A stretch of DNA of 64,000 nt from an uncultured Candidatus Saccharibacteria bacterium. GTDB taxonomy: Bacteria; Patescibacteriota; Minisyncoccia; Phycocordibacterales; SBAW01. The position numbers and the translations under genes were made by a program. How positions within the stretch are numbered: the first letter of the stretch is position 1; every line of letters starts with the position of its first letter. The notes under the pieces are model-generated. The model searched no databases. It worked only from the letters and a program-made list of their open reading frames with translations, and was not told the DNA's origin. Location: positions 2,273 through 66,272 of the forward strand of contig CAYGHD010000001.1 of assembly GCA_964349675.1 (NCBI GenBank), given 5' to 3'. This document shows positions 1 through 64,000 of this stretch, piece by piece.

Positions 1-144
1 CAAACCAAAACGACGATAATTCTATCCAAAATCTAGCACGCTTGTGTGGCACAACCCCACTAGAGCTTTTGGTGCATATTCCGCAACACCTGCGGCGGGT
101 CATTGACAATGGTCTTTGTGGGTGATATTGTCGCCCTGTAAAGA

Positions 145-3100
145 TTGCAATTTTGTATGTCGCATCCTAGATCCACGTTGCGTGTACTCCTCTCCAGTTT
201 TTTGTTTGTGTCCGCGGCGCTGCTGCCTGGCACGGTATTTGCGCACGGGGCTAATACAAAAGTCCACCATGTTTCTCCAGCAGTGGTACAAGAGCTGCAA
301 ACGCTCACTACAGGTCTTGTTGCAGCAGATCAACCTCTCTTATCGGCAGAAGCAGCAGCTGCTCAAAATGCGCTCGGGCAACAGGTAAACATTGCAGCAA
401 GACGATCAGCGCTGATGGAGCAGGTCGCGGCAGAAGATCCGACTGTTTTTTTACAGAATGTGCTGCCCAGCTCGATTCGTGAGCAATTACCGCCCGCAGT
501 GCAACTGATAATCGAACAGCCCGTGACATTGACCGGAGTTATGGAGGTGCTTCATGTTGATGATTTTTCAAACTCTGACAATTCTCACTTCACATACCAT
601 ATGCGTGTGGGTGATGTGCGGCTAGCTTTTTATCCAGTAGGCACACCGCCCGCGATGTCATCAGGCTCTACAGCACAGGTGACCGGGTATCGCATTGGGC
701 AGAGCGTGGTGGCGGTCGGGGGTTCTGGCGGTGTAGAGGTTCTAGAGCAGGCGCTCCCTGATGCAACAGGGGTGCAACGCACCTTGGCGGTGTTGGTAAC
801 TGCCCCCGGCAAACCAATATTGCTTACTCCAGCACAAGTCAAAGCAGCAGTTTTTTCTAGAGGTTTTCAGGCTTTTTATAAAGAGCAGTCATATAACAAA
901 GTCTCCTTTACTGGAGATACGACAGAATGGATAACCGTACCCGCATATGCAACGGATATGTGCTACGGTGGCGGCAGTCTCATTACGCTTTCTCAGACAG
1001 AAATACAAAACTATTTTGTTACTAAGAATATAGATCTCTCTCAATACGGCAGAGTCGTGCTGCTTATTAATGGGCTGAGTGGCGGGTGTGCCTATGTGGG
1101 GAAGGTGGGTCAAATGGTCAACAATAAAACCTACACGCTGTCTCTTGGCTGGGTCGGCTCTCCAACTTCTGTCCCAGCGGCAGGCACTCCAGGACTGACG
1201 ATGTTCGAATACGTGCTTGCGCATGAAGTGGGCCACGAGCTTGGGGTCATGCATGCTAATGCTTGGCATTGCGCGGGCCCTTCACTCGATGTGGATTGTA
1301 CACATGCAGAGTATGGCAACGGGTACGATGTGATGGGTGGCGGATACAGCGTGTCGCACTTTAATGCGTTTTATAAAAACCTGCTTGGATGGCTTGATGA
1401 TGCGTCAAAGGTCTCTATTACTACGGCCGGCACATATACAGTAGCTCCTCTGGAGACTGCCAGCGGCCTTCGTGCCGGCATCATTACAAACCCTGGGTCG
1501 CCTACGGCACAGCCACTGTATGTGGAATATCGCCGGCCAATTGGATTTGATGCAGGGCTCGTGCCAGCGTCTATAGGGCTTTTCCTTAATCAAGTTATTG
1601 CTCCCTCAACAGCATTTCCGTTCCCGCGTCTGTTGAATGCAAACTACGCAACCACGAATATCGGCGGGCAGATGCAGCCCTTAACGCAAGGCGGGGTGTT
1701 TAGCTGGAATACGCGGGGCATTAAAATTACTGCCAATACCGTTGCTACCTCTTCAGCCACTTTTGATGTTGTGTTTACGCCTCCAATATGTACCCGCGTA
1801 GGCATTACTGCGATTAATGTCTACGCAAGCGCGCCAGTGTTGTTGGGTGGCATAGGGTACGTGCAATTTGAGGCGATAAATAATGACACTGTTGGTTGCC
1901 CATCAAGCACAATATCTATTGCTCCAAGTATCGCCCCTTCGACGGGCACAACGCTGTCTCAGTATCCGACAGGCTCAGTCACCCTTGCTCCAGGGGAATC
2001 GTCGTATTTTACGGTCTGGTTTTATACGTCACAAAGCAGCCTTGTTGGTGAAAGCGTTATCACAACAACTATCACAGACACTACTAACGCACGGACGCAC
2101 GTCTTTTCCAAAGCAGTCACTATTGTCGGTCCAAACACCCTCCCCCTGGGCTACTTTGATGCAGCAAATTGCACAACGCTCAGCGGATGGGCCTATGACC
2201 CAGATGTCGCATCGACTTCAATCAACGTGACCGTAAAAGAAGGCGACACTATCTTACTCACCACTCCCGCAAACAAACTTCGAAACGACGTCAACACCGC
2301 CCGCAACATTACCGGAAAACACGGCTTCTCCGTATCAACTCCGCTGAGCCTTAAAGACAACAAACCCCACACACTCAGCGCGTATGCAGTTGATAGTAAC
2401 GGAAAAGATGTGGCACAGCTGCAATTGAGCCCCAAGGCCATTACGTGTGGGGTAACGCCGCCAGCATCTGGGATTCTCCGCATTTCAAAAGATCCGAGCA
2501 GTCCAGCGTATCGTATTGTTTCTGGAGGAAATGAAGTGTTGTTGGGTAGCGTACACTTTAAAGCCACAAAAGAAGCTATGGCCCTGTCGCGTGTTGGAGT
2601 AACGTTGACGCAAGGCAAAATACAAGATGTAGAGCAGGTGAGTGTCTATGATGGCACAACACTGTTGGGCACTGCGCTGTTCACTACCACAAGCACGACT
2701 ACTGTTTTGTTTTCGACACTGACACATCTTCCACAAGACACAAACAAAACACTGACACTTAAAGCAACACTGGCACAGGTTGGGGGAGGCAAGCCTGGAG
2801 TGAGTGGCGACTTAGTGAAAATAGACGTAACGGCTGCTGGCACCTATGGAGTGGGCGCCTCATCAGACACGGTAGTCCCAGTGATAGGGACGACCACGTT
2901 TGCTGGTGTGCGGGTGTTTCGCAGCTATCCAACTGTTACGCTCGACCCACTTCCTGCGAACCTGACTGATACAAGACTGATGCGATTTAAAGTCACTGCT
3001 GATGCGTCGGGTGCCGTGTATCTGTACAGGGTAGGACTCTCTGTGTCTCCTGAGTTTGGGATAGTGAAAGCTGTTAATGTATTTGGTTTTACCGACTCGC

Positions 3101-3828
3101 TTTACACAAGCCCAATCCAAGGTCTCTCAGCGGGCGGCAAAATTCGCGTCAAAGATCTCTGTGCCGCTGGCTGTAGCGCGACATCAACCGTGCTCAGGTT
3201 TATTGCACAGACTGCCGCAGCTGCTCCGACGGTAATTACTATCCCCGCAGGGCAGACGCGATATTTTGAAGTACGCGGAGATCTATCTGGTACGGGCACT
3301 GGGCCGTATGGAGTTACCACAACGCTTTTGTATGACAAAGGGTACGGCGGTGTGTCCACTGCAACGGGCGTGCCCGGACATTTTATTTGGTCAGATAACG
3401 CTGTGGGCACCATAAGTTTGACCGACAAAGATTTTATGAATGGACAAGGCGTCCCAGGATTAGCGCCCTTGGGTTTGATGCAGGCTCGAGAGGTTGCTGC
3501 CTCGGGCGTCCTCCCCCTCGGCTACTTTGATGCAGCAAATTGCACAACGCTCAGCGGATGGGCCTATGACCCAGATGTCGCATCGACTTCAATCAACGTG
3601 ACCGTAAAAGAAGGCGACACTATCTTACTCACCACTCCCGCAAACAAACTTCGAAACGACGTCAACACCGCCCGCAACATTACCGGAAAACACGGCTTCT
3701 CCGTATCAACTCCGCTGAGCCTTAAAGACAACAAACCCCACACACTCAGCGCGTATGCAGTTGATAGTAACGGAAAAGATGTGGCACAGCTGCAATTGAG
3801 TCCCAAGGCCATTACGTGTGGGGCATAG
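145..3828 (+). CDS. Secreted metzincin-like zinc metalloprotease (1227 aa) with duplicated C-terminal domain
   Basis: N-terminal signal-peptide-like stretch (LLSSFLFVSAALLPGTVFA); HEVGHELGVMH fits the HExxHxxGxxH metzincin zinc motif; long Thr/Ser/Val-rich beta-like C-terminal region; the same ~104-aa domain occurs twice. Confidence 0.6.
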   Translation: MQFCMSHPRSTLRVLLSSFLFVSAALLPGTVFAHGANTKVHHVSPAVVQELQTLTTGLVAADQPLLSAEAAAAQNALGQQVNIAARRSALMEQVAAEDPTVFLQNVLPSSIREQLPPAVQLIIEQPVTLTGVMEVLHVDDFSNSDNSHFTYHMRVGDVRLAFYPVGTPPAMSSGSTAQVTGYRIGQSVVAVGGSGGVEVLEQALPDATGVQRTLAVLVTAPGKPILLTPAQVKAAVFSRGFQAFYKEQSYNKVSFTGDTTEWITVPAYATDMCYGGGSLITLSQTEIQNYFVTKNIDLSQYGRVVLLINGLSGGCAYVGKVGQMVNNKTYTLSLGWVGSPTSVPAAGTPGLTMFEYVLAHEVGHELGVMHANAWHCAGPSLDVDCTHAEYGNGYDVMGGGYSVSHFNAFYKNLLGWLDDASKVSITTAGTYTVAPLETASGLRAGIITNPGSPTAQPLYVEYRRPIGFDAGLVPASIGLFLNQVIAPSTAFPFPRLLNANYATTNIGGQMQPLTQGGVFSWNTRGIKITANTVATSSATFDVVFTPPICTRVGITAINVYASAPVLLGGIGYVQFEAINNDTVGCPSSTISIAPSIAPSTGTTLSQYPTGSVTLAPGESSYFTVWFYTSQSSLVGESVITTTITDTTNARTHVFSKAVTIVGPNTLPLGYFDAANCTTLSGWAYDPDVASTSINVTVKEGDTILLTTPANKLRNDVNTARNITGKHGFSVSTPLSLKDNKPHTLSAYAVDSNGKDVAQLQLSPKAITCGVTPPASGILRISKDPSSPAYRIVSGGNEVLLGSVHFKATKEAMALSRVGVTLTQGKIQDVEQVSVYDGTTLLGTALFTTTSTTTVLFSTLTHLPQDTNKTLTLKATLAQVGGGKPGVSGDLVKIDVTAAGTYGVGASSDTVVPVIGTTTFAGVRVFRSYPTVTLDPLPANLTDTRLMRFKVTADASGAVYLYRVGLSVSPEFGIVKAVNVFGFTDSLYTSPIQGLSAGGKIRVKDLCAAGCSATSTVLRFIAQTAAAAPTVITIPAGQTRYFEVRGDLSGTGTGPYGVTTTLLYDKGYGGVSTATGVPGHFIWSDNAVGTISLTDKDFMNGQGVPGLAPLGLMQAREVAASGVLPLGYFDAANCTTLSGWAYDPDVASTSINVTVKEGDTILLTTPANKLRNDVNTARNITGKHGFSVSTPLSLKDNKPHTLSAYAVDSNGKDVAQLQLSPKAITCGA
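2141..2452 (+). repeat. Internal direct repeat copy 1 (~312 bp) inside the metalloprotease gene
   Basis: Matches 3512..3823 at an offset of 1371 bp; only two nucleotide differences seen, both synonymous (ctg/ctc Leu, agc/agt Ser). Confidence 0.85.
3512..3823 (+). repeat. Internal direct repeat copy 2 (~312 bp), at the 3' end of the metalloprotease gene
   Basis: Near-identical to 2141..2452; the encoded peptide LPLGYFDAANCTTLSGWAYDPD...AITCG is identical in both copies. Confidence 0.85.
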
Positions 3829-3864
3829 AATGCTTTACGGGCCATGTACGTTCGTGCATGATGA

Positions 3865-5214
3865 ATGGACATGAGCGTATATCAAGAGTATTTCAAAGGC
3901 AAGCGCATCACCCTTATGGGGTTAGGGCTCCTTGGACGGGGTGTTGGGGACGCTCGCTTTTTAGCTCAGTGTGGCGCTGAGCTTTTAGTGACTGACCTTA
4001 AAACTAAAGAGCAATTGGCAGAGTCGCTCGAGCAACTCAAAGAGTTTCCACATATTACCTATCGCTTGGGCGAGCATGTGCTCGAAGATTTTCAAAATCG
4101 CGACTTGGTGCTCAAGGCGGCGGGTGTGCCGCTCAACTCGCCGCATATCGCAGAGGCAAAAAAGAATGGTATCCCCGTGCGTATGAGTGCAGATTTGTTT
4201 GTAGAGTTGTCCGGCTTGCCTACTGTGGCCATTACCGGCACACGCGGCAAGTCCACGGTGACGCATATGATTGCGCATATATTAAAAACCGCAGGCAAAG
4301 AAGTGTTGCTTGGAGGTAACGTACGTGGTGTCTCAACACTTGCCTTGTTGCCGCAGGTAACCGCCAACTCTATTGCAGTTCTGGAGCTGGACTCGTGGCA
4401 ACTGCAGGGGTTTGGCGAAGCACGCATTGCGCCGCACGTTGGTGTGTTTACCACATTTTATCCTGACCATATGAACTACTACGGCGGTAGTATGGAGCAG
4501 TACTTTGCCGACAAAGCAAATATTTTTTTGCATCAAACGGCGAGTGACACGTTGGTGCTGGGCGAGCAGGTGGCGCCTTTTGTTAAAGAATTTGGATACA
4601 CCAGTACAATACAAGCACATACCGAAGTGGTGGGTGTAAAAAATCTACCCAACGCTGTTACTTTAGGGATCCCAGGCGAACATAATCGCTACAACGCGGC
4701 GCTCGCTGCCGCAGCTGCAGAGGCGCTTGGTGTGGACGAGAAAATAATTAAAGCAGCGCTCGAGTCTTTTGAAGGGGTAGAGGGGCGGCTCCAATTCTTG
4801 AAAGAAGTTCGAGGAGTAAAAATGTACAACGATAATAATGCTACTACTCCTGACGCAACCATTGCGGCGCTTCGTGCATTTGGAGACAGTAAAAACATCG
4901 TTCTTATTATGGGCGGCTCAGATAAGGGTCTCGACATGCAACCGTTGGTCGACGAAATTCACACACGTTGTAAAAAAGTCTTTCTGCTCGACGGTGCAGG
5001 GACGCAGCGGATTAAAGACCAGATTGAAAGTGACTTGACCCTATTGTCCGGGCAAGTATATCAAGGTGTCCCTGAGGTGGTGCAAGCGGCATTTGGGGCC
5101 TGTGTGCCGGGTGATATTCTTCTTTTTTCTCCAGCGTTCGCCTCGTTTGGTATGTTTAAAAACGAATACGATCGCAACGACCAATTTGTGGCGGCGGTGG
5201 CGAGTTTAGCATAG
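3865..5214 (+). CDS. murD: UDP-N-acetylmuramoylalanine--D-glutamate ligase
   Basis: N-terminal Rossmann-like GLGLLGRGVGDARFL; Mur ligase P-loop GTRGKSTVTHMIAHIL; typical length of 449 aa; adjacent to murC. Confidence 0.85.
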   Translation: MDMSVYQEYFKGKRITLMGLGLLGRGVGDARFLAQCGAELLVTDLKTKEQLAESLEQLKEFPHITYRLGEHVLEDFQNRDLVLKAAGVPLNSPHIAEAKKNGIPVRMSADLFVELSGLPTVAITGTRGKSTVTHMIAHILKTAGKEVLLGGNVRGVSTLALLPQVTANSIAVLELDSWQLQGFGEARIAPHVGVFTTFYPDHMNYYGGSMEQYFADKANIFLHQTASDTLVLGEQVAPFVKEFGYTSTIQAHTEVVGVKNLPNAVTLGIPGEHNRYNAALAAAAAEALGVDEKIIKAALESFEGVEGRLQFLKEVRGVKMYNDNNATTPDATIAALRAFGDSKNIVLIMGGSDKGLDMQPLVDEIHTRCKKVFLLDGAGTQRIKDQIESDLTLLSGQVYQGVPEVVQAAFGACVPGDILLFSPAFASFGMFKNEYDRNDQFVAAVASLA

Positions 5215-5218
5215 ACTG

Positions 5219-6445
5219 ATGCGTATGAAGGGTCAAAAAATACACATGATAGGCATCGGCGGCATTGGGATGTCGGCTTTGGCCCAGCTCTATGCGCACG
5301 AGGGAGCAGTGGTCACCGGCTCGGACCGCAGTGAGCAGCCTACAACCCAGATGCTCGAGAAAAAAGGCATCACCGTTTTTATTGGGAATCACGCTGATAA
5401 TGTGCCTACTGACGCCGTGCTGCTTGTCTATAGCGCGGCGGTACCCAGCGAAAACGCTGAGCGTGTCCGCGGGCATGAGTTGCATATCCCTGAAATGAAC
5501 TACCCCGAAGCCTTGGGACAAGCGACAAAAGGTAAACGATTGATCGCCGTGGTTGGTACGCACGGCAAAACAACAACAACCGCGATGATAGGCAAGATGC
5601 TCGAAGATGCAGGGAAAGACCCAACGGTTGTGGTGGGGAGTGTGGTGCCAGAGTGGCATAGTAACTTCCGCAGCGGTTCCTCTGATATTTTTGTTGTTGA
5701 AGCGTGTGAGTACCGCAAACATTTTTTAGCATTCCACCCAGAGGTGCTTGTGGTGACAAATATCGAATGGGATCATACCGACTTTTACAAAACTGAAACA
5801 GAGTTTATCGCAGCCTTCGACGAAGTAAAATCACAAGCAGGGCGAGTGATAGACGCGTCTGTGTACCAAGCTACTTCAGTGCCAGAGCTGCTGTTGCCAG
5901 GCAGCTTCAATCAAGATAACGCCCGCGCAGCAAAAGCAGGAGTCATGGCGCTGTGTCCGGACATAGATGAAGCAGTGCTTGATGAGTCACTCAAAAGTTT
6001 TAAAGGAACGTGGCGGCGGTTTGAGTACAAAGGCAAAACGACTGGAGGTGCAGATGTGTACGACGACTACGCACACCACCCAACGTCAGTAGCAAAAACA
6101 ATAGAAGCTGCGCGCGAGAAATTCTCTGGAAAAAACATAGTGGTATTTTTCCATCCACACCTGTACAGCCGCACTCGCGACCTGTTTGACGGATTTGTAG
6201 AGGCGCTTACAACGGCAGACCAAGTGTACGTGTTGCCGGTATTTGCTGCTCGCGAGCCGCACGACGCATCAGTCTCCAACGAGGCATTAGCGCAGGCGAT
6301 ACAAAAAAACGGTGGCAAAGCAGAGGCTGTAGATACCATGGAAGAAGTGACAGAGAAAATCAAATCTTTTAACGCCGGGGCGCTGGTGTTTACTATGGGC
6401 GCGGGCGATGTGTACAAAGCTGGAGAGCGGGCACTTGCAAAATAA
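5219..6445 (+). CDS. murC: UDP-N-acetylmuramate--L-alanine ligase
   Basis: IHMIGIGGIGMSALAQL N-terminus typical of MurC; Mur ligase P-loop GTHGKTTTTAMIGKML; 408 aa. Confidence 0.85.
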   Translation: MRMKGQKIHMIGIGGIGMSALAQLYAHEGAVVTGSDRSEQPTTQMLEKKGITVFIGNHADNVPTDAVLLVYSAAVPSENAERVRGHELHIPEMNYPEALGQATKGKRLIAVVGTHGKTTTTAMIGKMLEDAGKDPTVVVGSVVPEWHSNFRSGSSDIFVVEACEYRKHFLAFHPEVLVVTNIEWDHTDFYKTETEFIAAFDEVKSQAGRVIDASVYQATSVPELLLPGSFNQDNARAAKAGVMALCPDIDEAVLDESLKSFKGTWRRFEYKGKTTGGADVYDDYAHHPTSVAKTIEAAREKFSGKNIVVFFHPHLYSRTRDLFDGFVEALTTADQVYVLPVFAAREPHDASVSNEALAQAIQKNGGKAEAVDTMEEVTEKIKSFNAGALVFTMGAGDVYKAGERALAK

Positions 6446-6446
6446 T

Positions 6447-7157
6447 ATGACAGACAAATCCCCCAGACAGACTCAAAGCAAACTCTCCGTCGTGGCAACT
6501 CCCATTGGCAACTTGGAAGACGTGACTTTGCGCGCATTGCGCATACTTAAAGAGGCAGACGTCATAGCGTGCGAGGATACCCGCACCTCAAAAAAATTAC
6601 TTTCGCATTATGACATTCATACGCCTTTGACGTCTTTCCATACCCACAGTGGTGAAAGAGGCTTTGCAAAAATCCTCGCTCTTTTGGAAGATGGTAAACA
6701 TGTGGCGCTTGTGTGCGATGCGGGCACGCCTGGAGTATCTGACCCGGGGCTTGAATTGGTGTCGGTGGTGCGCGAGCGGTTGCCTGAGGTAATTGTCGAG
6801 GCAATACCAGGGGCCTCGGCGCTGACAGCGGCGCTTTCTATTGCGGGTTTACGCGCAGCGTCCTTTACTTTTTACGGATTTTTGCCGCTTAAAAAGGGCC
6901 GCGAGACTTTATTTAAAGAAATTGCGGCAAATGAGCGGGCGAGTATTTTTTATGAATCTCCGCATCGTATACTTAAAACACTGGAGTCGCTCAAAAAAGC
7001 ATTGTCAGACAATAGGCGGGTTGGTTTGTTTCGCGAGCTGACCAAAATGCATGAAGAGGCTATCGTCGGCCGACCCGACGAGCTCCTTGCGGTGCTAGGT
7101 GCTGACACAAACAAACAGCGTGGCGAATTTGTGGTGATTGTTGAGACGTTGTCCTAA
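6447..7157 (+). CDS. rsmI: 16S rRNA (cytidine1402-2'-O)-methyltransferase, tetrapyrrole-methylase fold
   Basis: LSVVATPIGNLEDVTLRALRILKEADVIACEDTRTSKKLL is the RsmI signature; the start is placed at ATG 6447, directly after the murC stop (the ORF-track start at 6408 lies inside murC). Confidence 0.8.
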   Translation: MTDKSPRQTQSKLSVVATPIGNLEDVTLRALRILKEADVIACEDTRTSKKLLSHYDIHTPLTSFHTHSGERGFAKILALLEDGKHVALVCDAGTPGVSDPGLELVSVVRERLPEVIVEAIPGASALTAALSIAGLRAASFTFYGFLPLKKGRETLFKEIAANERASIFYESPHRILKTLESLKKALSDNRRVGLFRELTKMHEEAIVGRPDELLAVLGADTNKQRGEFVVIVETLS

Positions 7158-7166
7158 AGCGCTTCT

Positions 7167-7415
7167 TTGCTATACTTAACTCATATGTCAAAAGAGATGA
7201 GTGTTATTGTGCTCGGCGTTCTTGTCATGCTAATTCCGTATCTTGGAATCCCCGGTTCATGGCGAACACTATTGTTAGTGGTTGTGGGTGTCGCGGTAAC
7301 CATACTCGGATTTTTGCTCCGTGGTGAAACAATCTCTCAAGGTACAAGAAAGACGGAGCATCTCCCTTTTGTTGATAGTGCAGGCAATCCTCTCGGAAAG
7401 AGCGATGAACTCTAA
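7167..7415 (+). CDS. Small hydrophobic protein (82 aa, 2 predicted TM helices)
   Basis: ORF with two hydrophobic stretches; overlaps the start of the next gene by 11 bp; no recognisable family. Confidence 0.3.
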   Translation: MLYLTHMSKEMSVIVLGVLVMLIPYLGIPGSWRTLLLVVVGVAVTILGFLLRGETISQGTRKTEHLPFVDSAGNPLGKSDEL

Positions 7416-8688
7416 ACAGCACAACACCCCCGCGTCCACACTTCTGCATATCGGGTTGGTGACTGTTGCGCTGTGCGTCTCTTTGGGGGTGGGGGCGTAT
7501 GTGTTGCTTCGAGGCGACACCGTGTCCCATGCGCAACCGGTTGTGGTTGAAACAATGGCTGCAGTGGCTCCAAAACCCTCTGTAGCGTATGTACAAACTC
7601 CTGCAGCAGTAAAAGCTATCTACATGTCCCAATGCGTGGTTGGAACGCCGACGTTTAGAGATGAGCTTGTTGCATTTATTGATGACAGTGAGCTTAACGC
7701 GGTGGTTATTGATATTCAAGATTACACAGGAAAGATCGCATTTCCAACGGATAATCCGCTTTTGCATGATGCAGTGTCACAAAAATGCGGAGCCGACGAT
7801 ATGAAGGACTTTATTGCCACGCTGCATGAAAAAGGGATTTACGTGATTGGGCGTATCACTGTGTTTCAAAACCCTTACTATGCGAGCGTGCATCCAGAGC
7901 AAGCAGTACAGAAAAAAAGTGGCGGCGTATGGAAAGACTTTAACGGTCTTGCGTTTGTTGATGTTGGCGCAAAAGCATATTGGGACTATGTAGTCGAGCT
8001 GGGTCGAGTGTCGCACGAACTTGGATTTGATGAGTTGAACTTTGATTATGTGCGCTACCCTTCAGACGGGCCAATGTCTGAGGCAGTGTATACGCATAGT
8101 CTAGGAAAGAGTAAAGCACAGATGCTCGAAGATTTTTTTGCGTACCTGACAGGGCGCTTGCGGCTGCAAGAAACTCCAGATGCCCCAGTGCCTACTCTCT
8201 CTGCTGACGTGTTTGGGATGGTTGCAACCAACACAGATGATGTTGGTATTGGCCAAGTACTTGAAAGAACGTTGCCATATTTTGACTATGTCTCACCGAT
8301 GATATATCCATCGCACTACCACACGGGGTTCCATGGATATGATGACGTTAATGCACATGCCTATGACATTGTGAAGTATGCGATGCAGACAGCGGTAGCG
8401 CGTACGGTTGCCACCACAACCCGGGTGGCAACAAACAATGGGGTCAAGGTGACATCCCCTGTCCCTGCAGCGCAAGAAGTTTTGGATAGGGCGCCGCTCT
8501 ATGTAAAGGAATCGTACGTTGCGTCAAAGATCCGCCCATGGCTCCAAAGTTTTGATTACCCGGTCGCCTATACTCCGGATATGGTGCGGGCACAGATCAA
8601 AGCAACACAAGAAGCCGGTGTCGAATCCTATTTGTTTTGGGATGCTGCCAACAAATATACGTCGTTGCGTAAGGTGCTGTTGCCATAA
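7405..8688 (+). CDS. Membrane-anchored putative glycoside hydrolase (DUF4015/COG1306-like TIM barrel)
   Basis: N-terminal TM anchor (LLHIGLVTVALCVSLGVGAYVLL); motifs NAVVIDIQDYTGKIAFP and ELNFDYVRYPSDG recalled as characteristic of the DUF4015 putative glycosyl-hydrolase family; start chosen at internal ATG 7405. Confidence 0.5.
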   Translation: MNSKQHNTPASTLLHIGLVTVALCVSLGVGAYVLLRGDTVSHAQPVVVETMAAVAPKPSVAYVQTPAAVKAIYMSQCVVGTPTFRDELVAFIDDSELNAVVIDIQDYTGKIAFPTDNPLLHDAVSQKCGADDMKDFIATLHEKGIYVIGRITVFQNPYYASVHPEQAVQKKSGGVWKDFNGLAFVDVGAKAYWDYVVELGRVSHELGFDELNFDYVRYPSDGPMSEAVYTHSLGKSKAQMLEDFFAYLTGRLRLQETPDAPVPTLSADVFGMVATNTDDVGIGQVLERTLPYFDYVSPMIYPSHYHTGFHGYDDVNAHAYDIVKYAMQTAVARTVATTTRVATNNGVKVTSPVPAAQEVLDRAPLYVKESYVASKIRPWLQSFDYPVAYTPDMVRAQIKATQEAGVESYLFWDAANKYTSLRKVLLP

Positions 8689-8728
8689 TGCCAAGTCTTG
8701 AGAGGTTGGTGAGTGGTATACTTTTAGT

Positions 8729-10558
8729 ATGCAGGAAGATCCAAACAAAATAACATTCTTTGCCCAAACAAATTCTCGCGGCAAAGAGACGCCGTTTGGG
8801 ATTAAGCGTAAAGACCGCGCCCGCCATATGTATGTGATTGGCAAGACCGGCATGGGTAAATCAACCCTGCTTGAAAACATGGCCATTCAGGATATCCGAA
8901 ATGGCGAAGGGCTCGCGTTTATCGATCCACACGGCTCAACAGCGGACAGAATTATGGAATACGTGCCCGAGCATCGCATCAAAGATGTGGTTTACTTTGC
9001 GCCCTTTGATATGGACTATCCGGTGGCCTTTAATGTGATGGAAGACGTTGGATATGACAAACGCCATTTGGTGGTATCTGGTCTTTTGTCTGCGTTTCGC
9101 AAAATCTGGGTTGACGCTTGGAGTGCTCGCATGGAATATATTTTGTCCAACACACTGCTTGCCCTGCTTGAATATGAAGGTGCAACACTGCTTGATGTAA
9201 ATCGCATGCTGGTGAACAAGGTGTTTCGCAAAAAGGTAGTAGAAAATGTTACAGACCCAATTGTGAAGAGTTTTTGGGTCGATGAATTTGCGAATTATAC
9301 TGACCGCTATACACAAGATGCTACACCTGCCATACAGAACAAGGTAGGGCAGTTTACGAGCAATCCACTGATTCGTAACATTGTTGGGCAGCCAAAATCC
9401 TCTTTTGATATACGGCAAATTATGGATGAGAAAAAAATACTCATCATGAACTTGTCAAAAGGCCGCGTGGGCGAGGTAAACGCAACCCTGTTGGGCTCAA
9501 TGCTTGTTACTAAAATATACTTGGCGGCAATGTCTCGCGCAGATGTGCCAGCACAGACGCTTGCGACGCTGCCGAATTTCTACTTCTATGTTGACGAATT
9601 TCAAAACTTTGCCAATGAGTCATTCTCTGACATTTTATCGGAGGCTCGCAAATATAAACTTAATTTAATTATCGCGCACCAGTACATCGAGCAGATGGAA
9701 GAGGAGGTGCGTGACGCTGTGTTTGGCAACGTGGGTACTACTGTTGCATTTCGGGTAGGACCGTTTGATGCTGAAGTGCTTGAAACTATATTCCAACCGC
9801 AATTTACGCAAACAGACCTAGTTAATTTAGGATTCGCACAGATCTACCTGACTCTGATGATAGACGGTGTCGGGTCGCCCCCTTTTTCTGCGACTACCAT
9901 CGCCCCGTTTGATCTGCCGCCAGAGCGGTTTACTGATGTCGTACTCCAAAACTCACGGATGCAATTTGCAAAACATCGAGAAGCGGTTGAAGCCGCACTC
10001 GCGGTATGGCAAGAAGTAGATAATGCAAAACCGAAAGTGCAAAGCGAGGCCGCTCGACCAAAACCCATTGCCTCGAGTGCTCCGCAGGCGCCTGTAGCGG
10101 CGGTGGTGCCCAGACCCTACGTACCTCCGGCACGCCCAGTGCCTACACAGGTTCCTGTAGAAAAACCAACACCCTATGTGCCGCCAACTCCAACTCCAAC
10201 TCCAACTCCAGCTCCAGCTCCAGCTCCCATACAAAAACCCGTTGATGTGCATCCTAAACCCTATCAGCCGGTGGTACAAAAGCCGCAGACTCCAAAGCCA
10301 ATGCCAGAGCGGCCTCCACTTGGGGGTGCAAAAAGCCTCAGAGAGGCGCTTGCACAAGTTACTCATAGTAAAGGGGTGACGCCAGCTGTTCCTGCTCCGC
10401 GGCCCGTATCCAATGGGGTACATGCGCCCGACTTAAAAGAGACCTTACACAAGGTTGCAGAACATGCAGAAAAAAAGTCTCCACCAAAAGCAGCATTGCC
10501 AGAAGCACTACTACGTGAAATGCTCGCTGTTGACGAGTTACCTGATGAAAAAGCGTAA
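8729..10558 (+). CDS. VirD4/TraG-type (type IV secretion coupling-protein-like) P-loop ATPase with Pro/Thr-rich C-terminal tail
   Basis: Walker A HMYVIGKTGMGKSTLLENM followed by FIDPHGS (compare the DPKG motif of TraG/VirD4); DEFQNF Walker-B-like; ~150-aa low-complexity C-terminal tail (PTPTPTPTPAPAPAP, KP/PV-rich). Confidence 0.5.
   Translation: MQEDPNKITFFAQTNSRGKETPFGIKRKDRARHMYVIGKTGMGKSTLLENMAIQDIRNGEGLAFIDPHGSTADRIMEYVPEHRIKDVVYFAPFDMDYPVAFNVMEDVGYDKRHLVVSGLLSAFRKIWVDAWSARMEYILSNTLLALLEYEGATLLDVNRMLVNKVFRKKVVENVTDPIVKSFWVDEFANYTDRYTQDATPAIQNKVGQFTSNPLIRNIVGQPKSSFDIRQIMDEKKILIMNLSKGRVGEVNATLLGSMLVTKIYLAAMSRADVPAQTLATLPNFYFYVDEFQNFANESFSDILSEARKYKLNLIIAHQYIEQMEEEVRDAVFGNVGTTVAFRVGPFDAEVLETIFQPQFTQTDLVNLGFAQIYLTLMIDGVGSPPFSATTIAPFDLPPERFTDVVLQNSRMQFAKHREAVEAALAVWQEVDNAKPKVQSEAARPKPIASSAPQAPVAAVVPRPYVPPARPVPTQVPVEKPTPYVPPTPTPTPTPAPAPAPIQKPVDVHPKPYQPVVQKPQTPKPMPERPPLGGAKSLREALAQVTHSKGVTPAVPAPRPVSNGVHAPDLKETLHKVAEHAEKKSPPKAALPEALLREMLAVDELPDEKA
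10190..10232 (+). repeat. Hexanucleotide microsatellite (ccaact)x3 then (ccagct)x3 inside the coding sequence
   Basis: Read directly: ccaactccaactccaactccagctccagctccagctcc, encoding PTPTPTPAPAPAP. Confidence 0.8.
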
Positions 10559-11390
10559 CTGCGCTCGCACAATATCTTTTTTACTATGCGTCGTCAGTCT
10601 GGGTGTGCCGTGTGCGGCGACTGCCGCGGTTACTATAACCGAAGCGATGTACAATCCTGCGGGGAGTGACACCGGGCGTGAGTGGATAGAATTACATAAT
10701 AGCGGCAGCGAGGCGGTAGAGGTTTCGGCTGGGCAAAAAGGGTGGCGCATAAACGATGGCGCAAACCATGTGTTTGGAAGTAACGTAGTGATACCTCCCG
10801 GTGGGTTTGTTATAGTCGCCAGCAACCCCGTGGCGTTTGCGGCGCAGTACGGCAGCGGGTTATTGGTTGTTAAATCAGCGTTGAGTCTTAATAATGCGGG
10901 CGGCACACTTTCTTTGCTTGATGCAGAGGGAAAAATTGTAGACACGGTTTCGTATACAAAAAGCATTGGTGGACTTGAAGATGGTATGTCACTGCATAGG
11001 GTGGGTAGCGGTTTTGCACCGGGCACCCCAAACCCAGGCGTTGCACCAGCTCCAGGTGTCCCTAAAAGTGCGTCGCCTGCACAAAAAACGACGGCATCAA
11101 CTGCCGCTGCGCCAAAAATACAACAAAAGAAAACTGTAGTGGAGCAATCTGCTCGAGCTGTCGACAAGTCTGAATTGCCGGCTGCCGCTGCTGCGCAACA
11201 AAGCACCCACACCGGAGAGTTAGACTCTCCGGTTGGTCTGCCAAAGCAAGGAGGGTTTTTATGGCATTATGTTTTGGCGCTGACTGCGCTCGTGGTCCTT
11301 GGGGTGGCGAGCGTCTGGTATATCCGTGCTGAAAAACAGGCGAAGCAGTATGAAACCCCTGCTTCGGTGGATGAGTTTGATATAGAATAA
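10545..11390 (+). CDS. Lamin-tail-domain (LTD) protein with signal peptide and C-terminal TM anchor
   Basis: ITEAMYNPAGSDTGREWIELHNSGSEAVEVS is the canonical LTD motif; N-terminal hydrophobic signal (ISFLLCVVSLGVPCAATAA); Ala/Pro/Gly linker; C-terminal TM (WHYVLALTALVVLGVASVWYI); start at ATG 10545 overlaps the upstream stop by 14 bp. Confidence 0.6.
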   Translation: MKKRNCARTISFLLCVVSLGVPCAATAAVTITEAMYNPAGSDTGREWIELHNSGSEAVEVSAGQKGWRINDGANHVFGSNVVIPPGGFVIVASNPVAFAAQYGSGLLVVKSALSLNNAGGTLSLLDAEGKIVDTVSYTKSIGGLEDGMSLHRVGSGFAPGTPNPGVAPAPGVPKSASPAQKTTASTAAAPKIQQKKTVVEQSARAVDKSELPAAAAAQQSTHTGELDSPVGLPKQGGFLWHYVLALTALVVLGVASVWYIRAEKQAKQYETPASVDEFDIE

Positions 11391-11427
11391 ACGGGCTTTT
11401 ACTCTGCCCATTTGCTACACTCACAAC

Positions 11428-12552
11428 ATGAAAAAAGTACTCATATTTTCTCTCGCATATTACCCACGCGTGGGTGGGGCAGAGGTGGCAGTTAAAGAAA
11501 TTACTGACCGCATTACTGACATCGAGTTCCACATGGTGACTATGCGATTTTCTGCAACGGATGCATCACAGGAGCGGGTAGGAAACGTGCTGGTTCATAG
11601 GATTGGAAGAGGGAGTAGCAAAATACATAAATTTTTATTCCAATTCTACGCGGCATGGGTGGCGCACAAGCTACACAAAAAAGAATCTTTTGACGCAACG
11701 TGGGCAGTCATGGCGCACGGCGCAGGGGTGCCGGCGGCGTTATTTAAAACTTGGCACAAAAATGTGCCCTATATTTTGAACCTGCAAGAAGGTGACCCAA
11801 TTGCACATATAGAAAAGACGATGCTGCCGCTGTGGCCATGGTTTGTGCGGGCGTTTACAAAAGCCGACATGGTGCAGCCGCTTTCAACCTACCTAGCAGT
11901 GTGGGCTCGTACGCGCGGATACAAAGGGCCGATAGAGATAATCCCTAACGGTGTCTCTATTTCGCAGTTTGAAGGTGTGCCGGAGGCGCACGAGCGGGTG
12001 GTGCTCATCACTACGTCACGGTTGGTGCACAAAAATGCAGTGGACGATGTGATTAAAGCGCTGCCGCTTTTGCCAACGCTGGTGCAATTTCGCATTTTAG
12101 GTACAGGCAAAGAAGAAGCAAATCTTAAAGCTTTGGCAAAAAAACTTGGGGTAGAGGGCCGCGTCGAGTTTGTGGGATATGTTGACCATGCACAGTTGCC
12201 GAATGAATTGCACAAGGCAGATATTTTTATACGGCCCTCGAGGAGCGAGGGGTTTGGTGCGTCGTTTGTAGAGGCGATGGCGGCGGGGCTGCCGGTGGTT
12301 GCAACACAAGAGGGGGGATTGGCGGACTTTTTATTTGATGTAAAAAAGAATCCCGACAAACCATCTACTGGCTTTGCGGTAGACAAAAACTCACCTGAGC
12401 AAATCGCTGAAGCAGTAAAAACCATTTTGGCTCAACCACAGCAAGTGGTAGAGGTGGTCAAAAACGCCCAGGCAATGGTGAAAGAAAAATACGACTGGGA
12501 CACTGTTACGCGCCACATGCGCGATCGAGTGTTTGGGAAGGTGTTTGTGTAG
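11428..12552 (+). CDS. Glycosyltransferase family 4 (GT-B)
   Basis: RPSRSEGFGASFVEAMAAGLPVVATQEGGLADFL is the GT4 E-x7-E region; GT-B length of 374 aa. Confidence 0.75.
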   Translation: MKKVLIFSLAYYPRVGGAEVAVKEITDRITDIEFHMVTMRFSATDASQERVGNVLVHRIGRGSSKIHKFLFQFYAAWVAHKLHKKESFDATWAVMAHGAGVPAALFKTWHKNVPYILNLQEGDPIAHIEKTMLPLWPWFVRAFTKADMVQPLSTYLAVWARTRGYKGPIEIIPNGVSISQFEGVPEAHERVVLITTSRLVHKNAVDDVIKALPLLPTLVQFRILGTGKEEANLKALAKKLGVEGRVEFVGYVDHAQLPNELHKADIFIRPSRSEGFGASFVEAMAAGLPVVATQEGGLADFLFDVKKNPDKPSTGFAVDKNSPEQIAEAVKTILAQPQQVVEVVKNAQAMVKEKYDWDTVTRHMRDRVFGKVFV

Positions 12553-12624
12553 ATGGGACTGTTGTCCCCTGCAAAAAGCCCACTCGTGTCGGTATAAATT
12601 TTTTTCTACTATATACTTTGTATT

Positions 12625-13572
12625 GTGATTAATATTCTATACGTGGTCATTCTGTTGGGTATCCTGGTTTCTGTATACAGGATGCATGAGCTTGAGAATA
12701 ATATTTTGTATTGGGTTATGTTGCTGGGGGTTTTGCTCCTATTGCTGATCTCCAAGCGGTTAAATCCTAAAACTCCAAGGACCAACTCCGTTGCTGGTAA
12801 AGTAATAGCGACAAATACAAAAGAGCGTTTTCCTACGTGGTATCGGTTGCGTCGTCTCATTCGCGGTGTCGTGTTAATTGGTTGTGGAATTGCACTGTTC
12901 GCCCTGTGCTGGTTCCTGGTGACCCACTATTCTCAATGGCTACTGTCAGGAAAAGAATATATTGCCCTGTCTACAAACGCCCATGCGATGGTCTCGCTGG
13001 TGTTAGCCTTTTTCTTGGGTCTTGTTTGGGGTAGTTTTTTGCTTAGCCCTTTAGACCGTATTTTCTCGAGCGCTGCATACCGCCTGAAGAAAAATCACTC
13101 CAAGGGAGGGAATGGCAAAACAAGAGGTAATTCAAAATCTTTTACAAAATCGTACCGTACGTTTACGATTATTTTTTCTTTTCTCACCGCTTCACTACTT
13201 TTTCTTGTGGCGGATAATTATTATTATGTCGACCAACAAGCCCTTCATTACAATTCATTCTTTGGGATTAGTGAGAAAAGTATACCTCTCGGTAAGCTGG
13301 AAAAGATTGAAGTAGCTGCCAGGAAAGGATCATCACGTCGGTTCCTTTCGGGTTCTTATTGGGAGTACGTATTAGTATTTAGCACGGGCGAAAAGTTTAA
13401 CCTAAGAGAAGCGGGAGCGACGGATTTGAAAGAATTAGACACACTTCTTATGGGGAAAAATATCCCAGTCGAAGTTACAAGATTAGATGACAATGCAAGG
13501 GTGTGGGTAACTAGTAACGCCTGGCCGGATGTTCAAGAGTTGTTTAAGCAAGTACTTAGCAGAAGTCGATAA
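12625..13572 (+). CDS. Hypothetical membrane protein (multi-TM N-terminal half, soluble C-terminal half)
   Basis: Several hydrophobic helices; no recognisable motif; lies in an AT-richer segment. Confidence 0.35.
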   Translation: MINILYVVILLGILVSVYRMHELENNILYWVMLLGVLLLLLISKRLNPKTPRTNSVAGKVIATNTKERFPTWYRLRRLIRGVVLIGCGIALFALCWFLVTHYSQWLLSGKEYIALSTNAHAMVSLVLAFFLGLVWGSFLLSPLDRIFSSAAYRLKKNHSKGGNGKTRGNSKSFTKSYRTFTIIFSFLTASLLFLVADNYYYVDQQALHYNSFFGISEKSIPLGKLEKIEVAARKGSSRRFLSGSYWEYVLVFSTGEKFNLREAGATDLKELDTLLMGKNIPVEVTRLDDNARVWVTSNAWPDVQELFKQVLSRSR

Positions 13573-13594
13573 ATTAAATAACGTAAATGTTAAA

Positions 13595-13625
13595 AACTAA
13601 CGCAGTCTGACTGCGTTAGTTTTCT
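13595..13625 (+). terminator. Rho-independent terminator
   Basis: Perfect 11-bp stem aactaacgcag / ctgcgttagtt with loop tctga, followed by a T-run, 23 bp after the stop at 13572. Confidence 0.55.
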
Positions 13626-13838
13626 AGGCAAGCGAGAGAACGCTCGTAAGTGGTATATACTACACGGTAGCTATTAGTAAGTTAATTTTAAACTTAAATG
13701 AACAAAATAGTTTGGATCGCTATCGTGCTTGTTGTCGGAGGTATAGGTTTTTATGTATGGAATTCAAATATGCTTCCAGGGTTTGTTTCGTCAGGGGCCG
13801 ACAGACAACCACCCGCACTACCCGAATAAGCATAAAAT

Positions 13839-14510
13839 ATGAACAAATACCTAGTACTTTTGGTTCCTGTTTTGTTCCTTATGTTCGCTCAGTCAGTCGA
13901 TGCCCGAAGCACTTTTTCTGTAAAGGAGGGGTGGAATTTGGTGAGCACTGATGTTTTAGAAGACGCCATGAAAGACAAAAACGGGTTTGATGAGCTTCTT
14001 GCACAAGGTGGCGCCGTGTTCGGTTTAAGTTCTATTGATAAAAAATACTATGGTGGCAGTGGTAGTTGGGACAAGATAAATAAAAATCTACAAGACCTAT
14101 ATCGTTCGCTCCCTCGTGGCGATGAGTGTGGTGGTGACGACTGCGTTCCTGCTTTTGGTTGGTGGTTTTATAGTCCACGGAGTTTCTCTCTATCTGTTGA
14201 TTTCGACATATCTAGAGATAATCTCGATAATTATACTAAAGCGTATCGCCTCAATAGTGGTTGGAATCTTGTGGGTATAACCAATACGTTTCTCGGAAAA
14301 TCACTCACTGAAGTGCGAGGCTCTTGTGAGTTTGTTTCTGTCTACCATTACGAAAACGGGAGCTTCCGCAAACAAATGGACTCTGATTTAAGAGAGCGAA
14401 TGACTGAAGACTCCTTAGGGCATGCGCTTGCTGTTAAAGTACGCAATGATTGTGTATTCAGTTTCGACAAAGTGGTCACGCCCAAACAAATTCCCGCTAT
14501 TCCAGAGTAA
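13839..14510 (+). CDS. Secreted hypothetical protein (223 aa)
   Basis: Signal-peptide-like N-terminus MNKYLVLLVPVLFLMFAQSVDA; internal repeated GWNLV motif; no known family recognised. Confidence 0.4.
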   Translation: MNKYLVLLVPVLFLMFAQSVDARSTFSVKEGWNLVSTDVLEDAMKDKNGFDELLAQGGAVFGLSSIDKKYYGGSGSWDKINKNLQDLYRSLPRGDECGGDDCVPAFGWWFYSPRSFSLSVDFDISRDNLDNYTKAYRLNSGWNLVGITNTFLGKSLTEVRGSCEFVSVYHYENGSFRKQMDSDLRERMTEDSLGHALAVKVRNDCVFSFDKVVTPKQIPAIPE

Positions 14511-14585
14511 TCCCGTAGAAAAGTGGTGTAAGGTGCGCGGTGGTAACTTCTCGCCCTTGAGGGCAGTTTGAGATAGAGTTACCGT

Positions 14586-15587
14586 ATGAAGATTCTCATT
14601 GCCACAGGCATATACCCGCCCCAGGTAGGTGGGCCAGCATACTATGCCAAAGGGCTTCAGGGGGCGCTCAGCGAGGCCGGGCACGAGGTTAAGGTGGTGA
14701 CGTACGGGGCGCTGATGCGCCTACCTGCGGGGGTGCGCCACGCCGCTTTTTTGGTGCGCTTGGTGCCAAAGCTTCTGTGGGCAGATAGGGTCATCGCGCT
14801 CGACACGTTTAGTGTGGCGTGGCCACTTGCGCTTGCGACAAGGTTCGTGCGCGTGCCCTTCGTGCTGCGTACAGGGGGAGATTTTGTATGGGAGGAATAC
14901 TTGGAGCGCACAGACGAGGATATACTCCTTAAAGATTTTTATACAAAGGAGCGAGCGTATACAATAAAAGAAAAGTTGCTGCTGCGCGCAACGCGGTATG
15001 TATTGCTTCGTGCAGACAAAATTATTTTTAGCACCGTGTTGCAGCGAGATATTTGGGTTGCGGCGTATGCTATCGCAGAGGACAAGACGCGTATTATAGA
15101 AAATGCGATTGACGCGCCGCTTCCAAGCGTGCCGCCACAGCAAAAAAACTTTTTGTGGTATGTCCGCCCAACGGCATTTAAAAATAGTGCACGACTACAT
15201 GCAGCCTTTGCAAAAGCAAAAGAGCAGTACCCGGATATTATTTTGGAGGAGGGGCAGCTACCCAAACAGCAATTGCTAGAGAAAATGGCGAGCTGCTATG
15301 CAGTGTTGCTTCCGTCGCTTACCGAGATAAGCCCCAACTACATACTCGATGCGCTCCGATTTAAGAAGCCATTTATTATGGACAAGTACTCTGGCTTGGC
15401 AGACAAGTTGGGGCCGTATGGTATGTTGGTTGACCCGCTCGATGAAGCAGATATTGTTCGCGGCATAGAAGAGCTTGCCAGTGACGATGGGTATGCACGT
15501 GCAGTCGCAAAAGTGTCCGCGTTTAATGAAGTGCGGTCGTATAGCGATGTTGCGCAAGATTTTATAAAAATTTTAATTGTAATATAG
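14586..15587 (+). CDS. Glycosyltransferase (GT4-like GT-B)
   Basis: N-terminal KILIATGIYPPQVGGPAYYAKGL, typical of GT4 N-terminal domains; C-terminal GT-B-like region. Confidence 0.55.
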   Translation: MKILIATGIYPPQVGGPAYYAKGLQGALSEAGHEVKVVTYGALMRLPAGVRHAAFLVRLVPKLLWADRVIALDTFSVAWPLALATRFVRVPFVLRTGGDFVWEEYLERTDEDILLKDFYTKERAYTIKEKLLLRATRYVLLRADKIIFSTVLQRDIWVAAYAIAEDKTRIIENAIDAPLPSVPPQQKNFLWYVRPTAFKNSARLHAAFAKAKEQYPDIILEEGQLPKQQLLEKMASCYAVLLPSLTEISPNYILDALRFKKPFIMDKYSGLADKLGPYGMLVDPLDEADIVRGIEELASDDGYARAVAKVSAFNEVRSYSDVAQDFIKILIVI

Positions 15588-15661
15588 AAATGCTTCGCAT
15601 TTATATAATCAGCGTTCGTTCGGAAATTAAAGTAAACTTTATTTCGCTCACTCACTAGATT

Positions 15662-16579
15662 ATGAAAGTTTTGATGATAAGTGGAGATGCTCGGATGCTA
15701 GAGCCTGGGAGCGACGCGGCCAAACGTTTAGCATTGCAAAAAAGCGTCGTCGACCAGTTGGATGTTTTTGTCTGGCCCGCGGTGCATAGTGCGTTGGGTG
15801 TGCTGCGCGCAGCGCGGGGATGTGATGTGGTTACGACCCAAGACCCGTTTTGGCGCGGACTACTTGGTCTGGTGGCGGCTCGGGCAAGCGGTGCAAGACT
15901 CAATGTACAAGTGCATGCAGACTTGGATGGCCAGCCATTTTGGCGCGCATGGTTGGCACAGTTTGTGCTCAAACAGGCAGACCGTGTGCGTGTAGTATCA
16001 CAGCGCGTAGGTCGGGCGCTGCCGCCCACAAAGGCAAAGGTATCGGTATTGCCGATATATATAGACCTGGCCCCTTTTAACAATATAGTGCGGCACCCTC
16101 ATCCGCAGTTTGCAAAAACCCTACTTTGGATAGGGCGCTTTGAGGCAGAGAAAGACCCACTGCAAGCGCTCGTAATTTTGGAGGGCGTGCGCAGGGCGGG
16201 CATTGATGCAGGGCTCGTTATGCTTGGGGATGGTAGTTTGGGAGAAGCACTGCGCACGCAAGCAAAACAGATGTCTTTGCCTGTGCAATTTCCGGGCTGG
16301 CAAAATCCGATTGAATTTCTGTCAGTCGCAGACGTGGTACTCTCAACCTCTAAGTATGAGAGTTACGGGGCAAGCGTTGTTGAGTCTCTTGCCGCAGGTG
16401 TTCCGGTAGTGTCGTTTGATGTTGGGGTGGCAAGGGACGCTGGAGCACAAATTGTTGAAGATGCGGAAAGTATGACACAGGCGGTTGTACAAATCTTAAC
16501 AAGTCCAATGTCTGGGGTGCTGCAACTGAGTGTGTTGCCAAAACAAGAGTGGGCACAACAATGGAAAAATACACTTTAA
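15662..16579 (+). CDS. Glycosyltransferase family 4
   Basis: TSKYESYGASVVESLAAGVPVVSFDVGVARD is a GT4 E-x7-E-type nucleotide-sugar binding region. Confidence 0.65.
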   Translation: MKVLMISGDARMLEPGSDAAKRLALQKSVVDQLDVFVWPAVHSALGVLRAARGCDVVTTQDPFWRGLLGLVAARASGARLNVQVHADLDGQPFWRAWLAQFVLKQADRVRVVSQRVGRALPPTKAKVSVLPIYIDLAPFNNIVRHPHPQFAKTLLWIGRFEAEKDPLQALVILEGVRRAGIDAGLVMLGDGSLGEALRTQAKQMSLPVQFPGWQNPIEFLSVADVVLSTSKYESYGASVVESLAAGVPVVSFDVGVARDAGAQIVEDAESMTQAVVQILTSPMSGVLQLSVLPKQEWAQQWKNTL

Positions 16580-16592
16580 AGTTACAATAGAT

Positions 16593-17615
16593 ATGAAACT
16601 ACTTATCTGCACACAAATTGTCGACCAAAATGACCCCATCCTCGGTTTTTTTCATCGATGGATACAAGAGTTTGCGGTACATTGCGAACATGTGGAAGTA
16701 ATTTGTCTTAAAGAGGGAACGCACGCGCTGCCCGCGAATGTGCATGTGCAATCTTTAGGTAAAGAGCGCGGGGCAGTTTCAAAAATACAATATGCGTTTC
16801 GATTTTGGAGGCAGTTATATCGTGTGCGCCATGAATATGATGCGGTGTTTGTGCATATGAATCCGGAGTACATGCTCCTTGGGGGCATGTATTGGCGGCT
16901 TGCACAAAAACCTACCGCGCTATGGTATGTGCACAAATCAGTTACTCTTGGGCTGCGGTTGGCAGTATGGCTTTTGGGGAGTGTGTTCAGCGTCTCGCGC
17001 GAAAGTTTTCGGCTGCAGACCAGCAAACTTCATATTGTTGGGATGGGTATCGACCCTTCAATGACGGCGGATCCGGCGCCGCGCATTGGCGGTATCCGCA
17101 TTATCACCACAGGAAGGATCGCACATACAAAACGGATTATGGAGATGCTCGATGTGCTCGATGTGCTATACCGCGACGGCAAGGAGTTCACGTTTACTGT
17201 TGTGGGAGCGCCGGTCAATCCAGAGGATTTTGTGTATGAAAAAATACTCATTGAGGCCGTGCAGGCAAAACCCTACGCTTCTCGCGTATTTTTGCGCGGG
17301 GCTGTCCCGCATACTGCGATACCCGCACTGCTGCGAGAACAGAGTGTTTTTTTAAACCTCAGTGCAACTGGTAGCGTCGACAAAGCTGTTCTTGAAGCGC
17401 TCGCAAGTGGTGTGCCCGCGGTTGTATCCAATGAAGCGTTTAAAGACATGCTGAGCCCTTTTGGTTTATATGTGGGCAGTGGCAATGCTGCACAACTCGC
17501 GCATGCGGTAGAACAGGCGGCAATGTTGGATCCAAAGCCACTACGAGATATGGTGTTGGCAACCCACTCACTTAAGCGACTTGTGCCGACTATTCTGGAA
17601 ACGCTACAAATATGA
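16593..17615 (+). CDS. Glycosyltransferase (GT-B, GT4-like)
   Basis: Start at internal ATG 16593 (MKLLICTQIVDQNDPILGFFHRWIQEFA); C-terminal EALASGVPAVVSNEAFKD GT-B motif; the 4-bp ATGA overlap with the next gene suggests an operon. Confidence 0.55.
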   Translation: MKLLICTQIVDQNDPILGFFHRWIQEFAVHCEHVEVICLKEGTHALPANVHVQSLGKERGAVSKIQYAFRFWRQLYRVRHEYDAVFVHMNPEYMLLGGMYWRLAQKPTALWYVHKSVTLGLRLAVWLLGSVFSVSRESFRLQTSKLHIVGMGIDPSMTADPAPRIGGIRIITTGRIAHTKRIMEMLDVLDVLYRDGKEFTFTVVGAPVNPEDFVYEKILIEAVQAKPYASRVFLRGAVPHTAIPALLREQSVFLNLSATGSVDKAVLEALASGVPAVVSNEAFKDMLSPFGLYVGSGNAAQLAHAVEQAAMLDPKPLRDMVLATHSLKRLVPTILETLQI

Positions 17616-18703
17616 GTGACCAGAAAAAGTTAGTTTTATATGTTGATCCAAAATGGCGCATTGCGGGTCCGCACATTCCACTGCTATATCCTTTTTGGGG
17701 GAATATCCTTGACCCGAAGTCGACGCCATTTCAATGGCAGCTATTTGAGACGTATCGTTTTGACACCAGATATTACTCCATAACTGACAACCCGCAAGAA
17801 GCGTCTGTTGTGTGTATGCCATACAGCCATAGTGTTGTTTTGCGGTATATGCCAGAAATGCTTGAGTGGTGCGCCGCTGCCTCAGCGCGTTTTAATAAAC
17901 CGCTACTTATCGATGGTATGGGGGATATTGAATATCCTATAACAACCCCAAACACCATTGTGTTGCGGTACGGTGGGTACCGTTTTGAAAAAAAAGACAA
18001 TGAAATACATTTGCCGCTCTATGCGGATGATTTGCTCGAGCGCTATCGAGGTGGCGTATATACACCTCGTGTTAAAACAGCGCTGCCAACAGTTGCATTT
18101 GTGGGGTGGGCGGCTCTTTCACCAATGCAGCAGTTGCGTGCTGTGGTTAAAGAGTTGCCGCAGCGTTTGTGCGCTCTTTTTGATTCGCGTTTTGGCGCCA
18201 AGAAAAAAGGTGTTTTTTTCCGGAAACAGGCAATGCGTGTGTTGCAGCGCTCGCCGCTTGTTGCAGCGCGCTTTCTGGTCCGCACCTCATATTCGGGACA
18301 TGCAGACACTGCGTCAAAAGATCCGGCGCTATTGAGAGAAGAGTTTATTGTTGCTATGGAGCAGGGCGATTATTGCTTGGATGTGCGCGGGGACGCAAAT
18401 GGCTCTATCCGATTATTTGAAATCTTGTCTCTCGGCATGATACCAGTCATCATCGACACGGAGCGGAATTTGCCTTTTTCCGACCAGATAGAATACAAAT
18501 CCTTTGCGTTGATTGTCGACTTCCGTGACATGGCCACATTGCCTGAGCGCATCGCGCAGTTTCATGCAGGGCTGTCACAAGAACAATTTGACCAGATGCG
18601 CCGAAGCGCCCGCGCAGCATATCTGACATACTTTCGCGTAGATGCAATACTGCCGCACCTGCTCCAAGAGCTCGAGAAACGCGGTGTCTTGTGCCAAAAG
18701 TAA
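17612..18703 (+). CDS. Exostosin-like (GT47-like) glycosyltransferase candidate
   Basis: DYCLDVRGDANGSIRLFEILSLGMIPVIIDTERNLPFSDQIEYKSFALIV resembles the GT47 C-terminal CLxPxG...RlfEa...GCIPVi...lPF pattern. Confidence 0.4.
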   Translation: MSDQKKLVLYVDPKWRIAGPHIPLLYPFWGNILDPKSTPFQWQLFETYRFDTRYYSITDNPQEASVVCMPYSHSVVLRYMPEMLEWCAAASARFNKPLLIDGMGDIEYPITTPNTIVLRYGGYRFEKKDNEIHLPLYADDLLERYRGGVYTPRVKTALPTVAFVGWAALSPMQQLRAVVKELPQRLCALFDSRFGAKKKGVFFRKQAMRVLQRSPLVAARFLVRTSYSGHADTASKDPALLREEFIVAMEQGDYCLDVRGDANGSIRLFEILSLGMIPVIIDTERNLPFSDQIEYKSFALIVDFRDMATLPERIAQFHAGLSQEQFDQMRRSARAAYLTYFRVDAILPHLLQELEKRGVLCQK

Positions 18704-18715
18704 GCCTTTGTTAGG

Positions 18716-21103
18716 ATGCCAGTATTCATGGCAGCGAAGGCCTATTTTATACTGCAGATTTTTAATGAAGAGGACAGCGTCCTTTCGGTTATTGAAAGCA
18801 TTGCGCGTTGCCCAGCACTTGCTCCCTGGGATGTGCGCATCTTGGCTGTCAACGACGGAAGTAGCGACAAAAGTCTCGCAGTGCTCACCGAGGCAGCAAA
18901 GACGTACCCAGTACATACCATTACCCATCAAACACGGCAGGGCATGCCGCTCTCGTTTAAAAGTGCATTTGCGTACCTCGAGCCGTTTTTGGAAGATGAT
19001 GATGTTGTTTTTACTCTAGAAGCAGATGCGACCAATGATATCGCTTGTGTCCCGCACATGCTGCAAGAAATCGATAAGGGAATGGATGTGGTCATCGCAT
19101 CTCGGTATGCGCCCGGCGCAGTGTCGCTTGGGTTCCCATGGTATCGGTTGTGGGGAAGCGAGGTGATTAATTTGTTTTTACGGTTACTTTGGAATGTTCC
19201 AAAAGTAAAAGACTACTCTGTTTTATATAGGGTCTATCGCGGCGCGCTGCTGCGCCGCTACTTTCAAGATAAAACGCCGTTTCGTGCCCGGAAGTCTTTT
19301 GCGGTTATTGCAGAAATTTTACTGCACGTCTCTCGCTATACCAACCGCTTTAGCGAAGTCCCGCTGAGGTATGACTACGGACTTAAAAAAGGAAAATCAA
19401 AAATGAAGCTGTTGCAGACGCTTTGGGAGTACACCCGCATTACCCCAAGGACGCCGTTTCGCAAACAGCCACTTTTTTGGATAGCCGCGGCGTCACTGTG
19501 CGCATACTTGACGGGCATTATGTATGGGTTCCCAGATTTAGTTGTGCTTGATGAGCCAGCCCTCACGCGCGGCGCACTCACCATGCTTAAACTCAAGACG
19601 CTGTTGCCGGTGCTGCATCCAGCAGACTTTGCAACCATGTACTATCCGCCGGTCACTGCCTACCTCTATCTTATTGTGTTGGCGCCGTTGATGCTTTTGG
19701 GATATTTGTTTTCGCAGGCCTCATCGCTTTCTTCCTATGCGACTCAACTGATATTGGATCCTACGGTGCCGTGGGTTGCGACCCGCGCGCTCACTGCTGT
19801 TATTGCAGCGATTGGAGTCTATAGTATCGGTCGCGTGGCAGAGAGAATGTTTGCTGGGAGCGGTGTTTTTGCGGCGCTTTTTTTAGCAACAAGTTTTCTC
19901 TATGTCACGTTTGCACATATCGCACGTCACTGGATGCCGTCGTTTCTGCTCATTATTTGTCTGATATGGGTTGCCTACCACATATTCCACACAGGTCAGA
20001 AGCGCTGGTACGTTTTGGCAGGCATATTTTCTGGCTTAGCTGTTGGCACGGGGGTCATCACGGGAGTGCTCGCTATTGTGCCGCTTTTGGCCCACCTCTT
20101 CAGAGTAGAAGCTCTGCAAACAAAGTTGAAAAGCGGCTCGCTATGGATTTTTATCGTACTCGCTTCCTTGTTGTCCACCATGTTGCTCGCGGCGCATCCA
20201 TTGGTCGTGTACAACCTATTTGCTGGTGAAAGCCAGCAGGGCATCACGATTGCTGGGCAAAAATCCCTTCTTGGCCTTGTTGAAATATATGTGATTGAGT
20301 TGCGCGATTTGGCACAGTCGGAGACGATGTTGCTATTTTTTGGACTTATCGGTATCCCGCTCTTTTTGCAAAAACATCGGCGTTTTGGGGCGGTGCTCAT
20401 CCTCTCTTTGGGTATTACTGTGCTGACGGTCTACGTGTTCCATTACTACTTACTACATTATCTGTCGCTCTTGATACCGATACTTGCTATTTTTGCAGGT
20501 GCTGGCGTCTCCAGTTTGGTCCGTGTGGCAAAGAGAAAATGGCTACAGACAGTACTCATCCTTTGTATTTTTGCACTACCCCTCAGTATCGCGCTGCGCT
20601 TTAGTTACCTTTGGCTACAACCAGACACACGGCATGATGCACGTGCCTATATCGAACAGCACGTTCCAGCCGATGCGCGTATTTTGTCTTATATGCCAAA
20701 TATGAAAGTGGTATGGCCGACGAAAGATGCAATTTCTGAGCGTCTTGCGTTCGATCCACTTTCAGCTCGCTTAGTGGACCGTACATTGTTGGAGCTTTCA
20801 TTGGACGAATATCCACAGCCAGCATTTTCGGTCTTTGAGCTCGGGACAATGTCTGAGACAGGAGCGCTTACGTTAAAAGCAACGCTGGAGCATAAAACAT
20901 TTGATTACGCGGTAATAGATCGCTCAGCCACAAGTATTCCTGTTGTTGATAGTTTGGTAGCGAATGGGGAGGTCGTCGCGCGCTTTCCAAAAAACGGTAC
21001 AATACTGAGTATTATTGCTAATGAATTTCAAGGCCCTGCGTTTTTGGCTTTCTCCATACCGCAAATGGGGCCCGAAGTATGGATAATCAAACTGTCCAAA
21101 TAA
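18716..21103 (+). CDS. Fusion protein: N-terminal GT2 (dolichyl/polyprenyl-phosphate sugar synthase-like) plus C-terminal multi-TM GT-C-like (PMT/ArnT-like) domain
   Basis: N-terminus: ILQIFNEEDSVLSVIESI...ILAVNDGSSDKS (GT2 DxD region) and DVVIASRY. After ~aa 250: 10 or more hydrophobic helices with loops, typical of GT-C enzymes; 795 aa. Confidence 0.6.
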   Translation: MPVFMAAKAYFILQIFNEEDSVLSVIESIARCPALAPWDVRILAVNDGSSDKSLAVLTEAAKTYPVHTITHQTRQGMPLSFKSAFAYLEPFLEDDDVVFTLEADATNDIACVPHMLQEIDKGMDVVIASRYAPGAVSLGFPWYRLWGSEVINLFLRLLWNVPKVKDYSVLYRVYRGALLRRYFQDKTPFRARKSFAVIAEILLHVSRYTNRFSEVPLRYDYGLKKGKSKMKLLQTLWEYTRITPRTPFRKQPLFWIAAASLCAYLTGIMYGFPDLVVLDEPALTRGALTMLKLKTLLPVLHPADFATMYYPPVTAYLYLIVLAPLMLLGYLFSQASSLSSYATQLILDPTVPWVATRALTAVIAAIGVYSIGRVAERMFAGSGVFAALFLATSFLYVTFAHIARHWMPSFLLIICLIWVAYHIFHTGQKRWYVLAGIFSGLAVGTGVITGVLAIVPLLAHLFRVEALQTKLKSGSLWIFIVLASLLSTMLLAAHPLVVYNLFAGESQQGITIAGQKSLLGLVEIYVIELRDLAQSETMLLFFGLIGIPLFLQKHRRFGAVLILSLGITVLTVYVFHYYLLHYLSLLIPILAIFAGAGVSSLVRVAKRKWLQTVLILCIFALPLSIALRFSYLWLQPDTRHDARAYIEQHVPADARILSYMPNMKVVWPTKDAISERLAFDPLSARLVDRTLLELSLDEYPQPAFSVFELGTMSETGALTLKATLEHKTFDYAVIDRSATSIPVVDSLVANGEVVARFPKNGTILSIIANEFQGPAFLAFSIPQMGPEVWIIKLSK

Positions 21104-21975
21104 GAAAGGCGCTCGTCATAGGGTCGTCAGGGTTGCTCGGGCAAGCGCTTGTTCCGTATCTTCAAAAAAAAGGATTCACAGTGCTCACGCCGACGCATAC
21201 CGCACTACCTGTCGAGGATTATGCTGCGGTTCTTGAGTTTCTCAAGGTGCACCGGCCGTCCGTGGTGATAAACGCTGCGGCAGCAATCAATGTTGATGCA
21301 GTCGAGGTTGATCCATACATCGCTTGGCAGGCAAACACGCTTGGCGCGGCGGCGTGTGCCCGTGCGCTCGCTGAGCTGCAGATGCAGGACACTCCATACC
21401 TATACATCAGCACAAACTATGTATTTGATGATAGTCGCGCAGTCTATTGCGAAGCAGACCCCGTCTCTCCAATGAATGTGTATGGAGAGACAAAAGCAAA
21501 GGGGGAGTCGTTGATTGCAACATATTGCACAAAAGGTAGTATTCCGTACTATATTGCGCGCACGTCGTGGTTGTATGGAGAACACAAGAATACTTTTGTC
21601 GATGCGATGGTGGCCGCACTTCAGCGAGGAGAAACGGTGCAGGCGTTTTCGAAGCATTTAGGCAATCTTACTGCGGTGAGTGACTTTGTTCGCGCGCTTA
21701 TAGACGAGCTCTACCTGCAGCAGAGACCTTCCGGGATATATCATCTTATTAATGAAGTTGCTGATGCGGCAGGAGGAGTGTCTCGGTATGCAGTTGCGGC
21801 ACACGTGGCCTCGGTACTTGGAGTAGATCAAGCGCGGGTGCAAAAAAACGACCAAGCAGTCGCTTTTGTTGCAGAGCGCCCAGCAACTGCTGTGTTGCGT
21901 AATACAAAACTTCCGCCACTGCCTCTGTGGGACGATGCGTTGACTGCGTATCTTCGTGCAGTGTATATGGTATGA
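21079..21975 (+). CDS. rmlD: dTDP-4-dehydrorhamnose reductase
   Basis: KALVIGSSGLLGQALVPYL Rossmann motif; SPMNVYGETKAKGE (the YxxxK catalytic motif of RmlD); 298 aa. Confidence 0.65.
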   Translation: MDNQTVQIRKALVIGSSGLLGQALVPYLQKKGFTVLTPTHTALPVEDYAAVLEFLKVHRPSVVINAAAAINVDAVEVDPYIAWQANTLGAAACARALAELQMQDTPYLYISTNYVFDDSRAVYCEADPVSPMNVYGETKAKGESLIATYCTKGSIPYYIARTSWLYGEHKNTFVDAMVAALQRGETVQAFSKHLGNLTAVSDFVRALIDELYLQQRPSGIYHLINEVADAAGGVSRYAVAAHVASVLGVDQARVQKNDQAVAFVAERPATAVLRNTKLPPLPLWDDALTAYLRAVYMV

Positions 21976-23386
21976 ATAGGATGCGATGGGGTCATATTTT
22001 CTTATGTGTGGTAGCGTGCTGTGCGATTATATTTTTTTCCACCTATAAATTATTTGAAAGCCCAGAAACCTGGATGGATGAAGGTTTCATCATTCAATCT
22101 GTCGTTGGTCTGCTCTACACTGGGGCGCTGGCGCTACCGGTGGCTCCAGGAGTATTTGAATCAGCGTGGTATATGACCACAGGTTTTCCTGTGGTGCTGC
22201 CGCTGGCTGGGGCGTTTGCGCTGTTCGGTCCCTCGCTTGAAGTTGCGCGGGTAGTTATGGTTTTGTTTTTGTTCAGTTTTTTTGCAGCAGTGTGGATATA
22301 TGCGCGTGCAGTATTTAGTGAACGGATAAGTTACTTGAGTGTATTTTTTTTGATCTGCTTCGCCCCCATATATGGAAATGGTCGCAATGTATTAGGCGAA
22401 GTTCCAGGGCTCCTCTTCATAGTGCTCACTCTGTCGCTCCTGCTCCCCAAGGATCCCTTAACGCCGAGACGAGCAACTTTGTTGGGCGTGGGAGCTGGTA
22501 TCGTAGTCGCGACGAAGCCCATCTTTATTCTTTTTGCCGCCGCGCTTATTGTGGTGCTTTTTTTCCGCAGGGATGAATATGCGCTACAAAAGCAGCTCAA
22601 GTTTTTTCTATTGGGTGCTTGGGTGCCAGTATGTTTTTGGTACGTACTGCAATTTGGCGATGCCACTATTCCTCAAATACTGACGCTATACGCAAATCCG
22701 CATACCATTCCGCTTCTCGACGCGCTGCAAAGCACGATGGTACGTTTTTATACCGAGGCGCAGCCAGCTTTTTTTCTCATGCTACTGATAGTGTGGGCGG
22801 TAAGTTATGGTATCCGTCGATTTCGGCGCGAGCCTGTTTCTGCTGCGGAAGAGGTGCTCCTACTTTTTTCCGTGCTGGTCTTATGTTTGTACTTGCGTAC
22901 CGCTGGGTATTATCGATATTTTTTCCGGCACAAGTATTCGCTCTGCTGTACCTACCGAGCGCGGCGTTGTACATAGGGCGGCAGATGCGTATCCGTGGGT
23001 TTGTTATAGCCGGACTTCTTGGACTACTTTTACTTCTCTCATATGAGACACTATTTCGCTCATGGGTTGCTGTGCATTATCGGGCGACACGGACAGAGGC
23101 TTTAGCTCAGTATTTTGCTACAGTACCGGCAGATCAATCATTGTTCATATACCAAGCGCCCGAGGCGGCTCCTTTTGCTCTTGGTCATCAATTTTACCAA
23201 TATGCCCAGGTTGTACCGGGGTTGCATGCTGGCGCGCAGTGGGCACCCAAAGTGTTGGCGGGCGATGCCGCGGTGGTTTTGACGTCTCAAGGTATTTTTG
23301 GGGCTCAAAAAGATACCACTTTTGCAAAATATCGGATTTCTGAGACCATAGATGATTACGTCATTCTAGTGCCAAAACAGCGCTAG
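21972..23386 (+). pseudogene. Multi-TM membrane protein (GT-C-like?) split by an apparent frameshift near 22880-22900
   Basis: ORF 21972..22976 (frame 0) and ORF 22619..23386 (frame 2) both code hydrophobic helices across 22860-22930. Each has non-protein-like Arg-rich translation outside the overlap, consistent with one gene that changes frame. Confidence 0.4.
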
Positions 23387-23399
23387 GTATGGTATAAGA

Positions 23400-24440
23400 G
23401 TGAGTATGAAAAAAGCACTGATTACCGGCATTACTGGCCAGGACGGCTCGTACCTCGCAGAGTTGCTTATTGCTAAGGGGTATGAAGTGCACGGGCTTGT
23501 CCGGCGGGTGAGCACCCATAATCGGCACAATATTGACCACATTTTTAATACCGATGCGCTGCAAGCTAAGCATCTGCACTGGGGCGATATGTCGGATATG
23601 AATTCGCTCGTTACTGCTTTGGCAAAAATCCAGCCGGACGAAGTCTATAATTTGGCAGCACAGTCGCATGTAAAAGTATCGTTTGAGGTGCCTTCCTACA
23701 CAGCGCATACAGACGCAATCGGAGTCTTGTCGCTTCTGGAAGCAATGCGGATGCTGGGGCTACAAAAAACAAAAATGTACCAAGCCTCGACGTCCGAGTT
23801 GTACAGTGGCGAGAAAAAACATGCACCACAAAATGAAAAAACACCTTTTAAGCCGCGTAGTCCGTATGGGGTCGCAAAGCTCTATGCGTTTGAGATAGCG
23901 CGAGTATATCGAGAGAGTTATGGCATGTTCGTCGTTAATGGTATTTTATTTAATCACGAGTCACCGCGTCGAGGAATGACCTTTGTGTCGCGTAAAATTG
24001 CGCATGCTGTTGCAGAGATAGCGTTGGGGAAAAGAGAATCGCTTACGCTGGGGAATTTGGACGCGGCTCGAGACTGGGGGTATGCTCCAGAGTATATGGA
24101 AGCTGCCTGGCAAATGCTTCAGCAAAAAACACCGCAGGATTTTGTGATTGCAACAGGAGAGACGCACTCTGTCCGAGAGTTTGTGGAAGCGGCCTTCAGT
24201 CGAGTGGGTATCGCTATTCGCTGGAAGGGAGCAGGTGTTCGCGAAGTTGGGGTTGATGCAAAAACTGGCAAAGTATTGGTCAGGGTAGATCCAGCACATT
24301 TTCGGCCCAATGAGGTGGAACATCTGCACGGGGATGCTCGGCTGGCGCGCAAAACACTCGGCTGGAAGCCAAAAACCACGTTTCAGAAATTGGTGAATAT
24401 TATGGTAGATGCTGAACTCGAGCGTATAAAAGGCGTATAA
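23400..24440 (+). CDS. gmd: GDP-mannose 4,6-dehydratase
   Basis: MKKALITGITGQDGSYLAELLIAKGYEVHGLVRRVSTHN, then YQASTSELYSG and NHESPRRG; collinear with E. coli Gmd throughout. Confidence 0.9.
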   Translation: MSMKKALITGITGQDGSYLAELLIAKGYEVHGLVRRVSTHNRHNIDHIFNTDALQAKHLHWGDMSDMNSLVTALAKIQPDEVYNLAAQSHVKVSFEVPSYTAHTDAIGVLSLLEAMRMLGLQKTKMYQASTSELYSGEKKHAPQNEKTPFKPRSPYGVAKLYAFEIARVYRESYGMFVVNGILFNHESPRRGMTFVSRKIAHAVAEIALGKRESLTLGNLDAARDWGYAPEYMEAAWQMLQQKTPQDFVIATGETHSVREFVEAAFSRVGIAIRWKGAGVREVGVDAKTGKVLVRVDPAHFRPNEVEHLHGDARLARKTLGWKPKTTFQKLVNIMVDAELERIKGV

Positions 24441-24449
24441 TAGGGATGT

Positions 24450-25649
24450 ATGGAAAAAATCTCTGAGCAAATCGGGGTCGGTTGTCTGGAAATTACTGAA
24501 ACTGAACGGCGCTATGTAAATCAAGTGCTGGATTCTGGACGTATTTCATATGGCCCTTTTTTGCAACGGTTTGAAAAAGAATTTGCTCAAGCGCATGATA
24601 TGCGTTTTGGCGTCATGGTAAACAGTGGGACGAGTGCGCTTGAGATGGCGGTGGCTGCCCTGAAGGAGGTATATGAATGGGAAGATGGGGATGAAGTGTT
24701 GTGTCCCGCTGTTACATTTGTAGCGACCAGTAATGTTATTTTGGCAAATAACCTCAATGTTGTTTTTGTGGACGTTGATCCGCGGACGTATAACTTAGAT
24801 CCTAAAAAGATAGAAGAGAAAATAACACCTCGCACTAAAGCTATTATGGTGGTGCATTTGTTTGGGCAGCCGGCGGCCATGGACGAAATCATGGAGATCG
24901 CCAAAAAACACAATCTGCGGGTCATTGAAGATTCCTGCGAAACAATGTTCGCACGGTACAAGGGTGTATCCACGGGATCTTTTGGGGACATCGGCTGTTT
25001 TTCAACCTATGTTGCGCATATTCTGGTGACGGGTGTCGGTGGGCTAGCGGTTACCGATAATCCGCAGTACGCAGCGCTGCTCCGCAGCCTTGCCAACCAT
25101 GGGCGGGATAATATTTATATTTCAATTGACGATGATAAGGGTGCATCAGGAGATCGTCTAAAAGAGGTGATTGCTCGTCGTTTTAGTTTCGTGCGGCGCG
25201 GCTATAGTTATCGGGTGACTGAGATGGAAGGGGCGCTCGGTTGTGCGCAGCTTGAACGGCACGCGAGTATGATAGAAAAAAGAAAAGCAAATGGTGCCTT
25301 TTTGAAAGAAAAACTTTCAGCGTTTGAAAAAGATCTCCAGCTTCCGTGGTGGCCAGACCACGCGGACCACGTGTTCATGATGTTCCCTATTGTTATACGT
25401 GAAGATTCGTCGGTGACGAAGCAAGAGCTCACGCAGTTTTTGGAAGAGCATAATGTTGAAACCCGGGAGATGTTGCCGCTCATAAACCAGCCCTATGTGA
25501 GAGCAGTGTCGGGTGACTTAGAGGCAGATTTTCCGGTGGCGCGCTGGATAAATAATAATGGGTTTTATATTGCCTCACACCAAATGCTCACCGATACTCA
25601 AAAAGAGTATATGGTCTCGGTCTTTCAAGAATTTTTTGCTACTCGGTAG
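24450..25649 (+). CDS. DegT/DnrJ/EryC1/StrS-family PLP/PMP enzyme; ColD-like (GDP-4-keto-6-deoxymannose 3-dehydratase) candidate
   Basis: Fold-type I sugar aminotransferase family: GDIGCFSTYVAHILVTGVGGLAV aligns with the usual FSFxxxK....GEGG block, but His sits where the Schiff-base Lys is expected, as in ColD/E1 3-dehydratases; immediately downstream of gmd. Confidence 0.6.
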   Translation: MEKISEQIGVGCLEITETERRYVNQVLDSGRISYGPFLQRFEKEFAQAHDMRFGVMVNSGTSALEMAVAALKEVYEWEDGDEVLCPAVTFVATSNVILANNLNVVFVDVDPRTYNLDPKKIEEKITPRTKAIMVVHLFGQPAAMDEIMEIAKKHNLRVIEDSCETMFARYKGVSTGSFGDIGCFSTYVAHILVTGVGGLAVTDNPQYAALLRSLANHGRDNIYISIDDDKGASGDRLKEVIARRFSFVRRGYSYRVTEMEGALGCAQLERHASMIEKRKANGAFLKEKLSAFEKDLQLPWWPDHADHVFMMFPIVIREDSSVTKQELTQFLEEHNVETREMLPLINQPYVRAVSGDLEADFPVARWINNNGFYIASHQMLTDTQKEYMVSVFQEFFATR

Positions 25650-26076
25650 GGTGTTTTTTCCATACCCATAGGCGATACCAATTGTAGTTCCAAATAAATC
25701 CAAGCAATATCCCGGCACCGTAGGCGACGTGGATGATGAGTAGGTCATGGGTCATCCGCTCTGCAATAAAAACAAAAAGCCATTGCAAGAAGACAGATCC
25801 TAAAACCACAAGGTGAAATTTTGCTAAACGGGTAGGGCTCGGGAGTTGCCGTCCTGAAAAAGAAAAATAGTTGTTGAGTATAAAATTCGATAGTATGCCG
25901 AACTCGCTTCCAATGAGTGCGGCAGTGCTGAGGCTGACGAGCTCCAAATATACGCCGATTATCTCAAAGACTGCGGTTTGTATACCCACCCCCACAACGC
26001 CAACACTGGCAGTGCGGAAAAGTCGAGATGCATACATGTGGCGCCCTGTGTTGGTAATCCGTGTGAGTAGCTCCAT
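25639..26076 (-). CDS. GtrA-family membrane protein (lipid-linked sugar translocation accessory)
   Basis: 4-TM 145-aa protein; VFEIIGVYLELVSLSTAALIGSEFGILSNFILNNYFSF is GtrA-like. Confidence 0.6.
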   Translation of the reverse strand: MELLTRITNTGRHMYASRLFRTASVGVVGVGIQTAVFEIIGVYLELVSLSTAALIGSEFGILSNFILNNYFSFSGRQLPSPTRLAKFHLVVLGSVFLQWLFVFIAERMTHDLLIIHVAYGAGILLGFIWNYNWYRLWVWKKHPTE

Positions 26077-26082
26077 ACTGAT

Positions 26083-27504
26083 TTACTGTAATTTGCTGCG
26101 GCGTAGTATATGCCACACAATGCTGGCGCCTTGTGTTGCTAAAAGCAGCATAAATGGCGCGGCCGGCATACGGTACCGATGCTCGGTCACTGGGCCAGTT
26201 AGGAGTGCAAAATAAAGCACCATGCCCGAAGCAAACAAGATAAACCAAAATGCCGTTGGTCGAGCGTACAGCGTGTGTCCAAGAGCTACAAGCCACAACA
26301 GCGAGATAATAATCCATGGAGTTGATCCTATGAGGAGCATTGAGAGATTTATGGAAGGGTGTGAGAAATAGTAAAACATATCTCCCCAAGCTCTCTGAAG
26401 CAGCATGTCGCTGAAGTTTGTCTGATCTGGTGGTATCTGGATGATGCCGGTGATGCGGTTCATGTCGCGCACGCCGTCGGTAATAAAAAATGGAATCGTT
26501 TTGATGAGATGGAACTGTGCATAAGCGAGGTATCTCCCTTCGAGGCTGTCATGCATCATTTTTTCAAAAATAGCCTTATGTTCTAAAGAGGGAAATCGCA
26601 ATGAGGTGGGAGGTACAGGGATTGGTGCGGTATATACGGCGGAAGCTTCAGACAAAGGAACTGTATTGACGTGCGCGTAAAATAACGGCAAATTATATTG
26701 GGTAAAATTTATATAGGGCGTTGCAGAGGCTTCCGCAACGCCATAAAGCGCGTAATTTCTCAAACACCAAGGGAGCACCACCAACGCAGCGCTAATGGTA
26801 AATACGCTCAAGTAGAGCGCCGTGTGCGATAGCGGCCGTAGTGTTTTTTTATGAAGCACGATATAGGCTATTGCAAGACAAGGGATAAGGTATTGTGCAA
26901 TAACGCGAATTAAAATGGTGGCGCCAAAAAGCAGTCCGCTTGTACACGCAAGTAGTATGTTGGTGTAGAGCGACGTTGTTTTGTAGAGAAAAAGGTATAT
27001 AGAGAGTATCAAAGTAAACACAAACAGTGTGTCGGACATAATGAACGTCGAGAAAAAAACAGTAGTGGGCTCAACACACAGCAGGAGCGCAGCCACAAAC
27101 GCAACTTTTTCAGATAAGAATTTTTTCCCAATAAGGTAGGTTAGGACAACCGTTGCACTTGAAAGAAGGATTTGAACAATCGTAATTAATACCATAGAGA
27201 GTCCCGCGCTCCCCAGAAGGTACAAAAAGAAAGGATACCCCGGCAAGCGAAAGTTTTCTGGAATAAACGGTGCAGCTGCTGAAAGAGAATATTCGTGATT
27301 AACGAGTAGATTTTGTGCTAGAAGAAAATAGCTTTTTGAATCGCCGTTAAATACAGGGTAATTTGTGTCAGGGGGCGTGTGCCCCAGTACGGTAAACCAG
27401 ATAAAAAGTCCAATAAAAACCCCCAGGCGCGCCGCTAGGGCAATGGTAAAGAGAATAAGTATTTTCCGGTATGGCAGTATGTAGTGGGTGTATAGGCGAC
27501 TCAT
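26083..27504 (-). CDS. GT-C fold membrane glycosyltransferase (ArnT/PMT_2-like)
   Basis: 473 aa, about 11-13 TM helices; first periplasmic loop carries NGDSKSYFLLAQNLL, similar to the DxxK/Y region of PMT_2/ArnT enzymes. Confidence 0.5.
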   Translation of the reverse strand: MSRLYTHYILPYRKILILFTIALAARLGVFIGLFIWFTVLGHTPPDTNYPVFNGDSKSYFLLAQNLLVNHEYSLSAAAPFIPENFRLPGYPFFLYLLGSAGLSMVLITIVQILLSSATVVLTYLIGKKFLSEKVAFVAALLLCVEPTTVFFSTFIMSDTLFVFTLILSIYLFLYKTTSLYTNILLACTSGLLFGATILIRVIAQYLIPCLAIAYIVLHKKTLRPLSHTALYLSVFTISAALVVLPWCLRNYALYGVAEASATPYINFTQYNLPLFYAHVNTVPLSEASAVYTAPIPVPPTSLRFPSLEHKAIFEKMMHDSLEGRYLAYAQFHLIKTIPFFITDGVRDMNRITGIIQIPPDQTNFSDMLLQRAWGDMFYYFSHPSINLSMLLIGSTPWIIISLLWLVALGHTLYARPTAFWFILFASGMVLYFALLTGPVTEHRYRMPAAPFMLLLATQGASIVWHILRRSKLQ

Positions 27505-28199
27505 CGTTTGAAAACGTTAAACCAAAGTATGAACCAGAGTGCTGCCAACCCATCTTTCCAAGTTATTTTCTTCCCTTCCTCATAGGTGCGTCCATGGTAC
27601 GAAATACTTACCTCATAGACTCGGCATTTTTGCCGAGCAACACGGGCGGTGAGCTCTACTTCAATGCCAAAGCGTTTTGCAGATAAGCGGGGAAGTATCG
27701 CGTGCCCAATTTTTTTGCTGAATACCTTATATCCGACCTCTATATCTGAAAGGTTGAGATTGGTAAAAATATTTGAAAGGAAGGTGATGAGGCGATTTGC
27801 AAGATAATGATGGAAATTAAACACCCGATGCGGCTTATCTCCTAAAAAGCGAGACCCGTACACAACATCAGCATCCCCGTTTAAAATCGGTGCAAGCAGA
27901 TCTGGGTAATCGTCAGGGCTGTATTCTAAATCAGCGTCTTGAATAATCCATAAGTCTCCAGATGCATGGCGCATACCCGAAATGACTGCAGCGCCTTTGC
28001 CTTGGTTATGTGTGTGAGTGACCACAACAACATCTGGAAGTGTTTTGGCGATCTCAAGGGTTCGGTCGCTCGAGCAGTCGTCGATGAGGATAACTTCTTT
28101 GGTTACCTCCCCAAGCGGTACGGCTTGGACGTGGCGGACAACCTCGGCGATTGTTTTTTCCTCGTTGTAACAGGGGATGATGACAGAAAGTGTTTTCAT
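27501..28199 (-). CDS. GT2 polyprenyl-phosphate sugar synthase-like glycosyltransferase (GtrB/DPM1/ArnC-like)
   Basis: MKTLSVIIPCYNEEKTIAEVVRHV ... LIDDCSSDRT ... IQDADLEY: the canonical GT2 motifs; 232 aa. Confidence 0.7.
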   Translation of the reverse strand: MKTLSVIIPCYNEEKTIAEVVRHVQAVPLGEVTKEVILIDDCSSDRTLEIAKTLPDVVVVTHTHNQGKGAAVISGMRHASGDLWIIQDADLEYSPDDYPDLLAPILNGDADVVYGSRFLGDKPHRVFNFHHYLANRLITFLSNIFTNLNLSDIEVGYKVFSKKIGHAILPRLSAKRFGIEVELTARVARQKCRVYEVSISYHGRTYEEGKKITWKDGLAALWFILWFNVFKR

Positions 28200-28299
28200 A
28201 CAAGGCTACATCCCGCATGTGGAAACGTTGTGCCCCAATTATACACGGGGGCTCAGTGGGGGTCTACTGGGGTTATGGTGTATAGTGACTCACATCTCT
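28200..28299. promoter_or_regulatory. Divergent intergenic region between the GT2 (-) and GT4 (+) genes
   Basis: 100-bp non-coding gap between two start codons on opposite strands; promoter elements were not confidently assigned. Confidence 0.3.
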
Positions 28300-29427
28300 A
28301 TGCAGTGGTATTACGTTGCGAATGCGCGCATGCCGTCGGAAAAAGCGCACGGTATACAAATAGCAAAAATGTGTGAAGCACTTGTTGAGGCGGGTGTTGC
28401 GGTGGTGTTGGTAGTGCCTTGGCGTTTTGGAGAGAAAACGACGCTCAAAACATTCTACGGACTCCGAGTCGATGTTCCCATCATCCGCCTACCAAGTATT
28501 GATTTGTATGCGCGCGGACGCGTTGGATATTATGTGAGCTCTCTGTTTTTCATGATGGTGTCATTTTTGTTTTTATTTAGTAAAAAAATGCGCGGGGAAA
28601 AATGCATCGTATATACCGTCGATCTGGACAATTTTTCATCATCAGGACTCGCGTATCTTGGCCTTCCACTTTTCTCTGAAATGCATGGAGGTAAGCCAGT
28701 TGTACTTGCGCAAAAAGTATTATTTCGCAGTGTGCGCGGGATTATTGCAATAAACAAACATATTATTGCCGAACTGCAAAAAAAGTTTCCTCTGTCTCCT
28801 GCACGATACTTGGTAGAGCCAAACGGAGTCGATGCAACGCAATTTTACCCAAGAGATAAAACTGCCGCTCGGCAGGAACTCACCATCCCCTTCGACCAAG
28901 CGGTGGTTCTCTATACGGGTAGATTTTTTGCGTGGAAGGGCTTGGAGTCTTTGGCGGAGGCAGCAGCACTTACTCCAAACACGAGTTGGTATATTGTGGG
29001 AGGTACTCGAGAGTCATTTTGTCGCGTTATTCATACCGATACAGCGCCCGACAATATGATTTTTATGGGGGACCAACCCTATGCAACTATGCCAACATGG
29101 ATTGCTGCAGCAGATGCGTTGGTGGTGCTTGGAACTAAGCGAGATATGCAGTCATACTGGTATACATCTCCTATGAAATTATTTGAATACTTACTGAGCG
29201 GTCGTCCTATTGTCGCAAGTGCAACGCCCGCGATACAAGAAATTGTTTCTGACCGCGAAGTATTTTTATACGAACCAGATAATGCTCAGGATCTGGCAAG
29301 GCAGATCTCAGCAGCCCTTGCGGAATCTGCTCAGGGGGCAGAGCGCATAGTGCAAGCGGAACGTCTGGGGCGAAATTTTTCGTGGCAAGCAAGAGCTGCG
29401 CGGGTCGCTGCGTTTGTAGGAAAATAA
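28300..29427 (+). CDS. Glycosyltransferase family 4
   Basis: Start at ATG 28300 (MQWYYVANARMPSEKAHGIQIAKMCEAL); C-terminal YTSPMKLFEYLLSGRPIVASATPAIQEIV GT-B motif. Confidence 0.6.
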   Translation: MQWYYVANARMPSEKAHGIQIAKMCEALVEAGVAVVLVVPWRFGEKTTLKTFYGLRVDVPIIRLPSIDLYARGRVGYYVSSLFFMMVSFLFLFSKKMRGEKCIVYTVDLDNFSSSGLAYLGLPLFSEMHGGKPVVLAQKVLFRSVRGIIAINKHIIAELQKKFPLSPARYLVEPNGVDATQFYPRDKTAARQELTIPFDQAVVLYTGRFFAWKGLESLAEAAALTPNTSWYIVGGTRESFCRVIHTDTAPDNMIFMGDQPYATMPTWIAAADALVVLGTKRDMQSYWYTSPMKLFEYLLSGRPIVASATPAIQEIVSDREVFLYEPDNAQDLARQISAALAESAQGAERIVQAERLGRNFSWQARAARVAAFVGK

Positions 29428-29430
29428 GGT

Positions 29431-30312
29431 ATGGAACAGCAAGAAAATACTTGGCTATTGGAAAAACGGAGGAATGACACATCTTCTCATGGTGAAGACG
29501 GTATTATTGAAGCGATATTCGAAGTGATTGGCGGAGGGGCGTGGTGCGTCGAATTGGGGGCGCTTAATGGGACGCATGACAGTAATGTATGGACGCTTAT
29601 CCAGAAAAAAAACTGGAGCGGAGTGTTGCTCGAGGCGGATGCGACGTATTTTGAAAAATTGAAAAAAGCATATGCTGGTAACCCGCGTGCGCATTGCATC
29701 CAATCATTTGTATCGTTTGCTGGAGACTCATCGCTCGATATGTTGTTGGCACAAACGCCAATACCAAAAACGTTCGACCTATTTTCCCTTGATGTGGATG
29801 GAAATGAGTACCATCTTTGGGATTCAATGGAGGCATATCGACCTCGGGTTATGGTGGTGGAGTTTAACCCGTCAATCCCAAACAGTGTGTCTTTTGTGCA
29901 GCCGAAAGATATGTCTGTGTATCAAGGATCGTCCTTGCGTGCACTGGTCGGGCTTGGGCAGCGCAAAGGATATGAGCTGGTGGCGGCAAACGAATTGAAT
30001 GCCTTTTTTGTGTTACGAGAGCTCTTTCCTTTGTTCAATATTGCTGACAATAGCATTGAGGTGCTCCATACAGATACACAGTTTCAAACCATGCTGTACC
30101 AACTTTACGACGGCACGCTTAAAATTGCTGGTAATACTCACTTAATTTGGCATCAGCTACCCATAGCAGAAGAACTGCTCCAAGTGCTACCTAAAGCAAA
30201 ACGTGCCTACCCAGCACGCATCAGTACTTCTGGTTTGATGCGTAGTATAAAATACTATGTGCGCAAATTGCCAGTATACTCAATACTGCAGCGTATCCGG
30301 CGGCAATTTTAG
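29431..30312 (+). CDS. FkbM-family methyltransferase
   Basis: CVELGALNGTHDSNVWTLIQKKNWSGVLLEADATYFEKL resembles the Methyltransf_21 (FkbM) core. Confidence 0.45.
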   Translation: MEQQENTWLLEKRRNDTSSHGEDGIIEAIFEVIGGGAWCVELGALNGTHDSNVWTLIQKKNWSGVLLEADATYFEKLKKAYAGNPRAHCIQSFVSFAGDSSLDMLLAQTPIPKTFDLFSLDVDGNEYHLWDSMEAYRPRVMVVEFNPSIPNSVSFVQPKDMSVYQGSSLRALVGLGQRKGYELVAANELNAFFVLRELFPLFNIADNSIEVLHTDTQFQTMLYQLYDGTLKIAGNTHLIWHQLPIAEELLQVLPKAKRAYPARISTSGLMRSIKYYVRKLPVYSILQRIRRQF

Positions 30313-30326
30313 CAGAGCGTATTTAA

Positions 30327-31022
30327 TTGAAATTTACTATGAAACTGTTTTCATACATTCGTACAAAACTCGGGGTACTCATTGTTCAAATTGTCCGTGC
30401 GCGGCATGGGGTCGTCATTTTTTATGGAGATGCTGTCCGTCGAGAACGGCTCCGGTTTATTGCATCTGTGCGCAATGAGACAAAATTATTGCTTTCAGAC
30501 CACGAGGCGTACCAGATTCTCTCACTAACCTATCAGACAGAAAAAATACCAGGCGCTATTGCCGAGGTGGGCGTGTACCGCGGCGCGTCGGCAAAGCTTA
30601 TCGCGCACGCTGCGGGTAAGCGGGCTGTGTACCTGTTTGACACATTTGACGGGCTCCCTCCACTGGAAGAGATAGATAGGGCGGCTTTTAGCGATGGACA
30701 ATATGGGGCTCGTTTGGAAGAGGTAAGCGCATATTTGTCTGCATATCCAAACAGTAAACTTATTAAAGGAGTATTTCCGCAAACTGCGCAAAGTATCGAG
30801 GGTCAGCAATTTTCATTCGTGCACCTGGATGTTGACTTGTACAAGAGCACAAAAGAGGCGCTCGAATTTTTTTATCCGCGCATGTCAAAAGGTGGAGTGA
30901 TCATTTCGCATGACTACATGACAGCTCCAGGTGTCCGGAAGGCGGTGGATGATTTTATGTCCGACAAGCCGGAAGCAGTGTTTGAATCTTCGTGGCGCCA
31001 ATGTTTTATCGTAAAAGTATGA
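30327..31022 (+). CDS. TylF/MycF-family (macrocin-O-methyltransferase-like) sugar O-methyltransferase
   Basis: GAIAEVGVYRGASAKLIA ... YLFDTFDGLP ... VHLDVDLYKSTKEALEFFYPRMSKGGVIISHDY matches the TylF family pattern. Confidence 0.6.
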   Translation: MKFTMKLFSYIRTKLGVLIVQIVRARHGVVIFYGDAVRRERLRFIASVRNETKLLLSDHEAYQILSLTYQTEKIPGAIAEVGVYRGASAKLIAHAAGKRAVYLFDTFDGLPPLEEIDRAAFSDGQYGARLEEVSAYLSAYPNSKLIKGVFPQTAQSIEGQQFSFVHLDVDLYKSTKEALEFFYPRMSKGGVIISHDYMTAPGVRKAVDDFMSDKPEAVFESSWRQCFIVKV

Positions 31023-32038
31023 AGCAAATAGAGAAAGTGCTCACTTTCCGGGCGGCATCTATCGGTGACTGTATGATGGCGTGCTATATGCTCACGCAGG
31101 TGCATGCGCAGTATCCGCACGCACGTCTAGGTATTGTTGTGTCGATGCGTGGGAGTATGATCCGCTCGCTCTTGCAAGCATATCCAATGATAGAGGTGCA
31201 TGAAGTGCGCTGGTTCGACATCCGAGGACTCGTACAATTATGGAAACGCTTTGCCCGCAGTGATATCGTCCTCACGCAATATGCAGGAAAGCCGGGAGGA
31301 AAGTTTTCTCTGCGAAGTAAAATCGCTGCGCGCTTGCTTGCGAAAAAAGGCGGACTATATGGATTTGCGGATGCATCAGTGCTCACTCGGCTGATATATG
31401 ACTGCGTGTTGCCCTTTGACCCAGAAGCAGCGCCTGCACAAATGGAGCGTGCAGCGCTGCAAGAGATGCATATAGCTATTCACGACAAGTATCCAACGTT
31501 GAAGGGAGGCGAAGTTGGTGCACTTGAAAAGTTTGACCTGTCGCGGGGCTCGTATGTACTTGTGCACCTGTTTTCTGGTAGTGATAAACGAGGCTTGTCC
31601 CCAGACCGCCAGCGTGCGCTGGTGTTGGAGTTGGTAGAAAAAATGCCCGATACAAAAATCGTGCTGACCGGCGCTGCGTCAGAAAAAGAGGCCGCGCTTC
31701 GCGCCGCATTGGGAACAGGGGCATTGACGGTGGCAGGACAGACGACGCTTCAAGAGCTTTTTGTGCTGTTGCAACAGAGTAAGTGTGTGGTTGCGGTAGA
31801 TACGGGTGTGGCGCATATTGCAGCGGCGCTCAAGGTGCCGCTTGTTGTGCTGACGACGTGTCTAGGCAAACAATGGTGGGCGCCTGAGCAGTATGGAGCA
31901 GCAGCGCCCATCACGGTGCGGATACACAGCCACTCGTGTATTCCGCACCACGCGCTCAACGCATATCCTCCCTGCATCAACGAGATAGATTTTTCTGAGG
32001 TGGCTGCTTGCGCAGTAGAGAGAGGCTCGCTACAGTAA
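31019..32038 (+). CDS. Glycosyltransferase family 9 (heptosyltransferase-like)
   Basis: VAVDTGVAHIAAALKVPLVVL is the GT9 DxGxxHLAAA motif; N-terminal RAASIGDCMMA; ATGA overlap with the upstream stop. Confidence 0.65.
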   Translation: MKQIEKVLTFRAASIGDCMMACYMLTQVHAQYPHARLGIVVSMRGSMIRSLLQAYPMIEVHEVRWFDIRGLVQLWKRFARSDIVLTQYAGKPGGKFSLRSKIAARLLAKKGGLYGFADASVLTRLIYDCVLPFDPEAAPAQMERAALQEMHIAIHDKYPTLKGGEVGALEKFDLSRGSYVLVHLFSGSDKRGLSPDRQRALVLELVEKMPDTKIVLTGAASEKEAALRAALGTGALTVAGQTTLQELFVLLQQSKCVVAVDTGVAHIAAALKVPLVVLTTCLGKQWWAPEQYGAAAPITVRIHSHSCIPHHALNAYPPCINEIDFSEVAACAVERGSLQ

Positions 32039-33105
32039 CAGACGTGGTTATTCATTTTTTTACTTTTAGCGATGCTCGCGGTGGATCTTCAAGGCAGCGC
32101 GCATTCCGTGTGGCCGACAAGCTCCGTGAGCGTGGGTTTTCAGTTGTTTTGCATGAGCCGCCGGTACTCTCACTGTCGCGTACTCCTTGGCCGGCAAAAG
32201 GGAAGTTGATTGTTCAAACAATCCGAGCGCTCTTCACTATTCACCATGGAGATATTGTGTACCTGCAACGGGCTATAGCAAATAAATATTTTTTTGTACT
32301 CATGGTGGCGTATCTGCTGGTGACACGTCGACGTATGATTTTTGATTTTGACGATCCTGTGTACTTGCATAGTTTTTTGAAGACAAAAATATTTTCACAG
32401 CTTGCTGACGTGGTGATTGTGTGCACGCACGGTCAAAAAGAGTGGGCGCTCCGCTATAACAAAAAGGTACACATACTACATATCGCGCTCGACCATACAA
32501 TCTATGCGGAACACACGCACCACTATAGAAGCACTCCATCCATTCCAGTTATCGGATGGGTTGGGAGCGGCCCAGAGCATGTGCGTAATTTAGCGATTTT
32601 GGCGGGAGTGTTTCGTAGGCTTCTGAAAGAGCAAATACCGTTTCAGTTCGTGCTTATTGGTGCGGTGGGAAGCCAAAAAGTATACGATGTGTTTTCGATA
32701 CCCGGACTCAATGTCCGATTTGTCGACGCGCTTGATTGGACTGATGAGCATGCGGTGCCGCGAGAGATTCAAAAATTTGACATTGGTGTTATCCCGCACC
32801 AGCATGAGGGTGCCTGGAATGAATCAAAATCTTCTTTTAAAGTGCTCGAGTATATGGCGTGCGGAGTGGCGACCGTATGCAGTCGTTTTGGCGAAATGCC
32901 CTACATTATCGACGAGGGGATGAGCGGTTTTTTACCGCGAAGTGAAGATGAATGGGTCGCGGCACTTAAAAAAGTGCTTGCCGATCCTGCTTTGCGGAGC
33001 CATTTGGGGCAGCGTGGTCAAGAAAAAGTGCGTGCACTCTATTCGTTTGATGCGATAATTCCGCAGCTCGAGAGAATTCTTTTAGAAGTAGGGAAAATTG
33101 ATTAA
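32008..33105 (+). CDS. Glycosyltransferase family 4
   Basis: GVIPHQHEGAWNESKSSFKVLEYMACGVATVCSRFGEMPYII is the E-x7-E GT4 region; the start is uncertain (overlaps the upstream gene). Confidence 0.6.
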   Translation: MRSRERLATVTDVVIHFFTFSDARGGSSRQRAFRVADKLRERGFSVVLHEPPVLSLSRTPWPAKGKLIVQTIRALFTIHHGDIVYLQRAIANKYFFVLMVAYLLVTRRRMIFDFDDPVYLHSFLKTKIFSQLADVVIVCTHGQKEWALRYNKKVHILHIALDHTIYAEHTHHYRSTPSIPVIGWVGSGPEHVRNLAILAGVFRRLLKEQIPFQFVLIGAVGSQKVYDVFSIPGLNVRFVDALDWTDEHAVPREIQKFDIGVIPHQHEGAWNESKSSFKVLEYMACGVATVCSRFGEMPYIIDEGMSGFLPRSEDEWVAALKKVLADPALRSHLGQRGQEKVRALYSFDAIIPQLERILLEVGKID

Positions 33106-34146
33106 ATGCATTCTATAGAGTACCATCGTGCCATGCAGAGCGGCACGATATTGGTATGCGGCGGCGCTGGTTTTATTGGGTCAAATTTTATACGCCATAT
33201 TTTGGCAGCGTACCCTCTGGTGCGCGTGGTATGTATTGATGTGCTCACGTACGCTGGTACAAAAGAGAATCTCGCTGGGTTGCCGAAAGACCGACTTGCG
33301 TTTGTTCAGGGTGACATTTGCGACAAGGCGGTGCTGTCTCGGGTGATAAAAAGATACAAGCCAGTGTATGCGATTAATTTTGCCGCCGAATCGCATGTTG
33401 ACCGGAGTGTCCATACTGGAGCTGCTTTGTTCGCGCGGACAAATGCAGAAGGGGTGGTGGTGTTGCTGGAATGTTTGCGGCAAGAAGCACCGCAATTGAA
33501 GAAATTTGTACAGGTAAGTACCGATGAGGTATATGGCAGCTTGTCGTTGTCGGCAAAGAAAGCGTTTACCGAAAACTCGCCCTTGTCACCGCGTTCGCCG
33601 TACGCTGCTTCAAAAGCTGCAGGGGATTTGCTGGCGCATTCATTTTTTGAAACATATCGCATGCCGGTGGTTATTACCCGTTGTTCAAACAATTATGGTC
33701 CCTATCAGCATCCAGAAAAATTTATTCCTTTTTCGATAGTGCGATTGATGGAGGGGAAGCCAGTCGCGTTGTATGGAGATGGTAAAAACGTGCGCGACTG
33801 GATCCATGTGGCGGATCATTGCAGAGCCCTTGTGCTGGCGCTCCAGAAAGGAATTCCTGGAGAAGTATATAACATTGGTGCCGACACTGAAGTGAGTAAT
33901 CTCGCCCTTGCAAAGGGATTGTTGCGATTTTTTGGCAAAGAAAACCCAGGGCTCCTGTTTATTACAGACCGTCCCGGCCACGATCGGCGGTATGCAATAG
34001 ATGCCTCAAAAATAAAAAAGGAACTTGGTTGGAAATCAAAACACACGCTAAATACATCGTTACCCAAGACGATTTTATGGTATCAGGCGCAAACAGGGTG
34101 GCTTGCACACGTGCGGCGCAAAAGCGCTCTAAACCCACACATATGA
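33106..34146 (+). CDS. rmlB: dTDP-glucose 4,6-dehydratase
   Basis: ILVCGGAGFIGSNFIRHIL; YAASKAAGDLLAHSF (YxxxK); NNYGPYQHPEKFIP: canonical RmlB. Confidence 0.85.
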   Translation: MHSIEYHRAMQSGTILVCGGAGFIGSNFIRHILAAYPLVRVVCIDVLTYAGTKENLAGLPKDRLAFVQGDICDKAVLSRVIKRYKPVYAINFAAESHVDRSVHTGAALFARTNAEGVVVLLECLRQEAPQLKKFVQVSTDEVYGSLSLSAKKAFTENSPLSPRSPYAASKAAGDLLAHSFFETYRMPVVITRCSNNYGPYQHPEKFIPFSIVRLMEGKPVALYGDGKNVRDWIHVADHCRALVLALQKGIPGEVYNIGADTEVSNLALAKGLLRFFGKENPGLLFITDRPGHDRRYAIDASKIKKELGWKSKHTLNTSLPKTILWYQAQTGWLAHVRRKSALNPHI

Positions 34147-34862
34147 AAGGTATTATTTTAGCAGGAGGGCTCGGGACGCGACTTGCGCCGCTCACACAGA
34201 TAACGAACAAGCACTTGCTGCCGGTGTATGACAAGCCTATGATTTTGTATCCACTGGAGACGCTTCGTCGCTCGGGCATTGTGGACATTATGGTGGTGTG
34301 TGGCCGAGAGTACGCGGGACATTTTATGCAGTTTTTGGGATCAGGCAAAGAGTATGGTGTTACGCTTTCGTATGGAGTGCAAGATATAAATAATGGTGGA
34401 ATTGCAGACGCTTTGTCGTATGCAAAAGATTTTGCGGGAGGTGATTCTGTTGCGGTGATTTTGGGAGACAATATTTTTGAAGGGGACTTTAAAAAAGAAG
34501 TAGCTGCATTTAAGGGTGGTGCGGCGCTTTTTTTCAAACAGGTGTCCGACCCAGAACGCTTTGGGGTGCCCGTCTTTTCTGCAGATAAAAAACGAATCCT
34601 ACGTGTCGAAGAAAAGCCAAAAAAACCCAAATCGCGCTACGCGCAGACGGGGTTCTATCTTTTTGACGCAAGCATTTTTTCGGTCATCACAACAATCACT
34701 CCCTCCGCTCGAGGTGAATTGGAGATGACCGATGCAATTAATGCATATGTGCATAAGGGCACCGCGTCGTTTTCATTTGTAAAAGGCGCATGGCTCGATG
34801 CCGGGACGTTCCCTTCATTGCTGCGGGCGGCAAACTTCTTCGCGCGGAAAAAAGCACTATGA
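34143..34862 (+). CDS. rmlA: Glucose-1-phosphate thymidylyltransferase
   Basis: MKGIILAGGLGTRLAPLTQITNKHLLPVYDKPMILYPLETL; ATGA overlap with the rmlB stop. Confidence 0.85.
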   Translation: MKGIILAGGLGTRLAPLTQITNKHLLPVYDKPMILYPLETLRRSGIVDIMVVCGREYAGHFMQFLGSGKEYGVTLSYGVQDINNGGIADALSYAKDFAGGDSVAVILGDNIFEGDFKKEVAAFKGGAALFFKQVSDPERFGVPVFSADKKRILRVEEKPKKPKSRYAQTGFYLFDASIFSVITTITPSARGELEMTDAINAYVHKGTASFSFVKGAWLDAGTFPSLLRAANFFARKKAL

Positions 34863-35431
34863 CCAAAACAGATCTTTTCACCGTACAAGAGCTTGCCTTG
34901 CCTGGGGTGCTTCTTATTACTCCAAAACTCTTTCCTGATGCGCGGGGTTTTGCAGCTGTGACGTATACGACAAAAGATTTTCAGGCAATAGGCATCGCGC
35001 ACCCTTTTGTTCAAGATTTTATGTCGCAATCAAAAAAAGACGTGATTCGAGGATTGCATTTCCAACGCGCGCCGCATGTGCAGCATAAGTTAGTGCATGC
35101 CGTGCAAGGGGTCATTCTTGACGTTGCTGCAGATATAGACCCAGAGTCACCTACGTACGGTACACACGTTTCGGCTCAGCTCACCGGGGATGCGCAAGAG
35201 ATGCTCTATATACCGGGGAAGTATGCGCATGGTTTTTGTGTTATGAGTGATGAGGCGCGAGTCGAATATAAACTAAGTGATACGTATCATCCCGAATGCG
35301 CAGGCGGTGTACGGTTTGACGACCCGCTTTTGGAGATTGTGTGGCCAACCAATATCCCAATTCTTTCAAAACAAGATAATGAATGGGCGCAGCTGGCACT
35401 AGCAAAAAAAGAATCCGCCACACTCAAGTGA
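34859..35431 (+). CDS. rmlC: dTDP-4-dehydrorhamnose 3,5-epimerase
   Basis: LPGVLLITPKLFPDARGFAAVTY ... RGLHFQ, a cupin RmlC; ATGA overlap with the rmlA stop. Confidence 0.8.
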   Translation: MTKTDLFTVQELALPGVLLITPKLFPDARGFAAVTYTTKDFQAIGIAHPFVQDFMSQSKKDVIRGLHFQRAPHVQHKLVHAVQGVILDVAADIDPESPTYGTHVSAQLTGDAQEMLYIPGKYAHGFCVMSDEARVEYKLSDTYHPECAGGVRFDDPLLEIVWPTNIPILSKQDNEWAQLALAKKESATLK

Positions 35432-35447
35432 GTGCGGCGGGTGGCGG

Positions 35448-36080
35448 TTACAGACGATCCAAGTGAGCCAACGCCTCTTCGGGGGTGGGCAGAAGCCCTT
35501 GCGCTTGGTAGGTGAAGATGCGCGTAATTTCGCTGACGAGTAGACTGGCTGGCGTGCCGACCACTTTGCCTTGTGAATGACGCACTGAGGCATTCCAATC
35601 CAGCTCTCCAAGGCGCGGGTGTATGCGCAGCGTCGGATAGTAGATCTGTGCAGCCAACACGGCCGACATGAATGCCCGCATAAGGTGGAAGGGCGGCGCG
35701 ACAATTGCGACGCTTCGCATGTCTTTCTCTTTCGCGAAACGGACCATCGCCTGCATTTCGCTCAAGGTGTGGACGATGCGCTTGCCTCCAACAGTGATGA
35801 ATGAATCGTAAATATAGCGGAAGTTCCGAGGGTCTCTGTCCCGCTCTATCAGCGCTTCTGTCCATACATCGCTACCGGGGTAACCGAAAACCTCTTCGGT
35901 ATTGGGGTACCCAATGAAGCCGATAAGGCCAGACCAATTGAGTGTCTGGTCGAGCACGCTGTCTTGGTTGTCTCTGGTTTGTCCCACCAGATATAACATG
36001 TGGGTGTGGCCAGGGACGTCCTCGACACCCGCCTTCTCCAGTTTCGCGTAGAGTTCGTACAACTTTGCCGGGTTCAGCAT
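35448..36080 (-). CDS. DUF218 (YdcF/ElyC/SanA-like) domain protein
   Basis: SVAIVAPPFHLMRAFMSAVLAA resembles the DUF218 core; GC-rich gene on the opposite strand to its neighbours. Confidence 0.45.
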   Translation of the reverse strand: MLNPAKLYELYAKLEKAGVEDVPGHTHMLYLVGQTRDNQDSVLDQTLNWSGLIGFIGYPNTEEVFGYPGSDVWTEALIERDRDPRNFRYIYDSFITVGGKRIVHTLSEMQAMVRFAKEKDMRSVAIVAPPFHLMRAFMSAVLAAQIYYPTLRIHPRLGELDWNASVRHSQGKVVGTPASLLVSEITRIFTYQAQGLLPTPEEALAHLDRL

Positions 36081-36155
36081 CTCCGAGACCTTTTTCTAAA
36101 TGTACAACGCGTCATTAATGTAACATATAAACTACAGTAGTCAATATGTGCTACT

Positions 36156-36977
36156 ATGATTCCTATGGAAAAATTGCTGCTAACGGGTGCCTATGGAATG
36201 GTCGGTTACTACATCATTGGCGGAATACGGCTCGGCCGAAATGATCTAGACATCACTAGTATAGATTTAGTTAAAAAGGTAGTTGTCGAGCATGCTCCGA
36301 CAATTATCTTGAATTTAGCAGCAGAGACTGATCTTGCGCTCTGTGAACGCGAGCCGGAGACCGCGTATCGTGTGAATGCGATGGGTGCGTATAATCTCGC
36401 GCTTGCTGCGCGAAGTGTGGGAGCAAAACTAGTGCATGTTTCGACATCAGGTGTGTTTGATGGCGAAAAGGAAACGCCGTATGTAGAGTCTGATCATCCA
36501 AATCCAATAAACGTATACGGCCACTCAAAGTATCTGAGTGAGCTGGCGGTATTGGGGGTGTCGGACAAAAATCTCGTCGTCCGCACTTCCTGGGTGTTTG
36601 GTGGCGGGGCAGAGAGAGATAAGAAATTCGTCGGTATGATGATTAAAAAAATCAAAGAAGGCGATGTATCTGCGGTCAGCGACCGATACGGGTCGCCGAC
36701 GTATGCAAAGGATTTGGTGGCAAGGATCTATGAACTTATTGCAGAAGGTGCTTCAGGTGTGCGCCACGTGGCGGGTGCGGGGAGTGTAAGTCGGTTTGAG
36801 GTAGCGCAAGAAATAGCTCGATGCCTACAGTCGCAAGCAAAAGTCACGCCGGTCTCTGCAGAAGTGTTTCCTCAACTGTACCGAAGCGGGCGCAACGAGA
36901 GCATGATTTCCTTGCATATGCGCCCGTGGCAAGAGGCGCTCAAGGAGTATATTGCGCAAGAATGGAAAGAGGTCTAA
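36156..36977 (+). CDS. RmlD-like sugar-nucleotide reductase / NAD(P)-dependent SDR (second paralog)
   Basis: LLLTGAYGMVGYYI ... NPINVYGHSKYLSE (YxxxK) ... RTSWVFGG, resembling the RmlD substrate-binding family. Confidence 0.5.
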   Translation: MIPMEKLLLTGAYGMVGYYIIGGIRLGRNDLDITSIDLVKKVVVEHAPTIILNLAAETDLALCEREPETAYRVNAMGAYNLALAARSVGAKLVHVSTSGVFDGEKETPYVESDHPNPINVYGHSKYLSELAVLGVSDKNLVVRTSWVFGGGAERDKKFVGMMIKKIKEGDVSAVSDRYGSPTYAKDLVARIYELIAEGASGVRHVAGAGSVSRFEVAQEIARCLQSQAKVTPVSAEVFPQLYRSGRNESMISLHMRPWQEALKEYIAQEWKEV

Positions 36978-37001
36978 AAGGGTGGTAGTATTCTTTTTGT
37001 T

Positions 37002-38288
37002 ATGAGCGACATTGCAAAACGCACCACCTGCCGCATTTCTGGCGAACCATTGGTTGAACTTTTTTCTATCGGAGACCACTATGTGTCAGATTTTTTACCA
37101 GAAGGTGCCTCACCGCGCGGGGAAAAAGTGCCCCTTACTCTGTGCTTGGCTCCAGAGTCGGGTCTAGTGCAGTTGGCGCATACTGCGCCTTTTGACCAAA
37201 TGTATGAAGAGTATTGGTATCGCTCTGGCACCAATGAATCGATGGTTGAAGAATTGCGCCAAATAGCAACGTCGAGCGTACGGCTGATGCGGCTCCAGCC
37301 GGGAGATGTATTTGTAGATATTGCTTGCAATGACGGCACCCTTTTTTCTTTCGTGGACCCTTCGATTGTACGCGTCGGTATTGATCCTGCAAAAAATACG
37401 TTCCGCGAAGCGGACATGGCGCGTTTTTCATTGTTTATCAACGATTATTTTTCTGCAAAAGCATATAAGGATTCGTCATTTGGAAAAACAAAAGCAAAAT
37501 TGGTAACCACCATCGCGATGTTTTATGACCTAGAAGATCCGCATGCTTTTGTTAATGATGTTGCTGAAATTTTGGATGACAATGGGTTGTGGATTATTCA
37601 GATGAGCTACCTGCCGCTCATGCTGCGGCAACTAGCCTTCGATAATATTTGTCACGAGCATCTCGAATACTATACGCTGGAGGCGATGCAATATCTCCTA
37701 TCCAAACACAACATGGAGGTAGTGGATTGCCAACTTAATGATGCGAATGGAGGCAGTTTCCGTGTCTATATCCGCAAAGCGGGCGCTGACCCGACAACAT
37801 TTGCAACGGCGCCGTATCGGGATGTTGCTCAGTACAGAGTTAATGCAGTGCTTGCATACGAAAAAGAGTTGCAGTTGAAGGACCCGCAAACGTACATTGA
37901 TTTTTATAACAAAGCCTGTGCGTTGCGCGATGAGACCCTTGCCTTCATGCGTGCAGAAAAAGCAAAAGGCAAAACAATATGGGCCTATGGCGCATCCACT
38001 AAAGGGAATACGCTCTTGCAATGGTGGGGGCTCGACCACACGCTTATCGACGGCATTTCAGAACGGCAGCCCATGAAGTTTGGCCGTCGAACCGTTGGTA
38101 CAAATATTCCCATCTACTCAGATGAAGATATGCGCAAAGCAAACCCGGACTATCTCCTGGTGCTTCCGTGGCATTTTATTGAATCTTTTGTCCGCCGTGA
38201 AAAAGAGTTTTTAGCAAAGGGCGGGAAGTTTATCGTCCCTTGTCCGCGCTTTGAAGTTATTGGTAAAGAAGGAACGCTCACTAGCTAG
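37002..38288 (+). CDS. NDP-hexose C-methyltransferase-like class I SAM methyltransferase (TylC3/Methyltransf_13+14 architecture)
   Basis: N-terminus MSDIAKRTTCRISGEPLVELFSIGDHYVSDF (degenerate zinc ribbon); central SAM-MT fold; C-terminal WAYGASTKGNTLLQWWGL (C-methyltransferase C-terminal domain motif). Confidence 0.55.
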   Translation: MSDIAKRTTCRISGEPLVELFSIGDHYVSDFLPEGASPRGEKVPLTLCLAPESGLVQLAHTAPFDQMYEEYWYRSGTNESMVEELRQIATSSVRLMRLQPGDVFVDIACNDGTLFSFVDPSIVRVGIDPAKNTFREADMARFSLFINDYFSAKAYKDSSFGKTKAKLVTTIAMFYDLEDPHAFVNDVAEILDDNGLWIIQMSYLPLMLRQLAFDNICHEHLEYYTLEAMQYLLSKHNMEVVDCQLNDANGGSFRVYIRKAGADPTTFATAPYRDVAQYRVNAVLAYEKELQLKDPQTYIDFYNKACALRDETLAFMRAEKAKGKTIWAYGASTKGNTLLQWWGLDHTLIDGISERQPMKFGRRTVGTNIPIYSDEDMRKANPDYLLVLPWHFIESFVRREKEFLAKGGKFIVPCPRFEVIGKEGTLTS

Positions 38289-39214
38289 CTTTGTTTTGAG
38301 AGAAAGTCTGTATATGCTTTCTGCAGGCCTTCAGAGAAGGAAATTTTTGGTTTCCACCCAAGCGCTTGGATACGGCTCACGTCGAGCACTTTTCGCAATA
38401 CGCCCTCTGGTTTAGTCGCGTCAAAAACTAGCTTGCCGGTGTAGCCCACTTCTTTTTTGATGGTCTCGGCTAATTCCCGAATTGAAATTTCAGTACCGCT
38501 GCCGACGTTAATGAACTCTTTTTCGTGATATTGGTCGAGTAAAAAAAGCGCTGCATCTGCAAAGTCATCTACGTACAAAAATTCGCGCAGCACTTGACCG
38601 GTGCCCCAGACCACCACTTCAGGTGCGCCAGAAAGTTTTGCTTCGTGCATGCGTAGCATGAGTGAGCCGATGACGTGGCCGCGTTCGTGGTCAAAATAAT
38701 CACCCTCTCCATACATGTTGCATGGGTTGCAGGAAATAAATTCTTGGCCGAATTGTTTGTAAATATATTCACATAATTTTATCCCAGCGACTTTCGCGAC
38801 AGAGTATGCTTCGTTAGTTGGTTCGAATTTGTTTGAAAGCAAGTATTCTTCTTTCATCGGCTGAGGCGCTTCTTTTGGGTATACGCAGCTAGACGCTAAA
38901 AAGAGTAATTTTTTTACACCCGATAGGTGCGCTTGCCAAACAACGTTATTTTGCATCACCGAGTTTTCATACAAAAACTCCGATGGATACGTGATGCTCT
39001 CTTTAAGTCCGCCTGCGCGGGCAGCTGCATGTATCACGTATTCTGGTTTTTCCTGCTGGTAAAAAAGTGCAGTAGCGCGCGAGTCGAGCAAATCAAGCTC
39101 TGCATGCGTTGGAGCAAAGATATTTGTAAACCCTTGTTTTTTGAGTGCGCGTACCAGCGCCGACCCGACCAGGCCGCGCCCTCCAGTAACAAAAATCCGT
39201 GCTTGTGTATCCAT
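38285..39214 (-). CDS. fcl: GDP-L-fucose synthase (GDP-4-keto-6-deoxymannose 3,5-epimerase/4-reductase) or its ColC-type homolog
   Basis: ARIFVTGGRGLVGSALVRAL ... LLDSRA ... YPKEAPQPMKEEYLLSNKFEPTNEAYSVAKVAGIKLCE: collinear with E. coli Fcl. Confidence 0.8.
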   Translation of the reverse strand: MDTQARIFVTGGRGLVGSALVRALKKQGFTNIFAPTHAELDLLDSRATALFYQQEKPEYVIHAAARAGGLKESITYPSEFLYENSVMQNNVVWQAHLSGVKKLLFLASSCVYPKEAPQPMKEEYLLSNKFEPTNEAYSVAKVAGIKLCEYIYKQFGQEFISCNPCNMYGEGDYFDHERGHVIGSLMLRMHEAKLSGAPEVVVWGTGQVLREFLYVDDFADAALFLLDQYHEKEFINVGSGTEISIRELAETIKKEVGYTGKLVFDATKPEGVLRKVLDVSRIQALGWKPKISFSEGLQKAYTDFLSKQS

Positions 39215-39249
39215 GCCGGATATTCTACCACAGCGCCCTTTTTACAAGC

Positions 39250-40161
39250 ATGTCCTCAAATGGTACTATGCCACCCATGCATGAGTCGCACGATATTACG
39301 ATTGTAGTCTCAAACTACAACGCGTCAGACATTATCGGCGAGGCGCTTCAATCCATTATCGATACCGCAGGGGATGTACGGTTTGATGTGCTTGTTATAG
39401 ATGACGCGTCGACAGATGGCGGGTTTGGCGCAGTGCGCACTCGTTTTGAAAAAGATGAGCGTTTTAGCTTTGTAGAGAACAAAAAAAATGTCGGCGTTTC
39501 AACGCTCAATATAGTGCTTGAGCGGACAGAAGCTCGATACGTCATGACGCTCGACACAGACGCTCGGCTCCACCCAGGCTCGCTTCAGGCAATGATATCG
39601 TTTATGGACAAGACGCCAGGGGCTGGGGCAGCGACCGCAAAACTTCTCAACCGAGATGGGTCAGTGCAAAACTATTATCGTCGCCTCATGACTCCTGTAT
39701 ATTGTTTTTTTACGACTCCAATTGGAAGGGTTTTTGATAAGTACGTATTCAGGCTTCACTACTTTAACCGGTACCACTACAGTGACCTTGATGTGACTCG
39801 CGTGTTTGAGATAGAGCAGCCGCCAGTTGCATGCTTGATCATGCGACGGAGTGCGTTGGGGGAATATATTATGAGCCCTGCATACCACCTCTATTTTATC
39901 GATGTTGATTTTTGCCGCCGCATGTATGCTCGAGGGTATAAGATATTTTTGGTCCCTGATGCGCCGGTTACACATTTAAAATCTGCTGCAGCAAGCAAAC
40001 GTCCGAGCGCTTGGACTCGGCGGCAGTATTACAGCAGTCTACTGACTTACTTTAAACGTAATTACACACTCTGGTACCCGCTGATTTGGATTATAGTGCT
40101 ACTTGATCGTGTCACTCGCGCGCTTATGTTTTCTGTTGTGGGGCGCGAGCCCGTGCGTTAG
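39250..40161 (+). CDS. Glycosyltransferase family 2
   Basis: ITIVVSNYNASDIIGEALQSIID ... VLVIDDASTDG ... LDTDARL; start uncertain (ATGs at 39250/39271/39280; the ORF-track start 39199 overlaps fcl). Confidence 0.6.
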   Translation: MSSNGTMPPMHESHDITIVVSNYNASDIIGEALQSIIDTAGDVRFDVLVIDDASTDGGFGAVRTRFEKDERFSFVENKKNVGVSTLNIVLERTEARYVMTLDTDARLHPGSLQAMISFMDKTPGAGAATAKLLNRDGSVQNYYRRLMTPVYCFFTTPIGRVFDKYVFRLHYFNRYHYSDLDVTRVFEIEQPPVACLIMRRSALGEYIMSPAYHLYFIDVDFCRRMYARGYKIFLVPDAPVTHLKSAAASKRPSAWTRRQYYSSLLTYFKRNYTLWYPLIWIIVLLDRVTRALMFSVVGREPVR

Positions 40162-40165
40162 CTAT

Positions 40166-41395
40166 ATGCCAGACCATATTTACAAAACAACCTGTCGCAT
40201 TTGTGGAGGGTCGGACTTGGTGGAAATACTCGACCTGGGTACGACGCCTCCGGCAAATGCATATCGCAGCAAGGAAGAGTTGCTTTTGCCGGAAGCATCA
40301 TTCCCGCTCGTACTATATTTTTGCAACACCTGTTCACTCGCACAGCTGTTGCATGTGGTTAACCCAGAGATACTTTTTAAAAACTACCATTTTCTAACTG
40401 GTGCAAGCGCTCCGTCAATCGCGCATTTCCAGCAGTATGCTCAGCATGCCGTATTGCCGCATATTCAATCCCCAGAAGACTTGATTATCGATATCGGTGG
40501 GAACGACGGCGTATTATTGAGTTTTTTAAAAGACCATGCTCGGGTTTTAAATGTAGATCCAGCTGATAACTTGGCGGCGTTGTCGAATGCCAGAGGGGTG
40601 CCTTTTTATACAGCATTTTTTACGTCAGCGGTCGCTGATGAGTTGGTGACTCAGTATGGTCAAGCAAAAGTAATAACGGCCAATAACGTTTTCGCTCACA
40701 CCGACCCGCTTCAAGATGTTTTTGCGGGTGTTGCGTCGTTACTCAGAGAAGACGGTGTTTTTATTTTTGAAGTGCATTGGGCGAAGCATCTGCTTGCGGA
40801 TGGGTGCTTTGACCAGATGTACCATGAGCATCTCTGCTTCCACTCGCTCCATGCGCTGACTCGCTTGGTCGAGAACTCCGGTATGCATATTTTCGATGTA
40901 GAGATTGTCCCGATGCAAGGGCAGTCACTACGGGTGTATGTATCAAAACGATTGCCAAAAACAAGTCGGGTTGAAGCTATTCTCGCAGAAGAAAAAGCTG
41001 CCGGGCTGACCACCGCGGATGCGTTTCATGCCTTTGCTAAAACAGTGAGAGCAAACAAGGATGCGGTAGTGACTTTGCTTCAAAATCTTAAAGCGCAAGG
41101 TAAAAAAATCGTAGGGTACGGGGCGCCTGCAAAAGGGAATACGCTGCTTAACTATTACCAAATAGGCACAGAAACGCTCGACTACATAACCGACACCACG
41201 GTCTTAAAACAAGGACTCTATACGCCGGGGACGCATATCCCTATCGTGCCACCAGAGCGCCTCTATACTGAAACACCAGACTATGTGTTGCTGCTTGCGT
41301 GGAACTTCAAAGATGCGATTTTAGAAAAAGAAAAACCACTCAGAGATAAAGGAGTGCAGTTTATCATCACTGCCCCAGACATATCGACAGTGTAA
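40166..41395 (+). CDS. NDP-hexose C-methyltransferase-like SAM methyltransferase (paralog of 37002..38288)
   Basis: TTCRICGGSDLVEILDLG ... YFCNTCSLAQL (intact CxxC...CxxC zinc ribbon); C-terminal VGYGAPAKGNTLLNYYQI; same architecture as the gene at 37002. Confidence 0.55.
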   Translation: MPDHIYKTTCRICGGSDLVEILDLGTTPPANAYRSKEELLLPEASFPLVLYFCNTCSLAQLLHVVNPEILFKNYHFLTGASAPSIAHFQQYAQHAVLPHIQSPEDLIIDIGGNDGVLLSFLKDHARVLNVDPADNLAALSNARGVPFYTAFFTSAVADELVTQYGQAKVITANNVFAHTDPLQDVFAGVASLLREDGVFIFEVHWAKHLLADGCFDQMYHEHLCFHSLHALTRLVENSGMHIFDVEIVPMQGQSLRVYVSKRLPKTSRVEAILAEEKAAGLTTADAFHAFAKTVRANKDAVVTLLQNLKAQGKKIVGYGAPAKGNTLLNYYQIGTETLDYITDTTVLKQGLYTPGTHIPIVPPERLYTETPDYVLLLAWNFKDAILEKEKPLRDKGVQFIITAPDISTV

Positions 41396-41405
41396 ACGCA
41401 TTTCC

Positions 41406-43316
41406 ATGAAAACATTGGTCATCATTTATGAATATGAGCAGGTTGCTGATGTGGTGGCCTATGTGCAGCAGTCTCAGCATGAAGTTGTGGTTGTATCGTG
41501 CAACTACTGGGCTGAAGAAGCGTTGCGCCGCCTTGGTGTTGCAGTAGCACCACTCACTGACTATGTGCCCGTGTGGGCAGATTTTCGCACTTCAGTGAGA
41601 GAAGTAGAGGAATTGTCTCGCTGGTACACATTGCCCTCAATGTCTTTTTTTGCATATAAGCACTTGCGCCTTGGGGAGATGCTCGAAGCAGCGTTCTGTG
41701 GGTACTTGCTGCAGGTGCGTGGATATATAGAGATATACGAGCACATATTTGCAGCACACAAACAGGTAGAGCGGTTAGTTGTGCCGTATTCAACGCAGCG
41801 AGTTACCGCAACTGCAGGGCCGTTTGCGCGCTTTGAAGTGGAGGCCGCTGTGTCGACAGGTGCGTGGTATGCGCAAAAAATGCAACTTGTTTTTGAAACG
41901 CTCGGGGTCTCTCGAGTTGAACAAAAAACACTTTTTCCAAAACAGTCATTTGCCTCGGCGGCATTTTTACGCGTATATAATATGCTCATCCGCCTTTTGC
42001 CGCGCAAACAGTTGAGTATCGTCGTGAGTGACCACTGGCGCAATCTGTCGACTATGGTGGCGCATTTGCCACAAGCAGAGTTTGTTTTTGTCGAACGTAA
42101 AGAGATTACACAAATCCCATGGCGCAAACTTTTAGCACATCGTGTCCGGTTTATTCACCCACTGGACATGACGACTCGGCGGATACGCATACAGGCTAAA
42201 CGCACGCAGCAGACGTTCGCTGCAGCCTGGGCTGAGGCAAAAACGGTATTACCGGCGCTTCCGGGTTTCCAAACGTCACAAGGTTCATGGTTTGAAATTG
42301 TGGAAGGCGCATTTGCGTATATGGTGACGGTGTATGCAGAGCGTATTGTCGCTGATATTGAATCTATGCAACGGCTGCTGTTGAAAGAGCGTGCTGCACG
42401 CGTGCTTATCAGAGCCAGTATTTCCGGCCAGCATCATTTTTTTATTCTGGGAGAGATGTCTCGGCAATTCGGCATCCCATCTATCGAAGTGCAGCATGGT
42501 ATCGGCGTTGGGATTCTTGACCCGCATTCTGCTTTTGGCCATATGCATGCAGATTATGTTGCAGCGTACGGCCCACTTATCCAGCGTGCTTTTGTCCGTA
42601 ATGGATATGCTCCTGAGCGCGTCATACCGACCGGGTCGCCACGTTTTGACCGGTATATACCTGAGCGTGAGGCCTACACTGAAGCCATGCGCCGGGAGCT
42701 GCTTGAGCAGCTCAAACTTTCAGCACAAAAGCCGGTGGTGTGTGTGATTATGCCGACCGAGAGTACTGGCTCTGTGCTGGGTTCAGTCGACTTTTCGTCA
42801 TATGAATTTCGAGACTTCGTACGTGCGCTTAAGGACATACAAACGCAAGTGCCGCATGTGCAATATATTTTGAAATTTCGCTCACCAGAGCAATTGGCCC
42901 GCTACCGCACGTATGTGGAAGGGGTGATGGGGCAAGACGTCGCGTTGGTATCTGGAGACGCGTTTCCATTTGTACTTGCAAGCGATATTGTATACACGTG
43001 TTTTTCTACGCTCGCTGTGGAATGTTTGATAGCAAAAAAACCAGTCATACTGTTTCCGCTCAAGCTTGGTGATATATATTTTTACAATGCTCACAAAGAC
43101 GGCGCCCTTGCTATGCCGCTGCTTGGCAGTGGTGAGGCTATTCCCACAACAGAAATTGCCGCAGTAACACAACGGCTTCTGCAGGATGACACATATTACA
43201 CAGAGGTAGTCGCACGTGGGCAGCGGTATATAGCAGAAAATTTTACCGTGACTGGTGATGCGGCACAACAAGTTGCGGCGTTTGTTGAAAGGGCTGCCTC
43301 GCCCGTAAAAAAGTAG
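41406..43316 (+). CDS. Hypothetical 636-aa protein; C-terminal region GT-B-like (TagF/KpsS-like?)
   Basis: No canonical motif recognised; C-terminal part (VCVIMPTE ... YTCFSTLAVECLIAKKPVILFP) resembles the nucleotide-sugar binding half of GT-B polymer transferases; sits directly upstream of neuB. Confidence 0.3.
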   Translation: MKTLVIIYEYEQVADVVAYVQQSQHEVVVVSCNYWAEEALRRLGVAVAPLTDYVPVWADFRTSVREVEELSRWYTLPSMSFFAYKHLRLGEMLEAAFCGYLLQVRGYIEIYEHIFAAHKQVERLVVPYSTQRVTATAGPFARFEVEAAVSTGAWYAQKMQLVFETLGVSRVEQKTLFPKQSFASAAFLRVYNMLIRLLPRKQLSIVVSDHWRNLSTMVAHLPQAEFVFVERKEITQIPWRKLLAHRVRFIHPLDMTTRRIRIQAKRTQQTFAAAWAEAKTVLPALPGFQTSQGSWFEIVEGAFAYMVTVYAERIVADIESMQRLLLKERAARVLIRASISGQHHFFILGEMSRQFGIPSIEVQHGIGVGILDPHSAFGHMHADYVAAYGPLIQRAFVRNGYAPERVIPTGSPRFDRYIPEREAYTEAMRRELLEQLKLSAQKPVVCVIMPTESTGSVLGSVDFSSYEFRDFVRALKDIQTQVPHVQYILKFRSPEQLARYRTYVEGVMGQDVALVSGDAFPFVLASDIVYTCFSTLAVECLIAKKPVILFPLKLGDIYFYNAHKDGALAMPLLGSGEAIPTTEIAAVTQRLLQDDTYYTEVVARGQRYIAENFTVTGDAAQQVAAFVERAASPVKK

Positions 43317-43390
43317 CGCACCTATTGTTTTCTTGACGTGCTTCGTATAGAGTGGTCTCTAGTTGCAACGCGTAGGGAAGGACCCTAACA

Positions 43391-44386
43391 ATGCGTAATA
43401 TCGTCAAAATCGGCCCCTATTTTGTGGGGGACGGGTATCCTGCTTTGGTGATTGCCGAAATCGGCATCAATCACAATGGGGACATGGATCTCTGCAAGGC
43501 GCTCATCGACCTTGCCGCCGATGCCGGGGCACACGTGGTGAAGTTCCAGAAGCGCTTTATTCCCAGCGTGTTTTCCGCGGAAGAGCTCAATCGTCCGCGC
43601 GACGTGCCACGCGACCTGTTGGAGAAGGCAATCGCGCGGAACGTTATGCCTGACGAAAACATCCGGCGTCTGCGGGAATCTGACTTCAAGGACACGCGCA
43701 ACGGCGACCAGAAGTATGCGTTGGAATTTTCTCTGGCAGAGTACGGAGAAATCGACGCGCACTGTAAGGTGAGGGGCCTGCTTTGGACGGCCTCACCATG
43801 GGACGCCTTGTCTGTCGGCTTCCTTTCGATGCTCGGTGTGCCTTTCTATAAGGTCGCGTCGGCTTCTTTGACCAACGATTTCTTGCTGGGGTGTATTGCT
43901 GCCACGGAGAAACCAGTCGTGCTCTCGACCGGCGGTTCGACCATGGCTATGATCCGCCATGCGGTTGGGCAGCTCGATCGATCCAAGCTGGTGATACTCC
44001 ACTGCACCGCGGCCTACCCCAAAGCAACGTCTTCTGAAGTCCTGGGGATGACCAATCTGCAGGCCATCCACACGCTCCAAAAGGAGTTTCCGGATGTGCC
44101 TATCGGCTTCTCGTCCAACAACTCGGGCATCATGCCCGTGTTCGCGGCGGTTGCCATGGGCGCGAGTATGGTCGAGGTGCACATCACTGCCAATCGGGAG
44201 CTATGGGGGAGCGATCAGGCCAGCTCTGTCGAGCCTACTGATTTTGCGAACCTCTGTCGCTGGGTCCGCGAACATCATCTCTCTCGTGGAGACGGGGTGA
44301 AGCGCGTGTATCCGGCGGAGCAGGAAGCCATGGACAAGCTCCGGACGAACTGGGGCGTCTGGCAGCCGACAGATCTTTTGGGGTGA
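43391..44386 (+). CDS. neuB: N-acetylneuraminate (nonulosonate) synthase family, PEP-condensing
   Basis: IGPYFVGDGYPALVIAEIGINHNGDMDLCKALIDLAADAGAHVVKFQKR is the NeuB/PseI/LegI N-terminal signature; 331 aa. Confidence 0.75.
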   Translation: MRNIVKIGPYFVGDGYPALVIAEIGINHNGDMDLCKALIDLAADAGAHVVKFQKRFIPSVFSAEELNRPRDVPRDLLEKAIARNVMPDENIRRLRESDFKDTRNGDQKYALEFSLAEYGEIDAHCKVRGLLWTASPWDALSVGFLSMLGVPFYKVASASLTNDFLLGCIAATEKPVVLSTGGSTMAMIRHAVGQLDRSKLVILHCTAAYPKATSSEVLGMTNLQAIHTLQKEFPDVPIGFSSNNSGIMPVFAAVAMGASMVEVHITANRELWGSDQASSVEPTDFANLCRWVREHHLSRGDGVKRVYPAEQEAMDKLRTNWGVWQPTDLLG

Positions 44387-44396
44387 ATCACTAGAG

Positions 44397-44426
44397 GTCG
44401 ACGCATTGCGTCGGCCTTTTTCTTTA
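44397..44426 (+). terminator. Rho-independent terminator after neuB
   Basis: ggtcgacgc-att-gcgtcggcc hairpin (9-bp stem, one G-U) followed by tttttcttt, 11 bp after the stop. Confidence 0.5.
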
Positions 44427-44441
44427 TAGAGGTCTTGTAGT

Positions 44442-45188
44442 ATGCTGCCAGGAATGGACGCATATGGACTCATACCAGCGCGCGGCGGTTCCAAAGGGGT
44501 ACCCCGCAAAAACCTACGCGAGCTTGCCGGGTTTCCGCTCATTGCGTATGCCATTGCCGCAAGTTTGCTGAGTCAAAAAATCACTCGCACTATCGTGAGT
44601 ACTGACGATGAAGAAATTGCTGCAGTAGCAAAACAGTTTGGTGCCGAGGTGCCGTTTTTGCGGCCAAGTGAGTTTGCGCGGGATGACTCTCCAGATTTAG
44701 AATTTGTCGAACATGCAATAGCCTGGCTGCGCGAGCATGAGGGCAAAGTCCCCGCCTATTTGGTAGAGCTGCGTGCAACAACGCCATTGCGTAAACCTCA
44801 AGATATTGACCACGCTGTAGCGCTCTTAGATGAGCATCCCGAAGCAACCTCACTGCGCTCTGGATATGAGATACGCGAATCTCCCTATAAATTATTTGGG
44901 ATCGTAGACGGATATTTCACGGGCCTTTTCCCAAATGACCCGCGTCCTGAGTATTACAACTTGCCACGGCAGTCGTTTCCTCCCGTGTATCAGCCAGACG
45001 GGTATGTTGATATTTTAAAAACAAATTATATTGAGGCGAATCATCGCCAACATGGAGACAAAATATTGGCATTTCCCTGCCAAAATACGGGCGAGGTGGA
45101 TACACAAGGAGACTTCGAATTTTTGGAATTTAAAATTAAAAACGATACATGGGAGGTGTATGAGTATTTGCGCAAACACTTCTCCTAA
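44442..45188 (+). CDS. neuA: Acylneuraminate cytidylyltransferase family (CMP-nonulosonate synthetase)
   Basis: GLIPARGGSKGVPRKNLRELAGFPLIAYAI is the NeuA/PseF/LegF-type P-loop; alternative start at 44454. Confidence 0.7.
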   Translation: MLPGMDAYGLIPARGGSKGVPRKNLRELAGFPLIAYAIAASLLSQKITRTIVSTDDEEIAAVAKQFGAEVPFLRPSEFARDDSPDLEFVEHAIAWLREHEGKVPAYLVELRATTPLRKPQDIDHAVALLDEHPEATSLRSGYEIRESPYKLFGIVDGYFTGLFPNDPRPEYYNLPRQSFPPVYQPDGYVDILKTNYIEANHRQHGDKILAFPCQNTGEVDTQGDFEFLEFKIKNDTWEVYEYLRKHFS

Positions 45189-46438
45189 TCTTTGTAGGTA
45201 TTGATGATGTCTTGAATGACTAAGAGGGCTTCTTTGAGCGCTTCGGGAGTAATGGTAAGCGGCGGTGCAAGTTTAATCGAGTTCCTGTTGGTGCATACGG
45301 GGAGCACTCCTTGTTTGATACATTCGTGCACCACAGCAGTGGCAACTTCTGCTTTTTCAAAAATAAGCCCAGCAATAAGGCCGCGTACATTCACGTGTGT
45401 TATGAGCGGAGATGCTTCTAGTTTTTTGAGCTCTTTTTCAAACAAAGGAACAGTTTTTTTGCGCCGCGCAACCTCTGTTTTTGAGCTTAAGAATGTACTA
45501 TTTGCCAACGCTGCCGCAGTGCACACAGGGTTTGCTGAATGAGTGCTGTGCAAGTCTGCGCTAGGGTCGATGTTAAAGAGCTCTTTTCGCGAGAGCACCA
45601 CTGAAAGGGGAAGGGATGAAGAGACTCCTTTTCCCAACGCTACAATATCTGGCGTAAGGTCGCCGTAGGTCATATACCCAAACAAAGGTCCCATGCGATA
45701 CATGCCCGCTTGCATCTCGTCAAAGGCAAGCAGTGCGCCGTTTTGTTTTGCAAAGTGCGCGAGGTCGTTTACAAAAGGCTTCGGATACATCCAAGCGCCC
45801 CATCCTTGAAATGTTTCAAGCACAAATCCCGCGATTTCATTTTTTGGCGGCAATACTTTTGGATCGAATGCGACGGTTTGGTCATATGGAAAGTCGAGGA
45901 ACACAACCGCATCATCTTTGACGCCAGACCACGCAGCTTTCTTTTTGCTTCCAGAGATAAGGTCGTTGCTCAGTCCGCGGCCATGATAGCTGCCATTGAA
46001 TGTAATGATATATTTTTTGCCTGTTTTTTTACCGTACAGTTTAATGAGTTTATGCGCAGTGTCCATTGCCTCAGATCCTGAATTGAGCAGTGTGAGCGTG
46101 TCGAAGTGTTTCGGCGCGAGCGAGAGTAACTTGGTGATGAATCGCTCTTTGATTTTGGTCGGATAGTTGTAGGCAAAAAGCAAATCTGCATCGAGCTGTT
46201 TTTTTATAGCCTGTTTGATATGCGGGTTTGCATGCCCTGCATTGGCCACAAATATCCCGGAAGTTAAGTCTATCCATTTGTTACCCTTGTCGTCCCATAC
46301 GGAAAAGTCTTTTGCTTTGTGCCATGTCAGCGGGATGCTGTTGTGGGTCGACAGCGGCTCGTGGGCGCTAATCTTTCGGTCGAGCAGATTTTTATCCAAG
46401 GAAAAAGAAGGGGAGACGTTTCGATATTTTGTCTTCAT
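45185..46438 (-). CDS. Class-III PLP-dependent aminotransferase (acetylornithine/GABA-AT family)
   Basis: LNSGSEAMDTAHKLIKLYG ... ITFNGSYHGR ... FDEMQAGMYRMGPLFGY ... ALGKGVSSSLPLSVV: class III aminotransferase motifs. Confidence 0.7.
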   Translation of the reverse strand: MKTKYRNVSPSFSLDKNLLDRKISAHEPLSTHNSIPLTWHKAKDFSVWDDKGNKWIDLTSGIFVANAGHANPHIKQAIKKQLDADLLFAYNYPTKIKERFITKLLSLAPKHFDTLTLLNSGSEAMDTAHKLIKLYGKKTGKKYIITFNGSYHGRGLSNDLISGSKKKAAWSGVKDDAVVFLDFPYDQTVAFDPKVLPPKNEIAGFVLETFQGWGAWMYPKPFVNDLAHFAKQNGALLAFDEMQAGMYRMGPLFGYMTYGDLTPDIVALGKGVSSSLPLSVVLSRKELFNIDPSADLHSTHSANPVCTAAALANSTFLSSKTEVARRKKTVPLFEKELKKLEASPLITHVNVRGLIAGLIFEKAEVATAVVHECIKQGVLPVCTNRNSIKLAPPLTITPEALKEALLVIQDIINTYKD

Positions 46439-46468
46439 ATACGCTCGATTGTAGGCTATGATGTGCCT

Positions 46469-47407
46469 ATGTACAACTCGCCGACGCCAGGATTTTTGGG
46501 GGCGACCGGGTTGCCCGTGTCTCGCTTGGGGCTCGGCACAGCGGAGATAGGTTTTGCGTACGGGCTGGGAAACCCGCGGCTCCCTAATGAGTCAGATGCT
46601 CTAGAACTTCTCACAGAAGCGGTGCGTCTTGGCGTTACTTTTTTTGATACTGCCAATTATTACGGACTCGCAGAAGAGCGCATCGGCAAATCGGGTATTC
46701 TGAAAGATACTCGTGTCGTGGTATGCACTAAGTGCGCGCAGTTTTTAGAGCAGGGAGAATATTTTTCCCCCGAGGTGTTGGAGCAAAAAATCCGTGCCCA
46801 AATAGAAAGTAGTCGAAAAAATTTAGGGCTCGATGTGCTCCCTTTGGTGTTGATACACGGACCCTCAAAAGAGCAGGTAGAGGAAGGGGTGCTTATCCAT
46901 ATCATGGAAACGCTGCGCGCCGAAGGAAAATTGCGTGTCTGGGGCGCATCAACGCGAGGTATTGCGCCGCCGCAGGCACTTATGGCACGTGATGTGCCAG
47001 TATTGGAGCTTGCCTACAATGTGGCAGACAAGCGCATGGACGCAGTATTGCAGGAAGCGCGACAAAAAAACGTAGGCATCATTAATCGCTCTGTGTATTT
47101 AAAAGGAGTTTTTGCTGGCAAGGCAGTTTTTTTGCCCGACACACTCCTTCCGCTTAAAAACATTGTGCAAGAAGCAGAATCTTGCGCTCAAGAAGCGGGT
47201 ATCCCTCTGTGGGAGCTTGCACTACGGTATACGCTCTCGGAGCCAGCGATACACACCACGCTTGTGGGGACTGCAAAAAAGGCTCACTTGCTGCAGGCAG
47301 TTGAAGCGTTTGCAAAAGGCCCACTACCAAAAGATATATGCGAGCGGCTTCGTGTGCATGCAAGTGCAGATGCGCTGCAAGTTGACCCAGCAGAGTGGCC
47401 AAAATAA
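46469..47407 (+). CDS. Aldo/keto reductase family oxidoreductase
   Basis: LPVSRLGLGTAEIGFAYGLG ... FFDTANYYG ... LIHGP: AKR hallmarks; start at ATG 46469 (the upstream part of the ORF overlaps the divergent aminotransferase gene). Confidence 0.7.
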   Translation: MYNSPTPGFLGATGLPVSRLGLGTAEIGFAYGLGNPRLPNESDALELLTEAVRLGVTFFDTANYYGLAEERIGKSGILKDTRVVVCTKCAQFLEQGEYFSPEVLEQKIRAQIESSRKNLGLDVLPLVLIHGPSKEQVEEGVLIHIMETLRAEGKLRVWGASTRGIAPPQALMARDVPVLELAYNVADKRMDAVLQEARQKNVGIINRSVYLKGVFAGKAVFLPDTLLPLKNIVQEAESCAQEAGIPLWELALRYTLSEPAIHTTLVGTAKKAHLLQAVEAFAKGPLPKDICERLRVHASADALQVDPAEWPK

Positions 47408-47411
47408 TACT

Positions 47412-48248
47412 ATGAAAGAATTGTATGAGCTCGGTATTGTGCGCCACGCGGAACCTTTTTTCCCAAGAACAAGAGACCGTGCAGATATTGCGGTGCTTAA
47501 AGATGAGGCGGGAGTAATTTTTTTGAATAGCACTGACCATATGGATTTAGCGCACTACCAAGGTCTATCTATTGCAGAAACATGGGGTGCAAAAGAGCGA
47601 ACGGAAGCGCTTGCAGCAACACGCGACGATGATACGCGGCGGGCAGCGTATGTGTCTGCGCTGCGCCCAAAACGCTATATCGACGTCGGCTGTGGGCTCG
47701 GCGGCACTATGGAACTGTTGGTGGGAGAGATTCCAGAGATACATGGTGTAGAGCCACAGGCGGATATTCTGGCTTTACTCAAAAGCCGTTTTACTATGTA
47801 TACGTCAATTGACGACGTATCCGGGCAGTTTGATGTCGCCTCGTTATTTCATGTATTCGAGCATTTGACTGAACCTATGGCTATGCTCAAAAAAGTGCAC
47901 GAACGACTGGTGCCAGGTGGGCGAGTCATTATTGAGGTGCCACATGCGCGTGATGCACTGCTTGCACTTGATGCATTTAAAGCGTTTAGTCTCTGGAGCG
48001 AGCACTTGGTGTTGCATACGCGGCAGAGCCTTGCCATATATTTAGAAAAAGCAGGGTTTCATACTATTGAGATCAAAGGAGTGCAGCGCTACCCGCTGGC
48101 CAATCATCTGCGCTGGTTGGTAGAAGGTTTGCCGGGCGGACAAAAAACACTGTCGCAGTATGCTGATCCAACACTAGCTGCCGCATATGAGGCGTACTTG
48201 GTTGCACATGACTCGACTGATACACTTTTGGCTATCGCACAAAAATAA
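47412..48248 (+). CDS. Class I SAM-dependent methyltransferase
   Basis: YIDVGCGLGGTMELL (motif I) and RLVPGGRVIIEVP (motif III); start at ATG 47412, just after the AKR stop. Confidence 0.6.
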   Translation: MKELYELGIVRHAEPFFPRTRDRADIAVLKDEAGVIFLNSTDHMDLAHYQGLSIAETWGAKERTEALAATRDDDTRRAAYVSALRPKRYIDVGCGLGGTMELLVGEIPEIHGVEPQADILALLKSRFTMYTSIDDVSGQFDVASLFHVFEHLTEPMAMLKKVHERLVPGGRVIIEVPHARDALLALDAFKAFSLWSEHLVLHTRQSLAIYLEKAGFHTIEIKGVQRYPLANHLRWLVEGLPGGQKTLSQYADPTLAAAYEAYLVAHDSTDTLLAIAQK

Positions 48249-49060
48249 TGCTTATGCAAAAACTTTCTATCGGTATGGTGCAGGGTCGGCTCACGCCATC
48301 GAAGGGCAGGGGCATTCAATTTTTCCCAAACCAAGAGGGTGAGTGGGAGAAAGAATTTGCCCGTGCGGCAGAGCTTGGGATACAGCATATACAGTGGGCT
48401 TTTGAGACAGTCGACAACCCACTTCTTTTGCCTGAGACGCAAGCACGTGTACGCGCTGCTGTAGCAAAAACAGGAGTGCCTGTGTGGCACATGGATATGC
48501 AATTGCTCACGAGTGTCGACATTAGCGCTTGCGGCGACGTGTGGATGCAGAGTGTGTGCGAGGCGCTTGCGGCTGTCGACGGACAAACAGTTGAAGTGCC
48601 GCTTATGGAAGCGTCTTCACTGCTCGACGTGTCTATGCGTGAGCAACGAGTAGCGGCTCTAAGGCGGTTTATGCACGCAGCAGCTGCCGCAGGCATTTCT
48701 CTTGCTGTTGAAACCGATTTGCCGCCAAAAGAATATACTGCGTTGCTTGAGCAGTGCCCGCTAGGTGCTGTGTATGATGCTGGCAATAGTGCGGGGATGG
48801 GATATCTGGTAGACGAAGAATTTGCCGCATATGGCGCTTCAGTGGTCAATGTACACATAAAAGATAAGAAAAAAGGCGGTGTGACCGTCCCGCTTGGGAG
48901 TGGGGATGCCGACCTTAAACGCCTGTTTCAATTATTGCGCAAGGTGCCGTATACTGGCCCTGTTACGCTGCAAGCCGCCCGCGGAGAGGACGGTAAAGAA
49001 GCGGAGACTATTCAGCATTATATTGATTTTATCAACGCTCAATATGAACAATCTTTTTGA
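48248..49060 (+). CDS. Sugar phosphate isomerase/epimerase-like TIM-barrel protein
   Basis: Weak match: IQHIQWAFE ... VNVHIKD ... pattern of the xylose-isomerase-like TIM-barrel family; 270 aa. Confidence 0.4.
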   Translation: MLMQKLSIGMVQGRLTPSKGRGIQFFPNQEGEWEKEFARAAELGIQHIQWAFETVDNPLLLPETQARVRAAVAKTGVPVWHMDMQLLTSVDISACGDVWMQSVCEALAAVDGQTVEVPLMEASSLLDVSMREQRVAALRRFMHAAAAAGISLAVETDLPPKEYTALLEQCPLGAVYDAGNSAGMGYLVDEEFAAYGASVVNVHIKDKKKGGVTVPLGSGDADLKRLFQLLRKVPYTGPVTLQAARGEDGKEAETIQHYIDFINAQYEQSF

Positions 49061-49784
49061 TATCACAGGTAACGTTGTGGTGATTACGGGCGGCAGCGGC
49101 TTTTTGGGTACGCAATATAGAGAGTCGTTGGCTGCGGCGGGTGCTCTGGTAGAAAATTTTGACGTGGATACGGGTGTTGATGTGACCCATGAAGTCTCTC
49201 TAACAGAGGCTGTTGCGCGTGTTGTGGCAAAACACGGCAAGATAGACGGTCTCATTACCAATGCTGCGGCAAATCCAAAAGCAGATGAAAACACTGGAGC
49301 GGGCCCCTGGTCTGCATACAGTGATTTCCCAGCGGAACTCTTTCGGCAAGAGCTTGATTTAAATTTGGTCGGCTCGTTTCTTGCTGCAAAAATTGTTTCA
49401 AAAGAGATGATCCGGCAGAAAAAAGGTTCTATTGTTTTCATCTCGTCTGACCTAGGGCTCATTGGTCCGACAAATACGCTTTACCCTGACGGCCAATATA
49501 AAGATATAGCCTACGGTGCATCCAAAGCGGGGGTGCTTGGGTTGATGCGTTTTTTTGCAGCATATCTTGGCGCGTACGGGGTGCGGGCAAACGCGATGGT
49601 TCCTGGTGGGATGTTGCGCGGGCATAGTGATGAGTTTGCAAAAAAGAACGGCTCGCTCAATATGCTTGGTCGTATGGCTCATGAGGGAGAATACAACGGT
49701 GCAATACAGTTTTTGCTTTCAGACGCGTCAAGCTATATGACTGGTGCACCACTTATTATTGATGGAGGAAGAACTGCTGTATGA
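49044..49784 (+). CDS. Short-chain dehydrogenase/reductase (SDR)
   Basis: VVVITGGSGFLGTQY (TGxxxGxG) ... YGASKAGVLGLMRFFA (YxxxK); start at ATG 49044. Confidence 0.65.
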   Translation: MNNLFDITGNVVVITGGSGFLGTQYRESLAAAGALVENFDVDTGVDVTHEVSLTEAVARVVAKHGKIDGLITNAAANPKADENTGAGPWSAYSDFPAELFRQELDLNLVGSFLAAKIVSKEMIRQKKGSIVFISSDLGLIGPTNTLYPDGQYKDIAYGASKAGVLGLMRFFAAYLGAYGVRANAMVPGGMLRGHSDEFAKKNGSLNMLGRMAHEGEYNGAIQFLLSDASSYMTGAPLIIDGGRTAV

Positions 49785-51622
49785 ATGTCCTTGGATTGAA
49801 AGTTGGCGGGCATGACCCAGGTGCCGCGCTCATATCAAATAATGGCGGCACTACTCGCGTATGTGCGATTGCAGAAGAGCGACTGACGCGCGTCAAACAT
49901 GCGCCGCATGCGTTCCCGACACAATCAATCGTGTATGTGTTGGAGAATCTTGGAATACCAAAAGAGGATATCGACTTGATCGTGTATGACACCACTATCG
50001 ACGAAGTGCAATTTACAAATGAGGTGGAGTCGACAAGGTGGGTCAAAGAGCGGGTGGGTGCAGGGTTTACAAAAGCTCAGTTTGTGGGGGTTGGACATCA
50101 TGATGCACATGCAGCGACCGCTTTTTTCTGCTCGCCGTACGAAGAGTCTGCGGTGCTTGTGTATGACGGGAGCGGTGCTATTTTCCCCAGTCCGCAGGGT
50201 GGCATGGTGACGGAGACGGAAACTTTTTACAAAGGCAAGGGTAGTACCCTTACGGTAATACATAAAACTGCGCATGTGTGCACGCCGGCCGGGTTTCCCT
50301 ACAGTGTGGGGATTGGCCGTCTCTACTCAAACTTGTCTCAAAATTATATTTCGTTTGGGCCGCACAATGAGGGGAAGATGATGGGGCTCGCCGCATATGG
50401 AGACGACTCATTTCTGAAAGCGTTTCCGTATGAGCGCTGGGTCAAACGCTACAACGGGGAATTGTTGTGCAATAACCAAGTGAGTTATCCCATGCGTGGA
50501 GCGACTGCGTTTATAAAGCGATCGGGGAGTCCCACACGTCTCCTGCTCGATGTGTATAATGGGGTACTGTCTCGCGGCCGGCGATTATTTTTTAAAGCAA
50601 CTACAGTAGTCACCGGCCGGCTTGGCGCTGAAGCAGTGTATCCAAAAATATTTGAGCCGATACGATTTGCTCGGCCAAACCGCGATGCGGGTGCAGAAAA
50701 GCTCCCGGATGCATACTTCAGCTCAGTTGCATTTGCCGCGCAAAAAATATTTGAACAATATGCAATAGAACTTGGTACATATCTTAAAAATGTCACAGAG
50801 AGTGATACGTTGTGTGTGGCTGGCGGGTGTGCGCTCAACATTGATGCAAACAGAAATTTTTTAACAAAAGTCGGGTTCAAAAACTTGTTTGTACAGCCAG
50901 CGTCCTCTGACTGCGGCATCCCGCTGGGGTGCGCGCTGTGGGGCATGCATGCGGTGCTTGGTCAACCACGTGCGTGGGTGATGCAATCTGCGTCGCTTGG
51001 AAAACCATACAGCAAAACAGAAGTAGAAAAAGCTATTGCTGCGCGCAAAGACGAGGTGGAATATCAGTATGTTGACGATGCGCCCAAAGAAGCAGCTCGT
51101 TTGATTGCAGATGGGAACATCATTGGTTGGTTTCAGGGCGGGGCAGAGTATGGGCCGCGTGCGCTTGGCAACCGGTCAATTGTCTGCGATGCGCGGGGCA
51201 AGGATATGAAAGATGTCTTGAACAACCGAGTCAAACATCGAGAATCGTGGCGGCCATTCGCAGCATCAATTTTGCTTGAAAAAATGTCGGAGTGGTTTGA
51301 CTTCAGTACGGAGAGTCCCTATATGTTGCTGACGGGAAGTGTGCTGCCGCATAAACGAAAGGATGTTCCGTCCATTGTGCATGTCGATGGCACCTGCCGG
51401 TTACAGTCACTGACTGAAACGCAAAACGGCCCCTATTGGGCGCTTGTAAAAGAATTCGAAGCATGTACTGGCGTACCGCTTGTGCTCAACACGTCATTTA
51501 ACCTCGGCGGCGATCCTATTGTAGAGACGCCGGAAGATGCACTTGATACATTTTTGCGCACAGATATGGATTACTTGGTTATGGAGCATGCGGTCATACG
51601 AAAGCGCGGAGCAAAGAAATAA
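49781..51622 (+). CDS. Carbamoyltransferase (NodU/CmcH family O-carbamoyltransferase)
   Basis: MNVLGLKVGGHDPGAALISNNGG ... GVGHHDAHAATAFF ... C-terminal domain with HVDGTCRLQ; 613 aa; ATGA overlap with the SDR stop. Confidence 0.75.
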   Translation: MNVLGLKVGGHDPGAALISNNGGTTRVCAIAEERLTRVKHAPHAFPTQSIVYVLENLGIPKEDIDLIVYDTTIDEVQFTNEVESTRWVKERVGAGFTKAQFVGVGHHDAHAATAFFCSPYEESAVLVYDGSGAIFPSPQGGMVTETETFYKGKGSTLTVIHKTAHVCTPAGFPYSVGIGRLYSNLSQNYISFGPHNEGKMMGLAAYGDDSFLKAFPYERWVKRYNGELLCNNQVSYPMRGATAFIKRSGSPTRLLLDVYNGVLSRGRRLFFKATTVVTGRLGAEAVYPKIFEPIRFARPNRDAGAEKLPDAYFSSVAFAAQKIFEQYAIELGTYLKNVTESDTLCVAGGCALNIDANRNFLTKVGFKNLFVQPASSDCGIPLGCALWGMHAVLGQPRAWVMQSASLGKPYSKTEVEKAIAARKDEVEYQYVDDAPKEAARLIADGNIIGWFQGGAEYGPRALGNRSIVCDARGKDMKDVLNNRVKHRESWRPFAASILLEKMSEWFDFSTESPYMLLTGSVLPHKRKDVPSIVHVDGTCRLQSLTETQNGPYWALVKEFEACTGVPLVLNTSFNLGGDPIVETPEDALDTFLRTDMDYLVMEHAVIRKRGAKK

Positions 51623-51680
51623 TTGACGTAAAACAAATTTTGTTCTATTTTGTAGACGGAACATACGAAAGGTTCAAAAC

Positions 51681-52205
51681 ATGTTTTTTGCAGATCAAGG
51701 GGTCATGGGGCGCGCCAAAGAGGTGGAGCTCGTGTGCTTGGATTTTGATGGCACACTGACCGACGGCATGGTGTACGTTGACGAGACGGGCTGCGAGACA
51801 GTCCGCTGCAGCCGGCGGGATAGCCTGGGTATCGAGATGCTCAAGGCGGCAGGTATTGCGGTCTTCGTGATCTCGAAAGAGACAAACCCGGTTGTTGCTG
51901 CGCGTTGTAAAAAAATGAACGTGCGGTGTGAACAAGGAGTGGCTTCGGGAGAGGATAAGGCTGTAATCCTTCGGCGCCTTGCCGAAGGTGTCGGTGTGAA
52001 GCTCGAAGCGATTGCCTACATGGGCGACGATGTGAACGACATCGCTGCGCTGCAGTTGGTTGGTCTCGCGGTGGCTCCTGCCGACGCGCATCCAAAGGTG
52101 CGCAAAGTAGCCCACCATTTGACGGAGGCTCGGGGCGGCAACCACGCGGTGCGTGAGCTCTGCGACCTCATTCTTGAGGCGCAAGGGAAGTCCTCTGATA
52201 TGTAG
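51681..52205 (+). CDS. HAD-IIIA KdsC-family sugar-acid phosphate phosphatase (Kdo-8-P / nonulosonate-9-P phosphatase-like)
   Basis: VELVCLDFDGTLTDG (DxDGT motif I) ... VFVISKE ... YMGDDVNDIAAL; 174 aa as in KdsC/KDN-9-P phosphatases. Confidence 0.65.
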   Translation: MFFADQGVMGRAKEVELVCLDFDGTLTDGMVYVDETGCETVRCSRRDSLGIEMLKAAGIAVFVISKETNPVVAARCKKMNVRCEQGVASGEDKAVILRRLAEGVGVKLEAIAYMGDDVNDIAALQLVGLAVAPADAHPKVRKVAHHLTEARGGNHAVRELCDLILEAQGKSSDM

Positions 52206-52255
52206 CGGTTATCCACAATTCCGGAGATGCGATCTCCGGAGAAACAAAGGAGTCG

Positions 52256-53284
52256 TTGATGGAAAAGACATTTCTCGCTTTTGCGAGAGACATGGGTGCT
52301 GCCAACACGGTGGTGCCTATTGCGATACAGTTGAGAACGCTCGGACACACCGTCTTCATCTGCCTCGACCAAGGCGGCAAAGCGGTAGAGCAGTATCCGT
52401 CATTCACGGCGGTATATCAGCCAGCATACTTCAATTATCTTCTGGGTCAGCGCAAAGTAGATGCGATTCTCAACGGGCTCTCATCGCCGCGCGGCGACCT
52501 GGAGCTCTGGCTGGACGCCAATGCTCCGCTGCTGCGCGACACTCCACTGCTGGTGCAGTGTGAAGACTATTGGGGCGCGCACACGCGTTCGAGGGTGGCT
52601 CCTGATGCGCTCATCACAATTGACAACACGGCGCGGAGATTGGCTCGAGCCGCTGGCGTACGTTCGCGGATATGCACTGCAGGATTTGCCGGCGTCTCTC
52701 CGGTAGATCCAAGTGCGCATATTCAGCTCGTGATGCAGCAGCATCGCGCACAGACGCCCGGTGTGCAGATCTTGGTGTACCCAGATGGTGGACCAGAATG
52801 TGAGCTCGCGCTCCCTCGGCTCGTTGAGTCGATTTTGCAGACACGTGCGCCGGTTATGCTGGTCCCAAAATTCCATCCAAAGTTCAAAAAGGTGAGGCAT
52901 CCGCGGGGCGGCACATGGGATCAATGGTGCCGGCAACAGTTGGTACCGCTGTACAATGCGGACAAGGTCATCGATGTTGAAGGTCCCACCAATCAAGTCA
53001 TCGCCTGCGCTGACGGTGTCGCATCCGGGTATTCAACGCTTTTGATGCGGCCGGCGACTACAGGCAAGCTCGCGCTCACGCTTTGGGACGGGGCAGTCGA
53101 AACAGAGCTCCGCAAGGAGACAGGTCTCGCGCAGACCCCGCTTATGCTGCAGCGCAAGCGCTTCCCGTACCTGACGAGCGTCATGCCGCTCGATGAGTTC
53201 TTTACTGTCGCACAGCCGACGCTCGCTTTGCCGCCCCTACAGCCGGGCAAAGCAGCTGACTTTGTGCTCTCGCTCCTGACGTAG
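52256..53284 (+). CDS. Hypothetical protein (342 aa), GC-rich; possible GT-B-like or epimerase-like fold
   Basis: No motif confidently recognised; followed by tandem terminators. Confidence 0.3.
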   Translation: MMEKTFLAFARDMGAANTVVPIAIQLRTLGHTVFICLDQGGKAVEQYPSFTAVYQPAYFNYLLGQRKVDAILNGLSSPRGDLELWLDANAPLLRDTPLLVQCEDYWGAHTRSRVAPDALITIDNTARRLARAAGVRSRICTAGFAGVSPVDPSAHIQLVMQQHRAQTPGVQILVYPDGGPECELALPRLVESILQTRAPVMLVPKFHPKFKKVRHPRGGTWDQWCRQQLVPLYNADKVIDVEGPTNQVIACADGVASGYSTLLMRPATTGKLALTLWDGAVETELRKETGLAQTPLMLQRKRFPYLTSVMPLDEFFTVAQPTLALPPLQPGKAADFVLSLLT

Positions 53285-53290
53285 TGGGGC

Positions 53291-53361
53291 ACGCCGCCGT
53301 AACCTTTTGTGATACGGCGGCGTTTTCTTTATTAAGTGTAGCCCGCATGCTACACTTTTTT
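53291..53361 (+). terminator. Tandem Rho-independent terminators
   Basis: Hairpin 1: acgccgccgta...tacggcggcgt + ttttcttt (53291-53330). Hairpin 2: gtgtagc-ccgcat-gctacac + tttttt (53336-53361). Confidence 0.55.
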
Positions 53362-53406
53362 AGTCTGTTGTACGCTGCTGTGCGTACGAAGTCTTTTCAA
53401 TAATTT

Positions 53407-55176
53407 ATGAGCATATTTGCAACGGTCCGCACACTCTGGCGCGCATTTAGCCGGTATCGTTGGCACTTAGGAGTGCTTATTATATTAGGTTTTTTGGGCG
53501 CAATACTTGAAGGCATCGGCATCAATGCAGCGATTCCACTCGTCTCTTTTTTTAACGGTGGTACCGGCGCGCCGACTGACTTCATCACGAGCACCATCAA
53601 AAGTCTCTTTGACTTCTTTTCAATCCCGTTTACCTTCCGGTATCTGCTCGCATTTATTTTGAGCCTCTTTTTATTGCGTGCAGTTGCAGTTGTTATTTTT
53701 GGATATATACGCGGATGGGTAGTAACTGATTATTTGTGCGAAGAGAGCGAGGATATGTTGCGCCGCACCATGCTTGCCTCCTGGCCGTTTTTGCTCAAGC
53801 AAAAAATAGGGACACTGCACAACACGCTCGCGCGCGATATCCAGCGTGCGGCAAGTTTGCTTGAAGTGCAGGGGCAAATAATCCAGTCCTTCGGCGGATT
53901 CCTCATGTATTTACTGGTTGCGGTCAATATTTCGCCCACCATGACGCTCTATACGCTTGCGGGTGCAGCCGTGCTATTGCTTGTAGTGCGTCCATTTTTA
54001 TTGCGGACACAACGCATGGGTCAGGAGATGGCGCAGACAGAAAAGAGTCTCGCGCAGTTTTTGACCGAACATATCACCGGCATGAAGTCGATAAAAGCTG
54101 CGGGTGTGGAGCGGCCAGCGCTGCGCGCGGGCAATGCTTTTTTGCGTGCCATGCGCAAACTCTCGCTTAAAATGACTCTGGTGCGTGCAGTCAGTGCGAG
54201 CTTGTTTCAACCGTTCAGTCTCTTATTTGTCATAGCGCTGTTTGCAGTGACCTATAAAACGCCGGGATTCAGCATTATCTCTTTTGCAGCGACACTCTAC
54301 CTCATTCAAAAAATATTTACCTATCTGGAGTCTGGGCAGAGCGCGTTGCAGAGCTTGAGCGAACTCCTACCTTATGCAGACAATGTGTCGCAATGGAAGG
54401 AAAAATTGGGGGAGCATCGAGAAGAAGTGACCCGGGGCAGTAATGCTTTCTCGTTTGAAAAAACAATAACACTCAATCATATTTCTTTCGCGTACACGCC
54501 AGAGCGGTCGATTCTGTCCGATGCAACCATTGAGATCAAGAAAGGCTCTATCACCGGGCTTGTTGGGCCGTCGGGCGCAGGCAAAACATCTGCGGCAGAT
54601 CTGTTGCTGCGCCTTTTTACCCCAACGCAAGGGGATGTGTTGGTGGACGGTGTGTCGGTGGACGATATTGGACTTGATGCATGGCGGCACAACATTGGCT
54701 ATGTATCCCAGGACGTATTTTTGTTCAATGGGACGATAGCAGAGAATATCCGATTTTACCGCAACCTTTCTAAAGAGGCGGTGGTGGCTGCGGCAAAGCA
54801 AGCGCATGTATACGACTTTGTTTCATCTCTGCCGGATGGATTTGAGACTGTCGTGGGTGACCGCGGTGTGCTGTTATCGGGCGGCCAGCGGCAGCGCATT
54901 GCGCTTGCTCGCGCGCTTGTGGGGCAGCCAGCGCTATTGGTGCTCGACGAGGCAACCAGTGCGCTTGATCATGAGTCAGAAAAACTCATCCAAGACGCAA
55001 TCCAGGCGCTTCGGGGCACAACTACGGTGTTTGTTATCGCGCACCGCCCGTCGACTATTGCTGCCGCAGACTCGATTGTGGTGCTTGACCGTGGCAGCGT
55101 GGTTGAGCAGGGGGCTCCGGCCGAGCTGCTCAAAAATAAAGACTCATATTTTGCCCATATGCAAGCGCGAGCATAA
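53407..55176 (+). CDS. ABC exporter, fused permease plus ATPase (MsbA/PglK-type)
   Basis: Six N-terminal TM helices; Walker A GPSGAGKTS; signature LSGGQRQRIALARAL; Walker B LLVLDEATSALD; H-loop IAHR. Confidence 0.8.
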   Translation: MSIFATVRTLWRAFSRYRWHLGVLIILGFLGAILEGIGINAAIPLVSFFNGGTGAPTDFITSTIKSLFDFFSIPFTFRYLLAFILSLFLLRAVAVVIFGYIRGWVVTDYLCEESEDMLRRTMLASWPFLLKQKIGTLHNTLARDIQRAASLLEVQGQIIQSFGGFLMYLLVAVNISPTMTLYTLAGAAVLLLVVRPFLLRTQRMGQEMAQTEKSLAQFLTEHITGMKSIKAAGVERPALRAGNAFLRAMRKLSLKMTLVRAVSASLFQPFSLLFVIALFAVTYKTPGFSIISFAATLYLIQKIFTYLESGQSALQSLSELLPYADNVSQWKEKLGEHREEVTRGSNAFSFEKTITLNHISFAYTPERSILSDATIEIKKGSITGLVGPSGAGKTSAADLLLRLFTPTQGDVLVDGVSVDDIGLDAWRHNIGYVSQDVFLFNGTIAENIRFYRNLSKEAVVAAAKQAHVYDFVSSLPDGFETVVGDRGVLLSGGQRQRIALARALVGQPALLVLDEATSALDHESEKLIQDAIQALRGTTTVFVIAHRPSTIAAADSIVVLDRGSVVEQGAPAELLKNKDSYFAHMQARA

Positions 55177-55220
55177 CGGGTTTCGTAGTGTTGAAAATAG
55201 TCTGGTATAGTGGGGGACAT

Positions 55221-57494
55221 ATGCAATACACCAAATACCTGCGTTGGGCGCTTCTTTTTGGCCTTTCTTTAGTCTTCTTCATACCATTTTTGATAGCCGA
55301 TGGTGGAGTGTTGCCAAACATGTTTTTCCCTTTTATTACGGGAAAAAATTTTGCTTTTCGAATTTTGGTCGAGCTGCTTCTGGGTATATATCTTATTTTG
55401 GCTTTGCGTGAACCAAAATATCGACCACGCGCATCGTGGCTGCTTTGGGCAGCGGGTGCCTTTGTGGTGTGGCTTGGGCTTACAACCGCGACCAGCCTTG
55501 ACCCGGTGAAGAGTTTTTGGAGCAACTTTGAGCGGATGGAAGGGTATGTCACCATACTGCACTTGTTTGTGTATTTTGTAATTGCAGGCGCCGTAGTAAC
55601 TGCAGAGAAATGGTGGGACCGGTTTTTCAACGTATCTGTATCGTCGTCTGTGATTATGGCCTGCTACGCACTGCTCCAAGTGATGGGGGTGCTTGCGATT
55701 AGCACGCAAAGCGGCGCGCGTGCAGATACGACGTTTGGAAACGCAATTTATTTAGCGGTGTTCATGCTCTTTAACTTCTTTATCACTTTGTACTTGTTGG
55801 TGCGGGCGTCGCACAAAGAGCGTCCAGTGGCTTGGCTGCAGTCTGTATATGGTTTGGCGCTCGTGCTCCAATTTGCGGCACTCTTCTTCACACAGACTCG
55901 TGGGTCTATCCTTGGATTGCTTGGTGGGCTGCTTGTTGCTGGTGTGTACATTGCGGTGCGCGCGCAAGCGCCCGAGTGGCGCACATTGCGGCGCATGACC
56001 TGGTATGGGTTGGGTGTTTTGGCAATAGTGGTGATCGGTTTTTTTGCGCTTCGCAATACTGCGGTGGTGCAAAGCTCCCAAACACTGTCGCGGCTCGCGT
56101 CACTCTCGCTCACTGACCGCACGACGCAAGCGCGTGTGCAAATTTGGACTATGGCATACCAAGGGTTTGAGGAGCGTCCAGTGCTTGGTTGGGGCGCAGA
56201 AAACTTTAGCTTCGTCTTCAATAAATACTATGAAGCGTCAATGTACAACCAAGAGCAGTGGTTTGACCGGGCGCACAATCAGTTTCTTGACTGGCTTATC
56301 GCGGGTGGCTTACCAGCATTTGCGCTGTACCTAGCGCTCTTTGTGCTTGCTGCGTGGCTTGTCGTGACTTCGCGAGTACTGTCAGTGCCTGAGCAAGCGG
56401 TCTTTTTGGGACTTTTGGCTGCGTATGCGTTTAACAACCTAATTGTGTTTGGTGACCTGATAAGCTCGGTGTACTTCTTTACTATTCTGGCCTTTGTGCA
56501 CGGGTTTTCTCAACGAGAATTGCCAGGCTTTATGGCACTTTCTAAACCACTGAGCGACCGTGGAGTGATGATGGCCGCGCCTATTGTGGGTGTTGTGGTA
56601 CTGCTTGGTGTGTGGATGCTTAACGCGCCGGGTATTGCGCGGGCGCGCAATATTATTGCAGCAGTGACCACGCAAGTGCCGGTTGCTGACGGTAAGGGAG
56701 GTATTGCGGCTGGGCCAAAAAATCCAAAACAAAATATAGAAGAATTTACTGTCGCATTTAGTGGGCCTTGGCCGGGCACTCCGCTTGGGCGCCAAGAGGT
56801 TGTCGAGCAGCTGCTGCAGTTTGCAAATGCAAGCGCCCGTTCAGCTGCCATCGACCCTGCGGTAAAAAAAGATATCTTCGCACTTGCGGAAAGCTCGGGG
56901 TTGGCGCTGCTCGCTGAGCGTCCAAATGACGCCCGCTTAGAGCTCTTCATGGCATCACTGTATGAAACGTTCGGTCAGTATCCTCAGGCAGAGCAGTACA
57001 TTACCCAAGCGCTCGAACATTCTCCAAAAAAACAACAGCTTATGTTCCAGTTAGGGGTGATACGCTTAAATGCGGGGGACACTGCGGGCGCTATCGCGAT
57101 GCTCAAGCAAGCGTTTGACTCCGAGCCTGCATACGAAGATGCACGCATCTTGTATGCATCAGGGCTCTTCTATGCAAACAATAAAGCAGTTGCAGACGCC
57201 TTGCTTGTGGAGGGGTTTGGCACTGTTTTGGTGGACGACCCTCGTTTGCTTCAGGTGTACACCAACACAAAGCAGTTCGATCGGCTTATCGGTATCTGGC
57301 AAGCTCGGGTAGATGCTCAACCAAACAACGCGGAAACTCGGTTTGGTTTGGCAACAGCATACTTTGCTGCGGGGGATACACAGAACACTATCTTGACGCT
57401 TGAAAAAGCTGCAGGACTCGACATACGGCTTGCTCCGCAGATACAGTCGCTTATCCAACAAATCAAAAACGGTACCCTTAAACCGGGCCAATAG
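55221..57494 (+). CDS. Wzy_C (O-antigen ligase / O-oligosaccharyltransferase-like) polytopic membrane protein with C-terminal TPR-like domain
   Basis: 10 or more TM helices; FTQTRGSILGLLGGLLVAGVYIA, typical of the Wzy_C core; C-terminal 250 aa soluble with TPR-like AYFAAGDTQNTILTLEKAAGLD. Confidence 0.55.
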   Translation: MQYTKYLRWALLFGLSLVFFIPFLIADGGVLPNMFFPFITGKNFAFRILVELLLGIYLILALREPKYRPRASWLLWAAGAFVVWLGLTTATSLDPVKSFWSNFERMEGYVTILHLFVYFVIAGAVVTAEKWWDRFFNVSVSSSVIMACYALLQVMGVLAISTQSGARADTTFGNAIYLAVFMLFNFFITLYLLVRASHKERPVAWLQSVYGLALVLQFAALFFTQTRGSILGLLGGLLVAGVYIAVRAQAPEWRTLRRMTWYGLGVLAIVVIGFFALRNTAVVQSSQTLSRLASLSLTDRTTQARVQIWTMAYQGFEERPVLGWGAENFSFVFNKYYEASMYNQEQWFDRAHNQFLDWLIAGGLPAFALYLALFVLAAWLVVTSRVLSVPEQAVFLGLLAAYAFNNLIVFGDLISSVYFFTILAFVHGFSQRELPGFMALSKPLSDRGVMMAAPIVGVVVLLGVWMLNAPGIARARNIIAAVTTQVPVADGKGGIAAGPKNPKQNIEEFTVAFSGPWPGTPLGRQEVVEQLLQFANASARSAAIDPAVKKDIFALAESSGLALLAERPNDARLELFMASLYETFGQYPQAEQYITQALEHSPKKQQLMFQLGVIRLNAGDTAGAIAMLKQAFDSEPAYEDARILYASGLFYANNKAVADALLVEGFGTVLVDDPRLLQVYTNTKQFDRLIGIWQARVDAQPNNAETRFGLATAYFAAGDTQNTILTLEKAAGLDIRLAPQIQSLIQQIKNGTLKPGQ

Positions 57495-57617
57495 AGCGTT
57501 CGTCGACTTACGCTTTGTCAACAGACCACCCTTCCGCGCCCACGGAAGGGTGGTAGTGTTATGGGGTAAGCGGTTTCGAAACCTTATATTTAAGTTTGTC
57601 TAAAGTAACAAAATAAC

Positions 57618-58715
57618 ATGTCTAAAAAACTTATTGGTGTAGTCTTCGGGCTCTTGTTGGGTATCATGGTGCTGCCACAGTCTGCTGCAGCTACCCCCCC
57701 GCCACTACCACAAAAACTCACTCAAGCACAAATTCAATCTATCATTGGACTCCTCCAGTCCTTTGGCGCAGAGCAGTCGGTGATTAACAAAGTGGCAGTG
57801 ACGCTGGGCGGGTCTGCAGCACCCGCTCAGCCTGGTGTTTGTGTAAACCTTTCTCGCGACTTAACCATTGGCGCAAACAGCGACCAAGTGCGTATGTTAC
57901 AGCGGTATCTAAAAACCAAAGGGTTTTTTGAAGGTGAGCCAACCGGCTATTATGGATTTATCACCGCACAATCGGTTGGAAAGCTCCAAGCGTCGCTTGG
58001 TATCGTATCGTCACCTCAAGACCGCGCCTATGGCATGATGGGGCCGCGGACTCGCGCAGCGCTTATGGTGGGATGCGAAGGGGGGCAAGAGTCTCCAGCA
58101 GGTGCTATTTTTTCCGCGACGCCAACAACAGGCGTTGCGCCACTTAAAGTTCAATTTACTTCGATATATTACTCAACACATGATGCAAGTGAGTCGCAGT
58201 ACTATGTAAACTTTGGCGATGGCACAAAGGATCTTGAAAGAATCACCTGTATAAAATCAAACAATGCGAGCGATCTTGGGTCCTACCGTTGTCTACAGTG
58301 GGGGGTGAGTCATGTCTACAATAGCGGCACATACACAGCGGAGTTGATAAAGAAAGTTGGCAGCCAAGCCACTGTCCTCTCGACGTTACCGATTGTAGTG
58401 TCTGGAGACACTCAAACAAACAATCCTTCGACTACATCATTTTCTGCAACACCAACGACGGGCGTTGCGCCGCTAACCATCTCATTCAAAGTTCCATACA
58501 GGAGTGCAGGAGGTGATTATTTCTCTTTTGGAGATGGCACAACAGGATGTGCAGTGCCAGGTACGACCAACGACTATATGACTGGTTGTTTGGTACCTAT
58601 AAACCAAACATTCACTCATACGTATACGCAGCCAGGTACATATACGGTGGTGCATTCAAGACTCGGTCCTTCTACGGTCTTGGGCACTGCAACTATTACT
58701 GTCGCGCAGAATTAG
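57618..58715 (+). CDS. Secreted protein with putative peptidoglycan-binding domain and two PKD-like repeats
   Basis: Signal peptide MSKKLIGVVFGLLLGIMVLPQSAAA; DQVRMLQRYLKTKGFFEGEPTGYYGFITAQSVGKLQ (PG_binding_1-like); two FSATPTTGVAPL...F... PKD-like modules. Confidence 0.55.
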   Translation: MSKKLIGVVFGLLLGIMVLPQSAAATPPPLPQKLTQAQIQSIIGLLQSFGAEQSVINKVAVTLGGSAAPAQPGVCVNLSRDLTIGANSDQVRMLQRYLKTKGFFEGEPTGYYGFITAQSVGKLQASLGIVSSPQDRAYGMMGPRTRAALMVGCEGGQESPAGAIFSATPTTGVAPLKVQFTSIYYSTHDASESQYYVNFGDGTKDLERITCIKSNNASDLGSYRCLQWGVSHVYNSGTYTAELIKKVGSQATVLSTLPIVVSGDTQTNNPSTTSFSATPTTGVAPLTISFKVPYRSAGGDYFSFGDGTTGCAVPGTTNDYMTGCLVPINQTFTHTYTQPGTYTVVHSRLGPSTVLGTATITVAQN

Positions 58716-58806
58716 CCGCTGTAGTATCTTGGCTTCTCGTGAAGGCAGAGGTATACTCATAAGGTGAGTGCTAGCATGATGTTAGCCCAACAAAACACAG
58801 TTCAAC

Positions 58807-58841
58807 GAAAAACCACGGCCGAAAGGACGGGGTTTTTCGTT
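58807..58841. terminator. Probable bidirectional Rho-independent terminator
   Basis: aaaaacc-[acggccgaaaggacgg]-ggttttt: A-run, GC hairpin with a GAAA loop, T-run. Confidence 0.4.
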
Positions 58842-58957
58842 TCTAAAAGTGGGGGTATACTGTACAAGTGCGTCTCGTGCGGGGGGCGAACTGCACTCAC
58901 ATTTTGAACAATGTTTTGGAGCTCGCATCCGCTTCCCGCACGGGATACAGTAGTGCA

Positions 58958-59971
58958 ATGACTATCGAAGAGAATATACCGTTGGCACCATATACCACTT
59001 TTGGGATAGGTGGGCCGGCGCGTTTTTTTATACGAGTACAACATGTTGCAGAGTTACAAGAGGCTCTGTCTTTTGCTGCACAAAAACATCTGAGGATTTT
59101 TATACTAGGCGGTGGGTCAAATGTTGTTATAGATGATGCTGGTTTTGATGGTCTAGTGATAAAAATAGAGATACAGGGAATAGAAACTCTGCAAGAAGCA
59201 GAGGATGTTTTTGTTGTGGCTGGGGCGGGGGACTCTTGGGACGCCTTGGTCGCTCATGCGGTTGCAGAAGGGTTGTGGGGTATGGAAAATTTGTCAGGCA
59301 TCCCTGGTACGGTTGGAGGCGCGGTGGCCGGCAATATTGGCGCGTATGGCCAAGCGCTATCGCAGACGCTCGCGTGGGTTGAGGTGTTGGACAGCACAGG
59401 TGAGATAAAAAAATTTACCAACACGGAGTGCGCTTTCGGCTACCGAGAAAGCTTTTTCTCTACACATGCAGGCGGATATACTATCGTCCGTGCAGCGTTC
59501 CGGCTTTCTCAGGCGCCTATGCCTGATTTGAGCTACAAAGACCTTAGAGAGCGCTTTTTGGACGTGCAGGTGCCGTCTATTGTGGCAATACGCGATGCGG
59601 TGTTAGAGATACGTCGCGGCAAATTCCCAGATTTAGATGTGGAGGGTACTGCGGGATCTTTTTTTAAAAATCCAATAGTGACACAAGCCGCTGCAGCAGC
59701 GCTGTGCGCACAATACCCACAGATGCCAACCTTTGCGATGCCTGAAACTGCAGGAGTTAAAGTGCCGCTTGCATGGCTGCTCGATCACGTGCTCAACCTA
59801 AAAGGATTTACAGTGGGCGGCGCACGCTTGTTTGAAAAACAGCCGCTCGTTATTGCTGCAAAAAAAGGTACCGCAAGTGGCGATGTGCTGGCTCTTGCGG
59901 CAGTGGTGATGCAAAAAGTACAAGAAAGTTTTTCTATTTCGATAGAGCCAGAAGTAAAAATAATAAAATAA
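58958..59971 (+). CDS. murB: UDP-N-acetylenolpyruvoylglucosamine reductase
   Basis: ENIPLAPYTTFGIGGPARFFIRV ... ILGGGSNVV ... C-terminal MurB domain; start chosen at internal ATG 58958. Confidence 0.8.
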   Translation: MTIEENIPLAPYTTFGIGGPARFFIRVQHVAELQEALSFAAQKHLRIFILGGGSNVVIDDAGFDGLVIKIEIQGIETLQEAEDVFVVAGAGDSWDALVAHAVAEGLWGMENLSGIPGTVGGAVAGNIGAYGQALSQTLAWVEVLDSTGEIKKFTNTECAFGYRESFFSTHAGGYTIVRAAFRLSQAPMPDLSYKDLRERFLDVQVPSIVAIRDAVLEIRRGKFPDLDVEGTAGSFFKNPIVTQAAAAALCAQYPQMPTFAMPETAGVKVPLAWLLDHVLNLKGFTVGGARLFEKQPLVIAAKKGTASGDVLALAAVVMQKVQESFSISIEPEVKIIK

Positions 59972-60259
59972 AAAATATTTTTTTATTTTTAAAAAGTTAT
60001 CCACAGAAAAATATTTTTTTTCATTGTAACTGAGGGCGACGTGTCTGATACTTATGGGTAGAACATCGAGATGTGTTCATTGCGTCGTCCTAGGGCGCAC
60101 AGTGAACAAGGTCGATCGATGTTAAAACCTAAAGTGCGACATCGGCGTCGCTACTAACATGGCAGCAAAAAAGAAAAAAGCAGCAGCAAAGAAGAAACAC
60201 CGCTAACTGCGGTTGAGGCCTCTGCAGTAATGCACAGGTTACTCTTCTCGAAAGAAAAT

Positions 60260-60289
60260 CCTCCACCCTCTCGGTGGGGGTTTTTCTTT
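60260..60289 (+). terminator. Strong Rho-independent terminator 24 bp upstream of the secA start
   Basis: cctccacc-ctctc-ggtggggg (8-bp GC stem, one G-U) followed by tttttcttt. Confidence 0.55.
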
Positions 60290-60312
60290 GCAGATTATGG
60301 TAGAATCCTTGC

Positions 60313-62817
60313 ATGTTTTCCATTTCCAATCTCTTTGGGGACCCATCGGCCAAGGTGGTGCGCCAGCACGAAAAAGTCGTTGCGGTGATTAACGATTTTG
60401 AGCCCGAGTACCAGGCTTTGTCTGACGATTTGCTCAGTAAAAAGACCGAGGCGTTCCGTAACCGCTTAGCTGTGGGCGAGACACTGGAAGCGCTATTGCC
60501 CGAAGCATTTGCCGCGGTGCGCGAAAGCGCTCGACGCAACGTCCGTTTGCGGCCATTCGACGTACAGCTTGTCGGCGGTTTGGTGCTGCATAACAGCGGT
60601 ATTGCTGAGATGAAAACTGGAGAGGGTAAGACGTTGGTCGCAACACTCCCTGCGTATACTAATGCGCTGTTACAAAAAGGCGTGCACGTAATCACGGTCA
60701 ATGATTATCTTGCGCGACGCGATGCGGTGTGGATGGGGCAAGTGTATGCGGGGCTCGGTATGTCGGTTGGGGTAATTAACCATGACGCATCATATATCTA
60801 CGACCCGTCGCACGCAGAAAATGATTCGATGCGCGACGAAGAGGGGAGTTTTAAAGTGTTTTATGAATTTTTGCGTCCCTGTACGCGCCCCGAAGCCTAT
60901 GAGGCAGACGTTACGTACGGCACTAATAGCGAGTTTGGGTTTGACTATTTGCGTGACAATATTTCCTATCGGGCGAGCGATTTGCGCCAGCGCGGACACT
61001 ACTTTGCGGTCGTCGATGAAATAGATTCTATTTTAATAGATGAGGCGCGCACTCCGCTTATTATTTCAGCGCCAACCAATGAATCTGAAGATTTATATAA
61101 AAAGTTTTCAGTTATTGCGCGTGATTTGACGCCAGGCACGGACTATACCGTTGACGAAAAACTCAAGGCGATACAGTTGACTGACGCAGGCATCGAGCGC
61201 GCAGAAAAGTTGCTCGGGGTTGAAAATATATATACTGAACACGGGATTAAATTGGTGCATCATCTAGAAACCGCGGTGCGGGCTCAGTCATTATTCCGCA
61301 AAGACAAAGAATATGTTGTTAAGGATGGCGAGGTGATTATTGTTGATGAGTCTACCGGCCGCATGCAGCCAGGGCGGCGTTGGTCTGAAGGGTTGCATCA
61401 GGCTGTCGAGGCAAAAGAGGGTGTGGTGGTACAAAAAGAGTCGCGCACGTTCGCATCCATTACGTACCAAAATTATTTCAGGCTCTATAGCAAGTTGGCG
61501 GGGATGACCGGCACCGCAAAAACCTCCGCAGAGGAGTTTTATAAAGTGTATGGTTTAGAGACCATTGAAGTCCCCACCAACAAGCCCGTTGTCCGCATCG
61601 ACCAGCATGATCAAATATTCCAGACTGAGCAAGGTAAATTTAAAGCGCTCGCGCGCAAAATAAAAGAGGTGCATAGCAAGGGGCAGCCTATTTTGGTGGG
61701 CACCGTTTCTATCGAAAAAAATGAATTGTTGTCGGCGTACTTACGTACAGAAGGGGTGCCGCACGAGACGCTTAATGCAAAAAACCATGAGCGCGAAGGA
61801 GAAATTATTGCCGAGGCAGGTAAAAAAGGTAACGTCACCGTTGCAACCAACATGGCCGGCCGCGGCGTGGACATCAAGCTTGGGGGTGCACTAGCTTCAA
61901 AAGAAGATGCGGATGCGGTGCGCACCTTGGGCGGGTTGTTTGTGTTGGGCACTGAGCGGCATGAGGCGCGCCGCATCGACAACCAGCTGCGTGGCCGTGC
62001 TGGCCGCCAAGGCGACCCAGGAGAGACACAGTTTTTTGTCTCGCTCGAAGACAACCTCATGCGCGTGTTTGCACCAGAGTCTATCAAGAATTTGATGGGG
62101 CGGTTCGGTATCCCTGAAGACGAGCCTATTGAAAACTCGCTTGTGTCCCGTGCGCTTGAAAGTGCTCAGACAAAGATAGAAGGATTTAACTTTGACGCGC
62201 GTAAACACGTGCTCGAATTTGATACCATTTTAGACCGCCAGCGCCGCGCAGTGTACGATCGCCGCCGCGCGGTGCTCGCAGGGTCGCTCGACGATGTGGC
62301 CACAGCGCTACAAGGTTTGGCAGGTGAGAGCGACGCGGCAAAAGAGCTCTTGCAACAAAAAGAGGTTGAATGCGGGCGCGAAGCGTTAATGCTTGCGATG
62401 CGTAGTGTGGTACTACAAACACTCGACACACTATGGGTCGAGCACTTGGAGTCTATGGAGTACTTGCGCGGCAGTGTAAACTTACGCGCCTATGGCCAAC
62501 GTGACCCATTGACCGAGTACCGCAAAGAAGGAACCCGGCTTTATCGGGAGCTGGAACAGACGCTTGCGGCAAAAGTATTTGAAGTGCTCGAAACATACAC
62601 CAAAGAGGTGATAGAACAAATGACCAGCGCGACCATTGCCGACAAAACACCAAAAACAACTATTGAAAATTCTGGTGGGACCATAACGCTCATGGCACCT
62701 CCTGCACATGCAAAAGAGATAGAGCGCAACGATCCGTGTCCATGCGGCTCTGGTAAAAAATGGAAAAACTGCGGCCTTAAAAATACTGACGAGCATCGCA
62801 AACGAATAGGGGCATAG
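60313..62817 (+). CDS. secA: Preprotein translocase ATPase SecA
   Basis: Walker A MKTGEGKTLVATLPAY; DEIDSILIDEARTPLIIS; NMAGRGVDIKLGG; C-terminal zinc finger CPCGSGKKWKNCG; 834 aa. Confidence 0.9.
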   Translation: MFSISNLFGDPSAKVVRQHEKVVAVINDFEPEYQALSDDLLSKKTEAFRNRLAVGETLEALLPEAFAAVRESARRNVRLRPFDVQLVGGLVLHNSGIAEMKTGEGKTLVATLPAYTNALLQKGVHVITVNDYLARRDAVWMGQVYAGLGMSVGVINHDASYIYDPSHAENDSMRDEEGSFKVFYEFLRPCTRPEAYEADVTYGTNSEFGFDYLRDNISYRASDLRQRGHYFAVVDEIDSILIDEARTPLIISAPTNESEDLYKKFSVIARDLTPGTDYTVDEKLKAIQLTDAGIERAEKLLGVENIYTEHGIKLVHHLETAVRAQSLFRKDKEYVVKDGEVIIVDESTGRMQPGRRWSEGLHQAVEAKEGVVVQKESRTFASITYQNYFRLYSKLAGMTGTAKTSAEEFYKVYGLETIEVPTNKPVVRIDQHDQIFQTEQGKFKALARKIKEVHSKGQPILVGTVSIEKNELLSAYLRTEGVPHETLNAKNHEREGEIIAEAGKKGNVTVATNMAGRGVDIKLGGALASKEDADAVRTLGGLFVLGTERHEARRIDNQLRGRAGRQGDPGETQFFVSLEDNLMRVFAPESIKNLMGRFGIPEDEPIENSLVSRALESAQTKIEGFNFDARKHVLEFDTILDRQRRAVYDRRRAVLAGSLDDVATALQGLAGESDAAKELLQQKEVECGREALMLAMRSVVLQTLDTLWVEHLESMEYLRGSVNLRAYGQRDPLTEYRKEGTRLYRELEQTLAAKVFEVLETYTKEVIEQMTSATIADKTPKTTIENSGGTITLMAPPAHAKEIERNDPCPCGSGKKWKNCGLKNTDEHRKRIGA

Positions 62818-62835
62818 TTCTGATACAATAAAAGC

Positions 62836-63588
62836 ATGACCCCGCTGGACACTGGTTTACTGCCCGCCGCTTTTTTGGCAGGGCTGCTGATGTTTTTGGC
62901 GCCCTGCACGTTGCCTTTGGTGCCGGGCTACATTGCCTTCATCGCAGGTATTCCAGAAAAACAACTGCAAAATAGCAATGTGCGCAGGCGAGTGCTCTAT
63001 AATGCCGCTGCCTTTGTGCTTGGATTTTCCGTGGTGTTTGTATTGCTCGGAGTATTTGCCGGGGTGCTCGGCTCTTTGCTTGGGCCTTGGCGCGATATGC
63101 TCGGGCGTTTGGCTGGTGCGGTTATCATGTTTTTTGGTTTAGTGATGCTTGGGTTGGTCCGCCTGCCGATGCTAACGCGCGAGCATCGGTTCCGCATCCC
63201 GCGCTTCATTACCCCCGGCCGTGTTGAAAGCTCAGCGTTTATTGGTGTGTTGTTTGCGCTGGGTTGGAGCCCCTGCATCGGGCCTATTTTGGGCACCATA
63301 CTTTTTATGGCTGGCGCGAGTGCTACTGCAGGGCAAGGCGCACTGCTTTTGTGTGTATTTGCGCTCGGCCTAGGACTCCCATTTCTTCTCGTGGCAGTTT
63401 TAATCGGGAGTGTGGGTAATCTGCTTTCTCGCTTTAGCAGATACGCCCAGCTACTTTCGATACTTGCAGGGGTAGTGCTGCTGCTTGTGGGTGCGCTGAT
63501 ATTCTTTGGCATGATGGGAACCTTTACCTCTTTTGCATATCGGCTGTTTTCAGACTGGGGCTACGACCAATTGCTCTATCGCCTATAA
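62836..63588 (+). CDS. ccdA: Cytochrome c-type biogenesis / thiol-disulfide transporter CcdA (DsbD transmembrane-domain family)
   Basis: Six TM helices with conserved Cys in TM1 (FLAPCTLPLVPGY) and TM4 (GWSPCIGPILG). Confidence 0.7.
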   Translation: MTPLDTGLLPAAFLAGLLMFLAPCTLPLVPGYIAFIAGIPEKQLQNSNVRRRVLYNAAAFVLGFSVVFVLLGVFAGVLGSLLGPWRDMLGRLAGAVIMFFGLVMLGLVRLPMLTREHRFRIPRFITPGRVESSAFIGVLFALGWSPCIGPILGTILFMAGASATAGQGALLLCVFALGLGLPFLLVAVLIGSVGNLLSRFSRYAQLLSILAGVVLLLVGALIFFGMMGTFTSFAYRLFSDWGYDQLLYRL

Positions 63589-63597
63589 TGTAGTATA

Positions 63598-63966
63598 GTG
63601 AGCGGCATACACGGCGCCTCCGCTTCCTCTATGCTTAAAGCTCTCATTTATATAGTCGTTACCGCAGGCACACTCTTGCTGCTTCCTCAGGTTATTGAGG
63701 GTATTAGTATTTCTGGTTGGTATACAGCGTTTGTGGTGGCGCTCATTTGGGGGCTTTTTAGCATCACCGTACGGCCTATTCTGTCTTTACTGACGCTTCC
63801 GATAAATTTTTTAACGCTGGGCCTTTTTTCTTTCATACTGAATGCGCTTTTGTTTTGGTTCGTCGCTCTCTTGGTCCCAACGTTTAGCATCTCCGGGTTT
63901 ATACCAGCACTTGAAGGTTCTGTAATCTTGCTTGTAGTGTCCTGGATACTGCACGCAGCACTCTAA
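63598..63966 (+). CDS. Phage_holin_4_2 (PF04020/DUF360-like) family small membrane protein
   Basis: 122 aa, 4 TM; VRPILSLLTLPINFLTLGLFSFILNALLFW resembles the PF04020 core. Confidence 0.4.
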   Translation: MSGIHGASASSMLKALIYIVVTAGTLLLLPQVIEGISISGWYTAFVVALIWGLFSITVRPILSLLTLPINFLTLGLFSFILNALLFWFVALLVPTFSISGFIPALEGSVILLVVSWILHAAL

Positions 63967-64000
63967 ACTGTCTATGGCATTTGTTGATGAACTACGGATT

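What the first reader, a model, noticed from the sequence alone, without database searches (positions are those of the whole stretch)
23400..25649. gmd followed by a DegT-family enzyme with His in place of the catalytic Lys: ColD-like 3-dehydratase, predicted GDP-colitose-type 3,6-dideoxyhexose route
The ORF downstream of gmd is fold-type-I DegT-like. In the conserved FSFxxxK...GEGG block it reads FSTYVAHILVTGVGG, so the Schiff-base lysine position carries His. That substitution is the known hallmark of PMP-dependent 3-dehydratases (ColD, E1). With gmd, and the Fcl/ColC-like epimerase-reductase at 38285..39214, this would give GDP-L-colitose (or GDP-fucose plus colitose). The sugar is known mainly from Gram-negative O-antigens, so it would be unexpected here.
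Basis: partly seen in the sequence, partly recalled or inferred. Interest (0 to 1): 0.65.

Follow-up and report, generated by a model that had tools for sequence, protein, structure and literature searches.

The report
Histidine-type sugar 3-dehydratase beside gmd
Next to the gene that makes GDP-4-keto-6-deoxymannose sits an "aminotransferase-like" enzyme whose catalytic lysine is replaced by histidine; it most likely removes the sugar's 3-hydroxyl to start a 3,6-dideoxy sugar, and it belongs to a large, uncharacterised and routinely mis-annotated clade found across many uncultivated bacteria and archaea.

Summary
Nine bases downstream lies a 399-aa DegT-family ORF (24450-25649, +). Its His190 aligns with ColD His188, E1 His220 and the Schiff-base Lys186 of GDP-perosamine synthase. 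All 120 close homologues carry this His, and no lysine in the clade is conserved enough to replace it.

The protein lacks three of the four E1 iron-sulfur cysteines, so a ColD-type, PMP/glutamate-dependent 3-dehydration is the best reading. The substrate link is strong. gmd is a co-directional neighbour in at least 60% of related loci, and three assemblies encode in-frame gmd-DegT fusion proteins.

It is not a ColD or E1 orthologue (28% and 32% identity). It belongs to a separate clade with 100% bootstrap support and its own signature (GVGG, Ser253, Met310). That clade occurs in at least 587 species, including CPR bacteria, DPANN archaea and Planctomycetota.

The GDP-colitose part is not established. 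The Fcl-like gene is on the minus strand, 12.6 kb away, and resembles Fcl more than ColC. The conserved operon partner is instead an RmlD-like reductase. The neighbours (GT2, GtrA, GT-C) suggest delivery through a polyprenyl-phosphate-linked sugar.

Verdict: a new variant of a known enzyme kind, of moderate interest.

The parts
18716..21103 (+). 795-aa fusion of an N-terminal GT2 domain (ArnC/DPM1-like polyprenyl-phosphate glycosyltransferase type) and a C-terminal GT-C/PMT_2 membrane domain. It is the first gene of the conserved operon.
   Evidence: PF00535 at residues 12-182 and PF13231 at 355-485. The best NCBIfam hit is ArnC-type, below cut-off. An equivalent ~800-aa ORF lies directly upstream of RmlD-like-gmd-DegT in L006 and L007.
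21079..21975 (+). Divergent RmlD-like SDR. It is the candidate 4-ketoreductase for the 4-keto-3,6-dideoxy product.
   Evidence: PF04321 176.7 bits. TIGR01214 173.5 bits, below the 224 cut-off. Only 92 bits to the best solved RmlD. A separate rmlBACD-like set lies at 33106-36977. Homologues keep synteny with gmd-DegT in L004-L008, L010 and L030.
21972..23386 (+). GT-C/PMT_2-like membrane protein inserted between the RmlD-like gene and gmd. It appears split into two ORFs.
   Evidence: PF13231 hit on ORF 21927-22976. Overlapping ORFs 21927-22976 and 22619-23386. ENA calls two genes (334 and 133 aa). It is absent from this position in L006 and L007.
23400..24440 (+). gmd, GDP-mannose 4,6-dehydratase. 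It supplies GDP-4-keto-6-deoxy-D-mannose.
   Evidence: TIGR01472 500.5 bits against a cut-off of 415. PF16363 462 bits.
24450..25649 (+). His-type DegT-family enzyme (catalytic His190). Predicted PMP-dependent GDP-4-keto-6-deoxy-D-mannose 3-dehydratase without an Fe-S cluster.
25639..26076 (-). GtrA-like small membrane protein, a putative flippase for polyprenyl-phosphate-linked sugar. It is convergent with the DegT gene and overlaps its end by 11 bases.
   Evidence: PF04138 54.8 bits. Homologues (51-60% identity) lie downstream of the His-DegT gene in L004-L006.
26083..27504 (-). 473-aa GT-C (PMT_2/ArnT-like) glycosyltransferase. Predicted to transfer the lipid-linked sugar to an acceptor outside the membrane.
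   Evidence: PF13231 39.5 bits and PF02366 25.5 bits.
27501..28199 (-). 232-aa GT2 of the polyprenyl-phosphate glycosyltransferase type (GtrB/DPM1/ArnC/AglJ-like).
   Evidence: PF00535 120.6 bits. Best NCBIfam hits are AglJ, PpgS, PgfS (a generic glycosyltransferase) and ArnC, all below cut-off. It is homologous to the C-terminal domain fused to His-DegT in other lineages (hhalign 97.3%, E 2.2e-11).
38285..39214 (-). Fcl-family GDP-sugar epimerase/reductase. Most likely GDP-L-fucose synthase. A ColC-type role is not excluded.
   Evidence: NF047922 406.8 bits against a cut-off of 500. 310 bits to E. coli Fcl 1bsv. 36% identity to authentic ColC.

Best explanation
ORF 24450-25649 most likely encodes a pyridoxamine-phosphate (PMP)-dependent nucleotide-sugar 3-dehydratase that acts on the product of the adjacent gmd.

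Proposed steps:
1. [quoted passage not shown] 2. The His-type enzyme forms a Schiff base between PMP and the C4 keto group. His190 abstracts the C4' proton and the 3-OH is expelled. Because no iron-sulfur site is present, the ene-amine intermediate is released hydrolytically as GDP-4-keto-3,6-dideoxy-D-mannose plus ammonia, and PMP is regenerated from L-glutamate. This is the ColD-type mechanism, and it is inferred by analogy.
3. An NAD(P)H-dependent SDR reduces C4. The operon-linked candidate is the RmlD-like protein (21079-21975), which would give a D-series 3,6-dideoxyhexose. The alternative is the distant Fcl-like protein (38285-39214), which would give L-colitose. This step is inferred and the final sugar is unresolved.
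4. The neighbouring GT2, GtrA and GT-C genes suggest that the sugar is loaded onto polyprenyl phosphate, flipped, and attached to a cell-surface acceptor outside the membrane. This step is inferred from context and gene fusions.

The protein is not an orthologue of ColD or E1. It belongs to a third, deep-branching, uncharacterised clade.
For: - Catalytic position: His190 aligns with ColD His188, E1 His220 and Per Lys186. It is invariant in 120 of 120 homologues and in 81 of the 83 clade representatives (the other two carry Cys or Gln).
- No alternative lysine: none is conserved in the clade. The best is K72 at 82%, which is replaced by R, A, M or N in the rest.
- Cofactor and specificity sites fit a dehydratase: Asp161, Glu164 (ColD Glu162), Ser185, Tyr187 (E1 Tyr217), and Ala189 (E1 Ala219) rather than the aminotransferase Asn. 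These sites are taken from 10.1101/2021.09.04.459008.
- Iron-sulfur site: E1 Cys251, Cys253 and Cys261 are Asn221, Tyr223 and Asp229 here. The 2022 review PMC8987622 states that ColD lacks this cluster while E1 and SpnQ need it.
- The 20-residue insertion after the HGRD motif is shared with E1 and ColD but not with Per.
- The AF2 model is confident (pLDDT 90.4) and superposes on Per, E1 and ColD at TM 0.86-0.89.
- Substrate link: gmd ends 9 bases upstream. gmd lies within 3.5 kb, always on the same strand, in 32 of 53 fully flanked loci, and L004 adds one more as a fusion. In-frame full-length gmd-DegT fusions occur in L004, L008 and P0019.
- Need for a downstream reductase: SDR-DegT fusions (P0129, P0135, P0137, P0138) and an adjacent Fcl-family or RmlD-like SDR in 31 of 53 loci.
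- Lipid-linked route: DegT-GT2 fusions are homologous to the window's 232-aa GT2, and GtrA and GT-C genes lie next door.
Against: - There are no biochemical data for any member of this clade.
- The clade departs from ColD, E1 and Per at three conserved positions: Val196 for the Glu of GEGG, Ser253 for the Asn that all three references carry, and Met310 for Phe/Trp. The consequences of these changes are unknown.
- Identity to ColD is only 28%. Sequence and fold similarity to the aminotransferase Per are as high as to the dehydratases.
- The loop at 219-250, next to the active site, is modelled with low confidence.
- No manB or manC for GDP-mannose supply lies in the window.
- About 40% of related loci lack an adjacent gmd, so substrate range across the clade may vary.
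- The tree is neighbour-joining, unrooted, and has only three characterised anchors.
Confidence: 0.72

Rival explanations
1. It is an ordinary sugar aminotransferase (perosamine-synthase-like) that makes a GDP-4-amino-4,6-dideoxy sugar, as most database names suggest.
For: Source annotations call relatives 'perosamine synthetase' or 'dTDP-4-amino-4,6-dideoxygalactose transaminase'. GDP-perosamine synthase is among the best sequence and fold matches.
Against: The Schiff-base Lys is His in all members and no alternative Lys is conserved. The residue before it is Ala, not the aminotransferase Asn. The insertion shared with E1 and ColD is absent from Per. The review reports no transaminase activity for wild-type ColD or E1.
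Confidence: 0.05
2. It is an E1/SpnQ-type dehydratase. Its ene-amine intermediate would be reduced by electrons from a partner reductase through an iron-sulfur cluster.
For: E1 is the top sequence hit in the PDB (1.3e-59) and RfbH is the best NCBIfam model. Tyr187 and Ala189 match E1 rather than ColD.
Against: Only one of the four E1 cluster cysteines is kept, and ColD keeps that one too. The RfbH score of 261 is far below the 423 cut-off. No CDP-glucose pathway gene or E3-like reductase was found in the window. E1-like paralogues coexist with this clade in L035 and L040, so the two are not interchangeable.
Confidence: 0.05
3. It is a 3-dehydratase that works on a different nucleotide sugar, for example the dTDP-4-keto-6-deoxyglucose made by the RmlB encoded in the same island.
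For: A complete rmlBACD set lies 8-11 kb downstream. The operon partner is RmlD-like. About 40% of related loci have no adjacent gmd.
Against: gmd is immediately upstream, 9 bases away. Full-length gmd-DegT fusion proteins occur in the closest relatives. gmd is by far the commonest conserved neighbour.
Confidence: 0.08
4. The clade catalyses a related but different PMP/PLP reaction on the gmd product, such as an altered elimination, an epimerisation, or a coupled deoxygenation-amination. Its own active-site changes would be responsible.
For: There are clade-specific invariant or dominant substitutions: Val196, Ser253 and Met310. The clade is separate with 100% bootstrap. Rare members carry Cys or Gln in place of His. 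In some DPANN loci a Lys-type DegT lies directly upstream.
Against: All residues so far implicated in dehydratase chemistry are in the dehydratase state. The recurrent coupling to a 4-ketoreductase-type SDR is what a 4-keto-3,6-dideoxy product requires.
Confidence: 0.1

Closest known systems
ColD / WbdK, GDP-4-keto-6-deoxy-D-mannose 3-dehydratase of E. coli O55 (PDB 2gms, 3b8x, 3gr9)
   Same: DegT fold. His at the Schiff-base position (His188 to His190). Glu162 matches Glu164. No 2Fe-2S cysteine motif. Encoded with gmd, so the predicted substrate and hydrolytic, glutamate-recycled mechanism are the same.
   Different: Only 28% identity, and a different clade. Ala189 in place of ColD Ser187, Tyr187 in place of Phe185, Val196 in place of the GEGG Glu, Ser253 in place of Asn248, and Met310 in place of Phe302. 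The partner is not a clear ColC. The context is a polyprenyl-phosphate GT2/GtrA/GT-C module rather than an O-antigen cluster.
E1 (RfbH/DdhC/AscC), CDP-6-deoxy-L-threo-D-glycero-4-hexulose 3-dehydrase of Yersinia pseudotuberculosis (PDB 3bcx)
   Same: Best sequence hit (1.3e-59, about 32% identity). His220 to His190, Tyr217 to Tyr187, Ala219 to Ala189. Shared HGRD-type motif and insertion loop.
   Different: Three of the four Fe-S cysteines are missing. Below the RfbH equivalog cut-off. No CDP-glucose genes or E3 reductase nearby. E1 Asp194 is Glu here.
GDP-perosamine synthase Per of Caulobacter crescentus (PDB 3bn1, 3dr4, 3dr7)
   Same: Uses the same GDP-4-keto-6-deoxymannose substrate. It is the closest fold match (TM 0.87, rmsd 1.9 A, 33% identity).
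   Different: Per has Asn185-Lys186 where this protein has Ala189-His190. Per lacks the 20-residue insertion. It groups with the Lys-type sequences at 98% bootstrap.
GtrA/GtrB/GtrC and ArnC/ArnT-type lipid-linked monosaccharide modification systems
   Same: The module composition is the same: a small GT2 polyprenyl-phosphate glycosyltransferase, a GtrA-family protein and a GT-C transferase, next to the genes that make the donor sugar.
   Different: The predicted donor is a GDP-linked 3,6-dideoxyhexose. The GT2 assignments are below curated cut-offs. In other lineages the GT2 domain is fused directly to the His-type DegT enzyme.

Membership tests
PMP-dependent nucleotide-sugar 3-dehydratases (functional class of ColD, E1, SpnQ) | DegT/AAT fold-type-I scaffold | tested here: met
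   PF01041 318 bits. The AF2 model (pLDDT 90.4) superposes on E1, ColD and Per at TM 0.86-0.89.
PMP-dependent nucleotide-sugar 3-dehydratases (functional class of ColD, E1, SpnQ) | His replaces the Schiff-base Lys | tested here: met
   His190 aligns to ColD His188, E1 His220 and Per Lys186. Present in 120 of 120 homologues.
PMP-dependent nucleotide-sugar 3-dehydratases (functional class of ColD, E1, SpnQ) | No other lysine can serve as the Schiff-base residue | tested here: met
   No Lys column exceeds 82% in the 83-member clade. There is none within residues 172-229, and K230 is not conserved.
PMP-dependent nucleotide-sugar 3-dehydratases (functional class of ColD, E1, SpnQ) | The residue before the His is not the aminotransferase Asn (ColD Ser187, E1 Ala219) | tested here: met
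   Ala189. Across all 109 aligned sequences (clade, E1/ColD-like and Lys-type together): A 64, S 18, C 13, N 4, the Asn being the aminotransferase state.
PMP-dependent nucleotide-sugar 3-dehydratases (functional class of ColD, E1, SpnQ) | C3 deoxygenation of an NDP-4-keto-6-deoxyhexose, demonstrated | not testable with these tools
   Requires an enzyme assay.
ColD orthologues (EC 4.2.1.168) | Groups with E. coli ColD in a phylogeny, or shows high identity to it | tested here: not met
   28% identity. The window protein sits in a clade with 100% bootstrap that excludes ColD, and the ColD+E1 group is split off at 96%.
ColD orthologues (EC 4.2.1.168) | No 2Fe-2S cysteine motif | tested here: met
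   Asn221, Tyr223 and Asp229 stand at E1 Cys251, Cys253 and Cys261.
ColD orthologues (EC 4.2.1.168) | Genetic coupling to gmd (GDP-4-keto-6-deoxymannose supply) | tested here: met
   9-base spacing. 32 of 53 loci. gmd-DegT fusions in L004, L008 and P0019.
ColD orthologues (EC 4.2.1.168) | A dedicated ColC (GDP-L-colitose synthase) partner | tested here: inconclusive
   The only Fcl-family gene is 12.6 kb away on the minus strand and is closer to Fcl (310 bits) than to ColC (36% identity). The operon partner is RmlD-like.
E1 / RfbH (CDP-sugar 3-dehydrase) | NCBIfam NF011936 equivalog cut-off | tested here: not met
   260.9 bits against a cut-off of 423.
E1 / RfbH (CDP-sugar 3-dehydrase) | C-X57-C-X1-C-X7-C 2Fe-2S motif | tested here: not met
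   Only the Cys193 equivalent (Cys163) is present, and ColD has that one too.
E1 / RfbH (CDP-sugar 3-dehydrase) | Companion CDP-glucose pathway and E3 reductase genes | tested here: not met
   None among the window's annotated ORFs.
GDP-perosamine synthase and other DegT aminotransferases | Asn-Lys catalytic dyad in the FSFxxNK...GEGG block | tested here: not met
   Ala189-His190, and GVGG in place of GEGG.
GDP-L-fucose synthase Fcl (for ORF 38285-39214) | NCBIfam NF047922 equivalog cut-off | tested here: not met
   406.8 bits against a cut-off of 500. It is still the best family, with a full-length match to E. coli Fcl at 310 bits.

The most novel reading that the evidence does not exclude
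The window protein represents a third, deep-branching and so far uncharacterised lineage of His-type PMP-dependent sugar 3-deoxygenases. Its signature is FSTY-x-A-H-x3-TGVGG with Ser253 and Met310. It is spread through CPR bacteria, DPANN and other archaea and more than ten further phyla. In the window's lineage it is coupled, in relatives even fused, to gmd. It is partnered with an RmlD-like reductase and a polyprenyl-phosphate GT2/GtrA/GT-C module. The end product would then be a GDP-derived 3,6-dideoxyhexose other than colitose (for example a D-series, tyvelose-type sugar), attached to the cell surface from a lipid-linked monosaccharide. That would make 3,6-dideoxyhexoses common surface sugars of uncultivated, LPS-free microbes rather than a Gram-negative O-antigen speciality.
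Probability: 0.3. Interest if true: 0.7.

Novelty: new variant of a known kind. Interest (0 to 1): 0.5.

Why it matters
3,6-Dideoxyhexoses are regarded as rare sugars of certain Gram-negative O-antigens. According to a 2022 review, only three nucleotide-sugar 3-dehydratases (E1, ColD and SpnQ) have been well characterised.

If this clade does the same chemistry, several things follow:
- Thousands of database entries named "aminotransferase" or "perosamine synthetase" are wrong.
- C3-deoxygenated sugars would be predicted on the surfaces of CPR bacteria, DPANN archaea, Planctomycetota and others. In episymbiotic CPR and DPANN cells, surface glycans plausibly mediate host contact.
- The clade would offer a natural sequence variant (GVGG, Ser253, Met310, no Fe-S) for working out what makes a DegT scaffold a dehydratase rather than a transaminase.
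- It would give enzymologists a compact two-enzyme, or single fusion-protein, route from GDP-mannose to a 4-keto-3,6-dideoxy sugar.

The prediction can be tested directly with recombinant protein.

Tried and rejected
- Fold comparison could not separate dehydratase from aminotransferase. Per, E1 and ColD all match at TM 0.86-0.89, so the argument rests on residues and context.
- The ColD and E1 structural papers (PMC2533848, PMC2782820) are not held. GDP-contact residues could therefore not be taken from the literature, and GDP versus CDP specificity was not tested at residue level.
- The AlphaFold-DB library was unavailable.
- The first attempt to scan the Fcl-like ORF on the + strand failed, because it is on the minus strand.
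- I tried to tell Fcl from ColC by similarity. Similarity favours Fcl, but ColC is itself an Fcl-family member and the catalytic Cys and His are present in both, so a ColC role cannot be excluded.
- I looked for manB/manC, CDP-glucose genes, an E3-like reductase and a second DegT paralogue in the window. None was found.
- No tRNA genes are present.
- Literature searches for colitose or 3,6-dideoxyhexose pathways in CPR, DPANN or Planctomycetes found nothing relevant. This covers the held library only.
- The neighbour-joining tree is unrooted and has few Lys-type sequences, so it cannot say whether the Lys-to-His change arose once.
- My first neighbourhood count missed gmd in L004 and L008, because there it is fused in frame to the DegT ORF. 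This was corrected.
Full report
**1. What is in the sequence**

ORF 23400-24440 (346 aa from GTG; the ENA gene call starts at the ATG at 23406) is a bona fide GDP-mannose 4,6-dehydratase. It scores 500.5 bits against TIGR01472, whose cut-off is 415, and 462 bits against PF16363.

Nine bases downstream, ORF 24450-25649 (399 aa) is a full-length DegT/DnrJ/EryC1/StrS-family protein (PF01041, 318 bits). The block FSTYVAHILVTGVGG is residues 184-198.

**2. Is the His really at the Schiff-base position?**

Yes. In ungapped HMMER alignments, His190 falls on E1 His220. The H220K mutant structure 3bb8 shows Lys in exactly that column. His190 also falls on Lys186 of GDP-perosamine synthase, where the K186A mutant 3dr4 shows Ala.

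I fetched the authentic colitose genes of E. coli O55:H7, ColC at L003:2404-3327 and ColD/WbdK at L003:3324-4490. BLASTP aligns FSTYVAHILVTGVGG with ColD FSSFYSHHIATMEGG, so His190 matches His188.

The His is present in 120 of 120 close homologues. Among the 109 aligned sequences it is present in 102.

That test fails. Within the 83-member clade no Lys column exceeds 82%. The best, K72, is replaced by R, A, M or N in the others and lies far from the motif. K230, in the adjacent loop, is not conserved.

**3. Which kind of His-type enzyme?**

A 2022 review states the defining features (PMC8987622). All characterised nucleotide-sugar 3-dehydratases (E1, ColD, SpnQ) have His for the catalytic Lys. 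E1 and SpnQ also carry a four-cysteine 2Fe-2S site and need a reductase. ColD has no cluster, releases the intermediate hydrolytically, and regenerates PMP from glutamate.

A preprint lists the sites implicated in dehydratase versus transaminase specificity (10.1101/2021.09.04.459008). These are E1 Asp194, Tyr217, His220 and Phe345, and ColD Ser187. Mapping them in an alignment with E1, ColD and Per gives:

| Reference site | Window residue | Note |
|---|---|---|
| E1 Asp194 / ColD Glu162 | Glu164 | ColD state |
| E1 Tyr217 | Tyr187 | E1 state (ColD has Phe185) |
| ColD Ser187 / E1 Ala219 | Ala189 | not the aminotransferase Asn |
| E1 His220 | His190 | catalytic His |
| E1 Phe345 | Met310 | ColD Phe302, Per Trp |
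| E1 Cys251, Cys253, Cys261 | Asn221, Tyr223, Asp229 | cluster ligands absent |
| E1 Cys193 | Cys163 | also kept by cluster-free ColD (Cys161) |

An E1-type iron-sulfur mechanism is therefore very unlikely, and a ColD-type mechanism is the best inference. A 20-residue insertion after the HGRD motif is shared with E1 and ColD and is absent from Per. The RfbH/E1 NCBIfam model is the best hit, but at 261 bits it falls far below its 423 cut-off.

**4. It is not a ColD or E1 orthologue**

Identity is 28% to ColD, about 32% to E1 and about 33% to Per. An exhaustive search of 50%-identity cluster representatives shows that the signature "His plus a non-Glu residue in GxGG" (mostly GVGG) persists down to about 35% identity. 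E1-like (AHHITMGEGG) and Per-like (NK...GEGG) sequences appear only lower in the list.

I built a neighbour-joining tree of 109 domain sequences with 100 bootstraps:
- The window protein falls in an 83-member clade with 100% support.
- E1, ColD and 14 other His/GEGG sequences are split from it at 96%.
- The five Lys-type sequences, including Per, form their own group at 98%.

Caveats apply. The tree is distance-based and unrooted. It has only three characterised anchors. The E1 and Per sequences were rebuilt from the alignment output and are slightly truncated.

Clade-specific features are Val196 (Glu in E1, ColD and Per), Ser253 (Asn in all three references) and Met310. No solved structure belongs to this clade; the best PDB hit is 206 bits. 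The AF2 model is confident (pLDDT 90.4, pTM 0.88) apart from the 219-250 loop. It is equidistant in fold from Per, E1 and ColD (TM 0.86-0.89), so fold alone does not discriminate.

**5. Distribution**

The exact protein lies on a 71-77 kb metagenomic contig (ENA ERZ27247837). The nearest relatives (73-76% identity) are from Patescibacteria/Paceibacterota MAGs. By inference, the window is therefore a CPR contig.

These include CPR groups, DPANN archaea, Methanosarcinales, Planctomycetota (among them cultured Limnoglobus roseus PX52), Elusimicrobia, Nitrospirales, Acidobacteriota and Omnitrophota. Source names are generic or wrong: "DegT family aminotransferase", "perosamine synthetase", "dTDP-4-amino-4,6-dideoxygalactose transaminase".

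**6. Context evidence for substrate and pathway**

Among 53 related loci with at least 3 kb on both sides:
- gmd (at least 45% identical to the window's) lies within 3.5 kb in 32, always on the same strand.
- An Fcl-family or RmlD-like SDR lies within 3.5 kb in 31.
- At least one of these is present in 43.

That count missed L004, where gmd is fused in frame. L004 (753 aa) and L008 (755 aa), the window's closest relatives, encode full-length gmd-DegT fusion proteins, as does P0019. This is strong Rosetta-stone evidence that the enzyme takes the Gmd product directly.

Other fusions point to the downstream steps:
- SDR-DegT fusions occur in P0129, P0135, P0137 and P0138.
- DegT-GT2 fusions occur in P0121, P0122, P0126, P0194, P0199 and eight loci. 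Their C-terminal domain is homologous to the window's 232-aa GT2 (hhalign 97.3%, E 2.2e-11).

In the window, that GT2 (27501-28199, minus strand) sits with a GT-C/PMT_2 protein (26083-27504, minus) and a GtrA-family protein (25639-26076, minus), directly downstream of the DegT gene and convergent with it. Upstream, the order is a 795-aa GT2-GT-C fusion, an RmlD-like gene, gmd and DegT. L006 and L007 keep this order with overlapping stop and start codons. The window has an extra, apparently split, PMT_2 gene inserted.

**7. Which final sugar?**

The Fcl-like protein is 12.6 kb away, on the other strand, between two sugar C-methyltransferases. It matches E. coli Fcl at 310 bits over its full length but authentic ColC at only 36% identity. 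It is most simply a GDP-fucose synthase sharing gmd, although a ColC-type role cannot be excluded.

The conserved operon partner is a divergent RmlD-like SDR. It scores 173.5 bits against a 224 cut-off and only 92 bits against the best solved RmlD. The island also has a separate rmlBACD-like set, so this copy is not needed for dTDP-rhamnose. In that set RmlB (413 against 365) and RmlC (185 against 156) pass their cut-offs, RmlD is at its cut-off (220 against 224), and RmlA falls below (235 against 361). A plain 4-ketoreductase would give a D-series 3,6-dideoxyhexose rather than L-colitose.

In many other phyla the cassette is gmd, His-DegT and a divergent Fcl-family SDR. That SDR is about as far from Fcl as ColC is. 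This mirrors gmd-colD-colC and is compatible with colitose in those lineages.

No manB or manC is present in the window.

**8. Verdict**

The 3-dehydratase reading is well supported (confidence about 0.72). The colitose product is unresolved.

The enzyme works like ColD but is not a member of the ColD or E1 orthologous groups. It represents a widespread, uncharacterised and mis-annotated third clade, here tied to a lipid-linked glycosylation module. I found no description of this in the held literature, which does not prove that none exists.

Novelty: a new variant of a known kind. Interest: 0.5.

Noticed in passing
window 37002-38288 (+), 40103-41395 (+), 30327-31022 (+): Two NDP-hexose C-methyltransferase-like genes (Methyltransf_14, with the zinc-binding Methyltransf_13 domain above cut-off only in the second) flank the Fcl-like gene. 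A TylF-like O-methyltransferase lies upstream. The island may also make branched-chain or methylated deoxysugars. Homologues of the C-methyltransferases occur near the His-DegT gene in L005, L049, L053, L055 and L060.
   Followed up: partly
window 21927-23386 (+): The PMT_2/GT-C gene between the RmlD-like gene and gmd is split into two overlapping or adjacent ORFs (21927-22976 and 22619-23386; ENA aa and 133 aa). It is absent from this position in L006 and L007. It may be a frameshifted insertion or pseudogene.
   Followed up: partly
window 43391-51622: A second sugar module: NeuB-like synthase, CMP-sugar cytidylyltransferase, class-III aminotransferase (minus strand), aldo-keto reductase, methyltransferase, xylose-isomerase-like TIM barrel, SDR and a carbamoyltransferase. 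This suggests a modified nonulosonic-acid-type sugar.
   Followed up: no
window 11428-57494: The glycan island is about 46 kb, remarkably large for a presumably small CPR genome. It holds many GT4, GT2, GT9 and GT47 genes, an ABC exporter (53407-55176) and a Wzy_C/O-antigen-ligase-TPR protein (55188-57494). It is bracketed by Mur ligases on the left and MurB/SecA on the right.
   Followed up: partly
window 145-3828 (+), 8729-10558 (+), 10455-11390 (+): A 1227-aa ORF with no Pfam match, a TrwB/TraG-like type-IV coupling protein, and a lamin-tail-domain protein lie upstream of the glycan island.
   Followed up: no
L023:2846-4051, L024:6785-7909, L041:6742-7899 (all +): In these DPANN or archaeal loci a Lys-type DegT aminotransferase lies directly upstream of the His-type gene. 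This hints at 3-deoxy-4-amino sugars (3-deoxyperosamine type) made by dehydratase plus transaminase.
   Followed up: partly
L035:12841-14289 (-), L040:2760-4103 (-): An E1-like His-type paralogue (AHH..GEGG) coexists with the GVGG-type gene in the same locus. The two His-type lineages are therefore not redundant.
   Followed up: no
proteins P0142, P0146, P0166 (relatives): P0142 carries an intein (HINT/intein splicing domains) inserted in the DegT domain. P0146 has Cys and P0166 has Gln at the catalytic His position within the same clade.
   Followed up: no
P0125, P0131 (relatives): Further multi-domain fusions of the His-type domain: GT2 plus methyltransferase at the N-terminus (808 aa), and a GT4 glycosyltransferase at the C-terminus (799 aa).
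   Followed up: no

What the first reader, a model, noticed from the sequence alone, without database searches (positions are those of the whole stretch)
43391..53361. Predicted nonulosonic-acid pathway via a 9-phosphate route with unusual tailoring enzymes (carbamoyl, amino, methyl)
Within 10 kb lie a NeuB-family PEP-condensing synthase, a NeuA-type CMP-sugar synthetase and a KdsC-family HAD phosphatase. Synthase plus KdsC-like phosphatase is the architecture of phosphorylated routes (Neu5Ac-9-P / KDN-9-P, as in the Bacteroides KDN pathway), not the PseBCHGI/LegBCHGI routes. No DegT aminotransferase, PseH/LegH acetyltransferase or NeuC-like gene is visible in this module. Interleaved instead are a class-III aminotransferase (unusual for sugar pathways), a NodU/CmcH carbamoyltransferase, a SAM methyltransferase, an AKR, an SDR, a TIM-barrel isomerase-like protein and a 342-aa unknown. 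This suggests a CMP-activated 9-carbon (or Kdo-like) sugar acid that is aminated, O-carbamoylated or methylated by a non-canonical enzyme set.
Basis: partly seen in the sequence, partly recalled or inferred. Interest (0 to 1): 0.75.

Follow-up and report, generated by a model that had tools for sequence, protein, structure and literature searches.

The report
Tailored CMP-ulosonic acid pathway, CPR bacterium
An ultra-small uncultured bacterium (Patescibacteria) carries a conserved gene cassette that most likely builds a sialic-acid-like acidic sugar from a phosphorylated sugar, decorates it (amino, methyl, carbamoyl groups), activates it with CMP and puts it on the cell surface; the basic route is a known type, but this decorated version and its host group have not been described.

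Summary

The adjacency is not accidental. The block NeuB-like synthase / CMP-transferase / class-III aminotransferase (minus strand) / aldo-keto reductase recurs in six independent metagenomic loci at 59-81% synthase identity. An SDR plus TIM-barrel pair accompanies it throughout. The carbamoyltransferase is found in five loci of the clade and the 342-aa unknown in seven cassette loci.

The phosphorylated route is well supported:
- The synthase lacks the SAF domain.
- A KdsC-type HAD lies within 300 bp of its homologues in 59 of 80 genomes from many phyla.
- Relatives carry CMP-transferase–HAD, HAD–SIS and NeuB–SIS fusions.

The host is a Patescibacteria (Adlerbacteria-like) bacterium, and the cassette sits in a ~46-kb glycan island.

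New details:
- The synthase clade has a ~26-aa loop insertion, and Asn replaces one metal-site histidine.
- The 342-aa unknown is a GT-B-fold protein of a family with no Pfam model.
- The CMP-transferase subtype tracks the aminotransferase, which suggests amination after condensation and before activation.

Chain length (C8, C9 or C10) and the exact substitution sites remain unknown.

Verdict: a new variant of a known kind, of moderate interest.

The parts
41406..43316 (+). 636-aa TagF-like (Glyphos_transf) GT-B protein; candidate CMP-ulosonate transferase or polymerase
   Evidence: Pfam Glyphos_transf 25.7 bits, above the cut-off of 22.1. Faint sub-threshold hits to the BFO_1060 glycosyltransferase family and TIGR04396; the L093 homologue scores higher on both. 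Homologues sit directly upstream of the synthase in L005, L008, L012, L089, L093 and L095 at 28-74% identity. In other loci a Capsule_synth (KpsC/S-like) protein takes this place.
43391..44386 (+). NeuB-family PEP-condensing synthase without a SAF domain ('NeuB*'), with a loop insertion and Asn at a metal-site histidine
   Evidence: PF03102 189.8 bits. TIGR03569 209 bits, below the cut-off of 399. Best PDB match is 6ncs, a 290-aa SAF-less synthase. Relative to SAF-less relatives it has ~26 extra residues after the KFQKR motif. N243 aligns with N. meningitidis NeuB His215.
44442..45188 (+). CMP-ulosonate synthetase (NeuA/PseF-like cytidylyltransferase)
   Evidence: CTP_transf_3 80 bits. PseF model 116 bits, KdsB models 31-48 bits, all below their cut-offs. 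Identity to the window protein is at least 57% in every locus that also has an aminotransferase, and at most 48% elsewhere.
45185..46438 (-). Class-III (omega-type) aminotransferase
   Evidence: Aminotran_3 219 bits. Nearest are the acetylornithine/ornithine/GABA aminotransferases, well below their cut-offs. The PLP lysine K270 and D240/Q243 are conserved. The usual carboxylate-binding Arg position is Lys389, invariant in 5 homologues. Same position and strand in L005, L007, L089, L094 and L095 at 64-89% identity.
46469..47407 (+). Aldo-keto reductase
   Evidence: Aldo_ket_red 117 bits. 57-69% identical homologues follow the aminotransferase in L005, L007, L089, L094 and L095. In L020 a homologue sits in a CTP-AKR-HAD-TIM-SDR-NeuB* operon.
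47412..48248 (+). SAM-dependent methyltransferase (part of the core cassette)
   Evidence: Methyltransf_23 73 bits. Homologues at 42-48% identity lie in the compact cassettes of L012 and L093, where L093 reads NeuB-MT-HAD-CTP.
48248..49060 (+). AP_endonuc_2 (xylose-isomerase-like) TIM barrel; probable sugar or sugar-phosphate epimerase, isomerase or dehydratase
   Evidence: PF01261 53 bits. The only specific similarity is weak, to L-ribulose-5-P 3-epimerase UlaE (the L020 homologue aligns full-length at 44 bits). It is always paired with the SDR.
49044..49784 (+). Classical short-chain dehydrogenase (sugar / sugar-acid dehydrogenase-like)
   Evidence: adh_short_C2 116 bits. Best models are gluconate 5-dehydrogenase, KduD, sorbitol-6-P dehydrogenase and mannonate oxidoreductase. 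It is not an extended NDP-sugar SDR. A homologue lies within 10 kb of NeuB* in 41 of 80 genomes.
49781..51622 (+). NodU/CmcH-type carbamoyltransferase
   Evidence: Carbam_trans_C 222 bits and Carbam_trans_N 115 bits. Homologues in L005 (89%), L095 (67%), L008 (32%) and L089 (31%). Absent from L007, L091 and L093.
51681..52205 (+). KdsC/YrbI-family (C0-type) HAD phosphatase
   Evidence: TIGR01670 115 bits, above the cut-off of 106.95. KdsC equivalog 131 bits (cut-off 208) and KDN-9-P phosphatase equivalog 106 bits (cut-off 180) are both missed. PDB matches: KdsC structures 99-112 bits, BT1713 83.5 bits.
52256..53284 (+). GT-B-fold protein of a family without a Pfam model ('unk342'); part of the core cassette
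53407..55176 (+). MsbA/PglK-like half-ABC transporter; probable flippase or exporter for the lipid-linked glycan
   Evidence: ABC_membrane + ABC_tran. Homologues at 40-97% identity adjoin the cassette in L005, L008, L012, L090, L092, L093 and L094.
55188..57494 (+). Wzy_C (O-antigen ligase / PglL-type) membrane protein with C-terminal TPR repeats; probable final glycan transfer step
   Evidence: Wzy_C 80 bits plus TPR families. The same protein type follows the cassette in L091, L092 and L093.

Best explanation
The module is a conserved biosynthetic cassette of a Patescibacteria (CPR) bacterium for a CMP-activated, tailored 3-deoxy-2-ulosonic acid. The sugar is made at the sugar-phosphate or free-sugar level, not through NDP-sugar intermediates.

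Core steps (inferred from family membership, synteny and gene fusions):
1. The SAF-less NeuB-type synthase condenses PEP with an aldose omega-phosphate. Man-6-P, giving a KDN-type C9 acid, is the default guess.
2. The KdsC-type HAD removes the terminal phosphate.
3. The NeuA/PseF-like enzyme makes the CMP-sugar.
4. The upstream TagF-like GT-B protein, possibly with the GT-B 'unk342', transfers it to a lipid-linked glycan.
5. The adjacent PglK/MsbA-like ABC protein and the Wzy_C-TPR protein then export and attach the glycan.

Tailoring steps (more speculative):
- The classical SDR, the TIM-barrel enzyme and the AKR oxidise, epimerise or dehydrate, and re-reduce the free or phosphorylated sugar acid.
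- The class-III aminotransferase converts a carbonyl made this way into an amine. A terminal aldehyde is the most likely substrate, as in Kdo8N. This happens after condensation and before CMP activation.
- The methyltransferase adds a methyl group. It belongs to the core of the cassette.
- The NodU-type enzyme adds a carbamoyl group. It is an accessory part.
For: Gene identities.

Host: SecA is 73-80% identical to Adlerbacteria/Paceibacterota proteins.

Conserved cassette:
- L005 is identical in order.
- L089 carries all 11 genes.
- L007, L094 and L095 carry the NeuB*-CTP-AT3(-)-AKR block plus TIM, and L007 and L095 also SDR; the L094 contig ends just after TIM.
- L008 has a class-IV aminotransferase in the same slot.
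- L093 and L091 are compact cores without AT3, AKR, SDR, TIM or CarbT.
- L020 is a tight operon CTP-AKR-HAD-TIM-SDR-NeuB*.

Phospho-route:
- A KdsC-type HAD lies within 300 bp of NeuB* in 59 of 80 genome loci across many phyla.
- Divergent KdsC/KDN-9-P-phosphatase-family HADs are present in L008, L089, L091 and L093.
- Fusions occur: CTP_transf_3-HAD (L014, L046), HAD-GmhA-like SIS (L075) and NeuB-SIS (P0114).
- This gives the order isomerase, synthase, phosphatase, cytidylyltransferase, as in KdsD/A/C/B and in the characterised B. thetaiotaomicron and Prymnesium KDN-9-P route (PMC6200933).

Free-sugar level: the SDR is of the classical sugar-acid/polyol type, the AKR and the AP_endonuc_2 TIM barrel are typical of free or phosphorylated sugars, and there is no extended SDR or DegT in the module.

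Timing of amination: the CTP subtype tracks the presence of an aminotransferase independently of the NeuB* lineage.

Transferase: TagF-like or Capsule_synth-like proteins flank NeuB*/CTP in many loci.
Against: - No enzyme reaches an equivalog cut-off, so no substrate is established.
- The window cassette has no SIS isomerase and no obvious source of the aldose phosphate.
- One metal-site histidine of the synthase is Asn, so activity or metal use may differ.
- L007 shows no HAD within 10 kb.
- unk342 resembles NeuC/GNE-type 2-epimerases in structure, which would suit a nucleotide-sugar-derived free aldose instead.
- The order and positions of the oxidation, amination, methylation and carbamoylation steps rest on inference only.
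- CarbT lies in different places in L008 and L095, and might serve another sugar of the island.
Confidence: 0.72

Rival explanations
1. Nucleotide-sugar route. unk342 is a very divergent NeuC/LegG/PseG-like hydrolysing 2-epimerase or NDP-sugar hydrolase. It releases a free aldose, which NeuB* condenses with PEP without any phosphate. The HAD serves another step, or another pathway such as heptose.
Confidence: 0.1
2. The product is not a nine-carbon acid. It would be an eight-carbon Kdo-like acid from arabinose-5-P, or a ten-carbon acid from D-glycero-D-manno-heptose-7-P, made by the same phospho-route.
For: The window HAD scores higher against KdsC (131 bits) than against the KDN-9-P phosphatase model (106 bits). 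The SIS domains fused or adjacent to NeuB*/HAD in relatives are GmhA-like: TIGR00441 172-181 bits, just below the cut-off of 209. CMP-activated C10 ulosonic acids of unknown origin were reported in Magnetospirillum (bioRxiv 10.64898/2026.04.20.719630).
Against: The only characterised SAF-less/phospho-route NeuB enzymes use Man-6-P (PMC6200933). HADs of the closest relatives score slightly higher against the KDN-9-P phosphatase model. In L090, and partly in L092, the heptose-type genes (SIS in L090 only, PfkB, CTP_transf_like; GT9 in L090) look like an ordinary ADP-heptose pathway. The window has no SIS gene.
Confidence: 0.25
3. Part of the tailoring set, especially the carbamoyltransferase and perhaps the methyltransferase, does not act on the ulosonic acid. 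It would modify other sugars of the 46-kb glycan island and merely be co-located.
For: CarbT is absent from L007, L091 and L093. It lies 5 kb upstream among GT genes in L008, and upstream of NeuB* in L095. The island encodes many other sugars and methyltransferases.
Against: In the window and L005, CarbT overlaps the SDR stop codon by 4 nt, which suggests translational coupling. It is present in 5 of 9 loci of the clade. The ~280-aa MT lies inside the minimal cassette of L093, between NeuB and HAD.
Confidence: 0.3

Closest known systems
KDN-9-phosphate pathway of Bacteroides thetaiotaomicron (BT1714 synthase, BT1713 phosphatase, CMP-KDN synthetase) and Prymnesium parvum
   Same: A NeuB-family synthase is paired with a C0-type KdsC-like HAD phosphatase and a CMP-transferase. 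The logic is phosphorylated aldose + PEP, then dephosphorylation, then CMP activation (PMC6200933).
   Different: The window HAD and synthase are below all equivalog cut-offs. The synthase has an extra ~26-aa loop and Asn at the His215 position. The cassette adds AT3, AKR, SDR, TIM, MT and CarbT, none of which belong to the KDN pathway.
Kdo pathway KdsD-KdsA-KdsC-KdsB
   Same: The four-step logic is the same. Relatives have a SIS isomerase and a KdsC-type phosphatase, sometimes fused to each other or to the other enzymes.
   Different: The condensing enzyme is NeuB-type (PF03102), not the DAHP-synthase-type KdsA. The cytidylyltransferase is closer to PseF/NeuA than to KdsB. The SIS is GmhA-like, not KdsD-like.
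Kdo8N formation in Shewanella (KdnB oxidase + KdnA aminotransferase acting on free Kdo before CMP activation; recalled from Gattis et al. 2013, not checked here)
   Same: The proposed logic matches: oxidation of a hydroxyl of the free ulosonic acid, then transamination before activation. A cytidylyltransferase subtype co-inherited with the aminotransferase fits this.
   Different: The enzyme families differ: an SDR/AKR and a class-III (or, in L008, class-IV) aminotransferase are used here. The position of the amino group is unknown.
Pseudaminic / legionaminic acid pathways (PseBCHGIF, LegBCHGIF)
   Same: A NeuB-family synthase, a CTP_transf_3 activator and an aminated final product. L007 carries such a canonical SAF-containing cluster right next to the cassette.
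   Different: The module has no extended-SDR dehydratase, DegT aminotransferase or N-acetyltransferase. The synthase has no SAF domain. A phosphatase is present.
Kdn-containing teichulosonic acids of Actinobacteria, and KpsC/KpsS beta-Kdo transferases
   Same: TagF-like or Capsule_synth-like GT-B proteins flank the synthase and CMP-transferase, which suggests a polymer or linker of ulosonic acid. A Streptomyces locus is among the SAF-less NeuB + HAD hits (L069).
   Different: No teichulosonic acid or Kdo linker has been shown for CPR bacteria. The window's 636-aa protein only just passes the Glyphos_transf threshold.

Membership tests
NeuB / nonulosonic acid synthase family (PF03102) | NeuB TIM-barrel domain above the Pfam gathering score | tested here: met
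   189.8 bits against a cut-off of 22.1.
NeuB / nonulosonic acid synthase family (PF03102) | C-terminal SAF (antifreeze-like) domain supplying Arg314 to the sugar site | tested here: not met
   No SAF hit. The protein ends about 13 residues after the linker motif GDGxKRVYPxE..KLR.
NeuB / nonulosonic acid synthase family (PF03102) | Equivalog level for Neu5Ac synthase (TIGR03569) or pseudaminic acid synthase (TIGR03586) | tested here: not met
   209 bits against 399.65, and 155 bits against 340.25.
NeuB / nonulosonic acid synthase family (PF03102) | Catalytic-site residues of N. meningitidis NeuB (Glu25, Gln55, Lys129, Tyr186, Ser213, His215, Glu234, His236) | tested here: inconclusive
   E23, Q53, K154, Y209, S241, E262 and H264 are conserved. 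His215 is Asn243 in the window and in 54 of 200 family members. E134 is S159 and N184 is A207 (residue list from PMC6795526).
Phosphorylated KDN/Neu5Ac-9-P type route | Synthase genetically coupled to a C0-type KdsC-like HAD phosphatase | tested here: met
   A HAD is in the cassette. A HAD lies within 300 bp of NeuB* in 59 of 80 genomes. CTP-HAD and HAD-SIS fusions occur.
Phosphorylated KDN/Neu5Ac-9-P type route | Phosphatase is an equivalog of KDN-9-P phosphatase (NF058599) | tested here: not met
   105.6 bits against a cut-off of 180. It passes only the YrbI subfamily model.
Phosphorylated KDN/Neu5Ac-9-P type route | Synthase uses Man-6-P or ManNAc-6-P and yields a 9-phosphate | not testable with these tools
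   This needs an enzyme assay. Only family-level inference is available.
Kdo pathway (KdsA/KdsB/KdsC) | KdsA-type (DAHP-synthase family) condensing enzyme and KdsB equivalog | tested here: not met
   The synthase is PF03102. KdsB models score 31-48 bits against cut-offs of 155-281. The KdsC equivalog scores 131 bits against 208.
Pse/Leg NDP-sugar routes | Extended-SDR 4,6-dehydratase, DegT aminotransferase, N-acetyltransferase and NDP-sugar hydrolase/2-epimerase in the module | tested here: not met
   None is found by Pfam in 43391-53284. unk342 is GT-B and epimerase-like by structure only, which is inconclusive.
NodU/CmcH carbamoyltransferases | Carbam_trans_N plus Carbam_trans_C domains | tested here: met
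   115 and 222 bits. The NodU equivalog is not met: 146 bits against 1000.
UDP-GlcNAc 2-epimerase family (Epimerase_2), for unk342 | Sequence-profile membership (PF02350) and catalytic acid/base residues | tested here: inconclusive

The most novel reading that the evidence does not exclude
The cassette makes an ulosonic acid not yet in the chemical catalogue. This would be an amino-, methyl- and carbamoyl-substituted KDN-like acid, or a C10 homologue, built entirely from sugar phosphates and free sugar acids. It would involve three unusual components:
- a class-III aminotransferase;
- a NeuB clade in which a metal-site His is replaced by Asn, which may mark a change in metal dependence comparable to the two KDO8P synthase classes;
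- a new GT-B family (unk342) as its dedicated transferase or precursor enzyme.

The sugar would cap the surface glycan of Patescibacteria, whose cell envelopes are almost uncharacterised.
Probability: 0.4. Interest if true: 0.72.

Novelty: new variant of a known kind. Interest (0 to 1): 0.55.

Why it matters
Patescibacteria (CPR) are a large share of bacterial diversity. They live attached to other cells, and almost nothing is known of their surface chemistry. This bacterium devotes about 46 kb to one glycan island, while a near-identical relative's contig is only 547 kb.

The work points to several testable results:
- A conserved, modular route to a decorated sialic-acid-like sugar would give a concrete handle on CPR surfaces: a CMP-sugar detectable by mass spectrometry, and enzymes that can be expressed.
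- It would assign a function to the widespread 'SAF-less NeuB + KdsC-like HAD' gene pair, which a large NeuB survey noted only as an unexplained 'environmental' group (PMC8208679).
- It would supply new enzymes for making modified ulosonic acids: a class-III aminotransferase, a carbamoyltransferase and a new GT-B family.

Tried and rejected
- TIM barrel structure. A single-sequence AlphaFold model failed (pLDDT 42), so no fold search was run on it. Locus-derived homologues may not be submitted to that tool.
- The afdb50 fold library was unavailable.
- hhalign of the unk342 family against one Epimerase_2 protein and one GT4 protein: both insignificant.
- Pfam scan of distant unk342 relatives: only faint, mixed GT-B hits.
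- Use of L086 (labelled Muribaculaceae) as a stand-in for BT1713/BT1714. Its HAD is not a KDN-9-P phosphatase equivalog (108 bits against 180) and its neighbours are FliO and TPR genes, so it was not used.
- Literature searches for Patescibacteria or CPR with nonulosonic acid, sialic acid synthase or neuB, and for nonulosonic acid with carbamoyltransferase, found nothing relevant.
- I first took the His-to-Asn change to be at NmNeuB His236, and a His-to-Gln change in L007 to be at a metal ligand. Recounting the alignment shows that Asn243 aligns with His215 and that the other position is His181, which is not a ligand. This is corrected here.
- I first read the GmhA-like SIS next to the cassette in L008 as part of the pathway. 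In L090 it sits with ADP-heptose genes, so for the CPR loci its link is uncertain. The fusions in other phyla do support a link there.
- LPS/O-antigen reading of the GT9, MsbA-like and Wzy_C genes. This was set aside because the host is a Patescibacteria bacterium.

Full report
**1. Observation**

- a NeuB-domain protein, 43391-44386;
- a CTP_transf_3 cytidylyltransferase, 44442-45188;
- a class-III aminotransferase on the minus strand, 45185-46438;
- an aldo-keto reductase, 46469-47407;
- a Methyltransf_23 enzyme, 47412-48248;
- an AP_endonuc_2 TIM barrel, 48248-49060;
- a classical SDR, 49044-49784;
- a NodU/CmcH-type carbamoyltransferase, 49781-51622;
- a KdsC/YrbI-family HAD, 51681-52205;
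- a 341/342-aa protein without any Pfam or NCBIfam hit, 52256-53284.

Three starts are later than the longest ORFs. The corrected starts match the gene calls on the source contig. The genes from the AKR to the carbamoyltransferase abut or overlap by a few bases, as in an operon.

**2. Setting**

SecA at 60313-62817 is 73-80% identical to proteins named Candidatus Adlerbacteria / Paceibacterota / Parcubacteria. The window therefore comes from a Patescibacteria (CPR) bacterium. It matches a 71-kb ENA metagenome contig. Near-identical proteins lie on a 547-kb JGI contig.

The module is the distal part of a ~46-kb glycan island running from about 11.4 to 57.5 kb. The island holds:
- many GT4, GT2, GT9 and GT47-like transferases;
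- GDP-mannose dehydratase plus DegT;
- rmlBACD;
- two sugar C-methyltransferases.

Downstream of the module lie an MsbA/PglK-like ABC protein and a Wzy_C-TPR protein. The island is flanked by murD/murC on one side and murB/secA on the other. In a CPR bacterium these 'LPS-like' genes more likely serve a lipid-linked glycan that is flipped and then ligated to a protein or lipid acceptor.

**3. The adjacency is conserved**

Exact look-ups of homologues of the synthase gave independent contigs.
- L005 (81% synthase identity) has the identical gene order.
- L089 (64%) has all eleven genes from the TagF-like protein to unk342.
- L007, L094 and L095 (59-61%) repeat the block synthase / CMP-transferase / class-III aminotransferase (minus strand) / AKR. 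Identities are 65-70% for the CMP-transferase, 68-72% for the aminotransferase and 57-62% for the AKR. All three also carry the TIM barrel, and L007 and L095 the SDR; the L094 contig ends just after TIM.
- L008 (59%) has a class-IV aminotransferase in the slot between synthase and CMP-transferase.
- The carbamoyltransferase recurs in L005, L008, L089 and L095.
- unk342 recurs in L005, L089, L091, L092, L093 and L094.
- A TagF-like 630-650-aa protein precedes the synthase in L005, L008, L012, L089, L093 and L095.

Two compact loci define a core. L093 reads TagF-like / NeuB / MT / HAD / CTP / unk342, and L091 is similar. Neither has the aminotransferase, AKR, SDR, TIM barrel or carbamoyltransferase.

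The cassette is therefore modular:
- core A: transferase, synthase, methyltransferase, phosphatase, cytidylyltransferase, unk342;
- module B: class-III aminotransferase + AKR;
- module C: TIM barrel + SDR;
- module D: carbamoyltransferase.

**4. The phosphorylated route**

The synthase belongs to a large family of SAF-less NeuB proteins of about 290-330 aa. Its best solved relative is the 290-aa SAF-less 6ncs.

A scan of one genome per species returned 80 loci from many groups: Chloroflexota, Nitrospirota, Acidobacteriota, Melainabacteria, Planctomycetota, Actinomycetota, Patescibacteria and others.
- In 59 of the 80 loci, a homologue of the window's HAD lies within 300 bp of the synthase gene. 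In 67 it lies within 10 kb.
- Relatives carry a CTP_transf_3–KdsC-like HAD fusion (L014, L046).
- Relatives carry a KdsC-like HAD–GmhA-like SIS fusion (L075).
- Relatives carry a NeuB–SIS fusion (P0114).

These fusions link a sugar-phosphate isomerase, the synthase, the phosphatase and the cytidylyltransferase into one pathway. This is the logic of KdsD/A/C/B. It is also the logic of the characterised KDN-9-P route of B. thetaiotaomicron and Prymnesium, where the synthase accepts only Man-6-P (PMC6200933).

The HADs of the closest relatives are divergent, but their best matches are the KdsC and KDN-9-P phosphatase models. I rate the phospho-route as well supported, though not demonstrated.

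The identity of the aldose phosphate is open:
- The window HAD scores a little higher against KdsC than against the KDN-9-P phosphatase model, and reaches neither equivalog cut-off.
- The associated SIS domains are GmhA-like. A GmhA-like isomerase could give Man-6-P from Fru-6-P, or heptose-7-P from sedoheptulose-7-P.
- The window itself has no SIS gene.

**5. Peculiarities of this synthase clade**

Compared with other SAF-less members, 116 of 200 aligned sequences have about 26 extra residues after the KFQKR strand. These are mostly CPR sequences, and the insertion is rich in invariant Arg, Lys, Asn and Asp. This is the beta2-alpha2 region. A review-type statement in PMC8208679 links an 'alpha2beta2 loop' of the human enzyme to use of the phosphorylated substrate. 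I could not test whether the two loops are equivalent.

In 54 of the 200 sequences, including the window and all AT3-bearing loci except L021, Asn replaces the residue aligned with N. meningitidis His215. His215 lies in the SDH motif and is listed among the catalytic-site residues in PMC6795526; from memory of Gunawan et al. 2005 it is a Mn2+ ligand. Glu234 and His236 are kept.

The family is strongly conserved, so it is presumably active. Metal use may differ.

**6. What the tailoring enzymes suggest**

The SDR is of the classical type. Its best matches are gluconate-5-, KduD-, mannonate- and sorbitol-6-P-type dehydrogenases. The AKR and the AP_endonuc_2 barrel also belong to families that work on free or phosphorylated sugars and keto-sugar acids. 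The barrel's only specific similarity is to UlaE-type ketose-phosphate 3-epimerases. No extended SDR, DegT or acetyltransferase is present. The chemistry is therefore not that of the Pse/Leg NDP-sugar routes.

SDR homologues accompany the synthase in 41 of 80 genomes, and the TIM barrel in 12. In the Peribacteria locus L020, CTP-AKR-HAD-TIM-SDR-NeuB* form one tight operon. These enzymes are thus tied to the ulosonic acid itself, even where no aminotransferase is present.

Class-III and class-IV aminotransferases are the two fold types that supply omega-transaminases (established knowledge). Their interchange in the same slot (L008) suggests amination of an aldehyde or ketone rather than of an alpha-keto acid.

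The subtype of the cytidylyltransferase follows the aminotransferase, not the synthase lineage:
- All seven loci with an aminotransferase have a CMP-transferase at least 57% identical to the window's.
- Loci without an aminotransferase have at most 48%.
- L090 and L091 have a 57-60% identical synthase but a CMP-transferase only 34% identical.
- L021 has a 46% identical synthase, of the short, His-bearing type, yet a 57% identical CMP-transferase and an AT3.

The simplest reading is that amination happens after condensation and before CMP activation, on the dephosphorylated acid. As I recall, this is how Kdo8N is made. The position of the amine is inferred, not shown. So are the roles of SDR/TIM/AKR (oxidation, epimerisation or dehydration, re-reduction) and the targets of the methyl- and carbamoyltransferases.

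**7. The 342-aa unknown**

Only 12 word-indexed homologues exist among 5.8 billion proteins. A full HMM search finds 575 cluster representatives. None has a significant Pfam domain.

The protein has a conserved K-x-H-P-K segment. This recalls the 'HP' motif of bacterial sialyltransferases, but that is from memory and was not tested.

I leave it as a GT-B enzyme of the core cassette. It is either a CMP-ulosonate transferase or a NeuC/PseG-like precursor enzyme. The second option underlies the main rival explanation.

**8. Comparison with known systems, and novelty**

The core is a member-like variant of the KDN-9-P/Kdo-type phospho-route. No defining equivalog threshold is met, so I do not file it as 'the KDN pathway'. 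The tailoring set has no described counterpart in the searched literature, and nothing was found on ulosonic acids in Patescibacteria. SAF-less NeuB proteins have been noted only as an unexplained 'environmental' group (PMC8208679).

It is a new variant of a known kind. Interest is 0.55. It would be higher if the product proves to be a new amino/carbamoyl ulosonic acid or a C10 acid.

Noticed in passing
window 11428-57494: The finding is the tail of a ~46-kb glycan island. It holds GT4/GT2/GT9/GT47-like transferases, Gmd+DegT, TylF-type MT, rmlBACD and two sugar C-methyltransferases. It is flanked by murD/murC and murB/secA. The host is a CPR bacterium whose near-identical relative sits on a contig of only 547 kb.
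   Followed up: partly
window 43391-44386, 51681-52205, 52256-53284: The synthase, HAD and unk342 genes have GC 0.58. The other module genes have 0.47-0.51. The same trend appears in L005, L089, L091 and L008. The cause may be mosaic origin or amino-acid composition; it is unexplained.
   Followed up: partly
window 44117-44119 (Asn243 of the synthase): Asn replaces the residue aligned with N. meningitidis NeuB His215. This holds in 54 of 200 family members, which form the clade that carries the aminotransferase module. It may mark a change in metal dependence.
   Followed up: partly
window 37002-38288 and 40220-41395 (with 33106-36977): Two TylC3/NovU-like sugar C-methyltransferases (Methyltransf_14) lie next to rmlBACD, an NAD-epimerase (38285-39214, minus strand) and a GT2. 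This is probably a separate dTDP-linked, C-methyl-branched deoxysugar pathway. The arrangement is conserved in L005, L089 and L095.
   Followed up: no
window 23400-25649: GDP-mannose 4,6-dehydratase followed by a DegT aminotransferase, a GDP-perosamine-type pair. It implies that the cell makes GDP-mannose, and hence mannose phosphates.
   Followed up: no
window 145-3828, 8729-10558, 10455-11390: Three genes unrelated to the finding: a 1227-aa protein with a reprolysin-like metallopeptidase segment, a TraG/TrwB-like type-IV coupling ATPase, and a lamin-tail-domain protein.
   Followed up: no
L007 1-9916 (GCA_030674455.1): A canonical SAF-containing NeuB with its own cytidylyltransferase, two DegT genes, a formyltransferase and HisH/HisF-like amidotransferase genes sits directly upstream of the SAF-less cassette. 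One CPR genome therefore encodes two different ulosonic acid pathways side by side.
   Followed up: no
L017, L034, L037, L046, L055 (Chloroflexota MAGs): A recurrent cassette: MT / TagF-like / CTP / CTP-HAD fusion / NeuB* / TIM / GFO_IDH / SDR / GmhA-like SIS. It is often followed by a second SAF-less NeuB and a Capsule_synth protein. Anaerolineales versions add sulfotransferase and ATP-sulfurylase/APS-kinase genes, which hints at sulfated ulosonic-acid glycans.
   Followed up: partly
window 35448-36080 (-), 12625-13572, 13839-14510, 29431-30312: ORFs inside the glycan island with no Pfam hit. Their function is unknown.
   Followed up: no

What the first reader, a model, noticed from the sequence alone, without database searches (positions are those of the whole stretch)
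53407..57494. MsbA/PglK-type ABC exporter immediately followed by a Wzy_C-TPR protein: candidate lipid-linked glycan flippase plus O-oligosaccharyltransferase
Wzy_C-domain proteins are either LPS O-antigen ligases or protein O-OTases (PglL/PilO). If this is a monoderm (see the holin-family and CcdA genes; no LPS genes seen), an O-OTase or wall-polymer ligase role is more plausible than WaaL. The adjacent fused ABC exporter resembles PglK-type LLO flippases, and the C-terminal TPR domain could provide acceptor recognition. Together with the upstream NDP-sugar pathways this outlines an en-bloc glycan assembly, flipping and transfer system.
Basis: inference. Interest (0 to 1): 0.55.

Follow-up and report, generated by a model that had tools for sequence, protein, structure and literature searches.

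The report
Glycan flippase plus surface-glycan ligase pair
In a tiny LPS-free "candidate phyla radiation" bacterium, an ABC exporter and a WaaL-like enzyme with an outward-facing TPR domain form a two-gene unit that most likely flips a finished lipid-linked sugar chain across the membrane and attaches it to a surface acceptor; the ligase is a conserved core gene of the whole bacterial class.

Summary
ORF 53407-55176 is a fused ABC exporter. ORF 55221-57494 (true ATG start, not GTG 55188) is a Wzy_C protein with a C-terminal TPR domain. The organism is a Patescibacterium (Paceibacteria, Adlerbacteria-like), a lineage reported to lack LPS genes.

It is a class-wide gene (40-65% identity, at least 506 species). 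It is fixed upstream of murB and secA, often overlapping murB by 4 bp, at the edge of a hypervariable glycan-gene island.

Only about 15% of ligase loci carry the ABC. But 9 of 9 sampled ABC orthologues lie 0-2 genes upstream of the ligase, each behind a NeuB/CMP-sugar module. ABC and Wzx-type flippases never co-occur nearby (0/48).

The ABC is a generic type IV exporter. It is not a PglK or MsbA equivalog, though its model has a PglK-like external helix.

The flippase-plus-ligase reading is supported. The acceptor is unresolved: protein is most likely, glycolipid or peptidoglycan possible.

The parts
53291..53357 (+). Two terminator-like hairpins followed by U-runs, between the preceding gene (stop 53284) and the ABC start. 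They mark the 5' boundary of the two-gene unit.
   Evidence: 53291-53322 has dG -22.9 kcal/mol, z -4.1, followed by UUUUCUUU. 53334-53357 has dG -11.7, z -5.0, followed by U6. 0 of 200 shuffles fold as well in either case. Sequence read; consensus scan.
53407..55176 (+). Fused TMD-NBD ABC exporter (589 aa, half-transporter, type IV exporter fold). It is the candidate flippase for the completed lipid-linked glycan, which probably contains a nonulosonic acid.
   Evidence: Pfam ABC_membrane + ABC_tran. AF2 pLDDT 85.5, with six long TM helices and a short extracytoplasmic helix at 59-70 between TM1 (15-50) and TM2 (77-122). Foldseek top hits are MsbA, Sav1866 and TM287/288, TM 0.8-0.87. NCBIfam best hits are HepA family 345 bits, MsbA 311, PglK 223, all below cutoffs. 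Synteny. Mutual exclusivity with Wzx.
55221..56621 (+). Membrane domain (aa 1-467, about 13 TM helices) of the Wzy_C-TPR ligase, with a WaaL-like GT-C_B fold. The 86-residue outer loop (aa 278-363, nt 56052-56309) carries invariant R291, R305, E327 and H352. R227 lies at the outer end of TM8.
56622..57494 (+). C-terminal extracytoplasmic domain of the ligase (aa 468-757): extension of the TM13 helix, a beta-hairpin at 485-499, then TPR-like helical repeats at 502-749. It is the candidate acceptor- or partner-binding module.
   Evidence: TPR Pfam families. AF2 secondary structure. Fold hits to CTPR and OGT TPR domains. Topology places it outside, because a 13th TM helix follows the cytoplasmic loop 427-448. 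It is 39% identical on average across distant homologues, with invariant E526, E529, R572, S601, P602, K604, Y645 and Y680.
57525..57554 (+). Strong hairpin just after the ligase stop codon, without a U-run. It is the probable 3' boundary of the ABC-ligase unit in this genome.
   Evidence: dG -26 kcal/mol, z -4.0, 0 of 200 shuffles as stable. The ABC-ligase spacer itself is unstructured (z -0.97).
41406..53284 (.). Proximal part of the upstream glycan island that supplies the donor. It holds a 636-aa candidate nonulosonic-acid transferase (41406-43316), NeuB (43391-44386), a CMP-sugar synthetase (44442-45188), a class-III aminotransferase (45185-46438, - strand), an aldo-keto reductase, a methyltransferase, an SDR, a carbamoyltransferase (49781-51622), a KdsC/KDN-9-P-phosphatase-family HAD (51681-52205) and an unannotated 342-aa gene (52256-53284).
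   Evidence: Pfam; NCBIfam. The same NeuB + CTP_transf_3 (with or without carbamoyltransferase and the 631-aa protein) module precedes the ABC in all 9 sampled genomes.
11428..41395 (.). Distal part of the glycan island: at least 8 glycosyltransferases (GT4, GT2, GT9, GT47), two rml gene sets, GDP-mannose dehydratase, a DegT aminotransferase, two C-methyltransferases, a TylF O-methyltransferase and three PMT_2 GT-C proteins.
   Evidence: Pfam.
57618..62817 (+). Conserved downstream block: a PG_binding_1+PKD secreted protein (57618-58715, present in a few genomes), murB (ORF 58868-59971, probable start about 58958) and secA (60313-62817).
   Evidence: Pfam. murB starts within 1 kb downstream of the ligase in 41/63 loci, and secA lies within 5 kb in 49/52. 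The ligase and murB overlap by 4 bp in L099, L100, L102, L103, L106 and L107, and by 1 bp in L108.

Best explanation
The two genes form one transcription unit at the 3' end of a large surface-glycan island in a Paceibacteria (CPR) genome.

Proposed mechanism:
1. A complex glycan is assembled in the cytoplasm on undecaprenyl pyrophosphate. It likely contains rhamnose-type deoxysugars and a nonulosonic acid, with methyl and carbamoyl decoration.
2. The homodimeric type IV ABC exporter (53407-55176) flips the completed lipid-linked glycan to the outer leaflet. In other genomes of the class a Wzx-type flippase does this step.
3. The 757-aa WaaL-fold enzyme (55221-57494) binds the Und-PP donor through R227 and R305. 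With H352 in its large outer loop, it transfers the glycan en bloc to an acceptor held by its extracytoplasmic TPR domain, releasing Und-PP.
4. The organism has no LPS, and the architecture (13 TM helices plus a C-terminal outer TPR domain) matches protein O-oligosaccharyltransferases (WsfB, PglL, PglS). So the most likely acceptor is Ser/Thr/Tyr of one or more secreted surface proteins.

The ligase is a conserved housekeeping gene of the class that accepts whatever glycan the variable island makes.

Shown: domains, fold, conserved catalytic-type residues, predicted topology, synteny statistics. Inferred: Und-PP donor, flipping by the ABC, the en bloc transfer chemistry, and protein as the acceptor.
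For: - Topology: about 13 TM helices. The K/R-rich loops are cytoplasmic, and the conserved loops and the TPR domain are outside.
- Precedent: WsfB and PglL combine Wzy_C with a C-terminal TPR, and S-layer glycan clusters combine rml genes, an ABC transporter and such an O-OTase (PMC2943079). PglS has 13 TM helices and a C-terminal periplasmic domain.
- No LPS: all homologues are from Patescibacteria. Parcubacteria lack lpxC and kdsA (PMC5220378).
- Relaxed donor specificity: the ligase is 40-65% identical across the class, while the two genes upstream differ almost everywhere and are sugar-pathway genes or flippases.
- ABC as flippase: 9/9 ABC orthologues are 0-2 genes upstream of the ligase and behind a NeuB/CMP-sugar module. 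ABC and Wzx never co-occur within 9.5 kb of the ligase (0/48, with 7 ABC and 17 Wzx; Fisher p=0.04). The window has no Wzx or GtrA. The best curated matches are the glycoconjugate exporters HepA and MsbA. The AF2 model has a short helix at 59-70, where PglK has its external helix (PMC4900756), and basic residues R91 and K302 within the TM helices are invariant.
- Operon: hairpins bracket the pair, there is no structure between the genes, and a Shine-Dalgarno precedes ATG 55221.
Against: - No acceptor protein is identified, and no glycoprotein data exist for this lineage (literature searches found nothing).
- No initiating phosphoglycosyltransferase (Bac_transf or WecA/MraY-type) was found in the 64 kb window or in the 9 ABC-side contexts, so the Und-PP-linked donor is inferred only from the conserved Arg pair.
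- The ABC reaches no curated family cutoff: HepA 345/725, MsbA 311/602, PglK 223/1000. Its TMD alone has no sequence match in the PDB, and PglK is not among the top 50 fold hits. The substrate is therefore inferred from context only.
- The ABC/Wzx exclusivity is marginal (p=0.04), and half of the loci show neither transporter within 9.5 kb.
- The tight, often overlapping coupling of the ligase to murB, together with a TPR domain carrying invariant polar residues, fits a conserved non-protein acceptor such as peptidoglycan at least as well as variable surface proteins.
- TPR topology comes from prediction, not experiment.
Confidence: 0.5

Rival explanations
1. Same flippase and same ligase chemistry, but the acceptor is peptidoglycan or its lipid II precursor. 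The enzyme would be the class-wide wall-glycopolymer ligase, doing the job that LCP enzymes do in Gram-positive bacteria, and the TPR domain would bind the glycan strand or a cell-wall synthesis partner.
Confidence: 0.17
2. Same flippase and ligase chemistry, but the acceptor is a membrane glycolipid, producing a lipoglycan or lipoteichoic-acid-like polymer. This would resemble pneumococcal TacL, which transfers Und-PP-linked teichoic acid chains to glucosyl-diacylglycerol.
For: TacL shows that a ligase acting on Und-PP-linked polymer can serve a glycolipid acceptor in an LPS-free bacterium (PMC12017771). That TacL carries an O-antigen-ligase domain is my own knowledge. A conserved lipid acceptor would explain high ligase conservation next to variable glycans.
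Against: A large extracytoplasmic TPR domain is not needed for a lipid acceptor and, from my own knowledge, is not a TacL or WaaL feature. WaaL is a 403-413-residue chain with no such domain. No glycolipid-anchor synthesis genes were recognised in the window.
Confidence: 0.13
3. The Wzy_C-TPR protein is a Wzy-type polymerase that joins Und-PP-linked repeat units, not a ligase.
For: Pfam Wzy_C also covers polymerases, and the closest PDB entry is itself titled 'polymerase/ligase'. Wzx-type flippases, the usual partners of Wzy, lie within 9.5 kb in 17/48 loci.
Against: Polymerases follow repeat-unit structure and are highly divergent, but this family is 40-65% identical across genomes whose adjacent glycan genes differ almost completely. 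No Wzz chain-length regulator appears in the window or among the top families of 144 neighbours. In this window, and in all 9 ABC-type loci within the 7-8 kb flanks examined, there is no Wzx, and an ABC-dependent route delivers finished chains that need no Wzy. The WaaL-type Arg/Arg/His set is invariant.
Confidence: 0.07
4. The ABC exporter has nothing to do with the ligase. It exports a drug, peptide or soluble polysaccharide, and sits there only because the island is a hotspot for insertions.
For: No curated subfamily cutoff is met. The fold is that of generic multidrug/lipid exporters. Only 7/48 ligase loci have it.
Against: 9/9 sampled orthologues keep the same position relative to the ligase and the NeuB module although the flanking genes differ. 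It never co-occurs with Wzx. It appears co-transcribed with the ligase. It is the only candidate glycan transporter in a 40-kb glycan island.
Confidence: 0.1

Closest known systems
S-layer O-glycosylation (slg) systems of Paenibacillus alvei and Geobacillus stearothermophilus: O-OTases WsfB/WsaB with an ABC transporter
   Same: LPS-free envelope. The glycan cluster has rml genes and many glycosyltransferases. The finished Und-PP-linked glycan is exported by an ABC transporter. The final en bloc transfer is by a Wzy_C-domain enzyme, and WsfB carries a C-terminal TPR motif (PMC2943079).
   Different: Those systems use a two-component Wzm/Wzt ABC transporter, whereas this one is a fused type IV exporter. 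Their clusters contain the initiating WsaP/WsfP enzyme and lie beside the S-layer gene; neither was found here. Direct sequence relatedness to WsfB was not tested, because no sequence was available. This ligase is a class-wide conserved gene tied to murB-secA, not a strain-specific cluster gene.
General and pilin protein O-OTases PglL (Neisseria), PglS (Acinetobacter) and PilO/TfpO (Pseudomonas)
   Same: Wzy_C domain, GT-C_B fold, arginines for the pyrophosphate and a catalytic histidine, 13 TM helices plus a C-terminal periplasmic domain (PglS; PMC12800693), and a C-terminal TPR motif in PglL. They have relaxed glycan specificity, which fits a conserved enzyme next to variable glycan genes.
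   Different: They are diderm proteobacterial enzymes whose donors are flipped by Wzx-type flippases (my own knowledge). This protein is longer, with a roughly 290-residue TPR domain. No acceptor or sequon is known.
WaaL O-antigen ligase (Cupriavidus metallidurans, PDB 7TPG/7TPJ)
   Same: It is the best structural and only non-TPR sequence match in the PDB. R227, R305 and H352 align with its R191, R265 and H313.
   Different: The WaaL chain is 403-413 residues with no C-terminal domain, and its acceptor is lipid A-core, which this lineage is reported not to make. Identity is only 14-16%.
TacL, the lipoteichoic acid ligase of Streptococcus pneumoniae
   Same: A ligase in an LPS-free bacterium that takes an Und-PP-linked polymer on the outer face and attaches it to a non-LPS acceptor (PMC12017771).
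   Different: Its acceptor is a glycolipid and its donor is flipped by a Wzx-like TacF. It has no TPR domain (my own knowledge).
PglK, the lipid-linked oligosaccharide flippase of Campylobacter jejuni
   Same: A homodimeric fused TMD-NBD exporter encoded next to an oligosaccharyltransferase. The AF2 model shows a short helix between TM1 and TM2 where PglK has its external helix, and there are conserved basic residues in the TM region (PMC4900756).
   Different: The NCBIfam PglK model scores 223 bits against a cutoff of 1000 and aligns only residues 161-563, not the TM1-TM2 region. PglK is absent from the top 50 fold hits. PglK's partner is the N-OTase PglB, not a Wzy_C enzyme.
HepA-family and MsbA ABC exporters
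   Same: HepA family (heterocyst envelope polysaccharide) is the best curated sequence match over the full length at 345 bits, followed by MsbA at 311 bits. MsbA is the top fold hit, TM 0.84-0.87. Both export glycoconjugates.
   Different: Both scores are about half of the family cutoffs (725 and 602). There is no lipid A in this lineage and no heterocysts. The TMD alone finds nothing in the PDB by sequence.

Membership tests
Wzy_C / O-antigen-ligase superfamily (GT-C_B fold) | Pfam PF04932 domain above the gathering threshold | tested here: met
   79.9 bits against a cutoff of 31.7, E 2e-22.
Wzy_C / O-antigen-ligase superfamily (GT-C_B fold) | WaaL-like multi-TM fold | tested here: met
Wzy_C / O-antigen-ligase superfamily (GT-C_B fold) | Two conserved arginines and a histidine in or near the large outer loop, for Und-PP binding and catalysis | tested here: met
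   R227, R305 and H352 align to WaaL R191, R265 and H313 and are invariant in 27 and 118 homologues. Their roles are taken from PMC12800693 and my own knowledge of E. coli WaaL R215/R288/H337.
WaaL (lipid A-core O-antigen ligase) | The organism makes the lipid A-core acceptor | tested here: inconclusive
   No lpx or kds lipid A genes in the 64 kb window. All homologues are from Patescibacteria, and a Parcubacterium genome lacks lpxC and kdsA (PMC5220378). The rest of this genome could not be read.
WaaL (lipid A-core O-antigen ligase) | Chain of about 400 aa with no extra C-terminal domain | tested here: not met
   757 aa, about 13 TM helices, plus a 290-residue outer TPR domain. The WaaL chain is 403-413 residues.
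Protein O-oligosaccharyltransferase (PglL/PglS/PilO/WsfB type) | Wzy_C core with a catalytic histidine, plus an extra TM helix and a C-terminal extracytoplasmic domain (a TPR motif in WsfB and PglL) | tested here: met
   The architecture is described in PMC12800693 and PMC2943079. The topology is a prediction.
Protein O-oligosaccharyltransferase (PglL/PglS/PilO/WsfB type) | Encoded with lipid-linked glycan synthesis genes and a flippase | tested here: met
   Glycan island upstream. Neighbours in 80 loci are sugar-pathway genes and flippases. ABC linkage is 9/9.
Protein O-oligosaccharyltransferase (PglL/PglS/PilO/WsfB type) | Transfers glycan to Ser/Thr/Tyr of a protein acceptor | not testable with these tools
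   Needs glycoproteomics or an in vitro or heterologous transfer assay. No literature on CPR was found.
Wzy O-antigen/EPS polymerase | Works with a Wzx flippase and a Wzz co-polymerase in the same locus | tested here: not met
   No Polysacc_synt (Wzx) or Wzz in the window. Wzz is not among the top families of 144 neighbours. Wzx is present in 17/48 other loci.
Wzy O-antigen/EPS polymerase | Sequence diverges with repeat-unit structure | tested here: not met
   40-65% identity across at least 506 species hits while the adjacent glycan genes vary.
PglK-type LLO flippase | Fused TMD-NBD half-transporter with the type IV exporter fold | tested here: met
PglK-type LLO flippase | Scores above the curated PglK equivalog cutoff | tested here: not met
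   NF050066 scores 222.9 bits against a cutoff of 1000 and aligns only residues 161-563.
PglK-type LLO flippase | Short external helix between TM1 and TM2 at the outer membrane boundary | tested here: inconclusive
   The AF2 model has a helix at 59-70 between TM1 (15-50) and TM2 (77-122), with pLDDT about 79 and a low-confidence loop at 52-57. The segment is conserved: D58, I64 and F68 are at least 90% conserved. Its orientation relative to the membrane and its equivalence to the PglK helix (PMC4900756) could not be checked.
PglK-type LLO flippase | Band of arginines lining the outward-facing cavity that binds the pyrophosphate | tested here: inconclusive
   R91 and K302 are invariant, and R78, R102, R195 and R200 are at least 90% conserved in TM segments. 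No residue-level alignment to PglK was available.
MsbA lipid A exporter | Scores above the curated MsbA equivalog cutoffs | tested here: not met
   TIGR02203 scores 310.7 against 602, and NF008381 scores 261.4 against 867. It is the best fold hit, but only marginally ahead of Sav1866 and TM287/288.
HepA-family polysaccharide-related ABC exporter | Scores above the curated HepA family cutoff | tested here: not met
   NF045513 scores 344.6 against 725. It is the best hit and covers the full length, residues 7-586.

The most novel reading that the evidence does not exclude
The Wzy_C-TPR protein is the universal wall-glycopolymer ligase of Paceibacteria. It would be a WaaL-fold enzyme that attaches whatever Und-PP-linked glycan the adjacent hypervariable island produces directly to peptidoglycan or nascent lipid II-derived strands. 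That would be a new acceptor class for this enzyme family, functionally replacing LCP ligases. It would explain the translational coupling to murB, the class-wide conservation of both the catalytic and TPR domains, and the PG-binding protein inserted between the ligase and murB.
Probability: 0.15. Interest if true: 0.8.

Novelty: new variant of a known kind. Interest (0 to 1): 0.5.

Why it matters
The structure and assembly of the CPR/Patescibacteria cell envelope are still described as unclear (PMC5220378). These ultra-small episymbionts depend on surface contact with hosts.

This analysis shows that one WaaL-fold ligase with an outward-facing TPR domain is a conserved core gene across Paceibacteria. 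It is fixed beside murB and secA and sits at the edge of a hypervariable glycan island whose flippase type changes between genomes (ABC, Wzx, GtrA). That points to a major surface glycoconjugate that varies in its glycan but not in its attachment step.

It also gives concrete experimental handles:
- one enzyme to express;
- three residues to mutate (R227, R305, H352);
- a defined ABC flippase candidate tied to nonulosonic-acid sugars;
- a clear three-way question about the acceptor: protein, glycolipid or peptidoglycan.

A relaxed-specificity O-OTase from this lineage could also be useful for glycoengineering.

Tried and rejected
1. Synteny measured from the ligase side first suggested that the ABC is not a partner: directly upstream in 4/66 loci and within 9 kb in 8/48. 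Sampling from the ABC side reversed that conclusion, with 9/9 linked. The association is asymmetric.
2. A metagenome scan with the single ABC protein returned only three close relatives and was not informative.
3. The ABC transmembrane domain alone had no hit in the PDB by sequence. The full-length search was dominated by eukaryotic ABCB1 through the NBD.
4. The afdb50 fold library was unavailable.
6. I tested whether the unannotated 342-aa gene upstream of the ABC, or the unannotated genes between ABC and ligase in other genomes, form a conserved third component. They are unrelated to one another, so this was rejected.
7. An ABC/NeuB association test within the 80 ligase loci was not significant (3 of 7; p=0.33). 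The flank is probably too short, since NeuB is present in all 9 ABC-side contexts.
8. Literature searches for O-antigen ligase or oligosaccharyltransferase or nonulosonic acids in CPR/Patescibacteria found nothing relevant. The WaaL structure paper is not held, and a search for the WaaL residue numbers found nothing. The functional roles of the aligned residues therefore rest on PMC12800693 and on my own knowledge.
9. The IctB 'bicarbonate transporter' reading was dismissed. The NCBIfam hit is 35 bits against a cutoff of 366 and only reflects the shared Wzy_C fold.
10. The GT9 'heptosyltransferase' and the KdsC-family phosphatase in the window were considered as possible LPS-core genes. The GT9 scores far below its family cutoffs. 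The phosphatase sits in the NeuB/CMP-sugar module, so neither is evidence for lipid A-core.

Full report
**Observation**

The two ORFs exist as described: 53407-55176 (+, 589 aa) and 55188-57494 (+, 768 aa from a GTG).
- Pfam gives ABC_membrane plus ABC_tran for the first ORF.
- For the second it gives Wzy_C (79.9 bits against a cutoff of 31.7) plus several TPR families in the C-terminal third.
- The ligase start should be moved to ATG 55221 (757 aa). An identical 757-aa protein is in the public collection (P0001). The family alignment starts at that Met. A GGGGGA Shine-Dalgarno lies 5 nt upstream.

**Organism**

Every named homologue of both proteins comes from Patescibacteria/CPR, mostly Paceibacteria (Adlerbacteria, Kaiserbacteria and relatives). 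A Parcubacterium genome paper reports absence of lpxC and kdsA. It states that the CPR envelope remains unclear and that a glycosylated S-layer or glycoproteins are suspected (PMC5220378). Nothing in the window contradicts this.

**Window context**

- From about 11.4 kb to 53.3 kb the window is one large glycan island. It holds at least 8 glycosyltransferases (GT4, GT2, GT9, GT47), two rml sets, GDP-mannose dehydratase and aminotransferases. It also holds two C-methyltransferases, an O-methyltransferase and a carbamoyltransferase.
- A nonulosonic-acid module is present: NeuB, a CMP-sugar synthetase and a KdsC/KDN-9-P-phosphatase-family HAD.
- There are three PMT_2 GT-C proteins.
- There is no Wzx, GtrA, Wzz or initiating phosphoglycosyltransferase. 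The ABC exporter is the only candidate glycan transporter.
- Downstream lie a PG_binding_1+PKD secreted protein, murB, secA and ccdA.

**The ligase**

- A profile of the membrane domain hits only one non-TPR PDB sequence, WaaL of C. metallidurans (7TPG, E 1e-6). It aligns R227, R305 and H352 with WaaL R191, R265 and the HAHN histidine H313.
- These three residues, and about 50 others in the membrane domain, are invariant in homologues down to 40% identity.
- The AF2 model is confident (pLDDT 92.9, pTM 0.88).
- Hydropathy, the positive-inside rule and the model give about 13 TM helices. The K/R-rich loops are cytoplasmic. The conserved loops and the 86-residue loop carrying R291, R305, E327 and H352 are outside. 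A last TM helix (449-467) delivers the C-terminal beta-hairpin and TPR repeats to the outside.
- In this enzyme class arginines bind the Und-PP pyrophosphate and a histidine is the proposed base. PglS has 13 TM helices and a C-terminal periplasmic domain (PMC12800693).
- WsfB, the Gram-positive S-layer O-OTase, and PglL combine Wzy_C with a C-terminal TPR motif (PMC2943079).

**Conservation and synteny from the ligase side**

- More than 3,688 homologues were found, and the top 120 are 53-89% identical over the full length.
- A genome scan found at least 506 species-level relatives, all Patescibacteria.
- In 80 fetched loci, murB starts within 1 kb downstream in 41/63 loci with enough flank. 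secA lies within 5 kb in 49/52.
- The upstream side is hypervariable. Among the two upstream genes of each locus (144 proteins), the commonest families were epimerases/dehydratases, methyltransferases and GDP-mannose dehydratase. Also present were Wzx-type Polysacc_synt (10), GtrA (6), GT2 (5), ABC exporters (4-5), NeuB (4) and GT9 (3).
- The ligase is therefore a conserved gene at the boundary between a variable glycan island and core genes.
- A conserved enzyme next to variable glycan genes argues for an enzyme that recognises the carrier and the acceptor rather than the glycan. That means a ligase or OTase, not a Wzy polymerase.
- The outer catalytic loop is the most conserved part (61% mean identity). 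The TPR domain averages 39% but keeps invariant polar residues E526, E529, R572, S601, K604, Y645 and Y680.

**The ABC exporter**

- From the ligase side it is uncommon: directly upstream in 4/66 loci, and an orthologue within 9-9.5 kb in 7-8 of 48.
- From the ABC side the link is strong. It has more than 120 clusters of 60-66% identical orthologues in the same class.
- In 9 of 9 sampled orthologues (8 independent contexts), the ABC closes a NeuB + CMP-sugar-synthetase module and lies 0-2 genes upstream of Wzy_C-TPR and murB. secA follows wherever the flank reaches (8 of 9 loci).
- It is directly adjacent to the ligase in four of these loci and in the window.
- In seven of them the ligase overlaps murB by 1-4 bp.
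- ABC orthologues (7 loci) and Wzx-type flippases (17 loci) never co-occur within 9.5 kb of the ligase (0/48, Fisher p=0.04). That is what alternative transporters for the same step would show.
- In the window the pair is bracketed by strong hairpins, two with U-runs upstream and one downstream. The 44-bp spacer between the genes has no structure.

**What kind of ABC exporter**

- No curated family is met: HepA family 345/725 bits over the full length, MsbA 311/602, PglK 223/1000 covering residues 161-563 only.
- The TMD alone finds nothing in the PDB by sequence.
- The AF2 model (pLDDT 85.5) is a standard type IV exporter. It is closest to outward-occluded MsbA, then Sav1866 and TM287/288, and PglK is not in the top 50.
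- The model does place a short conserved helix (59-70) between TM1 and TM2, where PglK has the external helix proposed to bind the polyprenyl tail.
- Basic residues inside TM segments are conserved: R91 and K302 invariant; R78, R102, R195 and R200 at least 90% (PMC4900756).
- These are hints, not proof. 'MsbA/PglK-type' is right for architecture only, and the substrate assignment rests on context.

**Mechanism proposed**

1. The glycan is assembled in the cytoplasm on Und-PP.
2. The ABC flips it.
3. The WaaL-fold enzyme transfers it en bloc to an acceptor presented by the outer TPR domain.

Three acceptor classes are known for such ligases:
- lipid A-core (WaaL);
- protein (PglL, PglS, PilO, WsfB);
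- glycolipid (TacL; PMC12017771).

Lipid A-core is unlikely here. The TPR architecture favours protein. The murB coupling, the conserved TPR residues and the neighbouring PG-binding protein keep a peptidoglycan acceptor alive as a more novel alternative.

Main gaps:
- no acceptor identified;
- no initiating phosphoglycosyltransferase found;
- no direct evidence on the ABC substrate.

**Verdict**

Two reframings apply:
- The ligase is a class-wide core gene, not an island gene.
- The ABC is one of several interchangeable flippase solutions and is specifically tied to nonulosonic-acid modules.

This is a new variant of a known kind of system (flippase plus Wzy_C-type en bloc ligase) in a lineage where nothing of the sort has been characterised. 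Interest is moderate: the parts are familiar, but the finding gives a concrete entry point to the unresolved CPR envelope.

Noticed in passing
window 18716-21103 (+), 21927-22976 (+), 26083-27504 (-), 27501-28199 (-): Three PMT_2-type GT-C proteins, one of them fused to an N-terminal GT2 domain (795 aa). One is paired with a 232-aa GT2 resembling polyprenyl-phosphate-sugar synthases (AglJ, PpgS, ArnC). This looks like a second, independent extracytoplasmic glycosylation route that uses polyprenyl-P-monosaccharide donors. PMT_2 also sits between the ABC and the ligase in L105.
   Followed up: partly
window 30992-32038 (+): A GT9 'heptosyltransferase-family' protein in a lineage without LPS. It scores far below the LPS heptosyltransferase cutoffs. 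GT9 recurs among ligase neighbours in 3 other loci. Its acceptor is unknown.
   Followed up: partly
window 41406-43316 (+); L036 2923-4812; L099 1-1821: A 636-aa protein with only weak Glyphos_transf and BFO_1060-family glycosyltransferase matches sits directly upstream of NeuB. It has homologues in the same module elsewhere: 48% identity in L036 and 24% in L099. It is a candidate nonulosonic-acid transferase of an undescribed family.
   Followed up: partly
window 52256-53284 (+): A 342-aa protein with no Pfam or NCBIfam match lies just upstream of the ABC. Homologues lie upstream of the ligase in L015 (directly adjacent) and L028 (about 2 kb away). It is unrelated to the unannotated genes found between ABC and ligase in other genomes.
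   Followed up: partly
window 57618-58715 (+); L105 13575-15263; L109 3397-4274; L003: A secreted PG_binding_1 + PKD-domain protein is inserted between the ligase and murB. The same slot is occupied in a few other genomes. It could be a wall-anchored surface protein and a candidate glycosylation acceptor.
   Followed up: partly
L099, L100, L102, L103, L106, L107, L108 (ligase/murB junction): The ligase stop and the murB start overlap by 4 bp (1 bp in L108) in seven of the nine ABC-side loci, which suggests translational coupling of a surface-glycan ligase with a cytoplasmic peptidoglycan-precursor enzyme. In the window the two genes are separated by an inserted gene.
   Followed up: partly
window 37002-38288, 40103-41395, 30327-31022, 49781-51622: Two sugar C-methyltransferases, a TylF-type O-methyltransferase and a carbamoyltransferase lie in one island, which is antibiotic-like deoxysugar tailoring chemistry in a genome of roughly 0.55 Mb. 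A carbamoyltransferase also precedes the ABC in L099 and L106.
   Followed up: no
window 1-64000 and the nine ABC-side loci: No initiating phosphoglycosyltransferase (Bac_transf or MraY/WecA-type) is detectable by Pfam in 64 kb of glycan genes or in the 7-8 kb upstream of the ABC in nine other genomes. It is either encoded elsewhere or belongs to an unrecognised family.
   Followed up: partly
window 8729-10558 (+), 10455-11390 (+), 145-3828 (+): A VirD4/TrwB-like coupling ATPase, an adjacent Lamin-Tail-Domain protein and a 1227-aa protein with a reprolysin-like metalloprotease motif lie upstream of the glycan island. They may be surface or DNA-uptake apparatus components.
   Followed up: no
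window 3865-6445 (+): A MurD-like ligase is followed directly by MurC, with no ftsW or murG between them, unlike the usual dcw order.
   Followed up: no
window 1-64000: GC skew is positive in 31 of the 32 two-kb bins, the cumulative skew rises to 2.84, and almost all genes are on the + strand. The window is consistent with lying on a single leading-strand replichore.
   Followed up: no
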